A stretch of DNA of 64,000 bases from Guillardia theta CCMP2712 (GCF_000315625.1 NW_005434571.1:76027-140026), one strand, 5' to 3'. Positions 1-64,000 are shown, numbered from the stretch's first letter. Notes: generated from the letters alone by a model not told the origin. Numbers and translations: made by a program.

Positions 1-287
1 TACACACACATCGTCCTCTTCCAGCTCCGAGGTACAACATCTCTCTCTCCTATCCTTTCTCTCCCTCCTCCCTTTCTCCCTCCTCCGGGACGCCCAGCCT
101 CGCCTTCCACCGGCTGCATGCCCCAACGGAAACTGACCGTTGCAAGACCGTTGCACGATTATACCAAACCCGCCTCGAATGAAATTCAGGTGGGACCCCC
201 AATTTCATGGCCAATTTGGGGGTGGCTAGACCCCTCCTCCACCCTCCTGCCCAACGGCAGGGCGGAGCATGGAGGGGTTCAATCTAG

Positions 288-1827
288 AGGAGCAGGCGGC
301 GATCAGAGATCGAAGCGGCGAGCTAAGCGACCAGGTACGTGGACGATGATGAGGGCGATAATGATCATCGATGATATCATGTTGATGTTGACGAAGCAAA
401 GATGTTGACAACAAGATGAGAAGCAGTTTTGTTGAGCAGAATAATGAGATGTGAATAATTCGGTTTTGTCGACAAGAGGCTGAATGTGTTGATACTGCTT
501 GGTTGATTCCTACGTGTGGGCCGATGATGACAATCATGGTCAGTATCGCAAGTACCTCGCGGATCATCCGGAGCTGACGCAGATAATGCATGACTTTCTT
601 GTGAATGTCCTAGTGAACAAGCCTGAAGACTGTTTCCAGTGAGTCTTTCTCCTGTCTTTACTCCGTCCTTTTCCACCTTCCCTTCCAACACTTGATTGTT
701 TCTTTGTTTTCGAAGCCCATCTCCGTTGATTGCTGTCCCGTTGAACACTCCTGTTTGCTCCCTCACCCCGTCCAATCAACTCTGTTTCTCCCTCCTTCAT
801 CCCTCAAGTCAGCTGATGGAGACCTTAGGTTCTGCAATGAATACTTCGAGAGCTTCAAAGGAGGCGATGGCTCAGGGGATGCGGTAGATGGGTGGGGGTA
901 TGCGAGGGCAAGACCGCTCCTCCTGGTCGGTCCTCCTGAGAGCGGCAAGAGGGGACTAGCGCGGGACATGGTGAAGGCTCACATTGATAAGTTTGGGGTG
1001 CTGGTGGCGTTCACGGATAGGGAGCTAAAGGAGAAGGAGAAGGAGGGGGTCGACTTTCAAACCATGGACCGAGGCTCTTTCAGCATAGCGGCGGGGGCGG
1101 ACGAGTTCATCGTAGAGCAGGAGATAGGAGAGAGTCACTATGGCTGGAAGCATTCGAACCTTGAGAGCATCTTTGAGACTGGTAGGTGTGCCCTGATCCC
1201 TTGCCCGTACTCCTGCTTCTCCTCCTTCCGAACTGCTCTAGCGGGAAAGTTCATGCCAAGATGTGTCCTTATCAAACCAGAGGTCGAGGCCTTGAAGCGT
1301 CGCCAGCAAGAGAAGGGCTTGAGCAATGAAGAGATTGAGAAGAGGGCGAATGAAACGATGAACATGTATGCTGAGATAGAGAAGAAGGTTGGACTGTTCG
1401 AGAAGGTATGAATGCACTAGGTCATGTTGTATCGACTGACGAGACTCGCAATGAAAGGAGTTTGTTGTGGAATATGACCAAACTTCGATTTCTAGAAAGT
1501 CTGCTGAACAGATAGTGGGTGCGTTCTCAACATCCTCTCTTCCCTCTTTGTCTTCATTTGACTTTCAAGCCTATTTTTTGATCTTTTTTTATCTTCTTTC
1601 CCTTGTAGAATGGACGCTCTCGATCGACTGGGAGCTGAAGCTGGACAAGGACTTGTCGCATGCAGCCACCAAGATTCAAGGGCAGGCGAGAAGACGACGA
1701 GACGCTCGGAGAGTGAAGAAGCTCAAGGAAGGTAACAGTGCCTCTTGCGCGCACAAACGCTCTCCTTGCCGAACTTACTTGCGTATCGTTTGCTGCAGAG
1801 TCGAAGTCGAAGGAGAGTTCAGAATGA
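288..1827 (+). CDS. Multi-exon gene (5' end probably outside or at window edge): RIIa/Dpy-30-like docking domain + guanylate-kinase-like domain + IQ motif
   Basis: Exon ~544-638 reads YRKYLADHPELTQIMHDFLVNVLVNKPEDCF and splices (gtgagt..ttag) to FCNEYF. P-loop GPPESGKR and a GK-like body at 829-1406. IQ motif HAATKIQGQARRRRDARR at ~1660-1715. Predicted last exon ends with TGA at 1825-1827. Confidence 0.7.
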
Positions 1828-2169
1828 AGAGAAGCTTTCTGATTGTATATGAACTGCAGCAAAGATTGAGAATTCAATAGCTGTGAGCGCCATTGCAGCC
1901 TGTCCTACACACCAGAGATGTCCCGAGGCACGGGTCTGCCTTCACTCCCTCAGGGCAAGGAAGGAGAAACTGAACTCTTTCTCGTGCAGTGAATTGCATC
2001 ATCTCTACTGGTCGACAGGTCAAGGAACGATCTTCCATCGATTTCTAGCTCGTCGCCCATCCCCAGTCTCCACCTTGCCTCCAACGGCAGACGGGGCAGC
2101 GTTCTCTTCGTACCTTGACTCTGCGGGTCGTCCTTGAACAAGGTTATGAAACCATCGCCGACATGCTGA

Positions 2170-2545
2170 CTCCTTCTGCTCAACCATGCTTGGGTGACCT
2201 GCAGGACCCCCGCACACTTCACGCATCCATCACACAGCCTGTTTTCGTCGCATCCTATCTTGGACCGACAGCACGGCTCGCTCGTCGCTTGTTCTTTTTT
2301 TTTTCCTATAGCCTTTGCTTGTAAGCGACGCATTGAATAGACTGGCTGTGCTCAGGTTGTTCCAACACGCCTATGCTGGGCTCCTCTCGCAACTCGTGCA
2401 GGGCCCGTCCGTGCTTTACCGGCCCTTCTCAAGTCATCCCTCGTATCGCCGTCGCTTCTCGCCGACGAGACGATTGGAGTTTGGAAGCTCCAGGAAGGGG
2501 CAATACTGCCTCTTACGCGCACAAACACTTTCCTTGCAGACCTGA
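2170..2545 (-). pseudogene. Decayed member of the local Zn2Cys6 family
   Basis: Minus strand aligns to clusters 2-3 of the intact copies (KRRRYEG*LEK..STDGPCTSC; CCRSKIGCDENRLCDGC), with stops and frameshifts. Confidence 0.7.
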
Positions 2546-3213
2546 AGGATGAACCATACAGTGCATATGAGATACATAGCTCGCGTGTGATGCATCGTTA
2601 TGTGTTCTTCCAGCGCAATCGATTAACGATTCAACGACCAATTGAGACCACTTTTCTCCACACAGCTGCCAGTCAAACCCCTCAAGTCAGCAAAGGCGGA
2701 AATCTGCTATCAGGTTCAAAGAAACAAGGCGAGCCCATCTCTAACAACAACGCTTCCTCCTGCTCCAGCGCATCATGCCTGATGGCGATCTTATTCTCCT
2801 GAAATGCAAGCAACATCTTGTCCTTGACTGCATATGGTGCTGAGTGTTCTACAAGGTTGCAATCGTTCACCAGTTCTGACATCTGTTCTTTTCTCATGCC
2901 GTCCAGCTGTTCTTTGATCGTCTTTCCCCCTCCCTCACAGTTATGCGCGGTCCGAATGCAAGGAGGAGATAGTCAAACTTCCTTGCTGATGAGCTCTGTT
3001 TGCAACGGATTTTTTCTGTAGCCGCCATCATCCAGCAACCATTACAACATGATTTTCCATAACAAACGGAGATATCCTCTCCTATCGTCGACCGAGCTTG
3101 AGGAATACATTGCTAGAAATCACGTCGACCGCTGGCCAAAAAGTTGATGAAACAGCCTCATTTGAACAAGCTTCAATGAAAGTGAACAAAAAAAAAGAAT
3201 ATTTACAGCAAGA

Positions 3214-4305
3214 TCACAGATAATTACACTTTTGTAAACCCCAGACCATCTCCTCGTCCTTGCTCTCCTCCTCCTCCCCCTCCCCCTCCCCCTCCCCCTC
3301 CCCCTCCTTCTCCTCCTCCTCCTCCACCTCCTCCTCGTCAAGGATCAACTTTGCTGCCTCCTCCCCTCCTTCCATCTCCGCAAGCAGTACCCCGAGATCA
3401 GATCCTCCCTCCCATGGCTCCCTCCCATCCTCCAGCTCCAGCCCCTCCCAGCTCCCCGCACTCTCATTCTCTCCTATCGTCCAGTACCTGTCTCCCCCAA
3501 GCAGCGCTCCCCCGTCTCCTACCTCCACACCCTCGTCCGAGTCCTCGTGCTCTCCGTCCACTTTACCAGCCTCTTCTCCCAGACTGTCCCTGCACCCCCG
3601 CCCACTTCTCAGGCACCGCAAGCACGGCCGGCCCTCGTCGCACCCTACCTTGGACCGACGACAAGCCTCGCACGCCCGCACCACCTGCTTCCTCCGGTGC
3701 TTCAGCCGCCTGCACGAGTACCTCCACACCTCCAGCTGCTCCGGGCTCATCTGCATCCGCGGTCCCAGCGCAGGAGCAACGCTCGCCAGGCAGTCTCTGC
3801 ACGCCTGAACCACGTTCCCCCCGCACCTCGAGCAGGGTCTTTCCATGCTGCACCGGACCTTCTTCTGCCGGCACCCCTCGCACGACCGTCGCTTCATCGC
3901 TGGGCCAGCCGTCTCCTGCAGACCGCTTGCGCTGCTCCTCGCCCCCGTCATTGAAAGCCCTTGCGGGGGCCTCTGCACGCTGTACGCCAGGCATGCTTGT
4001 CCGCAGCCTTGCCGCAGGCAGCGCGTGCAGGGGCGGCTGTCGTCGCACTTGACCTTGTTGAGCTTGCATCGCAGACAAGCGGCGAAGGCCCGGGAGCGTT
4101 GAGTCGGATCGACAGGAGAGGCAGTGTCCGCCATGAGTAGAGGAATGATGAGAATGAGTTTGGTAAAGAGAGCGGGCAGACGCTCGTAAGCAAGTTCGGA
4201 AGACGAGCTCAGAAGAGGTAAAGTGCGGGAAAGGATCAAAAGGATCCTGTCATCATTGCCAGCTATGTCGGAAGCATCCGAATCGTTGCGGATGTACAAA
4301 GACAA
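3214..4305 (-). CDS. Triple Zn(II)2Cys6 transcription factor, copy 1, acidic E/G-rich tail (likely ATG at 4134)
   Basis: Three CX2CX6CX5CX2CX6-8C motifs: CLRCKLNKVKCDDSRPCTRC..C, CEGCRQKKVRCSMERPCSRC..C, CEACRRSKVGCDEGRPCLRC..C. Confidence 0.85.
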   Translation of the reverse strand: MSLYIRNDSDASDIAGNDDRILLILSRTLPLLSSSSELAYERLPALFTKLILIIPLLMADTASPVDPTQRSRAFAACLRCKLNKVKCDDSRPCTRCLRQGCGQACLAYSVQRPPQGLSMTGARSSASGLQETAGPAMKRRSCEGCRQKKVRCSMERPCSRCGGNVVQACRDCLASVAPALGPRMQMSPEQLEVWRYSCRRLKHRRKQVVRACEACRRSKVGCDEGRPCLRCLRSGRGCRDSLGEEAGKVDGEHEDSDEGVEVGDGGALLGGDRYWTIGENESAGSWEGLELEDGREPWEGGSDLGVLLAEMEGGEEAAKLILDEEEVEEEEEKEGEGEGEGEGEEEESKDEEMVWGLQKCNYL

Positions 4306-4764
4306 TACTCCGAGATATCACTGCTCTGGTATATCTTGAAAAGAAGTGTTTTCGTTCTCAGCGGGATACTTCCTTCACTTGCTCCCAAAACGTAGGTGTA
4401 GGAGTCGCGATCTTTTCAGAGCTGAGCTGTTCGACCAAACATCTCTGCTTCGCCTCAGGACCGAGGTATCATGCAAGGCGCTTCACCGGATCAGCTCGAT
4501 CATGTGCGGTATGATAACTTGCTTTCACCTTCTTTCAGCCCTCCAATCATCTTGATCGATGAGTATTCGTCACATGGATGAAGTTTTATCGTGTCTGGTG
4601 TGGTATAGGATATGCTGCAAAGAGCGTCAAAGTGTCAGAGTAACCGCATATTCTTCATCGACTCTGCCTGATGCAGCAACCTTCAAAGCAGCCTCGTGAT
4701 CTCATGACAGCGACACTTCGACCAAGGTGCTTCGAGCTAGCTCAGCAGAGCTAGGATGATACAA

Positions 4765-5195
4765 AATGTGAGGAATCCTTCTGTCTTTGCTGCATCAGCG
4801 TCATCTGATACTATCAAGAAAGTAGACGGTTGGAGGGATTACCCAGACCAACTGACTGACATCGACTGGATAGCCAAAGTCAATGAATCTTAGTTCTTGA
4901 GAGCACAACTCCGATCATCCAGGAGTGTCTTCCCCATGAAACGCTCCCCTGATACCTCGAGATTCCTCTCGCCTCTTCCGGCTCTCGGCCATCCTCTTGA
5001 CCTCACAAACCTCCTAGTCTCTGTCGGTCCCTTCTAGCGGGCTGTCCTTGCAACCCCGCCCTGGCGGCGTGCTAGTTGTGATTGGCTCCGACTTTGATCC
5101 AGGTGTTGCGACTCTTGTGTGTCATGTTCTGCGTTCGCAATCAACCAATGAATGCACGATAGGATGGCAGTCATTCTGCAAGAATGTATACAACA
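4765..5195. mobile_element. LTR fragment related to the LTR starting at 10725
   Basis: 4765-4942 matches 10784-10971 closely. It ends TGTATACAACA (5185-5195), the reverse complement of the LTR start TGTTGTATACA at 10725. Confidence 0.7.
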
Positions 5196-5516
5196 TACGA
5201 CCTCCTAGGTTTGCCATCAGATCACCTTCACGTCACTCAACGACTCGATTAAACGTCAAGTCAAAATGGATCGTCCTTCCAACGGAGCTGATTGTAGTGA
5301 AAACAGCAATGCCATGTACAAAGCACCGAATGCTGAGTCCTAATAGATAGCATAAGACAGACGGTTATCGTGCTTGCCGCACATACGCGTGAAATAACGC
5401 CACCAGCAAAAACAATGACGTCACAATGTAAATGAATACAAATCTTTATACAAACGCTGACGCAAAAAAAAACAAGATAATTCGAAGCTTCCTTCAAACG
5501 ATCCAAGAAAGTCACA

Positions 5517-6419
5517 TCAAACAGCTTTGTTTCCTTCCAAGCAACAAAAATAAATGCCCCCGTCCTCCCAGAATGACCTCCCTGCTTCCTTCCTTGCTTC
5601 CTCCTCCGCCAGCAGCAACCAATCATTTGATCTTTCCAACGGCTCCTCCAGCTCCAGCCCCTCCCAGCTCCCCGCACCCTCATCCTCTCCCAGCAGCGCT
5701 CCCCCGTCTCCTACCTCCACACCCTCGTCCGAGTCCTCTTGCTCTCCGTCTACCTTGCCAGCCTCTTCTCCCAGGCTGTCCCTGCACCCCCGCCTTGTTC
5801 GCAAGCACCGCAAGCACGGCCGGCCCTCGTCGCACCCTACCTTGGACCGACGACACGCCTCGCACGCCCGCACCACATGCTTCCTCCGGTGCTTCAGCCG
5901 CCTGCACGAGTACCTCCACACCTCCAGCTGCTCAGGGCACATCTGCATCCACGCCCCCAGCGTAGGAGCAACGCTCGCCAGGCAGTCTCTGCACGCCTGG
6001 ACCAGGTTCCCCCCGCACCTCGAGCAGGGCCTCTCCATGCTGCACCGGACCTTCTTCTGCCGGCACCCCTCGCACGACCGTCGCTTCATCGCTGGGCCAG
6101 CCGTCTCCTGCAGACCGCTTGCGCTGCTCCTCGCCCCCGTCATTGACAGCCCTTGCGGGGGCCTCTGCACGCTGTACGCCAGGCATGCTTGACCGCAGCC
6201 TTGCCGCAGGCAGCGCGTGCATGGGCGGCTGTCGTCGCACTTGACCTTGTTGAGCTTGCATCGCAGACAAGCGGCGAAGGCCCGGGAGCGTTGTGTGGGA
6301 TCGACAGGAGAGGCAGTGTCCGCCATGGATGGAGCACCGACAGAGAGGGGAGAGTATGTCGCAGGCGCTGGCGGCAGGGCTGGAGTGCTGTACAGGGAAG
6401 GGCCAAGCACGGAGCTCAT
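5517..6419 (-). CDS. Triple Zn2Cys6 transcription factor, copy 2
   Basis: Same three clusters; MSSVLG start shared with copy 3. Confidence 0.85.
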   Translation of the reverse strand: MSSVLGPSLYSTPALPPAPATYSPLSVGAPSMADTASPVDPTQRSRAFAACLRCKLNKVKCDDSRPCTRCLRQGCGQACLAYSVQRPPQGLSMTGARSSASGLQETAGPAMKRRSCEGCRQKKVRCSMERPCSRCGGNLVQACRDCLASVAPTLGAWMQMCPEQLEVWRYSCRRLKHRRKHVVRACEACRRSKVGCDEGRPCLRCLRTRRGCRDSLGEEAGKVDGEQEDSDEGVEVGDGGALLGEDEGAGSWEGLELEEPLERSNDWLLLAEEEARKEAGRSFWEDGGIYFCCLEGNKAV

Positions 6420-6668
6420 GGTGCCGAGGGACCAGAGGAGACAGGAGTGGACGACTGCATGAGGACTTGCGGATGTATATATAGTATGGACAGATGCATC
6501 AAATATATATATATACAAAGATTTCGTCAGCACCATCAGCTGCTTGTCGGGATCTTCCGAATCGTTGTGTGATTAAGTCCCCTTGTGGGCCACTGGCTCC
6601 GAGATTGTACCAGAAAGCCCTCAGGTCCGAAGTCCCTCGTGACCGTGAGGGATCACTGATCAGTCAAA

Positions 6669-6860
6669 CGTTGTGTGACTGCGGTACCATACCTGAGTTC
6701 ATCATGTGTGACTGCGGTACCATACCTGAGTTCATCATGTGTGACTGCGGTACCATACCTGACTGAGTTCATCCGAACCGTTGTGTGACTGCGGTACGGC
6801 ATGAGTCACGTTTATGTGCGGTACCGTACTTATCAGTACGGTACCATACCTGAGTTCATG
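6669..6860. repeat. 33-bp tandem repeat TGTGTGACTGCGGTACCATACCTGAGTTCATCA (two perfect units, a third with a 4-bp insertion, then degenerate units)
   Basis: Units start at 6672, 6705 and 6738; no spacers. Confidence 0.9.
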
Positions 6861-7900
6861 ATCCGAACGGAGTTTGAAAACTTCACTTTGCCAGTCAACG
6901 GGATCCGACGGCGAACCGTTGGACCGTTGTAGCGGTGTAACTGCAGCCATGCGGCGCGCGGCTCTGATTAGTACGGTACGGTGTGACCTGACTCTGAGTC
7001 GCCGGGGACTCCGGGACCGGCGCCGCGGGCCCGGGAGTACGGCGTAGTACTTGCGGCGCCGGACTTTTCGAGTCAAAACTTTCACGTTCGCCATTCAAGT
7101 CGAGTCGGTTGCCATCAATGATACAATCAAAAAGTTTGCCGCGGGGCCTACGATTCAATAACTAAGTTACTGTTAAGATCGGAGGCTCTGCGTCTCCGAG
7201 GGCGCGGCCGCACTCTCGCCGGACTCGGGAGGCTCGAGTCCGGGCCGCGCCGGGCGGCCCGGCGGCAAGGGCCCTGGCCCCGGCCCGGCGGCAAGGGCCT
7301 GTCGACTGAGTCCGCCCGCCGAGCCGCCGCGGCAGTGACTTGCCAAGTTCCGGGGCCGCCATACCGTAGTCACTGAATAGTACGGTGTCGGAGGTGCGGC
7401 CCGGCCGGGGGGGGCAGCCCTTCCGAAGTTCCTGGCAGTTCGGAGGCTCCCGGAGCAGCCTCAGTGGCAGGCCAGTGTGCCGCGCGGCGCGGCGGCAGCC
7501 GGCGCCACACTGTAACGGTGCACATTGAATCAGTCCGAATCTGTGACTGGGCTTGACAGTGACCCGGCGTGACTGACTCGGAGTAACGGTTGAACCTATA
7601 GTACGGCCAAAAGTCTGCCATGATGCCCAATGATGACATGATCAGTGATGACGGACTGACTAGTGACACGGCCAACGCCGGGCCCCGTGACGGCCGACTG
7701 CTGTCTGACGGTCCCCCCGGCAAACTTGAGTATTAATTGATTGAGAGGCGGCTCCGTCCCGCACAGTGGGAGTTGCCCAGTTTTACTGCGGCCAGTCACA
7801 GGCCGGGCTGTGGCACCGGGCCGCCTTGCTCGGAGTCACACTGCCGCCGGCCGGCGCCGCCGCCAGACCGTTCAACGGCCCGGGTTGACGATCGGAATGA
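6860..7900. repeat. GC-rich palindromic-word island
   Basis: Dense CCGG, GGCC, GTAC, GATC, GASTC, CASTG, GTSAC and CTSAG words; no credible ORF. Confidence 0.8.
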
Positions 7901-8217
7901 CTTTCAATTTTTAATCAGCACTCAGTTATTAACAGTACTACAGTGAGTGACAACTTTCAGCTATGATTTGGCAGAGCCGACTCTCAATTTCCCAAAGCAG
8001 ACTGAGTCGGCCAATTTCCCAAACAAAGACTGAGCCACACTGATTCAACGCGGCGGGCTAAAGCCTGCCGCAGACGGTGGCTGCATGGCAGTCACTCGGA
8101 CATTTCCATGGGATCATGAGCCTGATCATCATCGAGCATCTAAGCCACAAGCAGGGGAGAGTTAAAGGATTCACAGGAGGAGACTTGTGCATGACATGGA
8201 TTCAGCAAAATCTCAAA

Positions 8218-8895
8218 TCAGTCGTCGCCCAAGCTGTCGTTCATGAACGCAGAAATCCAGCTGGCGTCGAGGGGCTCAAATGGAAAATCAAACAGAGCCC
8301 CTTGAGAAACATCCTTCCCTTGCTCTTCTATGGTCTGAGTTTCGGACTTGATTTCTAAGACTTCTCCAGCCTCCTTTGTATCAGCGTGAATGTGCAAGGG
8401 ATTTGTCGTGTGTTCTGCTTCTGCTGACTTTAGAGGCCAATGTTCAACCCCACTGCAGTCGACCAGTCCTTGTTTTGCAAAGTCTGCATCGGTTGCTGAC
8501 TTTGAAGGTGAAGGGCTGTACTCGGTCGTGCTTTCTTCATTTTCGTCTGACGACTCCTGCACAGCAGCAGTGGGAGAAACCATTCTGAAAACCGCCTTAG
8601 GTCTAATGCGAGAATATGGCCACTTGGAGATCCCAACTCGTCGACAAGCTGCTTTCATTGCCGTCAGAGAGATCCCCTGTCGCGGAAAAGGTCAGAAACA
8701 TATCAATTTGAACAATATGATGCGATACCAGATAAGCTGCTGCTTCAGTCTGCCTGAGATGGAAGAGACTCTCTATCTGCTTTTGGGGGATTTGAAACAT
8801 TTTCTTTCCCTGTCGGAGTTCATTTTATCTCGGGGTGTAACCAAGATTTCAATATGATCGTTGTCACTTTTGTACATCTCGGTATCCTGATTCAT
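8218..8895 (-). pseudogene. RWP-RK transcription factor copy 1 (1-bp deletion near 8825; possibly translated from the Met at 8800)
   Basis: IESLFHLRQTEAAAYL | intron 8677-8728 | GISLTAMKAACRRVGISKWPYSR. Reads cattttatctc against catttttgtctc in copy 2. Confidence 0.75.
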
Positions 8896-8979
8896 TTTGA
8901 AGGATGGATTTTCGCTATCTCAACGTAGAGTCGAGCAAATTCGTATACGTACTGTCGGAGCTGCAATACAGTTTTCTTT

Positions 8980-11010
8980 CCCACCGTGGATGTGTCCAGA
9001 ACCGTCGTTTGCAGTAAGTGCAGAAACTTAATTTGGGGGACTCGAACCGGAGGACTGTGCGGGAGCTGGGGAGGGCTGAACTCCTGGCGTCGACGGAGAG
9101 GGTTGAAGGGCACAAATAGGCTGGAACCAAGAAGACGGTTTGACGAAGGCGAAAGCTTTCTGTGCTAGAAGCGACATCGTGGCAGCTGTAGCAGGATGCA
9201 TGTGCGCTATGGGGACCATAACGAGTCGAACTTCCGGGTCGAGAAAACCACGGTTGGCGAATTGTTGACTGAGAAGATTGTGCTCTTGAAATACGACAGT
9301 TTCAGATTTGTATAGTAAAAGTTCGTCGACATAACGTTGCGTCCGAAGAGTATAATCAGTGATCGATTCGTTGATGCCTTGACAGAGATTGGTCACTTGG
9401 TGCTGTAGGGGATGTGAGCCGCGGGAGAAAATTGCTGCGTGATGAAAAGACAGAATTCCGGCCAGGGAAGAAGGAACCTTTCGTGAAGAGGACGATCGTG
9501 AGACATGCGTTGAAGAACAGAGTCATCAAGAAATGTCGTTGTATAGTAAACCCATAGATTGCCGGGAATGCGTTGAACAGACAGAGCGCGTCCCATCTGA
9601 GAGAGCCAGCTGTGAATGCTTCGAGAGTCAGCCTGACCGAGAAAGGGGGTGATGGACATTCTGGGCTGAAATTTCGGGAGTTTGTCACCAGGGAAAGATT
9701 GAGAAGGACGGACGGGCGTGGGCTGAGGAATCAGCGACATGCATACGTCACGAGAGGGATTCTGCTGCATGTTAGAAGCACGAATACCTGGCAACGGAGT
9801 CATCTGTTTCTCTGGCAAGAGAGAAACTGGAGGCGGAGCTTCGGGAATCGATGAAGGGTCTGGCTCAACCGGGATAACATGCGTGTACATCAGCCGAGGG
9901 CTGGGAGGGGAGGCAGAACTCGCCATGCGCGGAGACGTCTGCGCACTAGACGGTGCGTACATCAGCCGAGGGCTGGGAGGGGAGGCAGAACTCGCCATGC
10001 GCGGAGACGTCTGCGCACTAGACGGTGCAGGGAGGGGCTTCAAGCGCTGGATTTCTGCCACAGAGGTTGAAAGGGCGGAAACAAGACGGTCTTGAAGTTC
10101 GTAGGATTGAGCAAGTAGACGATCATGGAATTCCTGAGATTGCTCAAATTGACGATCCAGCTTGCGTTCAAGTTCTTCTTGACGTTGCTGGGCATCCTTG
10201 CGGGCATCTGCGTTCTGTTGCAGGAGTAAAGCAAAAAGTTGACGAAGAGACGGTTCCTTGTCGTTGGTAGCAGGAGAATTTCGACCTGAAGACATCGCAG
10301 AGATGGGCTCTGCGGCAGGGGTACGCGGAGAAAATGCACCAAAAGCGGAATTACAGGAAGGATGCGGAGCTGGAGACTCCGGAACGAAGATAGACGGGGC
10401 TGGTACTGGCGTGAAAAAGAATGGGCGAGCACCAGAAGCTGGATGGGAATCCTGCTGTGGTCGATCTTGCATAATTGAATCATCATCTCTCGTTGCGGAA
10501 AAAGGACGGGGGAATTGAAACTGTTGAGCTCCAACATTTGGGTGAATCGAAGTTGAATCAGCGACTTGTTCTGTAGATCTCGGAATCCTTCGTTCACTGG
10601 TCTGAGCCTTACGCGATCTTTTCACTTTCAACAGTTTGCTTGCTTTCTTTCAGTGCTGAAATCATTCTTGGAATCGTTCGAGATTCTGAATCAAAGCTGG
10701 AATGTGAACCAATTCGCTACCATATGTTGTATACACAACCTTGCGTAAGACGTTGAGCTCAGATGATCTTAGGATCTCTGTTTATGTGAGGAATCCTTCT
10801 GACTTGTTGCATCAGCGTCAACTGATACTATCAAGAAACTTGTAGGCGGTTGGAGGGGTTACCCCAAACCAACTGACTGACAACGGCTGGATAGCCAAAG
10901 CAAATGAGTCTTAGTAGTTAGTTCTTGAGAGCACAACTCCGATCATCCAGCAGTGTCGTCCCCATGAAACGTTCGACTACATTGGTCCAGGTGTTGCGAC
11001 TTGTCTTGTC
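8980..11010 (-). mobile_element. Truncated LTR retrotransposon (gypsy-like): LTR part + PBS + frameshifted gag, no pol
   Basis: ORF 9393-10631 has capsid-like FLGQAD..HSWL..LPWPEFCLFITQQFSP. It continues out of frame as NLCQGINESITDY, then a CTYC knuckle remnant near 9010. In-frame 72-bp tandem duplication at 9885-10028. LTR begins TG at 10725. Confidence 0.75.
10705..10722 (-). other. Primer-binding site TGGTAGCGAATTGGTT, initiator-Met-tRNA type
   Basis: Lies 2 nt from the LTR CA end. TGGTAGCG is the yeast Ty1-type iMet PBS start. Confidence 0.7.
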
Positions 11011-11852
11011 TGTTATGTTCCTGGAAGTTGGTAGAAAGGGGGAAGGAAGGAGAGAGAGGTCAAAGGGAAGGGGGAGGGGGTGACAGAGTTTGGGGGCATT
11101 GGGGTGAGTTGATGTTTCTTTTGGCAGGTGGATGCAGAAGTTGGTTCACAACGCTAGGAGAGAGGCTCTGAAGGGAAGTGCGGCAGACGCAAAGATCTTA
11201 ACGAGGGAGTGGGGGTGGCTTTAAACCCCCACTCAGGTATCGTACTGCAATCACACAACGGCTCAGAGATAGCTATTGAAAAAAGTCTGCGACCAAGTTC
11301 GCCTTGACAGCGAGCTCGACACAGGGGTCTTACTAGAGCACAACGAGCACGACAAGTATGATTCTTCGCAGTATGTGACATCTATTAATAACAGGAACCT
11401 AACCGTGAACAGCATGCCGTGATGGGAACCTGGGTTCCGATGCGTGCCATGGTAGCAGCCGTTGCTAGAAGCAATCTTGAGAAGTCTGAGCTCCTTTGAG
11501 TTGCAAGATATATAGAAACTGGGACCTGTCCTCGCATCCATCGTCGCGCGGTCCTCTTCCAGCATCGTATGACATGAAAAGTAAACTTTTTGAGAAAAGT
11601 GCAGAGCGAGCAATCTTTAACTAAAACTTTCCGGGGCTGCGGCAAGTCACGAGGGACTTCGGACCTGAGGGCTTTCTGGTACAATCTCGGAGCCAGTGGC
11701 CCACAAGGGGACTTAATTACACAACGATTCGGAAGATCCCGACAAGCAGCTGATGGTGCTGACGAAATCTTTGTATATATATATACATCCGCAAGACTCC
11801 TCTTGCACAGATATTCCTCGTCCTCTCCTGTCTCCTCTCGTCCCTCGGCACC

Positions 11853-12797
11853 ATGAGTTCCGTGCTTGGCCCTTCCCTGTACAGCACTCCAGCCCTGCCG
11901 CCAGCGCCAGCGACATACTTTCCTCTCTCTGTCGGTGCTCCATCCATGGCGGACACTGCCTCTCCTGTCGATACGACACAACGATCCCGGGCCTTCGCCG
12001 CTTGCCTGCGATGCAAGCTCAACAAGATCAAGTGCGACGACAGCCGCCCATGCACGCGCTGCCTGCGGCAAGGCTGCGGTCAAGCATGCCTGGCGTACAG
12101 CGCGCAGAGGCCCCCGCAAGGGCTTTCAATGACGGGGGCGAGGAGCAGCGCAAGCGGTCTGCAGGAGACGGCTGGCCCAGCGATGAAGCGACGGTCGTGC
12201 GAGGGGTGCCGGCAGAAGAAGGTCCGGTGCAGCATGGAAAGACCCTGCTCGAGGTGCGGGGGGAACGTGGTCCAGGCGTGCAGAGACTGCCTGGCGAGCG
12301 TTGCTCCTACGCTGGGGCCATGGGAGGAGGCGCTAGTGCCTTTGCAGATGTGCCCGGAGCAGGTGCAGGCGTGGAGGGACTCGTGCAGGCGGCTGAAGCA
12401 CCGGAGGAAGCAGGTGGTGCGGGCGTGCGAGGCTTGTCGTCGGTCCAAGGTAGGGTGCGACGAGGGCCGGCCGTGCTTGCGGTGCCTGAGAATCGGGCGG
12501 GGGTGCAGGGACAGTCTGGGAGAAGAGGCTGGTAAAGTAGACGGAGAGCACGAGGAATCGGACGAGGGTGTGCAGGTAGGAGACGGGGGAGCGCTGCTTT
12601 GGGGAGACAGGTACTGGACGGTAGGAGAGGATGAGAGTGCGGGGAGCTGGGAGGGGCTGGAGCTGGAGGAGCCGTTGGGAGAGTCAGTTGATGGGCTGCT
12701 GCTGGCGGAGGAGGAAGCAAGGAAGGAAGCAGGGAGGTCAATCTGGGAGGACGGGGGAATTTATTTTTGTTGCTCGGAAGTAAACGAAGCTGTTTGA
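11853..12797 (+). CDS. Triple Zn2Cys6 transcription factor, copy 3 (inverted relative to copy 2)
   Basis: Three clusters. 11647-12868 is an inverted duplicate of ~5440-6643, including upstream DNA. Confidence 0.85.
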   Translation: MSSVLGPSLYSTPALPPAPATYFPLSVGAPSMADTASPVDTTQRSRAFAACLRCKLNKIKCDDSRPCTRCLRQGCGQACLAYSAQRPPQGLSMTGARSSASGLQETAGPAMKRRSCEGCRQKKVRCSMERPCSRCGGNVVQACRDCLASVAPTLGPWEEALVPLQMCPEQVQAWRDSCRRLKHRRKQVVRACEACRRSKVGCDEGRPCLRCLRIGRGCRDSLGEEAGKVDGEHEESDEGVQVGDGGALLWGDRYWTVGEDESAGSWEGLELEEPLGESVDGLLLAEEEARKEAGRSIWEDGGIYFCCSEVNEAV

Positions 12798-13108
12798 AAT
12801 GACATGCTCAGATGTTACCAATGAAGCTTCGAATGATCTTGTTTTTTGCGTCAGCGATTGTGTAAAGGGTGGTTTGGCGTCAGATCACCATCACGTCACT
12901 CAACGACTCGATCAAACGTCAAGTCAAGATGAATCGTCCTTCCAACGGAGTTGATTGTAGTCAAAACAGCATTGCCATGTACAAAGCGCCGAATGCTGAG
13001 TCCTAATAGATAGCATAAGACAGACGGATATTGTGCTTACTGCGTATGCGTGTGAAATGACGCCACCAGCGAAAACAGTAACGTCACAATCTGAATAAAT
13101 AGAAACCT

Positions 13109-13651
13109 TTAAACTTCATATACAATCGCTGACGCAAAAAAAAGAGCAACGCTCGCCAGGCAGTCTCTGCACGCCTGGACCAGGTTCCCCCCGCACCTCG
13201 AGCAGGGCCTCTCCATGCTGCACCGGACCTTCTTCTGCCGGCACCCCTCGCACGACCGTCGCTTCATCGCTGGGCCAGCCGTCTCCTGCAGACCGCTTGC
13301 GCTGCTCCTCGCCCCCGTCATTGACACACCTGAAAGCCCTTGCGGGGGCCTCTGCGCGCTGTACGCCAGGCATGCTTGTCCGCAGCCTTGCCGCAGGCAG
13401 CGCGTGCAGGGGCGGCTGTCGTCGCACTTGATCTTGTTGAGCTTGCATCGCAGGCATGCGTGCTTGACACGATTATGACTCGGAGTTTGAGAGGAGGTCA
13501 ACAAGTGCGGAGGTGGAAATAGCAGAGGTGGGAAACTGGGAAAACAATCGCCGGATCGCGAACGGAGCATTTGACTGTGCGAGGTGAAGACGCTACCGCC
13601 AGGAGCCTCTGCCAATGCAGAGATTGAGATTAAAGGTTGTCTGGATGTCAT
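13109..13651 (-). CDS. Truncated double Zn2Cys6 protein, copy 4 (different N-terminus, third cluster deleted)
   Basis: Clusters 1-2 present. The junction at ~13143 skips ~5472-5965 of copy 2. 12878-13143 matches the copy-2 downstream region 5217-5470. Confidence 0.7.
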   Translation of the reverse strand: MTSRQPLISISALAEAPGGSVFTSHSQMLRSRSGDCFPSFPPLLFPPPHLLTSSQTPSHNRVKHACLRCKLNKIKCDDSRPCTRCLRQGCGQACLAYSAQRPPQGLSGVSMTGARSSASGLQETAGPAMKRRSCEGCRQKKVRCSMERPCSRCGGNLVQACRDCLASVALFFASAIVYEV

Positions 13652-14214
13652 GGCGCTGACCTGTCTGTGCTTGAAGGGGAGAAGCAGCAGCAGGCAGGAG
13701 AGGACGAAACGAGACGGGGAGATCCTGATCCAGCCGAGGCCTCTTGGCGTATCGCACCGTTTGGAGGATTAGTTTGACTGCGAGCTCCGAGATCTTTCTG
13801 GATCAGACAGACCGATGTTCATGAAATCTTTTTATCTCATCGCCTCTTATGAGCTTCCTCTACATACAGCTTTTCCTCTCCTGACAGCTTTGACAAACTG
13901 AATACCGTACATTGGACACAGGTCGCAATCGACCCTCTCGCACCAAGAGCGAGGAACATGCCTGATTGCATGCCACAAGACAACGATGCCGTCTCCGAGC
14001 GACCTAGCTCTGCTATCATGATCATATTATACAGCAAACCTCATCTGTGTGAAAGCGATGATGGATCACATCAAGACGTGAAAATTTTCCGAGGTTCAAT
14101 AGAATCATGTGACAAGAGCTTCAAACGGCAACAATAAGCTTCAGAGACTTCGTGGTCTTCTTCAAGGCATCTCTCTTTCCACCAACTGCTTTTCGAGTCA
14201 GAGTTCTGTAGGCT

Positions 14215-14670
14215 CAGAATCTGCACTGACAGGGCCCGGCCAGGCTGGCAGTCGGCCGGCCCCGGCGGCCGGGGCAGGCCGCGAAGGCTCAGCGCTGCCG
14301 CCCCCCGGCGGCCGGGGCAGGCCGCGAAGGCTCAGCGCTGCCGCCCCCCGGCGGCGGCGATGATCCGATGATCGGATCGCCGCATGATCGCGGGCCCCGC
14401 CGGCCGGGGCCCCGGGCCCCCGGCCGGGTGCCGTTGCCAACGGATGATCCGATCGGACCCGGCGTACACGGTCGGACGGGTGACCGTACGGCGTACGGTA
14501 AACTTCACCGGCCGGGCGCCGGGTCCAAAGTGGCCCCCGCGGCCGGGCCGCATGACGGCATGGCCGGCCCCCCGGCCAGCACCGCTGGGTCAGTGAGTCA
14601 CCGGGCCCCCGGGCACTGTGACTGGCCGCCGGGCGGCCGGGCATTGCGGCACGGCGTGGCCGCGGCATTC
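14215..14670. repeat. GC-rich palindromic-word island with an internal 43-bp tandem duplication (14261-14346)
   Basis: Composition and an exact repeat unit. Confidence 0.8.
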
Positions 14671-14700
14671 AAGGATCTTACAGTTGTTCTTGTCCGTTTC

Positions 14701-14987
14701 TTACTTCCCAGGAAGTTCATCGATCTTGGCAAAGAACATGAACGAGAAAGGTCGGTCAACAAACACGTTGTAAATGATCGTCCCGGGTTTTACAAACTGC
14801 AAGATCGTCCATATCTGCAAGAGAATTGTTAGAACTCCAGATGAAGCAAGCAAGCAAACAAACAACCAGATTGTCATGGAAATCATCGTCATACAAGGAG
14901 TCAGATGACTGATTGTAAATCACTTCAGACATTATGATGTAGTCGAATTTCCCATCCTCTGTTTCGGATTCCTGCTTCAGAGGCCCC
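14701..14987 (-). CDS. Partial METTL21/Methyltransf_16-like SAM methyltransferase exons
   Basis: KFDYIIMSEVIY..DNL | intron | IWTILQFVKPGTIIYNVFVDR. The 5' part presumably falls in the assembly gap. Confidence 0.55.
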
Positions 14988-15007
14988 TGGGATAGATTGA
15001 GCAAGAC

Positions 15008-15737
15008 NNNNNNNNNNNNNNNNNNNNNNNNNNNNNNNNNNNNNNNNNNNNNNNNNNNNNNNNNNNNNNNNNNNNNNNNNNNNNNNNNNNNNNNNNNNNN
15101 NNNNNNNNNNNNNNNNNNNNNNNNNNNNNNNNNNNNNNNNNNNNNNNNNNNNNNNNNNNNNNNNNNNNNNNNNNNNNNNNNNNNNNNNNNNNNNNNNNNN
15201 NNNNNNNNNNNNNNNNNNNNNNNNNNNNNNNNNNNNNNNNNNNNNNNNNNNNNNNNNNNNNNNNNNNNNNNNNNNNNNNNNNNNNNNNNNNNNNNNNNNN
15301 NNNNNNNNNNNNNNNNNNNNNNNNNNNNNNNNNNNNNNNNNNNNNNNNNNNNNNNNNNNNNNNNNNNNNNNNNNNNNNNNNNNNNNNNNNNNNNNNNNNN
15401 NNNNNNNNNNNNNNNNNNNNNNNNNNNNNNNNNNNNNNNNNNNNNNNNNNNNNNNNNNNNNNNNNNNNNNNNNNNNNNNNNNNNNNNNNNNNNNNNNNNN
15501 NNNNNNNNNNNNNNNNNNNNNNNNNNNNNNNNNNNNNNNNNNNNNNNNNNNNNNNNNNNNNNNNNNNNNNNNNNNNNNNNNNNNNNNNNNNNNNNNNNNN
15601 NNNNNNNNNNNNNNNNNNNNNNNNNNNNNNNNNNNNNNNNNNNNNNNNNNNNNNNNNNNNNNNNNNNNNNNNNNNNNNNNNNNNNNNNNNNNNNNNNNNN
15701 NNNNNNNNNNNNNNNNNNNNNNNNNNNNNNNNNNNNN
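15008..15737. other. Assembly gap (730 N)
   Basis: Run of N. Confidence 1.
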
Positions 15738-15879
15738 TAACAACATAAAACGATCTATGAAGAGCTTGGCATATTGGGTTTGATGCGAAAGTGTGATCAG
15801 ATAGAAAACTTTGGTTTCGCACCCAAGTCACCCGCACCTCCCATGACACCGGCGATCGTACTCCCCACTTCCCCTGTGC

Positions 15880-16390
15880 CCCGCCGAACCCTCCAAGCCG
15901 CCCCCTAAAAGATATAACCCGAGTGAACCCGCCCGAACCGCCCCCCGCAGCCCTAGCCCCCGGGGGCCCCCCCCCCCCCCGGCGGCCCGGCCGGCCGCCG
16001 GCCCGGGGCCGGGCACTCCGAGGCTCAGGCTGCCGGGCGCCGTACCGTACGGTACTACCGTATACTATGATTCCGAGGCCGCTTCGAGAGTCAGGCCGCG
16101 CACTGCGGCAGCCGGGAGTCAAGCCGCCCGGCTTCCGGAAGCCCGGCCCCCCGTACCGGGCCTCGCCGGACCGGCCGGCCGCCGGTACGCCGGCCGCCGG
16201 GCCCCGCGGGCGCCACTCAGGCGAGTGCGTGACGGGTTGTACGGGCATACGATGATCCTGAGTACCCGGGGCGTCTGGCCGGGCAGACAGTCCGATCACG
16301 GCTGATGACTCGGAGAGCCTCCGGCCCACTGGCCCAGCGAGAGTCGGACTGGGCGCGGCACTCGGGGGCCGCGCCGCGAGTCAGCCTAGT
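15880..16390. repeat. GC-rich palindromic-word island
   Basis: Same vocabulary as the other islands. Confidence 0.8.
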
Positions 16391-16673
16391 ATTTCAGACG
16401 ATGAAATCGTTTGAAATACTTTTAATCAGTACTCAGTTATGAACAGTAACAGTATTGACAACTTTCAGCTATGATTTGGAAGAGCAGAACTCAATTTCCG
16501 AAAGCAGCACCAACAAAGAGCCACCGATTGCTTCTCGCCGGGCGGCTTCATGGCAGTGACATTTCCATGGGATCATGAGGCTGATCATCGAGCATCTAAG
16601 CCACAAGCAGGGGAGAGTTAAAGGATTCACAGAAGGAGACTTGTGCATGATATGGATTCAGCAAAATCTCAAA

Positions 16674-17352
16674 TCAGTCGTCGCCCAAGCTGTCGTTCAT
16701 GAACGCAGAAATCCAGCTGGCGTCGAGGGGCTCAAATGGAAAATCAAACAGAGCCCCTTGAGAAACATCCTTCCCTTGCTCTTCCATGGTGTGAGCTTCG
16801 GACTTGATTTCTAAGACTTCTCCAGCCTCCTTTGTATCAGCGTGAATGTGCAAGGGATTTGTCGTATGTTCTTCTTCTGCTGACTTTAGAGGCCAATGTT
16901 CAACCCCACTGCAGTCGACCAGTCCTTGTTTTGCAAAGTCTGCATCGGTTGCTGACTTTGAAGGTGAAGGGCTGTACTCGGTCGTGCTTTCTTCATTTTC
17001 GTCTGACGACTCCTGCACAGCAGCAGTGGGAGAAACCATTCTGAAAACCGCCTTAGGTCTAATGCGAGAATATGGCCACTTGGAGATCCCAACACGTCGA
17101 CAAGCTGCTTTCATTGCCGTCAGAGAAATCCCCTGTCGCGGAAAAGGTCAGAAACACATCAAATTGAACAATATGATGCGATACCAGATAAGCTGCTGCT
17201 TCAGTCTGCCTGAGATGGAAGAGACTCTCTATCTGCGTTTGGGGAATCTGAAACATTTTCTTTCCCTGTCGGAGTTCATTTTTGTCTCGGGGTGTAACCA
17301 AGATTTCAATATGATCGTTGTCACTTTTGTACATCTCGGTATCCTGATTCAT
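16674..17352 (-). CDS. RWP-RK transcription factor copy 2 (intact, 2 exons, intron 17133-17184)
   Basis: MNQDTEM..FHLRQTEAAAYL | GISLTAMKAACRRVGISKWPYSR. 16420-17437 duplicates 7909-8979. Confidence 0.85.
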
Positions 17353-18726
17353 TTTGAAGGATGGATTTTCGCTATCTCAACGTAGAGTCGAGCAAATTCG
17401 TAATGCGAATTGTCGGAGCTGCAATACAGTTTTCTTTGTAGAACTTGTGGGCTGCTGGATTAACCCAAGTATGTAACTCAGTCTGCTACAGGAACGATTC
17501 CGAAAGCAAAGGAGGAAGAGATTCGTCCGCTATTACTATTCTCACGCCAACACCACCTTCACGTCTGTGAACGTGAGCTCGTCGACCAATGGCACAGGAA
17601 CAAAGGCCCCCGATTCTGTACCCTATTGCTCCTACTACCCCTTCCTTGCATAGTTTTCACCCCCCTTCATAGAGTCCCCACCCTCTCTCAGTCGGAACCT
17701 CCATATTACTACAGGCAGTGTTTAACTCCGGGAATCCCCCGCCTCCACACTGTACCCTACCCTGCAAGACGGAGACACTAAATCTGACCCCCTACCCAAA
17801 TTAGACAAATGTACCAGCCTCAGTCACGACCCCTGCAGAAACCTGCTCCCTACCCCTATTCGCCCTCACTTCCTCCTTTGCCGCTCATCTTGTCTCTGCT
17901 GCACCCGTACCCCACCTTGGAGTTGGGCGCTCATGCCGTGCCCGGTCCACCGGATGACCACCCCACCCGGGCCCCATTATTCAGTTCTCGACTCGCTTCA
18001 AAGTTACCCCCCCCGGCTATAGCTCTTTTCAAGTTTCGCATGACCACCCCCACCTACTCCCGCACCCTATCGACGGGGGCGCTTCCGTACATGTCTATCT
18101 CTTGACCATGGCACAATTCAAATAATGATGTTCCACCCACCCCACCCCTCTTTTTGACTTTGTGCGCGAACCGTACGCCCGATATGATGACAACCTATGT
18201 CGGATAAAAGTACCCCTTCATCCTATTCGCTGATGATCGCTGGACCCCTCGGATTTTCATACAAGGACCTGGTCACTCTAGGTCACCTACCCACCCCTGC
18301 TATTAGAGAATCTAATTCCTTATCTTGCCTTTTGCGGCTGCGGTCGGAAGACAAATATGCACCTGACTGATGACCGTGGAACGTGACTAGGCTGCTCAGG
18401 GCCGAGCTCGAAAGTTGAGGCATAGTACGGTATGATGGCTGATCCAGGACCCCTCAGTGGACCCGGCCCGGGGGACGGTCGGACCCTTGATCCAGGACCC
18501 CGGCTGGACGGCCGTGCCGTACGGTCCGATCAAGGCTTCGCCGGCGGCGGGACGGTACTACCGTACGGTGACCGTACGCCACGCGGATCAAGTTCTCTTT
18601 TTTTCAATCATCAGACCGGACCCGGGTGGCATGGTGGCATGTCAAAAAAAAAGCTTTCCGCTGCGCCCCGGCGGGCGCCGGCCGGACAGTCAGCCTCAAC
18701 GGTTCAGCGGCGGCTTTTAGTCAACT

Positions 18727-21348
18727 TCATTCCATGGCATTTTCTAATGCTCGCTTTTGATCATTTTCGAGCGGGGTACCTCAGCCCAGGATTTTTGAAT
18801 GGTCGGCGCACTGAAAATTTGTACCAGAAACTTCGATAATGGTTGAAAGTATGTTTGAATCGGGGACCGTGTCGAGCAGTTTTAGGTTTACAAGTATTCT
18901 TGCTTCCTCCAAACAACAAGGTTTCAAACATTAAAACTATTTTTGACCTTACACGCTTTTACACGCCTGGGGGGTGCATATACAACCAAATCGCCTGCCC
19001 TACCCTTCCCCCATTGCTGCATCCGCACCCGCCGGCGCAGGCGGCGTTTGTTTGCATCCCAGATGGCTCTCAGCCAATGGCTCTTTCATCGTATTCAAGC
19101 TCCAGGCCATCCAAGGTTGGATCATGTGTGAATGTTTGTACTTTTTGCGGCATACTGCAAGACGACGTTTCAAACAGCTCGAGCTTGTTTTTCAAAGGAA
19201 GCTGTAGGAATCAGCATCACCATGGATTCTAGAGCCTAGGGCTGTTTTCGAATCCTTTTGATGCTCATTGCAAGATGGAGAATTTGCTCGTTTTTGGTGA
19301 TCAAGCATCCACAACCCTCTTTCGTATGATTGAGCTTCGAGCACATCTCTGACTGTAGAGTTGTTTGGTGTCAAGATTGTTTCTCGTAAAGGATCTCTCT
19401 GATTAGGCAATTGATTGTTGTTTTGGTTGGAATTCTACAAGACCCATACTTCCTCCTCTCTGTGTCAACCAAGCACATAAGCATAAGGCATGTCAGTCGT
19501 GTAGGCAACTTGATTGCAAATAGATCGCAAGTGTAAGATCGATGAACTATTCAACGCCATGAATGCCGGATGTGAATGAATTTCCCTCAGGACTTCTCAG
19601 TATCAGAACCAGCGAGCTAAGACATAAGGTAGAGTCTCCATTGAATATCATTCCTGCGAATGTAATGTATTTATCAGTTGTAGGGAACAGAAGCATGGAG
19701 ACAAGCGGGTGCCCAAGCGAATAGGAACATCTTGCGGATGTAGGTTTGGACAAAGACGGCGATGATTCCGAGGTTGTGAAACAGGCAGCGAAAAGATGCT
19801 GAGGTTTTCGGAGTTCACAAACATGGCTTGTGACGAGCATGTCACACGTAAAGCGATGGAAAACAACAAACAAAAATTGTAAAGCAATCGAAAGCAACGA
19901 AAATCAATGGAAAACAACAAACAAAAAATTTTCTCAAAGGTCTCACTCCTTGACTTCAACCACTGATTGAACATCTGTTTGACCTCGGTCATATCTCGAC
20001 AAATCCGATTGTACTCCGCCGCTGAACAGAAAGTTGTTTGCGCCATCTTTTCAACGAGTGGTGCCGGGTTTGCAATCGAGAAGTGAGAGATTTTACAGTA
20101 TTTATTATTTTCGATGTCGTCTTCATGAAAAAATATATACCCATGCACTCTGAAATTATCGTGGAGATCATCGTTGGCATGCTCCAACATGCAAGGAAAG
20201 CTGAAGAAACACATTTTTGGTATAGCATTTATTTCATCCGTATCCTTGTAAATTGCTTGATAACAATCACGGTTTCCAACTTTGTTCCAAATTCTTTTCA
20301 GGGCCACACAGGGCACTCGATTAGTTATAATGGTTTCGTCTACATGTTCCAAGAGGACTCCATTGTACATGATGTACACTTCGACAACCTGTGCATCTGA
20401 GTGCAGCGATTTGATCATGCCCAGTCGATTCACTTCAACGCCCCTGTGATCTTCACACTGATATTGAACCCCTGTGCCAGGCTCAAGCATAATATTCAAA
20501 TTACTGCCTGGCTTTTTCCAGTACATCCTGGGCAAGTCTCGATCATCAACTGACGTATGCAGGATCATTCGAAGCTTCAAATCTTCAGGTGTCTTTGACT
20601 CATCACAAGTCTCTTCCTGCTCCAAGAATGTATCGAAATCTTCCTGCCTTCGCCTTCTCTGAATTCCATTTGTTGCTGATACACGACGGTGAAGATTCAT
20701 TTGTTTGGTGTCTATAACTGGAGCGCAAGGGAAAGGGAAGCAACGGGGAGGGAGGGGAACAGGGGGGAGGGAGGGAGCAGGGAGGAAGGGAGGGGAGCAG
20801 GGAGGGAGGGAGGGAGGGAGAAGAGCAGGAAGGAGGAGGGGAGGGATACATGCAATGGAGATCTCAGGATTTTTAATGAATTTTTATTTGCTCTTTGATC
20901 GGGGGCAAGGGGACCTGTGTTTCGGTGGCACCCTATAGACATGGGGTAGGTATCTATATAAAACAACCGGTGTAGAAAAAAAATATTGCCGTTGCTAGCT
21001 GGCATACGACTCCTTGATTTGAAAACAAAAATACTTATTGGCTAGATTTACTACACTCGTCAATGGCTGACACTAATAAGATTTCATGAGCGTGTATCGA
21101 AATATACGAATAACCCTACCCCCTCCATATCAGACAAACATACCGGTACACAGGGTAGAGAGCAGCCAAGAGGCGTGTAAGCCGGAACTCAAATGCTTAA
21201 AACAAATATAAAAGAGTACTGAGTGGTACAAATCATTCTGGTACAAAATTGACTAAAAACTGTATGCTTATGATCAAATTAACAGGTACAAGTGTTTGTT
21301 AAAAGGATATTAATTTATAATTGGGCATTAGTAAATGCCATGGAATGA
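18727..21348. mobile_element. Inverted-end cassette 1 (~2.6 kb)
   Basis: TCATTCCATGGCATTTTCTAATGCTC (18727-18752) matches the reverse complement of 21323-21348 at 24/26. Inner inverted matches TTTGTACCAGAA and TTACACGCCT. Confidence 0.75.
19648..20700 (-). CDS. 350-aa hypothetical protein in cassette 1, possibly BAH-like; 3' part may be frameshifted
   Basis: Long uninterrupted AT-rich ORF. A repeated 21-mer at ~19856 and ~19907 coincides with an overlapping alternative-frame ORF (19547-19897). Confidence 0.5.
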   Translation of the reverse strand: MNLHRRVSATNGIQRRRRQEDFDTFLEQEETCDESKTPEDLKLRMILHTSVDDRDLPRMYWKKPGSNLNIMLEPGTGVQYQCEDHRGVEVNRLGMIKSLHSDAQVVEVYIMYNGVLLEHVDETIITNRVPCVALKRIWNKVGNRDCYQAIYKDTDEINAIPKMCFFSFPCMLEHANDDLHDNFRVHGYIFFHEDDIENNKYCKISHFSIANPAPLVEKMAQTTFCSAAEYNRICRDMTEVKQMFNQWLKSRSETFEKIFCLLFSIDFRCFRLLYNFCLLFSIALRVTCSSQAMFVNSENLSIFSLPVSQPRNHRRLCPNLHPQDVPIRLGTRLSPCFCSLQLINTLHSQE

Positions 21349-21474
21349 TATCAGATCACGCCGGACTCCGGTGCCGGCCGAGTCACCTTAGTACGGCACG
21401 GTACCGTAGTACCGGGTACGGTCCGTCGGCCGGCGGCCGCCGCCGCACTGCAGTGCCCGCCGGGCACCGTCACG

Positions 21475-23918
21475 TTCTGGGGTCTTTTGTGGAAGTCGTT
21501 TCTTAACAAATCGACGATATTTGTATTTCGTTTCTCAGGGGAGGGGTGGATACCGACCCCCCCGTTTTTGCGGGGTATTAAGCTGGTTTTCGGTCGGTGG
21601 GGGTACTTGTAGAATTCCCGGGTGACCTCGAACTTGAGCTAGCACTGGGTAAGTCGAAAAGACTCCTCTTGGGTTACCGTTACGAATCAATTTGAAGTAA
21701 CGAGTGGTCAAAAAGTACCCAACCCCACATCTTACAATCCATGAAGGGGGTTCTGAGCCCAAATTTCGAATCATTGTTATTTGACCTGAATCACTACCCC
21801 CTACCCCCAATCCAGATGAAATCGCTGGAAAAAATAAGGTAGAGGTGGTCTTATTCCTCTACTCCACAGGGCGACACCACACGCCAGGGCAAGAGGCGAT
21901 GGGGAAGGCACCTTACCAACGCGCTAGATACGATTATGCAAGCTTAGAGACTTCGAATCTTGATGTAGTCTAACATGATTGAAAGCAGAACTATGAAAGT
22001 GTTGCCATCTGGCATGCATGCCTCGGTTTACGGACAGCCGATATCCCTCACACTGGTGATAAAACCATTCAGCGTGAGGTGGATACAAAATTACGTGGCA
22101 AAGGCGTGCTGCAACTTGCTGCATTGCTTGATAGAACATATGCGTTCGACTCGTCCACGATAGAGCGATTCAAAACCATCATGATTCTGTGGATAGTTCG
22201 ACAGATTGATCACTTCTTGGATACACAGCAGAGCTGGCTTTTCGCATCCTTGTTCAAAGCAGTTTCCCACAGAGTGGCCTTTAGGTAAGATAGCCTTACA
22301 ACTTGCATCATCGGACTATCGCTTTCTTCCGAAGTCCAGGCTCTTCATGCCCCGCGTGAACTTAATGCCGACGTCGTGTTGGGCGACACTTCAAGTTTCA
22401 CATGGATACGCCATGTTCTCGCCAAAGTGCTCAGGAAGACTTGCAAATGCTTTGCGATGTTTCATCTCGTTCATTCTTACTGAAATATACCACCTTGAAG
22501 TGGGCTTGTGCTTGTGTTGTTCTACATCCTGCACCATGCGCTTGCAGCACTGGATTGAATTGAATACATCAACTGTCATTTCTCATGTCTACACCTGAGT
22601 GTATGCATGCGTGCACATCATGGAAAGAAACATGTCATCTTACGATTTGAAAATAGTGATGCCATGTTAGCGTTGTAAATGCTAATGCTAAACATCACTG
22701 GTTTTGCTTGTCAATGACAACTTGAGCAAATCACAAGAGGTTTTCAGAATTACAAGAAGCATGCATACATGATGAGGTTGACTTTACGAGAAATTCACAC
22801 AAACATTTGTAGGTTCATTTCTGTGCATGTCTCCTTTATGGCAGTATGGAACGCATCATTAGGACTCTAAGCTTACGGTTGAACATGATTGCAATGAAAG
22901 AAACCTTAATGAAACGATGAAAGAATCCTGAATGAAGGTATGATTGTATGCTAACATCACAAAAAGTGAAAGCTCTCAACAAAATTAACCATCCGTGAAA
23001 GTTCAAGATTGCGCGCACTGGCTTCAATGGACTTCGCGAAGCAAACCTAGATAGTAAGTCATATTGAAGTGCGCATGTTAATCACGGTACGCTGAAAGGA
23101 AAAAAAATGTTTACGTGTATGAGATTGCTCTCAATCACAGCGTCAGCTTTGTGAACATTCCATGGATTCATATTGCTCTTTTTATCATTATAATGTTGAA
23201 TTGAATAATGCTCATGCATAGTGAAAACCTCGACTACAAAATGTCACAACCATCGAAGGTGTTGGAGGTTTGAATCATCGAACATTTCCATGCTTTCTGT
23301 TCTTTGTCACTGTCCGAAAATAAGCCTGAGACTATTCATATCAGCATTTTAACCCATTGCAGCAAGAAAATTCCCAGGCTGTCGATCACTGTTGCATTCG
23401 TGGCTCCTAGTTTCCATCAAACGACGAAACAAACCTTCTCCCGGTAGATCTACTGGCAAAGTGCCATGTAGGGCTTGACAACGGTCTTGCATGGCACGGT
23501 ACGAAGAGCTTCCTTGTCAAGATGCGCCACTGCCATGTTGCTGTTATCTGTAACTCAACCTTGCACAGGCCGTGAGCGTGTGTAAGGCATGAAACTCAGG
23601 AGGAAAGAAATTTTCGGAGGAGAGCAGAGAGATCCAGAAGCGTTGTGACTGAGGGAGCTGAAGAATGGAGAGCGAAGAGTACAACTTGCAAGGGCAGGCA
23701 AGGCCCGAGGGAGGAGGGGCAGCTCAGGGGGAAGCGTGGAAGGGGAGGGAAGGCGTGTGCCCCGGCTTCAAAATTTAAAAAGCCATTAATAAACAGAATT
23801 TGGACATGACCCTGAAATATTACTAATTAGATTTCAGGAATAGCTGAAAATCGTCGTATGACCCCCCTTTCCGCACCCACTACCCTCCAGACTACAACTT
23901 CCACAAAAGACCCCAGAA
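21475..23918. mobile_element. Inverted-end cassette 2 (~2.4 kb) with a decayed minus-strand gene
   Basis: TTCTGGGGTCTTTTGTGGAAGTCGT (21475-21499) matches the reverse complement of 23894-23918 at 24/25. Interrupted reading frame from ATG ~23536 (MAVAHLDKEALR..). Confidence 0.75.
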
Positions 23919-24940
23919 TTGAATGCACGCCGCATCCGACCCCGCGCCGCGCACGGGGGTCGGGGCACTGCACTGCCGCACCGGGGCCCCCGCCGGGGCG
24001 AGTCACGGGCCGCCGGGGCGCAAGTCACGGGCCCGGGGCGCAGTGCGGCAGCCGCGCGACTCCTTCCAGTTCCGACTCGTGACTGCCGGGGTCACCAGTG
24101 GGCCCCCCGGCCCGCCCGGCGCCGCTGACTCGGAGTCACGGCGCGGCCAGCGACCGGCGTCGGATCGGCCGGGACCGTCCGATCAGCGACTGAGTCGACC
24201 GTACTATCACTTCTCGGGGGCGCCCGGCCGCGTTACACCGTGGCACGGTCTGGAACGGTCCGTCACTACCGTACGGCCGCCCAGAGTACTACCGTAGTAC
24301 GGCCGGCCCGGGCCCGGTACGGCCCGTCGCGGCGCCCCCGCGCCGCGGCAACTGAAGTTCAGCACTCGGAACTTGCTTACTAAACGGACCGTGAGTCCGA
24401 CTTGGGCCGGCAGAGTCTGTCACAACTTCAATTCAATGTGACTCGGCGGCCGCACGGCACCGTGACTGCAGTGCCACGCGGCCGCTGACTGAGTGGCAGG
24501 CTTAGCCCCGGCCGCCCGGCGGCGTGAGCGGCGGCGGCGGCGGCGGCGGCGGCGGAGGCCCTTCAAGTTCGCCCGGGCCCGGCGTCACCCGGGCCGACCG
24601 TCCGATCCGGACTCAGTTGTACCGACTGCAGGCTCAGTGACTACGATCGGACACGGTACTGAAGTCCTGAGTGGAGCCCGGCGCCGCCGGATGAGACGGT
24701 CAGCGCCGGGCCGGCGGGAGTCCGACGGTCGGCCCCGCGGCGCCGTGCGGCAGTGCCGGCGGCAGTGCGGCTCCGGCGGCGGCGCGGCCGCGGCACGGCG
24801 CGGGCCGCCGGGGTTGAACTGACGGAAGGACTCTGTGACACGGTCTGCCCGGCCCCGGCGCGGCATCCCGCCGCCGCCGCCGTGCCACGGTGAGTGAGTC
24901 CCGGCGCCACCCGGCGTCACGGCCCGGCCCGGTCCGATCG
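23919..24940. repeat. GC-rich palindromic-word island
   Basis: Same vocabulary; (GGC)n run at ~24528-24555. Confidence 0.8.
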
Positions 24941-27589
24941 CATAGCGTTGCTTTTCCGGCCGGGCGCTCATAGGAAAAATTGGCAAGATTTTTTTTTTTT
25001 CGAAGGGCCTGTGGGGTCCCTTCATTTCATGCCATGTGGGAGTACCCTACTTTGAGAAGGCGTGTAGGAGGGTACTCGCTCTTAGGAAAATCGTTGCTGC
25101 GCAGGGCCAAAGAGGGGTAGGGTGATTTGAATTTGGTTGCTTGGACACCTCACCACGCCAAACCAAAGTAAAAGTACGAATTTTAGAAGTATCTGTGGTA
25201 CCAACTTAATATTGCAGCGTTTATATGGTACAAAACGAGGGCCAAACTGGTCGGAACTTCGACTTCCGAGAACCCCTCCGTTTGACTTTCGTTGGGGGGT
25301 GGGGTGGGTATGGAGCACCCTCAACTACCCACCTTTGAACCAGTTTGAAACTCTGTGATAGGGGGTGGGGGGTAGCCCCCATTTCTCATTCCCCAAGCCC
25401 CCTCTCCCTGGACGAGCAAGAGGCGATGAAATGGTGCCTTCCTGACACGCGAGGATGAACCTTGATATTGAGAGACTTCGAATCCAACCCAACTGAGATA
25501 GAAATGAGATGAAGATCTCATATCACATCTGTAAGAGATGATCGAGCTTCTTTCTCAACTCTGCAGGTTGGGCCAAGGTTTGAATCATCCATCGTGTACT
25601 GGAATATGCACCCTAGGTACAAACAATCCGCGTGTGTACTTGAAAATATTCTTCGAAGACAAGATGAAATTTTCATGAACAGCTAAGCAACTAATGATAG
25701 ATTCACCATTGAACAGAATCAACTCTGATTGACCCTTCTTTCAAATTGCCGTAGGTTGAACGTTGAGCTCAAATGCATGATTTGTGAGAAATTTGTATCA
25801 AACTGTACCTTAAGCGACTTTGCTGTCTAGATATGTGTTCTCGTGTCATCACTCACTTTCAATTCTTCTAGTCTTACGGTCAGGATTCATGCACCTCACT
25901 TTTCTATAAAGAAAGCTTTACATGCTCAACCGTTCAATGATGCATGAAGAGACGTTTGCACAAAGGATTTCTTTACCTGCCAGGATAGATGACTTTGAAT
26001 CATCGTTGTTGATCATGAATCACTATACCCATGATCAAGTGCATTGACAATTGCATTTCCATGTTTCATGACGTTGTTTTCTGCACTGCAACTAAGTTCT
26101 TCCTCTGTCATGACATTTCCACAACGCTGCAGAAACCTAGTTAGAAATGAAACAATGTGCAGATGAATCTGATATCAATAAATGAGATGTTCTTCGAATC
26201 AATCCTGCCTTGTTTGGACAGTTCGCAATGCTACCATGCAACAGTAGAGTTCTTGTCGCATTTGGCTCTACAGAGGGTTGCCTTGTTCAACAGAGCAAGC
26301 ACTCGATGATTGTAAACGAACCGCAAACACTGTGAATCAATAAACAGAATTCCACATTCAGGTGATCATATCTTTATTACAAGCGTTTCAATCTGGGTAA
26401 AAGCACAACCGACCTCCTTGTAATCCTGACGACGTTCCATCTTTTGCCTGGCGAAGTTATTTCTGTGTTAACCAAGAAGCATGTGACATGTAGCCACATC
26501 ATAAATGCTGTACGGCCTGGAATATCAGCATCTTCAAAGTGCTCGTGTTTGCTGTGACCGTATCATCTGCTTGGCAGCGGCTCATTGATGGACACACGAT
26601 CTGATGCAAGTTCACACCAGTAATATTTAGATGATGCATCGTGTGATCAAATGGCATAGACCTTGGTGATTTGCAACATGTTTCATCGTTCCAACACATT
26701 CTTGAAAACCGGATGAAGAATCCTTCACGAACCACTGGACTTGCTTGTTATCATTCGATAGTGCTGTGGATCATCGTGGTTTCAAGCAATCGAGCAGCTC
26801 ACTGCTAAAATGCACTGTATTTCTTGCGAGCCTATCAGCCATCATCGTGAAGACATGTGTTCTTGAGCTCACTGGTGACTGTACGGCTTTTGAACAATCC
26901 AGTCACCGTCGGATGATGATTCCCTGTCGTCTTGTGTGTAATCTCCATCCATCTACTCCAACTCAGTTTCCCTGTCATGCATCGCAGATAGCTTAGGGTA
27001 TTTCACAACCCGGTTTCGATTGCAACGTATCCCTGTGATGGTGATTTTCACTTGTATTATTGATGCTCTTCGCTCACCAAACGATTTTTCGTGAGATTCA
27101 CGCACTGTACCAAGCACTCCTCAAGGATCATCATCTCTACACCTCAGGAATTTCCCATGAGGATGTTCGGTGAACATCTGATGTCTGCACACGCTGCCGC
27201 GGGCTCGCTGTTTGCGAGCCCTGGTTAGGGCAGTACAGAGCGGTGCGACGTGCCCCGAACAAGGGGAGGCTCATGGCGTGTAGAGAGGTCGTTCAAACTT
27301 GTTTATAAAATTGTACCATAAGAAGGCTCTACAAATTAGTTAGTAGACTACCCCATGATCTCACTGCAACTTCTGGGGTGCAGCCCTACTTCTCTGTTTA
27401 TACTCAACCATTCCACAATACAGTTTAAAATATCTTATTGGAAAACAACATCAGAGTTATAAACCTGAAATTTGGACCCTGTTTGAAATCCTCAAACACG
27501 CCACCCCCCAATCCACATAGAAAGCAGAACAACCCCCTCACGGGAAAACATACAGCCCAAAGCAGAAAAAGCAAAATGTCAACGCTATG
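24941..27589. mobile_element. Putative inverted-end cassette 3 (~2.6 kb) with decayed coding-like DNA
   Basis: CATAGCGTTG (24941) against CAACGCTATG (27580); inner TATGGTACAA inverted pair. Shares GCAAGAGGCGATG..GAGACTTCGAATC with cassette 2. Confidence 0.5.
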
Positions 27590-28065
27590 GGCGGCCCCAA
27601 ATCATACGGCAGTGACTCCCGTACCGTACTGCGGCGCCCCGGCCGCGGCGGCGGCGAAGTTTCTTTCCATCGGTCATGGCATCGCCAGCTATCGTTGACC
27701 GTTGTCGCGCCGCCGCCGGGCAGCCACCGCCACTGAGAGTCCGGGCCGAGCCTGGCATGGTCCGATCACGCTGACCGGCCCGGGTCCGTCCGATACTAAG
27801 CCTTCAGCTCGTACTGAAGTTTTACTTAATTGTGAGTAAACTAAACTGTTTTAGCTAAATGCACTGTTGCCTGTATCTGGCAGCCGGCAGCAATGGCTGC
27901 CCCCGCATGGTACTGAGGTTCCCCTGCAGCTGGATAGGTGATCAGAGGGTCGCTCAGCACGCGTAGAACTCAGAGAGCGGTCACCAGCGACTCTCTGCTC
28001 TAGCTGATAGCGTCCCTTCTTCTTCACTGTCGCATGCTCGGACCAGTTTGAGTGGAGTTGCGACC

Positions 28066-38525
<10,460 letters not shown>

Positions 38526-39960
38526 GCCCGGCGAGCGCGCCGGGAACGGCAGTTCCAGCTCACTCCGACTGAGCGCCGATTCGTCCGGCGATTCGTCCCC
38601 CACCCCCCCCCCCCTGGGCCCTGGGGACGGTCACAGCGGCCGTTCAACCGTTGTTCCGATGATCAAAAAACTATGCCATGATGATTGATACAACTTCAAT
38701 TCTTCTCTCTGACATACTGGAGCCTAGTACGCCGCGGTCCTGCCAGGCTGGCCGGGCGGTACCGGGCCGGGCCGGGCCCGAGCGTGACCGTGACTCTCAG
38801 CACGGCCGCTGATGATGTGATCGCGGGGACCGTACCGTAGCTGCCGTCCGGGACTCTCCGAGCCTCCGCTCAGGAGTCCGAGCCTCGGACCGGCCCGCCC
38901 GGGGCAGGCTTGAAACGGTCACTAAGTTCGTTGTGAGTAAGTGGAAAATCAGACGGGAGTTGCCAGTTGAAATACCACGGTCCCGGCCGGACCGCGGGGG
39001 GGCCGCGCGGCGCACAGCCGGGCCCTGTACGGTCGGCCCGGCGTCACGCAGCCTGCCGCTGCCGGCTCCCGGGCGAGGAGGCTGAATCGGTGGCAGTGAG
39101 CCGCCGGGAGTCCGAGGGGAGTCAAACTCCGAGGCTCGGCCGAGTGCGGCCGCGCCGCGCGCCGCGCAGTGTGCGGCCCGGCGCGCGCCCCACTGACCCG
39201 GCGTGTTGCGGCCAGTCACTGAGCCTCGGAGCATTGGCAAAGTTCACCGTGAGTCACCGGATCGGACTGGCCGCGCTGCACCGCCGGGCCGCGGCACTGA
39301 GTGAGCCGCTCGGGGGGAATTGTCCTGCGCGGCAGTGAAGCAAGTGAAGCGGCGGCCCGGGTATCAGTTAAGTTTGGGGGACAGCAGTCGGCAGGATTGG
39401 GTTTGGTTCTCGCTATCGAGTGAAGTTTCTCTTCTCGCCGTTTGGCCAGTGCCACCGTGCCACCGTGGCACGGGCACGGTGCGACAGTGATTGGGCCAGT
39501 CAGTGGGCCGGGGGGCGGCCGGGATCGGACTCCGCCCGTCCGACGCCGTGATCGGACCGTCCGAGTCTCGGACTGGGAGGCTCCAGGGCCCGCCGGGGCC
39601 CGGGCCCGGCCGCCCGCCCGGCCACCCCGGCGGGCCGCCCGGCCCGCCGCCCGGCGGGGCCCGCCGGCCCGAAAAGGCCGCGACTTCAGAACGGGTCACG
39701 GACTCAGTTGAGTGCGGCCCTGAGCCCGGAAAAGGCCGCGACTTCAACGGGTCACGGACTTGGCAGTTGATTTTTCACTTACTATCCGACACTTCAGGCT
39801 TTGAGTAGAGTGACCCACTGCCCAGGCTGTCAGTGTCTAGACGTAACTTCGGCGGTTGGAGGCTCGCGGCGGGCGGCTTAGTGGCCGCCGCACTGGGCCC
39901 GTGACTGACTCGGAGCCCCGGCGGGCAGCACACAGGCTCTGGGGCCAGCCGCGTGACTCT
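38526..39960. repeat. GC-rich palindromic-word island
   Basis: Same vocabulary; shares a skeleton motif with the island at 62165-63550. Confidence 0.8.
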
Positions 39961-39987
39961 ATTTTACCGTGCCTCAATACTTCTTCG

Positions 39988-40161
39988 TACTGATTTTTCA
40001 CTTAACTTTGAGTAAAGTCTACCGTACAGCACTTTACTAATCGGTAGTCTTACCCGGATCAACGGTTTACTCAATTGAACCGTGCGGTACCGTACTGTGA
40101 CTGTACCGCAAGTACACACAGTACCTGAATCCTTTGCTCAAAGTTGAGTTAAAAATCAGTA
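39988..40161. mobile_element. MITE-like 174-bp element with 30-bp inverted ends bounded by TA
   Basis: TACTGATTTTTCACTTAACTTTGAGTAAAG matches the reverse complement of 40132-40161 at 27/30. Confidence 0.7.
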
Positions 40162-41164
40162 GAGTAGCAGCAGCTTTACGATTTGGCCCCCGAGCGCAAA
40201 CCGAACTGTTTTTTTTTTTGTTAGATGGCTCCGCTATCTTTACTACTGAAATCACGAGGCAGCAGAACGAGGCCCTTTCAGATCCCCACCGAAATCCTAC
40301 CACCCCTTGGGGCTACCACCCGCTGGAGCATTGACTGACAAGTATACCCGTTCAAACAACAGCAATGGGATGGTGAATGCACCCCGTCATCCTGGAGACT
40401 TTGCCGGACTACCCCCCTTTTGAGTAGGCCGAAACAAACTTCTTGCAAAAAGCCTCGATTTATTTTCTTTTTCGTGAGTTTTTGTTTTTGGTAGAGGGTT
40501 TTGGGAAAGAGGGACCACTTACTACCCTCATAGTATTAACTTAGAGCCTCACTTATGAATAACTTCAGCTTATAGGCAAGGAATGCTTCCGCGCTTTCCA
40601 TGCAGTCGTGACCTTGTCCCCCTAGCTTGCCCATCCCTCGGTCCATTTACACAGTCATAACCATTCAGCACAATGAAATTTTGAAATTTGATAGTGTAGG
40701 TTGAAACAATGCGTTGCATTGCCAAAAGGGTTAACTCCAATTCGATGCATGATCAATGGGTAGGGGTAGGTGGGGTGGTCAATTCGTGCTCCACGAGCTG
40801 TATAAGGTGAAGTACTCGTGAATCGTTAGGGTAGGGGTACAAACCTGTGGTGGGTACTAAAAACAATTTTCCAATTTTAGGAAATAACTCCATTGAAACG
40901 ATGAATAAACGGGACGATTCGATTGAAGAGTTAACTCCAAACGATATGAAAGGAGTTATTTTCACAAGAAGTGGTATCGGAGGCCCTTAGCACCTCTCTC
41001 AAAGATATCATCTTCCCCCCCTTCACCACCATTTCTATCCTCTTGCTGTTGTTACGAAGACACGAGCCTCTACACACAGTCAAAGTAGCGATCCTCCGCC
41101 GCCTTCGTACCTACCATCCCTCCATCTTCCAGATCTGATCAACCAAACAGTGACGTACTGAAAC

Positions 41165-41638
41165 ATGAGAAATTTCGATCCCATTGCTTCATTGCCCATC
41201 AGGGCACCTCCAAGCGACACCAAGCGAAGGTATTCCTTGAACCCGAGAGACGAGATCATGAGGAAATATGAAGATTCGGAACAAGCTGCAAAGATCCAGC
41301 AATCGAGAGCAAGCATGCTCAAATCCGAGCTCGAGATTTACGATATGGAAAGATGTATTTCATGGAGCGACTCTTTCACGCTCCGCAACAACGATGCAGC
41401 AAGGGAGGCGTTGTTCCTTCCCAGTTGCAATCCGGACCAAGAAATAGCCTCCCTCCAAGACTGCTTGAATGATTGCGAGGACTCGCTGAACTCGACCCCT
41501 GGCCTCAAGTCCATCGACCGTTCCGGGAACCTCATGTTGTGCGGGGATCGCGGAGACATCAACCGAGACTTGATCAGTCCGTTCGGGCCCTCGATCGATC
41601 ATATTGGAAACTTTCGCACTAAGATCACACAGATCTGA
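41165..41638 (+). CDS. Hypothetical protein, 157 aa
   Basis: Clean ATG ORF with normal composition; no motif recognised. Confidence 0.5.
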   Translation: MRNFDPIASLPIRAPPSDTKRRYSLNPRDEIMRKYEDSEQAAKIQQSRASMLKSELEIYDMERCISWSDSFTLRNNDAAREALFLPSCNPDQEIASLQDCLNDCEDSLNSTPGLKSIDRSGNLMLCGDRGDINRDLISPFGPSIDHIGNFRTKITQI

Positions 41639-42442
41639 GTCTTGAGATTTCACCTTGTACTTTAGCATCCACAACATGTAAATTCTTGCTATTGATTAAA
41701 AGAAGGAAAAATGAACCTAGCTACACGTGGCACACTAGCTTTCAAGTTTTATTATGAAAAACTGTTGCTCAACCTAGCCTCAGCATCAACGGAACTGAAG
41801 AGAGCGCTCACGCTGGAAGAGAGCACAGTTTAGACAGCACAGGTCAGGATACTAGCATACACGGCCGGATTCAATACCTGGCTCCTTCCATCTTCCCATC
41901 TTGCGCTTCGATATCTTCTATTGCCATATGGGCAGAGACTGAAGCACACTGCGCAACGACTGAGTCTTCTTATGCAGCATCATTGCGTACAACAAACCTG
42001 AATCGAACAATGCGGTTCATTTCCGGCCATGATCCAAGTGCAACCACTGATCTTCTTGCGACAGACATGACATACCTGTCAAGTTGTCAAGACCAAGGGC
42101 ATCAGACCATCGTTTCGAAGTACGTGCAAGCTCTTTACAGCCGGGTCTTGCACCTTCCCAGTCTCCATCCCCTACGTCCCATAAATGACAAGAAAACTGA
42201 TGCAGGAACACGCTTTCCACCTCTTCTTGCATCCTCGCAACTTCTTCTTCGTGATGGTGAAAGTCCGACCAATCATCTAGTTTGTCCATCGTCATCAAAC
42301 AAATACGAGTAAACATCTCAAATGAATAAAACTACCTTCCGGACTAAAATGGTGTATTTGGGTGGAATGCACAAAGCTCCCAATATTCGATGTTTCTACT
42401 TCTTGACTTTTGACTGCATCGTTTCAGAGAGCATTCAGGCAT

Positions 42443-43291
42443 TTACATCAAATTTTGCACACCTTTCGGTGAAACTCGGCATTCAACAATCACATCTGAT
42501 TCCTCATGCGCGTCGTCGAGGATCTTCGTGTCCCAACTCTGTTTTGGTCTAGAATATTGTTGCAAACCGTCCAATTGAACAATGACCTCTTCCTCAAAGT
42601 TTCCTCGTATCCCGCATCCATTCTGTTCTACACTTGTTGTGTTGTCTAGTAAATCGATTGAGGGTTGTGTTTGTTCCCTGTCCTCAACAGGCGTTTTCAC
42701 AGCCACAGCAGAAGACGAGGCCGTCACATCACTCCACTGGCATCCTTGATTTTCACCGTCGGAACAGAGTGGGTCTGATGGCTTGCTGACATGTTTGTGA
42801 TAATTCATATCGAGCAAGGTCATCGATCTTTTCGTTCGAGTCCTCACCTTGACGAAAGGAAGCGAACAAAACTTTAACTTGACCTGGCTAACCTTCTCCT
42901 GTGATACATCTACAGGGCCAGCATTGCACGAATTAGCAAATTTCACATGAATGCTAGCATTCTGATTGTCATGAAGAAGACGCGTATAGTCACAGTAGGA
43001 AGCCGATCGTCTTGCCATCGGTTTGGTGGGACCGTTAGGGAGAAATCCAACGTCATACAACTTTTGTTTGTTGTCGGAAGGCTCATGAATTCTGTCAGGT
43101 CTGCAAGCAACAAATTCTGCATCCCTTATCCGGTAAAGCATACTCCCTCCACGCAGGCAGAGAGAGACAGGATGATTCTGAGTGGACCGAGGGTCACGCT
43201 CTATGTTCGGTGTGACATGATGCGTCTGGAGAGTTTGTTGCCCGAACAAAACCGAAAATAGCCAAATGGCCTCGATGTGTATTTTCCCCAT
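42443..43291 (-). CDS. Hypothetical protein (probably spliced to an upstream exon near 43322-43470)
   Basis: 282-aa ORF preceded by a gt..ag intron-like segment. Confidence 0.4.
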   Translation of the reverse strand: MGKIHIEAIWLFSVLFGQQTLQTHHVTPNIERDPRSTQNHPVSLCLRGGSMLYRIRDAEFVACRPDRIHEPSDNKQKLYDVGFLPNGPTKPMARRSASYCDYTRLLHDNQNASIHVKFANSCNAGPVDVSQEKVSQVKLKFCSLPFVKVRTRTKRSMTLLDMNYHKHVSKPSDPLCSDGENQGCQWSDVTASSSAVAVKTPVEDREQTQPSIDLLDNTTSVEQNGCGIRGNFEEEVIVQLDGLQQYSRPKQSWDTKILDDAHEESDVIVECRVSPKGVQNLM

Positions 43292-43809
43292 CTGTATCTT
43301 ATTGTAAAAGGAGCTAGTACCTCAAGGTCGAACTCGGCAAGAAACCTTTTGCTGCTGTCTTTGTGGCGTTTGGCACGTGAAGAGTTCAAAGAGGGTTTAG
43401 CAGTTCCTGGGTCTGGACTTATCAGCCGCCACCAAATCTGGTCTAATTTCCTCCTGTTTCATCATGCCAAGATGAGTTTCAACGTTGGTCTTCCTGCTGT
43501 GAGTTGCCTCTCTCTCTCTCTCCTTCCTTTCCCTTGCTTTCCTCCCGCTCCGCCCTGTTCTGTTCAATCCACAGACAAGCGGCGCAGAAGTACATTCTAT
43601 TACCCCACCCCCTGACCCCTACCCCCACCATATAAAGGATTCAATGTCACCTACCCCCCTTGATCCGTACCCCTACCCCCATGAAAGGTCAAGGGTATAG
43701 TGATTGAAGGGCTAGTCATAGTAGCACACCACCCCTACCCTTGGGATCCAGAGGAGACTGTTGAGATCCCTTGGATGATCTCACCACAGTCTTGTCCTGT
43801 AAAGACTTG

Positions 43810-45100
43810 AACGGGATCGGACCGCCTCAATTCCACTGAGCCCGCCCCGCGACTCCGTGCAGTGCCGCGACACCGTGACGGCGACCTTGCCAAGTTGCCC
43901 GCCGTGACTCAGTGACCGTTCGACTCAGTCCGGCGCGGCGAGGCAGCGGAGTCCGCCTGGCGGCCCGGCGCCCGGGTCCAGGCGCCGCGGTCGTCCGATC
44001 CTGTAAAGACTTGAACGGGTCCGCCTCAATTTTACTGAGCCTGCCCCCGGGGCAGTCACGGTCCGCCGGCCGATCCGAGAAGACTTGAAGGCTTCCGAAG
44101 TTCATCTTCCGCCGCGCCGGCGGAAGCCGGCCTAGGCTCACCCCGGGCCGTGCCCGGCCGCCCGGCGCCGGTGCGAGTCGGACCCGTCACGCCGGTACGG
44201 TACGGTAGCCTAGTAGTACCGTACGTAGTACGGCCCGGCCCGCCGTACTACGGTACGGGCCGATCCGCCGGGCCGGTTACTGTCTCCGACACTGCGAGTA
44301 CCGTAAGTCGCGCGGCTGCCCGGCGCACGCGGCGCCAGCTGAGCGGCGGCACTGCGCCTCCTCCTCGACCTGCTCCTTCATCCTCCGACCCCGAGTCCGG
44401 TCGGCAGTGGCGGGTCACCACCGTCGGGCGGCCTCAGCACTCAGGTCCAGGCTGCCGCAGCGGCCCGGCCGGCCCGGCCCTCATCACTCCTTGAACCCTG
44501 ACCGTAGCCCAGCCGCGGCGGCGGGGCCTCCGACGATCCGATCGCTAAGTTGCCAAGTTGCGGCAACTGCCAAGGCCGGCGCTAGTAAGTTCAACTTGCC
44601 TCCCGCCGCCGCAGACTCTCTGCCAGGGCCGAACTTGGCAAAACCGTGTGATGATTCGGAGTTCCGAGCCGCCACCGGGTGACCGGGACTCCAAGTTTCG
44701 CCCGGCGCGCCGGGGCCCCGACGGTTCACTCAGCCTGGCGGCCCGGTGACCGTTCGGGAGTCAGTGCCCGGCCCCCAATCCGAGGCTCAGGCTCAGTGCC
44801 TGAGGTGGCACCGTCACGGTGAGGCTTGAAGTTCAAGTTGATGATTCGAGTCAATAGTTGATGACGGTGAGCCAGTCTCGCCGCAGCATTAGGCGACCCT
44901 TGATTTTATGTTCACGGTTGATATTCATTAATAGACAGTGACGGTAGCATGTGCCAGGATCTCTGAACTTTGAGATCACCCGGTGACCGATCGGATCACT
45001 CCCGGTTCCGAAGTTCACTGAACAGGACTCCGGACAACTGAGTTCTTCCGACAGCGGTTCCGAGTAAGTTCAAGGCTGAGGGATGCCGCGGCACAGTACT
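43810..45100. repeat. GC-rich palindromic-word island
   Basis: Same vocabulary. Confidence 0.8.
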
Positions 45101-45150
45101 ACGCGGCAGCACATAACCCATCATCATATGTTACACTACATAGCCCATCA

Positions 45151-45921
45151 CTACAAGGCTCCAGCCTCCTGCAAGATCGTCTCAAGCTCGCCTGGTAAGT
45201 GACATATTGGCATCAGTCCTCAGTGCATTGAGTGCATGTCAGATAAAAGTACCTGATGCTTTCTTCGACACCATGTCGTCGCCCCCTCCAATAAACTGAT
45301 ACAGCAGCTTCTCACAAAGGTAACATCATGCCGCATTCTCATACCTTCCCCTTGACAAAGACGCGAGGAACAGATCTTCCTCCCGTCAGAGTATTCAGGG
45401 CGTCCTGTTCCAGCAACTATCAGTTATTTCGAATGCGCTCGTGAGCTCATTCAGCCTCGCCGCAGGGAGTACCTGGATGGCGTTGCCATCATCGCGGAGG
45501 TCCAGCTCAAGCACTTCGTACTTGGCATTCAGCGAATCCAGTGCATCCTTTGCCTGGAAGAGAAAGCAACAGCTCACGAAAAGTTGTACGAGAGTCAGGG
45601 GCGAGACTACCTTAGCGCAAAATGGGCAGTAAGACTTGGAGAAGACAACGACGGGGTTGCTGCAATTGATAGCATCAGCAAGTTCAATCCACACACTTAT
45701 GAAGGCCATGAATGCAAATCTTGACAACAAGGATGGGCAAATGGGAAGCTATCATGGTAGAAAGTGAGCACATCATGCTTCACGCGTTGACAGGTCACAC
45801 TAATAGGCAATGTCGGTCAATCAGCTCAATCTCACTTTTCAATCGCTTTCTTTGCCACATGTTCTGCCGTCATCATCGGTGTTGCGCCGCCGACGGCATT
45901 GTTTGTCATACAGTTCCCCAT
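45151..45921 (-). CDS. GRX: Dithiol glutaredoxin (CPFC), 6 exons
   Basis: VVVFSKSYCPFCAK, GRSVPRVFVKGK, FIGGGDD, GELETILQEAGAL*. Confidence 0.9.
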
Positions 45922-46320
45922 AGCTCCGGTATCAAATACACGCAATGCACTCTTGTGTATGACAGGGTATAAAATCTGATTATAATAAAGAGTACCAGGT
46001 TAGTTTTATGGGTACAACTTTAGTACTGTGATTCTGAAAATATTTCTGAGGGATGCGCGTTTTTAAAATTCCAAGGAGTCGAAGGAACAAACAATTTTGG
46101 AGGGACGCTCTAGCTGTAGATTTACAAATGGATTCCGTCGTACTTTGGGGGTCATCCATCAAATTGCTGCTCTAAATTTGAAATCACAAGAACAAGATAC
46201 AATCAACCATCTGGTGAGTCACAACCCGCCGGTGACCGGTCCGACTCTCCGACCGCGGCCACAGGACTTCATCCGATCGGACGCGGCTGCCGTCAATGCT
46301 CTCCACTACTGTCAGAATCC

Positions 46321-47321
46321 TCGTACTGATTTTTAACTTAACTTTGAGTAAAGAAGTCAGAATCCTGACCGGCGAGGGACGTGACTTTCCAGTGACTCCC
46401 GGAGCCATCCTTAAGTCACAATGCTCCGATGATTCAACCGAACTTGAATGCTTAGCAACTCTTCAAACTGGCCCGGGGGGCAGGCTGCCGGGCGGCCCGG
46501 CCCCGGCAGCCGACGGCGAGGCGCCTCGGGCCCGGGCCCGGAGCGCGGCGGGGCCGGCCCGGGGGCCCGCGCCGCCGGGCGGCCGGCCCGGCGGGCGGAC
46601 CGTTGGGCCTGACCGGCGGCCCGGGGGGCCGTCGGACCATGAGCCCGGTGACGATTACGGGGTGACCGTACTGGCGGCCGGCGAGTCGGCCGCGCCGCGG
46701 CGCGGCCGGGCGGGCCCGGGGCCGGGCCGGGCCGGCGGGCCCGGGGACTGCCAGTCCCACACGGTCGGCCGCTTCCAGTTCAACGGTTCCGCCGCCGCCC
46801 GGCCGGCAGTGACTGCGGCAATGCCGCAGAACATAGGATCGGACCGGGTGCCGGGCACCGTGCCACCCGGCGTGCGCCGGGCCCGGGAGCCGCTGGAGCC
46901 GCCTCCGATACTCGGACGGGAGTCAGCACAGTGAGTGACGGTACTACCGTGCCAGGTCACCGCCCGGGTACGGGCACGGTATCGGACTGGCGGCCTAACT
47001 TAACTGAGTCAGTGTCGGGCCGACTGCCAGCCTCCCTGTCGGAGCGGCAACTCCCGGCACGGACTCCCGGACTCCAGGCTCGTCCGCCGTGATCCCCCCG
47101 CCCGGCGGCTGAGTGGCCGCACTGCACTTAGTGCTGACAGTGAGCCTAGTATGAGGCCCTTCAACCGGGGCGGCCCAGCGTCGCCGTACTACCGTACGGT
47201 AACCTGTCACTGGCCAGTTCAGCCTGTGCGACAAAGTCAGGGCCAAGCCTTCTCGATCCGACGGACTTGGGGTCGTTCAACGGTTCCTGATTGTCCTCGA
47301 TCTTATTTAAAACTCAGTAGA
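46321..47321. repeat. GC-rich island bounded by the TACTGATTTTTAACTTAAC motif
   Basis: Motif at 46321-46353; degenerate inverted copy at ~47300-47320. Confidence 0.75.
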
Positions 47322-47802
47322 ACTTTGAATACCCGGTGCCACTGGGCGCCACAAGGACGGCCTTGTCCAAGGCTCAGAGGCAGTGACAATCAGCGCGGTA
47401 TTCTGAGCGTCAACGGTGTCTCCCGTTAAGGACTGTGGAAGTCCATGTCGCAGCTGATCAAAGCAAGTTACTCCGTGCACCGGGCTGAGCTTTTTGGATG
47501 AAGCAATGCCGTAATGCTGTGCAATGAGCCTGCAGGCCCAAGCCTCTTAAGTTCGTTGACTGTCCGATTGTGACATTGGAATGCAGCTTGAACTTCTTTC
47601 ACTTTCAGGTATCAGTATATTACTATATTGTCGGATCATGGTGACATAGATGCGTGAATGAACAAGCATACGATACTGATTATGATTCATATACTGACAT
47701 TCAAGTTCGGTACTGACATTGAAGTTGCGGCATGAGAGCAAAATAATATCCAAGATGAGTGACAAACACACCCCTATCGCCAAACACATCCCTAAACACC
47801 AC

Positions 47803-48552
47803 TTACAAGACTCCAGCCTCCTGCAAAATCTTTTGAAGCTCGCCTGATATGTGCCGCAGTTACATCAAGATACTTCGTTGACCGGTTTACAGATAAACGT
47901 ACCTGATGCTTTCTTCGACACCATGTCGTCGCCCCCTCCAATAAACTGATACAGCAGCTTCTCACAAAGGCAACATCATGCCGCATTCTCATACCTTCCC
48001 CTTGACAAAGACACGAGGAACAGATCTTCCTCCGCTCAAGTTGTTCAGGGCGTCCTGTACGAGAGTCACCTGCTTTGCCATATTTGACCACTCACGGCAG
48101 GGAGTACCTGGATGGCGTTGCCATCATCGCGGAGGTCAAGCTCAAGCACTTCGTACTTGGCATTAAGTGAGTCTAAAACATTCTTGGCCTTGACGAGAAA
48201 ACAACAGATTAGATACATTTCCCGCGAACTTTACATAGATCAGTGGAAAGAATACCTTAGCACAATATGGACAATAGGACTTGGAGAAGACAACGACGGC
48301 GTTGCTGCGGACAACAGCATCAGTCACCTTGACACAACGCATCAAGTCATACACGTTGATTGACAGCCACTCTGTGAATCCACCACAGCAAACAAGAAAG
48401 GAGATGCAACATAGATCGATGAACATGTCATTGACAGGACATTACATGACAACACGAGCATTTGATCGCTGAGCTCGAGCTTACTTGTCAATCGCCTGCC
48501 TTGCAATAGCATCTGCCGCCACCATCGAACTTCTGCTGGTTCTGTTCCCCAT
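47803..48552 (-). CDS. GRX: Dithiol glutaredoxin (CPYC), tandem paralog with the same exon structure
   Basis: VVVFSKSYCPYCAK, RSVPRVFVKGK, FIGGGDD. Confidence 0.9.
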
Positions 48553-48909
48553 GGTGTCACCAGTACAACTTATATTAATTTAATTTGTACAATGATAACT
48601 AAATTGTTTGTAGTTTGTACCATTTATTATTTTTCAAGGGACGAGAATTGATCAAAACAACCAAACTATTTCTACCAGCATGGAAGCATCTATAGAATAT
48701 ATATTGCTTTTTAAAAAACATGAAGGATTTTTCTACCGAATCAAAGCTCTACGTCTGAAAACTTAAAACTTAATATTGAATTTTACTATTGGATTTAAAG
48801 GAGTTTTTGAAGTACCCGGTCGTTGGTCAGGGTAATGACGGGGTCATGTTCGGTTCAGTAGCGCAGGTGAGGCGGGTTGGAATTTCGAGTTTTTGAATCT
48901 GCAGTTGCA

Positions 48910-51081
48910 ATGCGTGAGTACTGCATGGCGGTGGGGTGGGAGGACACGGGTGAAAGAGCAAGGAACAGCTTGATGATAGGCTTGAAAGATGTCCTATACA
49001 GATCCTCTCTCGGGAAACACAAGCGCTCGCGAATCCTTCATCTCCTGATTCTCCATGCAAACTATCTGTCCCTTCATGGCCGCCTGACATCGAATCCGTT
49101 TCCTTGTATCTTGCTGCTACTTGCTCCCTTCCTCTCCTCTCTGAGATCACTGCTATCAACGATATTTGCATCATGATCTCTATCCCTTTTCACGTTTCGC
49201 AATAAGTGATGGATGCGTGTCAGGGAGATCTTCAAGACTGAAGGAAACTCCGCAGCATGATGAAGCACAAGAGTATATTGACTCCTTTCTCCTGTCCATG
49301 TGTACTGATACAAGTATTAGGATGAAGATGGAGGACTCACTTGCTGGTACTGATCATCTTTCTCATGTTATGCTCTCGTCCCCTGCGGCCCTCTGACTTG
49401 AAGACGCAGAGGAGCAGGTTGCTCCCAACGGAGGCAGGTGCAAGCGATCGCGTACCACTGAAGGTGGGGAGGAATGCTCCTTTAGAGTGTATGATTCAGA
49501 TGGTATCAGGCTCCAAGGCCAAGAAAGGATGGACTAGTGCTGCTGCTCCTTCCTTTGCCGAGGACGAGCAGCAGATGAGAATCAGGGAGCTTGAGGAAGA
49601 ACTGGAGCTGGCCAAAGAGAAGTTTGAACAGGAGGAGAAGAGTTGTCAGGTAAGGCTGTAAATATTCGAGCTCTCAACCTAAGACAAACTTGTTAGAACG
49701 CCTCCTCCCTCCTGCAGGAAGCCAATGCGAGGGAGAGAGATCTTCGATTCGAAATCACTCAGCTCCAGGACCAGCTCAAGCTCTCGCAAGGGAGCGCCCC
49801 CTTAGATGCGAGGACGCAGAAGCTGGTGAACGAGAAGCGAAAGCTGGCGTTGGAGGTGCAGGCACTGAAGGAAGGGAAGGAGTCAGCCGAGCAGAGAGCT
49901 AAGGCGCTTTCTTCCATGGTCGAGCGGCTGCAGAAATCTGGTGACAAGGAGGAGCCTGCTAAGGACGCGCGAGGTAGGACCCGTACGTCCAGCAGGGAGA
50001 GAGCTTCAGACAAGGACAAGCCAGGGAAGGAGGAGCAGCAGATGATCTCGAAGCTTCAGGCTGAGATCAAGCGGCTGGAGAAGGAGGTGGCTGCCTCGGC
50101 TGCTGCTACTGAGCGAGCCAAGTCTTCCTCTTCGTCCAAGGTCCGAGAGCTGGAGCAACAGGTGGAAGAGCTTGCGGCAAGTCTGAAGAGGGCAGAGGAG
50201 GCGAAACAAGCGGAGGAGGAGAAGTTTGCTGGAGACAAGAAGGCTCTGCTGTCGGAGCTGGCTGATGCCAAAAAGAATCTGGAGCGGAGCAGCAAGAACA
50301 ACCAGAAAGAGGAGGAGATGAGAAAGATCTTGGCAGAGAAGGAGAAAGTGGTGGAGCAGCTTCAGAGTCAGGTCTCTCAGCTCGAGGGGGAGAAGCAACA
50401 GCTCTGCGACGAACTACGTCAGCTGCAGCAGGAGTGCTCGGACACGGCCACGCGCCTCAGCGACACGAAGAAGGACGAGGAGGGATCCGTCGGAAACAAG
50501 AGGAGGAGAGCGAAGTGCGGTGGTAGGTTCAGCATCGAAGAGTCGGATGCTCTGATCGAGAAGCTAGCGGGGCTGCAGGCGCAGTACCTGCAGATGACTG
50601 CGAACAAGACAGGAGGAGGAGGAGGAGGAGGAGACAAGAGAAGCTCGACTGAAATAGTTGAGATGCAGCAGAGGCTGGAGCGAGCGCAGCAGGAGCGAGA
50701 CGATCTCACGGAGCTGACGCAGCAGCAGGAGCGGCTGATCGCAGGCCTAGAGGATCAGCTGCATCAGAGCGAGAGAAGGCGGGCCCAGCTGCACAACCAG
50801 ATCCAGGAGCTGCGGGGGAACATCAGGGTCTTCTGCCGCATCCGCCCGTTCCTGCAGGAGGAGGCAACCATGGACGCCCCCTCTGACATGACCTTCGGGC
50901 GCAGCGGGGACCGGCCCTCCATCCTCATCAGCCTCCCTCCCCCGCAGGGAGGACGCAAGAAGGACTCGCAGAGCTTGTCGTTCGAGTACGATGAAGTCTT
51001 CGACCCGCAGAGCTCTCAGGCTTCCGTCTTCCGTGAGATCGAGCCGCTGATGCAGGTGCTTGTCCTCTTCTTCCTCTCTCT

Positions 51082-51117
<36 letters not shown>

Positions 51118-52773
51118 CTCGTCCTTCCCCTCCTTCCTTCGCTGCTCCCCATCCTGCTCCTCGCACACCAAAGATATGTTTCATCGTCTGACAAGCTCCG
51201 CAGAGCGTCATGGACGGCTATCGTGTCTGCATCTTTGCCTACGGCCAGGTTCATCCCCTCTCCTCTCCCCCTCCTCCCTGCTGACCTCGAGATAGACTGG
51301 CTCGGGCAAGACCCACACCATGGAAGGAAAGATCCGAGCAGGGAAGCAGGACGAGCAGAGGTGAAGCCTTGCTGGTGTCGCTTGCTACTATCTGACACTG
51401 GCACGCAGAGGAGTCGTGCCTCGCTGCATGGAGCGGCTGATTGAGCTGCGTAATGAGATGCAGAAGAGAGACTGGAGTATCAACTTGCAGGTGAAGGGGG
51501 GAGGAGGAGGAGGAGGAGGAGGAGGAGGAGGATGGATGGATACTGAACTTTTACTAGTGCTCCTGCCTGGAGATCTACAACGAAGTGATCCGTGACCTGC
51601 TCTGCGACAAGGAGGATGCTTCGAAGAAACTCGGTCGCTCTCGATGTTCATTCTCCTCCTCGTGCTCACAATTGTAGCAGAGATCAAGCACGACAAGTCC
51701 ACCGGAGATGTCGTCGTCACCAACCTAACTCAGGTCCTCCTCGTTCTCCTCCACGACTACCAAAAGCTTGTTTGCTCCTTCTTCCACCTCCTTCTCTTGT
51801 AGTTTCGAACAAGGCTGACCACCACACAGCTTCCCGTGCAGTCAGAGGAAGAGATCTACCGCATCATTCAGTCTGCCTCTCGGCGCAGAGAGACAGCTTC
51901 GACTGTGAGGTGACGAGAAGAGGACGAAGAGGGGAGAGGAGGCGACTTAGCTTGTGCTGGCAGGAACGCCACGTCTTCCAGGAGCCACAGTGTGCTACAG
52001 GTTGTTGGTCAGCCATGATGTTGAGTTGCCTGACTGATGCGCAGCTGACTGTTGAATGCAAGCACATGCGGACGGGAGAGGTGCTCACTTCACCTCCTCC
52101 TCTTCCGCTCCTCCCCATCCTCCTCCTTTCTCTTCTCCCTCCTTCCTTTTCCTCTCTCGTTCTTTCTGCGCTTCCTCATGGCGTTTGTGCAGTCCAAGAA
52201 GGGGATTCTCAACATGGTGGACCTTGCGGGCAGCGAAAGGATCAGCATAGATCATGACAGCAAGACTACCAAGGAAGCGCAGGCGAGTTTCGACTTTCTC
52301 AATTGTTCGATCTCCTCCTCCCTTGCTCGACCTCCTCCTCCCTTCGTCCTCCTCTTCCGCTTCCTTTTTTATCTCCATGCTGTCCTCGTGCTCACACCTG
52401 AGAGCAGAACATCAACAAGAGCTTGAGCTCGCTGCTCGGAGTGATTCAGGCGCTTGCAAGCAAGCAAGCTCACGTCCCCTTCCGCAACTCGAAGTTGACT
52501 CACCTCCTTTCGTCCTCCCTCGCGGGAGACGGCAAGGTACGCTCCTCTCCTCTCTTCGCTCTTCTCCTCACCTCGCTCCTCTCCTCTCTTCGCTCCTCTC
52601 CTCTCCTCGCTCCCTCTCCCTCCTTTTCTCCTCGTGAAGCTCCGCAGGCCCTCATGTTCGCCAATCTGTCGCCTCGCCTACAGCACGTGCATGAAAGCAT
52701 CAACACCCTTCGCTTCGCCGCGCAAGTCAACGTCTGCCAGCTCGGACATGGCAAGCTCAAGGCTGGGGAGTAG
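48910..52773 (+). CDS. Kinesin-14 (C-terminal motor) with long coiled coil; start uncertain
   Basis: Neck [20 protein letters not shown]; AYGQ|TGSGKT; SSRSH; MVDLAGSER; [10 protein letters not shown]; TLRFA. Confidence 0.92.
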
Positions 52774-52853
52774 AAGGAACAAGCTTTCAAAGAACAGAAG
52801 GATGAGGAGGAAGAGGATTTTAACTGACTGCTTGAAGAAACTAACTAATTCGA

Positions 52854-54428
52854 CTACTCAACTGAGTTGTTGTCAAGCACGATCTTGTTCTTGCTGTCCT
52901 CCGACACAAACAGACTCCCTCGCGAGTTCCCTCGCAAATCGTTGTGCTCGAACGTCCCCCATCCTCCGTCCTTCACTAGAATCCCGAACTCTCCGTTCTG
53001 AGTGATGCGATTCTGCTTGCACAGAGGCTTGCCGGCCTGCCAGCATGTGATGCCGGAGAGAGAGTTCTGAAAGATGTCGTTCTTCTCGATCTCACACCGC
53101 GAATGATGGTGCACGTCTACCCCTCCGCTGTGCTCGTGCCCGAAGATCTTGTTGCGGACGATCCTTGGGTTGCTGCTCTCCCGCACGTCGATGCCGGACA
53201 GTCCGTTGCTGTTGATGTCGTTGTCAGTGATGACGCCCCTTCCGTTGTCGAACACGGCGACGCCATGCTTGCCGTTGCTGCGGATGCGGTTGAAGCGGAT
53301 CTCAGGGCGGGACCCTTCGGAGATCTCGATGCCTGACTGTCCGTTGTGATGTATTTCTGTGTCCTCCACCACCCCCTCGCTCCCGTCGTAGAAGTGAACA
53401 CCGGTCCCCGCGCACTGATAGATCTCACACCTTCGGATCTTGGGCTTCGTATCCTTGTGGTGAACTGAGATGCACGTCAGGCTCGCGCTTGACAACTTGC
53501 AGCCTTCCACCACCAGCTTGCCCGCCATGATGTCGATACAGTTCCAGAAGCCGCTTCCTCGCTGCCTGATAGTGATGTTGGTGATGGACCCGAACTCAGT
53601 CTCTGCGATGATAGCGTCTCTCCCGTTAGTCTCGATGACGATGTCGTCGACATGCCCCTCCCCAACTATCATGACCGGCCTCGACACTCGAAGCGTCTCC
53701 TTGTACTTTCCTGCTCGCACAACGATCTTGTCTCCGGACTTGGCAGCTTCCAAGGCATCGGCGATGCGCTGATAACGATCTGACTTTGACACGTACAGCG
53801 TAGAGGTGATGTCGGAGAGGACTGGCGGTATGCTGACTTGTCGATCTTCATCCTTGGTGAAGGAGGAGAGGCGGACGGCAGAGTTGAGCTCATGAATCTC
53901 CTGCTTCACATCCCGCATGTCAAATATCAGCTGATCTACATTCCTCCTCATCTCTTCCATCCGGTTGTGCGCCAGGTCAGCTTGTTTACTTGCTCTGCTG
54001 CACTCCATGGAGTTCTGCTTGATCTTGCCCTGGAACAGCTCGAGCAGCTGCTGGATCCTCGAGTCATAAGCATCCATCATCTCCTGACGCTCTGCTCGCT
54101 CCTTGTCCAGCAGCTTGTGAAGGTCATTCAGTTCCATCTCTCTCACATGCAGCGCCTTCTCCAACCTCGCCATACGCTCGTCTCGCTCGGTCGCCGCGTT
54201 GTTGAGCAGGTCGACATGGTGCTGCAGGTTTTCCTCCCTGTGCCTGAACTCGTCTCTCCTCGTGATCCTCGCTGCACACCCGGACTTGGCGAAAGAGCAG
54301 GAGAGGACCTCCAGCGGGCACTCGTGCTGCGCCTCCTCTCCCTTGAAGACCACGGCTCCGCATCCTCTCACGCACATGGCCACGTCCTCGATCCCCGGCT
54401 TGCCTCGTCCTTCGCTTACGGTATTCAT
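52854..54428 (-). CDS. TRAF-type Zn finger + coiled coil + right-handed beta-helix (PbH1/CASH, FBXO11-like); extra 5' exons possible
   Basis: C..GC..H.CPLEVLSCSF..GC..H motif, followed by repeated N.I..N..GI units. Confidence 0.8.
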   Translation of the reverse strand: MNTVSEGRGKPGIEDVAMCVRGCGAVVFKGEEAQHECPLEVLSCSFAKSGCAARITRRDEFRHREENLQHHVDLLNNAATERDERMARLEKALHVREMELNDLHKLLDKERAERQEMMDAYDSRIQQLLELFQGKIKQNSMECSRASKQADLAHNRMEEMRRNVDQLIFDMRDVKQEIHELNSAVRLSSFTKDEDRQVSIPPVLSDITSTLYVSKSDRYQRIADALEAAKSGDKIVVRAGKYKETLRVSRPVMIVGEGHVDDIVIETNGRDAIIAETEFGSITNITIRQRGSGFWNCIDIMAGKLVVEGCKLSSASLTCISVHHKDTKPKIRRCEIYQCAGTGVHFYDGSEGVVEDTEIHHNGQSGIEISEGSRPEIRFNRIRSNGKHGVAVFDNGRGVITDNDINSNGLSGIDVRESSNPRIVRNKIFGHEHSGGVDVHHHSRCEIEKNDIFQNSLSGITCWQAGKPLCKQNRITQNGEFGILVKDGGWGTFEHNDLRGNSRGSLFVSEDSKNKIVLDNNSVE

Positions 54429-55017
54429 CCTGACCAGAGCTAGCAGCGATGTGCTGCGACCTCAGTCCCTTGTTTCTTGATCGTCTTCCTCTCAACCTGC
54501 CTCCCTCCACCCTCTCCTTGAACTCCTTTGTATCGACTCAGGGAGGTGATTTACAGGGGAACAGCTACAGTGACGTTCTTGTCAGACTGATGGTTTCTGT
54601 TTGCTCCTCTTCTCCTCTTCTCCTCGTCTCTTCTTCCCTCTTCTCCTCGTCTCTTCTCCTCCTCTTCTCCTCGTCTCTTCTCCTCCCTCATCTCCATCAA
54701 CCCCCTGGCGCTACCGAGCCTGCAGTCTCTCATGTCGGTCCGCTCGGATACTGAGGCGGAGAATTCCTATTTTTGGCCTGAAGAAAGAAGCAACTAACAT
54801 ATGGGAGGATTACATCATCATGATGTTGGTAATGATATTACAAGGAGATTTCTTCTGTCATTTCATGAGCGAGGGTGAAAGTGTGCGCAATTAGGCAAGG
54901 CAATCGTTTCCTTTGTTTTTGACGTGTACTTTCGACTGAACTTAAAGGCAATGCAACGATGCGAGCAGTCAGATCAACTCAAAGTCCAACTGCCTTTCCT
55001 TTTGGACAAGAGCCGCT

Positions 55018-58000
55018 CTAAGAAAGACGAACTAGCTTAAGCTCGCTGTTGCTGCCCCATGGCACGAACACTCTGTTGTCCTCGTCGTACACGAAGCAGA
55101 AGAACGGGTTGAGCGCGTCCCACGCGCAGGGATGATGTTTCACACAGAACCAGCTTTGAAACCGACTCGTCATCAGGTATCCCAGCCCTCCGGTCTTGAA
55201 GTCGAGGCTGCAGTTTTTCATTCTCGGCACCAGTATCTCCTCCCACGTGTAGGGGAGCTTGCAGGTCTTGTACCCGACAGGCAGGTTGTCGCCCCACAGC
55301 CAGGGGAAGGAGGAGGACCCGTTGATCGTCATCCAGGACGAGCAGACTGATAGGCGGGAGCCCAGGTAGCTCAGGTCCCCCATGCACACGTCGGGTCCTT
55401 GCTGGAAGCTCTTATCCTCGGTGTCTGAGGTGGAGCAGTTGCCGCCGGTCTCGATGCGGCAGCTGCTGTCGCAACCGTCTCTCGAGACCTGATTGCCGTC
55501 GTCGCACTCCTCCATCTCATCCACGGTCGCGAGGTAGGCGCGAGCATAGAAGACCTTGCAGCTGGGAGAGTAGGTCTGCGAGCAGTACCGGCAGGAGGCG
55601 TACAAGGTGGAAATGGAGATGTTGTAGCTGGGGCCTGACAAGGACGAGGGAATCTTGTACTTGACGACGGGCTGGTACGAACCGCAGGATGCGTAGCTGC
55701 TGGCAGAAGGACGCGAGAGGGGGAGGCTGACGCCGTTGAGGGTAACGTTGAGAATCTGAGTGGAAGAATAGAAGGATACCATGTCCATCTCAACGATGAG
55801 GAACAGTTGAGTTAGACTTGTTTTAGGAGCCCTCAGTGTTGTGCTGCAGCTTGAGATAGGAGAGTAGTAGTAGCCGTAGAACATGTTGTCGTAAATGAAC
55901 GTGGGTTCAGCATTACATTCCCTCTTGTCCTGTATCACAAACGTCCAGTCTCGCAGGCCGTTGCCACAAGTGGGTTTTGACTTGAAGCCCCAAGACAAGT
56001 TGAAGGGAAACGCAGATGTCCGGTTGTTGACGTTTGACATGAAGGAGAGCGAGATCGACTGACTTCGGAACACTTGGAACCTATCCCTGGGAACGATGCT
56101 GGAGCCCTCGGAAGAGGTCACGGTCAGCAGATCACATGGGGAGTTCTGAGACACATGGCACAGGTCCGTGATAGTGAGCTTCAGAGCTGACTTCTCTCGG
56201 AACGGCAGCAACAGTGTCGTTCCTCCCCTCCCATCGCTCAGAAGGGATAGCCCTCCAGAGTTTGTCAGGCGCCCGATGGACGTGCGAATACTATTGTCAT
56301 CGAAGAAAGTTACTTCCCAGATGATGTTGGGGTCCCCCGTCACTCCAGATGTGCTGGCAGTCCCTTCGAAACGGATGACAAGTCCAGCTCTGCCGCCCTC
56401 GTTGACCCTTTTGCTGAGGAGCAGCTGGACTGAGTTGTCTGATCCTCCGATGAAGAGGGTGGGAACAGGAGGCCAGCTGGGGCTGAGGCCGCTGTAGTAA
56501 GAGAACCCTTGGAAGAAGGTCAGGTAGGAGTTGGAGGAGACGTATGTCCTTGCCCTCACGTTGACACCTTGAAAGCAGAAGTCAAACCCAAAGTCGGGGA
56601 GCAGCCAGGAGGAGTCGTCCATGCTCTGGGAATACCCGATAGAGCTGGGGTGGAGCAGGTTCCAGCCCCCTGACGAGATGTTGCGGAGTTCACTCTGAGT
56701 GGCCGACCCGTAGAGCTGAAAGTTGACAGGCTCGAACAAGGTTGGGGAGAAGGGACAATCAGCTTGCTGCATGCCGGTAGGGGCTATTGCAAGCTCAGTC
56801 TCCATGAAGGTTTGAGTTGTGGAGCTGTCGATGCTGAATGTAGCGCAATTTGCTCCTGCTGCAACCTCCTCGTCAAACTTGCGAGCGAACAGATCGTAAG
56901 GTGACAAATCGAAATGACAGCACGAGCTGAGAAGACACTCCTTCTTGCACGATGACGAACAGCCGTCGCCATTGTCTGTGTTGCCATCGTCGCAAAACTC
57001 TCGTCCTTCTTGTATGCCGTCACCGCAAACGTCGTAGGTGATGGGCCCGTAATGCAGCAGGAACTGTGAGCGCGAGACTATCTTCATCCTGGGTTGGCTG
57101 CTCCTGATGCCGCGACTGAAGGATTCGGATCCAACCATCCACAAGTTGCTGGAGGTAGAGGACATCCAGCCTGCGTAGTTCCACGAGCTACACGCGGCAT
57201 CTGAGCACATGTAGAAATCAACGTTCAAGTTAGCGTTTTCTGTTGTCTTCGGGAAGGAGATTTGAAGGTTCGTCAGCGACGCCGGTTCAATGTCCCATAC
57301 ACAAGAGCTTGAGCTCCCAGTGTTTGGATACATCTGACTGCTCACGGTGCCCCTCGGCTCAGTGAACCTAACGCACCCACAACTGCACTTGGAACATCTC
57401 GAGATCTTACCCGGCCAGAGCTCTTGCTCGCACGCGAACGAGTCTTCGATGGTGCAGCTCGACGAGCATCCGTCGCTACTCCTCGTGTTGCCGTCATCGC
57501 ATTCTTCGGAGTCACTCACCACTCCATCGCCGCATGTCAAAGTCGTCTCGCACCCAAACCCTGTGTATCCTTGGCTGCACGTGCACAGCCCCTGCAGGCA
57601 AGTTCCCCGACCGGAGCACCCGGCTGGGCACGTCAAGGTGCCACTGCACTGAGTGCTCTGCTCAAAGTCTCCGGTCACTACGAGCGCGAAGCTTTGAGGA
57701 CCCTGAGGCACATCGGAACCAACGACAATGACGCGGTAGAGTCCTCCTGCTGCCGCTGGGATCGTTATCTGCTCCACGTTGTTGACACGATCTGGGCTCT
57801 GTCCGGTGCGATTGTTGCCGTACCACAAGTTTCCAGCCTGATCGACCACGAGCAGGTCAAGATTGTTGATGAGGAGAGAAGTTGAGTACATGGAAGCTGG
57901 AGGATCCGTCCAGACCAGAGTCACGCGGAAGGAGGAAGAAGCTACGACATTGAAGCAAAGAGACTGAGAGGCTCCTTGAGTGATCTGCTGGCGATCTAGC

Positions 58001-61000
58001 ACCTTGAGGGTGAAGTCGGACTCGTTGCCAAACCAGAGGACCGCTGAGAGGTTCATGAGCCCGTACCCTTGCTCGACACTTGGGCTGCTGTCAGGCTGCT
58101 TCCACTGCCAGTCGTTTCCTTCGCTCGCATAGATGTATCCCCAGGTGCGGTCACGGACAAGACGGCTGCCGGAGATGGCGAGGTTTCGAACCTGACGTCC
58201 GCTCTGTATGATCATCGCTTTCACCAGCGCTGAAGAAGGATTTATCCCCGCAGACACGTTGCGTGCTCCGCGGGCATGGAACCCCTCCGTGAAGTACTGC
58301 CGCACGATCGCCGCTGCTCCTGCTGCTGCTGGCGTCGCCATGGACGTGCCGCTCTTCTCAACGATGCAGCTGTCCTGCATGCCAATAGAGGACGCGCACT
58401 GAAAGCTTTGAGCAAGGCCATCAGACGAGGCTGAGAAGATATTCTGACCAGGAGCAACTATGTCAGGCTTGTTCCGGAGATCAAACGTCGGCCCTCGTGA
58501 GGAGAAGTAGGAGAGATCAGTGTGCTGAAAGCTCTGCGCTGTTCGCTCTGCGCTGACCACAGGAAGTTGCCCGGACATGACTTCATAGTAGCACAACGAC
58601 CCTGTGCCGCTGATGCACGTCTGCCTCTTGGAGAGAGATTGTAAGTTGTACACGTCCAAGCCGGCAACGCCAGCGACGGGAATGGTGATGGAGCGGGCGA
58701 CGTCAGGCCTTGAGGACCCGGTGAGGTGGAGAGGCTCGCTTTGCCTGTAGGGCTGATAGAGCAGCAGCCCCACGGCTCCGAAGAACTGAGCGTTAGAAGC
58801 CATCACAGCTTCATCACATGTGCCTGAGTAGTAAGAGATGTACGGGGCCAAGATGATCTTGCCGGTAAAGGAATGGCGGAAGTACGACCTCGCCGTGTTC
58901 TCAAAGTTCGATATCATGTAAGAGTTGCGCTGCCTGGGAAGAAACGAGTGCACCGCGAATCCTCTGATCATCAACTGAACATAGTCTGCAGTGTCTCCAT
59001 AAGCTCCGAAAGAGATGGTGATTGAGCGGTTTGAAAACAGGTTGATCTGAAACTCATTGTACATGGAATATTCACTAGTGTAAGCTCTGACGAACAAAGA
59101 ATATCCTTGTACTCCTTGTTCTTGGAACCTCTTTCCAGCAACGAAGGATGGTCGAAACTCAGCTTCTTCATCGACCCGCAGGAGGGGTAAGTCGATCAGC
59201 TGAGAGCTAGAGCCGAAGAAGATCGACCCAGATCTCGTGACTATCAACTGCTGGCTTGAATTGTGCCCTAGAATACAGAAGTCCATGCCGACATCTACCT
59301 GGGTCAAGTGAAATTCTCCAGAGTAATAGTTATAGTTGCTGTTTGTTTGGCTTGCTGAATCGTAGAGCACATCCCAAGACGGGCGATTGTTGGACAGCAA
59401 GTAAGCAATCACCCCGCTGTTGCTTCCCCAGCACGCTCCATAGTAGGGGTCGACAGTCGGGTCATAGTGGACCTGAACTTGGATAGATCTCGAAGCTGTC
59501 GCAGGCAGGCGGTGAACGTAGCTCATGGTCATGCTGCAATCGGTCACGATCTTGCTTGTGTCGAAGGGGAGGTACTCTCCGTCTACTGTTATGCTTGAGA
59601 CGCGAGAAACAAACCCGTCGGCGGTGTACCAGATGAAACCAACCTCGATGATGAGCTCCATGACCGTGCTGGAAGCGTCGTAGACGGGGATGTTGAAGTT
59701 GAATACACAATCCTGAGGCACAGGCCAGCTATATGAAGAACAGCTTGCCGTCTGTTCTACCGAGACATGGCCGGAGAAATAGTCGTAGCCGACCAACTGT
59801 GGGTTGTTCTGCCAAGTCCCTGAGATGGCAGAATGGTTGGAATCTGCAGAGCATGATCTCCCACTCTCTTGAACGGGAAGGCAAAGAAGAGAAGACAAAT
59901 CAGAACATCGCGATCCCCACAGGTAGTAAGAATTGATATAGCAAAAATTGTTGAAGTCCTGCATGACCACAGGAGCGGATAGCGGTGTCATGGAGTCTGT
60001 CAAAGGAAGACCGAATGTAGCAGGAAGAATGTCGAGCAGCTTGTAGTACATACCATCGCTCATCGACAGTGACAGGTTGTAATATTCGCCATAACCGTGA
60101 GCTATGTAAGCCTCCCGGGTGTTCATGCTGGAACCCACGGAGAGAACGTTCTTGGCGCTCGCAGGAGATCCGACGGAGAAGTGGTAAGGTCCAGAGTTCC
60201 CAGCAGCAAACACGATGAGGAAGTCATCGTGGTCGTACATGTACGCGTCGGTCTCGTGCGAAGTGAAGTAGTAATAAGATCCTCCGCCGCTACCCCAGGA
60301 ATTAGAATGCACTCTGGCCCCGTTCTCATACGCATGAGGGTAAAGGCCGTGATACAAGTCCCAGGGCAGGTAGTTCAGATAGTAATCCGTGTTTGAGATG
60401 TCGTCAAAGACTATCTTTGCTCCCGCTGCTGTTCCGTTGTATTGAGAAGCCAACGAGTGATCGGGTGAAGCAGCGCCGGCCACTGTGCCGGCCACATGCG
60501 TTCCGTGACCATGCAAGCTATCGTAGGAGAACGCTGCGGGAGGTGGCGGCGTGAAGGAGTTGTAGGAGATGATCTTACGATGAGTCGTCCGCGAAGGGCA
60601 CTGGAGCGAGCATCCTCCATAGTTGTACATGTAGCAGTTGTTGCAAACGTACACAGCTCGCTGAGCATCATGGAAGAAACAAGAGTCGAAGTCAATGCCG
60701 GTGTCTGAAATGCCAACTATCTGGCCGGTGCCGTTGAGACCTCTCTTCTGCAGCCCATCATGGATGGATTCTCCTTTATAGGCTCCCTTCACGACAAGGG
60801 ATGCGTGCATGTTCAAAGTTTGATACTGCATTCTCCTCTCGATATACTTCACTGCTGCTTGGTTTGCAAGATAATTCACGATGAGATCCAGATGCTGAAA
60901 GTTTGTTTCGATTGAGAATTTGTTGTCTGACTTGGCCCATACCTGAGCAATCTTTCCCGTCTTGCTGGCGAAGAAGCTCTCCCACGATTTCAGAAGTTCG

Positions 61001-61897
61001 ACCGTCGAAGTTTTGTCGTCTTGAAGAGAGACAGACACCTCAAGGAAGACTGGGGCAGATACTTCAATCTCAGCCTTCGATCCTTCGGACGGATTCACGT
61101 CAGCTTGATTTAGGAAATTCATTCCTGCCATTTTAGGTCACAACAACATGGCAATGCATCGCATGGTTACCTGACGATCCCTTGTTGGTCATCCTCGTTT
61201 GTTTCATATGCTTCTCCTTCTGAGTTGCGCTGTTGAACCGGTTTCTGGGATGATCCATTGGGTCTCGATCATGAAAGTGAGTGTTGCCTCTCTTCTCCGG
61301 ATGCATGGGATCAGCGTTGATAAAGACGTCCTTCGCATTCGATGGGAGCATATTTTTGGTCTTGACCATCAATTCGTTGAGAGCAGGAGAGATTTTCATT
61401 CCAGCTGGAAGATGGTAGACAGCTTCGACGCCGTTGATTGCTTCGACTCGACTCTTCATATGAAACTCCATGGCCACTACGTAAGTGTCGTAAGGGATGT
61501 ACTGCAAATATTTGTCCCCGCTCGCCACTTTCAAGGCCTGCATCAGGTTTGGAGGGGAAGGATGTTGAACCCTCACCAGGTAATGACTCTTGCCAGAAGC
61601 TTCGAGGTTGAGCTCAAGATCTGTAGGGACATCTTGCACTGTAGTCCTTAGCTTCGTCTGACTGCGCTGCTGTGTGTGATGATGCAGCGCCGCCATCGGG
61701 TTATGGATCAGCAAAGGTCTGCCAGGAAGGTCCTTCACTGATATGGTGGAAGCGCGCGCTCGCTCCCCGCGGAGCGGCTCCTCATTGTGAGGTCCTCCAG
61801 TGTCTGTCTGGATGGCTGCTGTACAGCACACGACTAGCCCTAAGCATGCGATTATCCTCATCATCCTCCCTCCCCTCTCATTCTCGCCAGCGGCCAT
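55018..61897 (-). CDS. Large secreted S8 subtilase (KP-43-like) with PA, EGF, Cys-rich CDDGN repeats and a CUB-like domain; intron 61125-61170
   Basis: Signal peptide MMRIIACLGLVVCCTAA; triad DTGID / HGTHVAGT / GTSMATP; AAGNSG; TLVWTDPP..NNLDL..NNVEQ. A 46-bp GT-AG intron joins the two ORFs in frame. Confidence 0.9.
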
Positions 61898-62164
61898 GAT
61901 ACGTTTCGACCTACCCCACCCTTTTCCTTTTATAGACAAAACGATGGGCCGCTCAAGTCAAGTAGGGACCTTCGATAGGCTTGGTCCTACGGGTCCTACG
62001 GCTTGCCCCTATCAGCTGGGGCATATCACCCTATTAAAGTACCCTGTCAGTGATGGCTCGGGGAAGGGGTGGAGTACAGGCCACAGTCCCGTTGTGTACC
62101 CGGAGCTCGCGGCTGCCCAGCAGCCGGGTCAGCATTAGGCAACCTGCCGTACTAATGATTGTCC

Positions 62165-63550
62165 TCGTACTGATTTTTAACTTAACTAAAATAAAATGAG
62201 CAAACAGAGGTGAGCACTACTACTGTGATATAATACTCATTTTTTAACTAAAATCAACAATCATTGTGGTAAAGTTGCCCACCTGGTCCAGCAGGCCCTA
62301 GTGGTGGCCATTAGCATGCCCCGGGTCAGGCTGGCGGGGCCCGGATCCGGCATGATGATGATCGCCGGGCCCGCCATGATCGGCGGCGCCCGGGCGGCCG
62401 GAGTCACTCGGCCGGCCCGTCATCGGACACTGTCAGGCCGGGCCGCGCTCAGGGTCTGAGTCCGAGTCCGCGCCCGGCCGGCCCGTACTACTACGTGACG
62501 GGTAGTACGGTCCGGCCCCCGACTCGTGCCAGTGACCACGGCGGGCCGCCGGGCCGGGCCCCGGGCCCTGAGTCGGAGGCGGGCACGCACTGACCGCCGT
62601 CCCGTCGGACTCCCGGCGGGCGGGGGCGGGGGCGGGCCGGGCCGCCGCGCCCCGGGCTGAGAGGACCCGCGCCGTCGTGTCCCGGAGTCCGGGGACAGAA
62701 CTTTCACTTCGGAAGCTGCCAGGCTAGGCTGTGAGGCTTGCCACGCCGGTGACTTCCGGGCCCGGCGGCCGCTGTGGCTCCGCGGCGGCCGCCCGGCGTT
62801 ACAGCACTGCGGCAGATCGGACTCTTCGACGACTCTGACGGACTTGCCGGATTTCTACCGGCCCGGGCCCGGCCGGGATGGGGACTCGCCGCCGGCCCGT
62901 GGGCGCGACAGTCACCGCCCGATCTTTCACCCGCAACTAGAGTCAGTGAGCCGGGCTCAAAACCAAAATTGAAACCCTGCCACTGTGATTTAGAGATTAG
63001 TTACGAGGACCGTTGAAGCGAACTTGGAACGGTCACGAGATCAGTGTTTGAACTTGAAGTTTCAACGCGGCGTCGGATCCGGTCGCCGTTCGCGTGATCG
63101 GACTCAGCCTGCCGCGGCCCGGCCGCCGGCAGTCAGGCTCGGCCGGGCACGCCACCGGCGTGCCGCCCGTGACAGTCACTGCCGGAGTGACCGCCCGTCT
63201 GTCAGAGCCTCGGAGGACAATCCGAGGAGCCTGGAGAGTCCGATCCGACGGTCCCCGCGACGAGGAGGCTTGAACCTGTCACTGTCGCACCGTGGGAAAA
63301 GACGGCGAGAACCAACCCTCATGCCGCAGTGCCCGGATTGCTGTCCCCCAAACTCAGTGACTAACAGTGCCCGATACAGGCTACCTCCACTCAGCCGATC
63401 GGACTACTTTACTACTGCCGGGGCTACTGGCAGTTACTAGCCCCTCCTGTCCGTCCCGATTGATTAACGGCCGTCGGTGAGGAGGGCCCCGGCAGCCGCT
63501 TAGCCTGTCGAGCACACAGAAAGGCTACCTGGTGACCGCCCGCGGCAACA
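62165..63550. repeat. GC-rich palindromic-word island preceded by the TACTGATTTTTAACTTAAC motif
   Basis: Motif at 62165-62190; same vocabulary. Confidence 0.8.
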
Positions 63551-64000
63551 GGTGAGCAAGCGATGAGTCAGCTGAGAACTCTGATTGAGATAGGTGGATT
63601 GTAAACTCAAGGAAGAGATAGACAGGTGTTATGATATGGTCAGTCGCGTCGACTAAAATCGTGTTGTTTCCCAACAAAAGCTAACATGCAGTCCATTCCA
63701 ATGTTTCACTTCATTGTTACTCACTACACCTGATCCGAGGGTGTCTACAGTCCCGAATGTGTTGAGAATGTGTTGAAGCGTGTTGCAGAATGATACCGAA
63801 CATGATGCTGTGTAGAATACAACTTTCTGTGATTTGCATCAAGTTACGCTCATTCCGAGCAAACAGATCTATGGAAATGGATCCAAGGGGTGCTTGAATG
63901 GAACAAGAAACTCCGAACAAGACTGCAAAACAAACTCTTCCGGTAGTTGAAGTTCTTTGCTTGTCTGATTGTTGTCTTCATCATTGAGTGTCTGATTAGG

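Follow-up and report, generated by a model that had tools for sequence, protein, structure and literature searches.

Short GC-rich additions to non-coding DNA and the possible origin of an intergenic GC-rich island in the nuclear genome of Guillardia theta

The window analysed here was a stretch of 64,000 nt (C103:76027-140026) of the 87.1-Mb, 669-contig genome of Guillardia theta. Its background GC was approximately 0.50, and about nine GC-rich islands were found in it. The islands were non-coding, 0.3-1.8 kb in length and 0.63-0.73 in GC (0.68 overall), with no strand skew. CpG observed/expected was approximately 1.0-1.2 in the islands (1.05 overall) compared to 0.78 in the background. The islands had the composition, length and proximity to gene starts by which CpG islands are recognised (GC, CpG observed/expected >0.6, >200 bp). 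We focused on island A, a GC-rich block of approximately 1.2 kb at about 6669-7908. It was intergenic, located between copy 2 of a Zn-cluster gene (5517-6536, minus strand, Pfam Zn_clus), upstream of which it lay, and a gene beginning near 8100. RNA reads covered the region from approximately 8020, to the right of island A. Reads stopping at 8099 ran on into the 20 nt (16538-16557) preceding the paralogous position 16558, which meant that the expression signal at 8019-8400 came at least partly from the paralogous gene. The sequence of island A was confirmed by contigs of two public runs of different years, with 0 differences over 6733-8157 and 1 difference over 6733-8106; the two runs were possibly of the same strain, and one was possibly the source sample. 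No polymorphism was found in island A among the public runs examined, which were probably of one strain. Island A is real DNA.

The Zn-cluster family comprised genes without introns, each encoding a protein with three Zn(2)-Cys(6) stretches, located in the window at 3214-4305, 5517-6536 and 11753-12797 and on contigs C144, C78, C189, C16 and C35. The family was arranged in tandem on C189 and as inverted pairs on C16 and C35. The patchy identity of 89-99% among the copies suggested, as far as their sequences could indicate, gene conversion. Copies 2 and 3 had been described as an inverted duplication, and this was borne out by the 99% identity of the arm ends. The region 5444-6643 paired with 12867-11646, and the arms stopped at 6643 and 11646. 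In addition, there was a large direct segmental duplication (4766-8979 and 10784-17437, in blocks 87-97% identical). The inverted gene copy with its flank (10975-12867) was inserted in the second unit, so the inverted duplication belonged to a rearrangement of greater complexity. A direct comparison of 4947-5207 with 10975-11230 revealed no homology. The other Zn-cluster copies compared (copy 1 of the window and copy 4 on contig C144) stopped at approximately 6281-6327 and did not extend to the upstream DNA. A multi-copy element at 8980-10785 sat between both units of the segmental duplication. Its read depth was 5-40 times that of the flanking DNA, and 49 or more candidate places were found for it genome-wide. 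It carried a 412-aa ORF (9393-10631, minus strand) without a Pfam match. An exact 72-bp tandem duplication at 9885-10028 was skipped in the contigs of both runs. The features at island A, at its counterpart upstream of Zn-cluster copy 3 (the plain copy) and in two further islands are listed in Table 1.

Table 1. Coordinates of island A, its paralogous regions and the element copies associated with islands (positions in the window; rc, reverse complement)
Feature	Position	Strand	Remarks
Inverted-duplication arm, last 140 bp, upstream of Zn-cluster copy 2	6504..6643		99% identity to rc(11646-11785)
Tandem array of about five 33-nt units made from the 30-mer	6669..6861	+	Array of about 190 bp; plain copy has one unit, 11231-11260(-)
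Three-anchor block, paralog of rc(11177-11202)	7172..7214	+	Split by two short GC-rich inserts
GC-rich island core	7215..7884		About 71% GC, no strand skew; no homolog detected in window or genome
Island A right edge and flank	7885..8098	+	Paralogous to 16397-16557
Gene-side duplicate	8099..8979	+	97% identical to 16558-17437
Demonstrable paralog of 6669-7214	11176..11260	-	30-mer match and gap-penalised block
Stretch private to the plain copy, from arm to 30-mer	11261..11645	-	385 bp versus 25 bp in island A
Positive control, element positions 1-206 over 783 bp	39235..40017	-	In island 38243-40018; 3.8-fold stretch
Element positions 4-89 in 116 bp	47216..47331	-	At right edge of island 46369-47249, points into island; 5 inserts, 37 bp

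The preliminary description proposed that the islands were not a copied repeat family, and our searches agreed with it. A genome-wide search with 6660-7900 found only the query itself, so that there was neither a second copy of island A nor a near-identical full-length copy elsewhere in the genome. BLAST of island against island gave low-complexity matches only and no family with defined ends. Terminal repeats with a target-site duplication were sought at island A and were not found, and no duplication flanked it. Only weak inverted matches of 70-72% were present (7115-7146/7713-7744 and 7155-7184/7921-7950).

The left end of island A was related to the plain copy by a 30-mer. A match of 26/29 had been noted at 6669-6697, and it proved to be slightly longer, with 27/30 between 6669-6698 and rc(11231-11260). 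The 18-nt core of the 30-mer, GTTGTGTGAYTGCRGTAC, occurred at three places in the whole genome, all within these two loci. The two loci are thus true paralogs, and the 30-mer is more than a frequent word. Within island A, it was expanded into the 33-nt array, of which the first 2.8 units were identical and the later ones were degenerate, with inserts inside. Deeper degenerate units at 6925-6990 were plausible by eye, but they did not exceed reversed-sequence controls and were rejected. Head-to-tail units in island A were confined to this array and to a 26-bp tandem duplication inside the core, at 7255-7299.

Beyond the 30-mer, the next part of the plain DNA had been proposed to recur as ordered anchors across the whole island, with about 175 bp corresponding to about 1,060 bp. 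All of these anchors were present where they had been described. We performed a collinear chain test with free gap extension, in which the next 151 nt of plain DNA were compared with 6699-7750. The score of this cheap-gap test was within the null, and dinucleotide shuffles equalled it in 5-47% of trials. It was also equalled by 4/18 other-island targets and by 20/150 random plain 151-mers from the window. When gaps were penalised by distance, a single block emerged, GTTAAGATC / TGCGTCT / GCCGCACT, pairing 7172-7214 with 11177-11202 (z of about 5-6). Under the four gap settings that isolated the block (open 2-3, extension 0.1-0.3), 0-1 of 300 shuffles equalled its score, and under the laxest settings 2-30 of 300 did. 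None of the 18 other islands reached it, and two of the 150 random queries did. The anchors of the block were contiguous in the plain copy except for two bases. In island A they were separated by GGAGGCTC at 7181-7188, which replaced TT, and by CCGAGGGCGCG at 7196-7206, and these two inserts held words typical of the inserts in the element family described below. The anchors past 7214 (CCCTTC, AGCCTC, TGAACC, GCCAAAAG, CCCAATG and CCCCC..CAAACT), tested alone, were at or below the shuffle level. The ordered-anchor proposal thus held for the 30-mer and the block at 7172-7214, and everything after 7214 was at the level of chance. The correspondence of 175 bp to 1,060 bp failed, since shuffled sequence and some other islands could score as well. 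Demonstrable paralogy was therefore limited to 85 bp of the plain copy (11176-11260) versus 546 bp of island A (6669-7214). Only the left third of island A could be traced to ordinary DNA by these alignments.

The plain copy was not an unaltered ancestor. Its private stretch of 385 bp spoke against this, and within that stretch a fragment of a dispersed repeat was located at 11419-11568. The block was 529 bp away from the arm in island A, compared to 444 bp in the plain copy. Between the 30-mer and GTTAAGATC, the plain copy had 28 nt (11203-11230, minus strand) that began with GGGGGT and, past an 8-nt loop, continued into ACCCCC, giving a 6-bp stem. These hairpin-forming 28 nt may themselves be an insert in the plain copy.

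A second comparison was available at the right edge of island A. Homology ended at the right edges of island A and of its counterpart, island 15804-16420, and the interiors of the two islands did not align. Immediately outside, 7909-8000 was 88% identical to 16420-16507. Over the 190 bp adjoining island A, 125 bases matched and 11 differed from the paralog. There were 11 extra pieces (54 bp) on the island A side versus 1 in the paralog, and these are relative counts, as only two copies were compared. The extra pieces included ACTGAGTCGGC, GACT, CACTCG and, at about 8060, one of 20 nt that paired as a hairpin with its left flank. In contrast, the 881 bp of the gene-side duplicate had only three small indels (1, 1 and 3 bp). 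Other non-coding paralog pairs of similar divergence showed 1-4 indels, which were not GC-rich. In one contig of run X1 (depth 40 versus 54-94), 7977 was joined to 8099, omitting 121 bp that held most of the extra pieces. The junction could represent either a structural variant or a chimera of the two paralogs.

The word content of the islands was also analysed. Words of 8-10 nt were common to different islands as often as they were repeated within one, in both orientations. Direct repeats no more than 60 bp apart showed an 8-12 fold excess at k = 12-14, and no local excess of inverted repeats was found in the islands. The direct-repeat excess was consistent with exact tandem duplications that arose recently, of 26, 33 and 43 bp. 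The exact 43-bp duplication was located at 14260-14345, inside another island. Part of island growth is ordinary short tandem duplication. The islands had been described as filled with GC-rich palindromic words. Palindromes of 6-12 nt were about twofold above a first-order model, yet equal to a third-order Markov model, and palindromic 4-mers and 6-mers were at 1.03 and 0.68 of the maximal-order Markov expectation. No palindrome excess remained once the 3-/4-mer composition was modelled.

The polarity of length changes was obtained from a dispersed element for which the genome had 274 or more candidate places. Approximately 784 bp were common to many of its copies, which were 98-99% alike, and this part overlapped the end of a 559-aa ORF without a Pfam match. 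The copies had a common end and variable length, which would fit a 5'-truncating retroelement. We aligned 30 element copies, and each was scored against the majority of 11 young copies, so that insertions and deletions could be told apart. There were 139 private insertions (857 bp) versus 29 deletions. In the copies with <8% substitutions, the ratio was 87 to 14. Clean private inserts were present even in near-consensus copies, one of which had 0.5% substitutions and four inserts. The median insert length was 5 bp with a size mode of 4-12 bp, and single-base events were rare (13/139). As a control of the pipeline, six coding Zn-cluster copies were treated in the same way, and no private insertions were found in them. 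The repeat family at 11419-11568 was considered as a replicate and was rejected as too old and too fragmentary.

The inserts had a composition and vocabulary of their own. Their GC was 0.66 compared to 0.57 for the element, and only one of 100 inserts of at least 4 bp was a tandem duplication. Junction repeats averaged 1.44 nt versus 0.75 expected (Mann-Whitney p = 1e-7), and their lengths fell monotonically from 0 to 6 nt with no fixed-length target-site peak. The insert words were island-like beyond composition, with a log-odds of 0.098 per base versus -0.013 +/- 0.015 when letters were shuffled within inserts. The enriched 4-mers were ACTG, CTGA, CTCA, AGTG, AGTC, GATC and CCGA, and the 4-mer profiles of inserts and islands were correlated (rho 0.46, p = 2e-8). 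Private insertions of 3-25 bp in non-coding DNA carried the island words ACTG, CTGAG, GAGTC, CCGAG, GATC and GTACGG. Templating from the flanks was at chance level: the insert fraction found in an event's own +/-40 nt flanks was 0.58/0.60, and that found in the flanks of other events was 0.59/0.58. Donors were sought genome-wide for three inserts of 18-22 nt, and none was found elsewhere for the 22- and 19-mers with up to 2 mismatches. The 18-mer had one other place at 1 mismatch, which was not above the reversed control. Substitutions in the copies showed no AT-to-GC bias, with 197 W>S versus 214 S>W and an equilibrium GC of 0.55 versus an element GC of 0.57. The density of insertions in the 30 copies tracked age (rho 0.77) and was related to flank GC weakly (rho 0.32, p 0.09), so the locality of insertion rested on few cases. 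Insert positions recurred among different element copies. This recurrence was only suggestive and could in part be due to common ancestry of the copies or to stacking in the alignment.

Copies of the same element were also present in islands. The copy at 39235-40017 served as a positive control. Its anchors of 24-58 nt were parted by GC-rich inserts of 7-36 bp and by one 519-bp block. This block contained the element end a second time, again interrupted, together with a local duplication of approximately 40 bp. The free-gap chain test gave a score of 124 for this copy versus 16.4 +/- 2.2, with z near 49. This meant that the test had power and detected a truly inflated copy. The segment 39268-39462 matched the element at 126 positions and differed at 6, and it had five inserts (63 bp in total) and one deletion of 4 bp. 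The inserted bases per substitution were about 10 in this segment compared to 1.5 in the 30-copy set. Another copy, at the edge of island 46369-47249, was interrupted in the same manner (Table 1). Short pieces of the 784-bp element, all from the same end of it, were also observed at or just outside island edges, at 27804-27840, 40132-40164, 46301-46353, 62120-62188 and 63259-63356. These edge fragments could mean that the element inserts preferentially into islands, or else that islands develop on its copies.

In this genome, pre-existing DNA gains short GC-rich pieces that use the island vocabulary, as observed in one repeat family and one window. The preliminary description had proposed a local process that keeps inserting short words. 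The short GC-rich additions in the element copies agreed with this, and the anchor chain in island A was mostly chance. The idea of an insertion process therefore held better than the anchor evidence first offered for it. We consider that island A probably grew in place, with its core as an advanced state of insertion and short tandem duplication. Ordinary spacer DNA would have been the starting point, in which one remnant, the 30-mer, was amplified to the 33-nt array and the other was split by two GC-rich inserts. Accumulating short inserts and tandem duplications would have brought the island core beyond recognition. For the core at 7215-7884 we infer an origin by insertion, extrapolated from 6669-7214 and from the element family. 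Insertion would also appear to be faster in or next to islands than elsewhere. As a guess at the mechanism, repeated breaks in open promoter DNA might be repaired by end joining with polymerase-added nucleotides, of the Pol theta or Pol X type. Such end joining would account for the insert sizes and junction microhomology, and it would leave the fixed vocabulary and the strong insertion bias unaccounted for. More speculatively, and in our view rather doubtfully, a dedicated sequence-specific machinery might write a donor-less vocabulary of short words into break-prone intergenic DNA. Earlier inserts would attract later ones, spacers and dead repeats would become kilobase GC-rich promoter islands, and paralog homology would be erased. 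Such a machinery could be an RNA-templated or a nuclease-plus-polymerase system.

Growth in place was weighed against several other origins. Island A could be unrelated DNA, if the duplication ended or was rearranged near 6643-7214 and a few large insertions or replacements followed, with the 30-mer and the 24-nt block alone shared. The lack of significant anchors past 7214 is in line with this, as are the large private stretches in both copies (385 bp and 473 bp) and the fact that in the plain copy no more than about 200 bp remain up to 10974, the start of another duplication unit. Even the positive control contained a 519-bp block. However, island A had no other copy or donor in the genome and no terminal repeats with target duplications beyond the weak inverted matches, and both 7909-8098 and 7172-7214 showed many small inserts and not one large insert. 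We regard unrelated DNA as unlikely. It is also conceivable that the ancestor had the island and that the copy at 11080-11260 lost it via many deletions. A comparison of two copies would formally allow either polarity, but deletions were approximately 5-6 times rarer than insertions where polarity is known, in the element family. Moreover, the plain copy has one 30-mer where island A has an array of five units, the young ones identical, which is indicative of expansion, and the extra pieces carry island words. Such a loss is highly improbable.

The nature of the inserts bears on the remaining explanations. They might be excision footprints of cut-and-paste transposons that revisited preferred sites, with the words as leftovers of transposon ends. 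Recurrent insert positions in independent copies, a limited vocabulary rich in CACTG/CAGTG-type words, the net insertion bias and the 4-12 bp size mode would be expected from such footprints. Their junctions, however, had no peak at a fixed target-duplication length, one of 100 inserts duplicated its flank, inserts of up to 18-36 nt had unique sequence, and no matching transposon ends were identified, which makes this origin very unlikely. An origin from short mobile palindromic GC elements that insert as units, of the yeast mitochondrial GC cluster or green-algal organelle repeat type, appears extremely improbable. Short GC-rich pieces did break AT-richer DNA, and the 8-10-nt vocabulary was equal within and between islands. 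Against this, the inserts varied in length and sequence, the long ones searched were unique genome-wide, no family with defined ends was shared between islands, and palindromes were not above the 4-mer composition. Finally, we give hardly any credence to ordinary compositional evolution, in which a promoter CpG island would have been sharpened by GC-biased gene conversion with fast turnover. The CpG observed/expected of 1.05 versus 0.78, the GC of 0.68, the absence of strand skew and the position between genes would suit it. In the decaying element copies, however, no AT-to-GC bias was found, GC was gained via inserted bases, and homology was lost by length change and not by substitutions.

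The insertion process was compared with known systems. Pol theta end joining with terminal-transferase-like additions gives inserts of a few to about 30 nt with short junction microhomology and occasional snap-back, and its signature includes templates in nearby flanks and frequent deletions (PMC4912351, PMC4490562, PMC11292364). The insert size, the junction microhomology of 1.44 versus 0.75 nt and the 20-nt piece at about 8060 that pairs with the left flank resembled such scars. In contrast, flank templating was at chance, there were 29 deletions versus 139 insertions, and the word vocabulary was genome-wide. In V(D)J joining, N-nucleotide addition by terminal transferase at processed breaks is de novo, donor-less, GC-rich and a few nucleotides long, and N regions have no word structure beyond composition. 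The short GC-rich additions here were likewise donor-less, but they used specific words, and the events were germline, dispersed and cumulative. In yeast mitochondria and as palindromic repeats of algal organelles, GC-rich pieces inflate AT-richer non-coding DNA, and these clusters are discrete mobile units of recurring sequence (PMC4478555, PMC3017802, PMC4524435). Older non-coding sequence was similarly broken up by short GC-rich pieces in our case, but in a nuclear genome, with unique and variable inserts and no unit family. The islands were like vertebrate-type CpG islands in being GC-rich blocks of about 1 kb, without CpG depletion, in gene-upstream spacers. Recent paralogs can be aligned across vertebrate-type CpG islands, which are conserved, whereas here homology stopped at the island edge beside flanks that were 88-97% identical. 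The 33-nt array at 6669-6861, the exact 26-bp and 43-bp duplications and the direct-repeat excess within 60 bp were minisatellite-like; unlike in minisatellites, tandem duplication covered a minority of the added DNA, and 99 of 100 element-family inserts were not tandem.

Literature searches for a described equivalent of the insertion process found none, in agreement with the preliminary description, which knew of no mechanism with such a signature. The novelty is provisional, as its basis is a single repeat family, a single window and literature searches without a match, and the process may be an extreme variant of end-joining mutagenesis. If the reading is correct, a nuclear genome would build intergenic GC-rich islands by adding short new DNA to old, and not by base substitution, biased gene conversion or transposon copies. 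In that case, genome growth and promoter-like sequence would have a new source, and this would explain intergenic DNA that is unalignable even between paralogs with 97% identical genes. Dated repeat copies provide both polarity and rate, which makes the process accessible to direct tests. Elsewhere in the window, an uninterrupted 2037-aa ORF was observed at 55018-61131 (minus strand), with subtilase, PA, EGF-like and DUF4215 domains.
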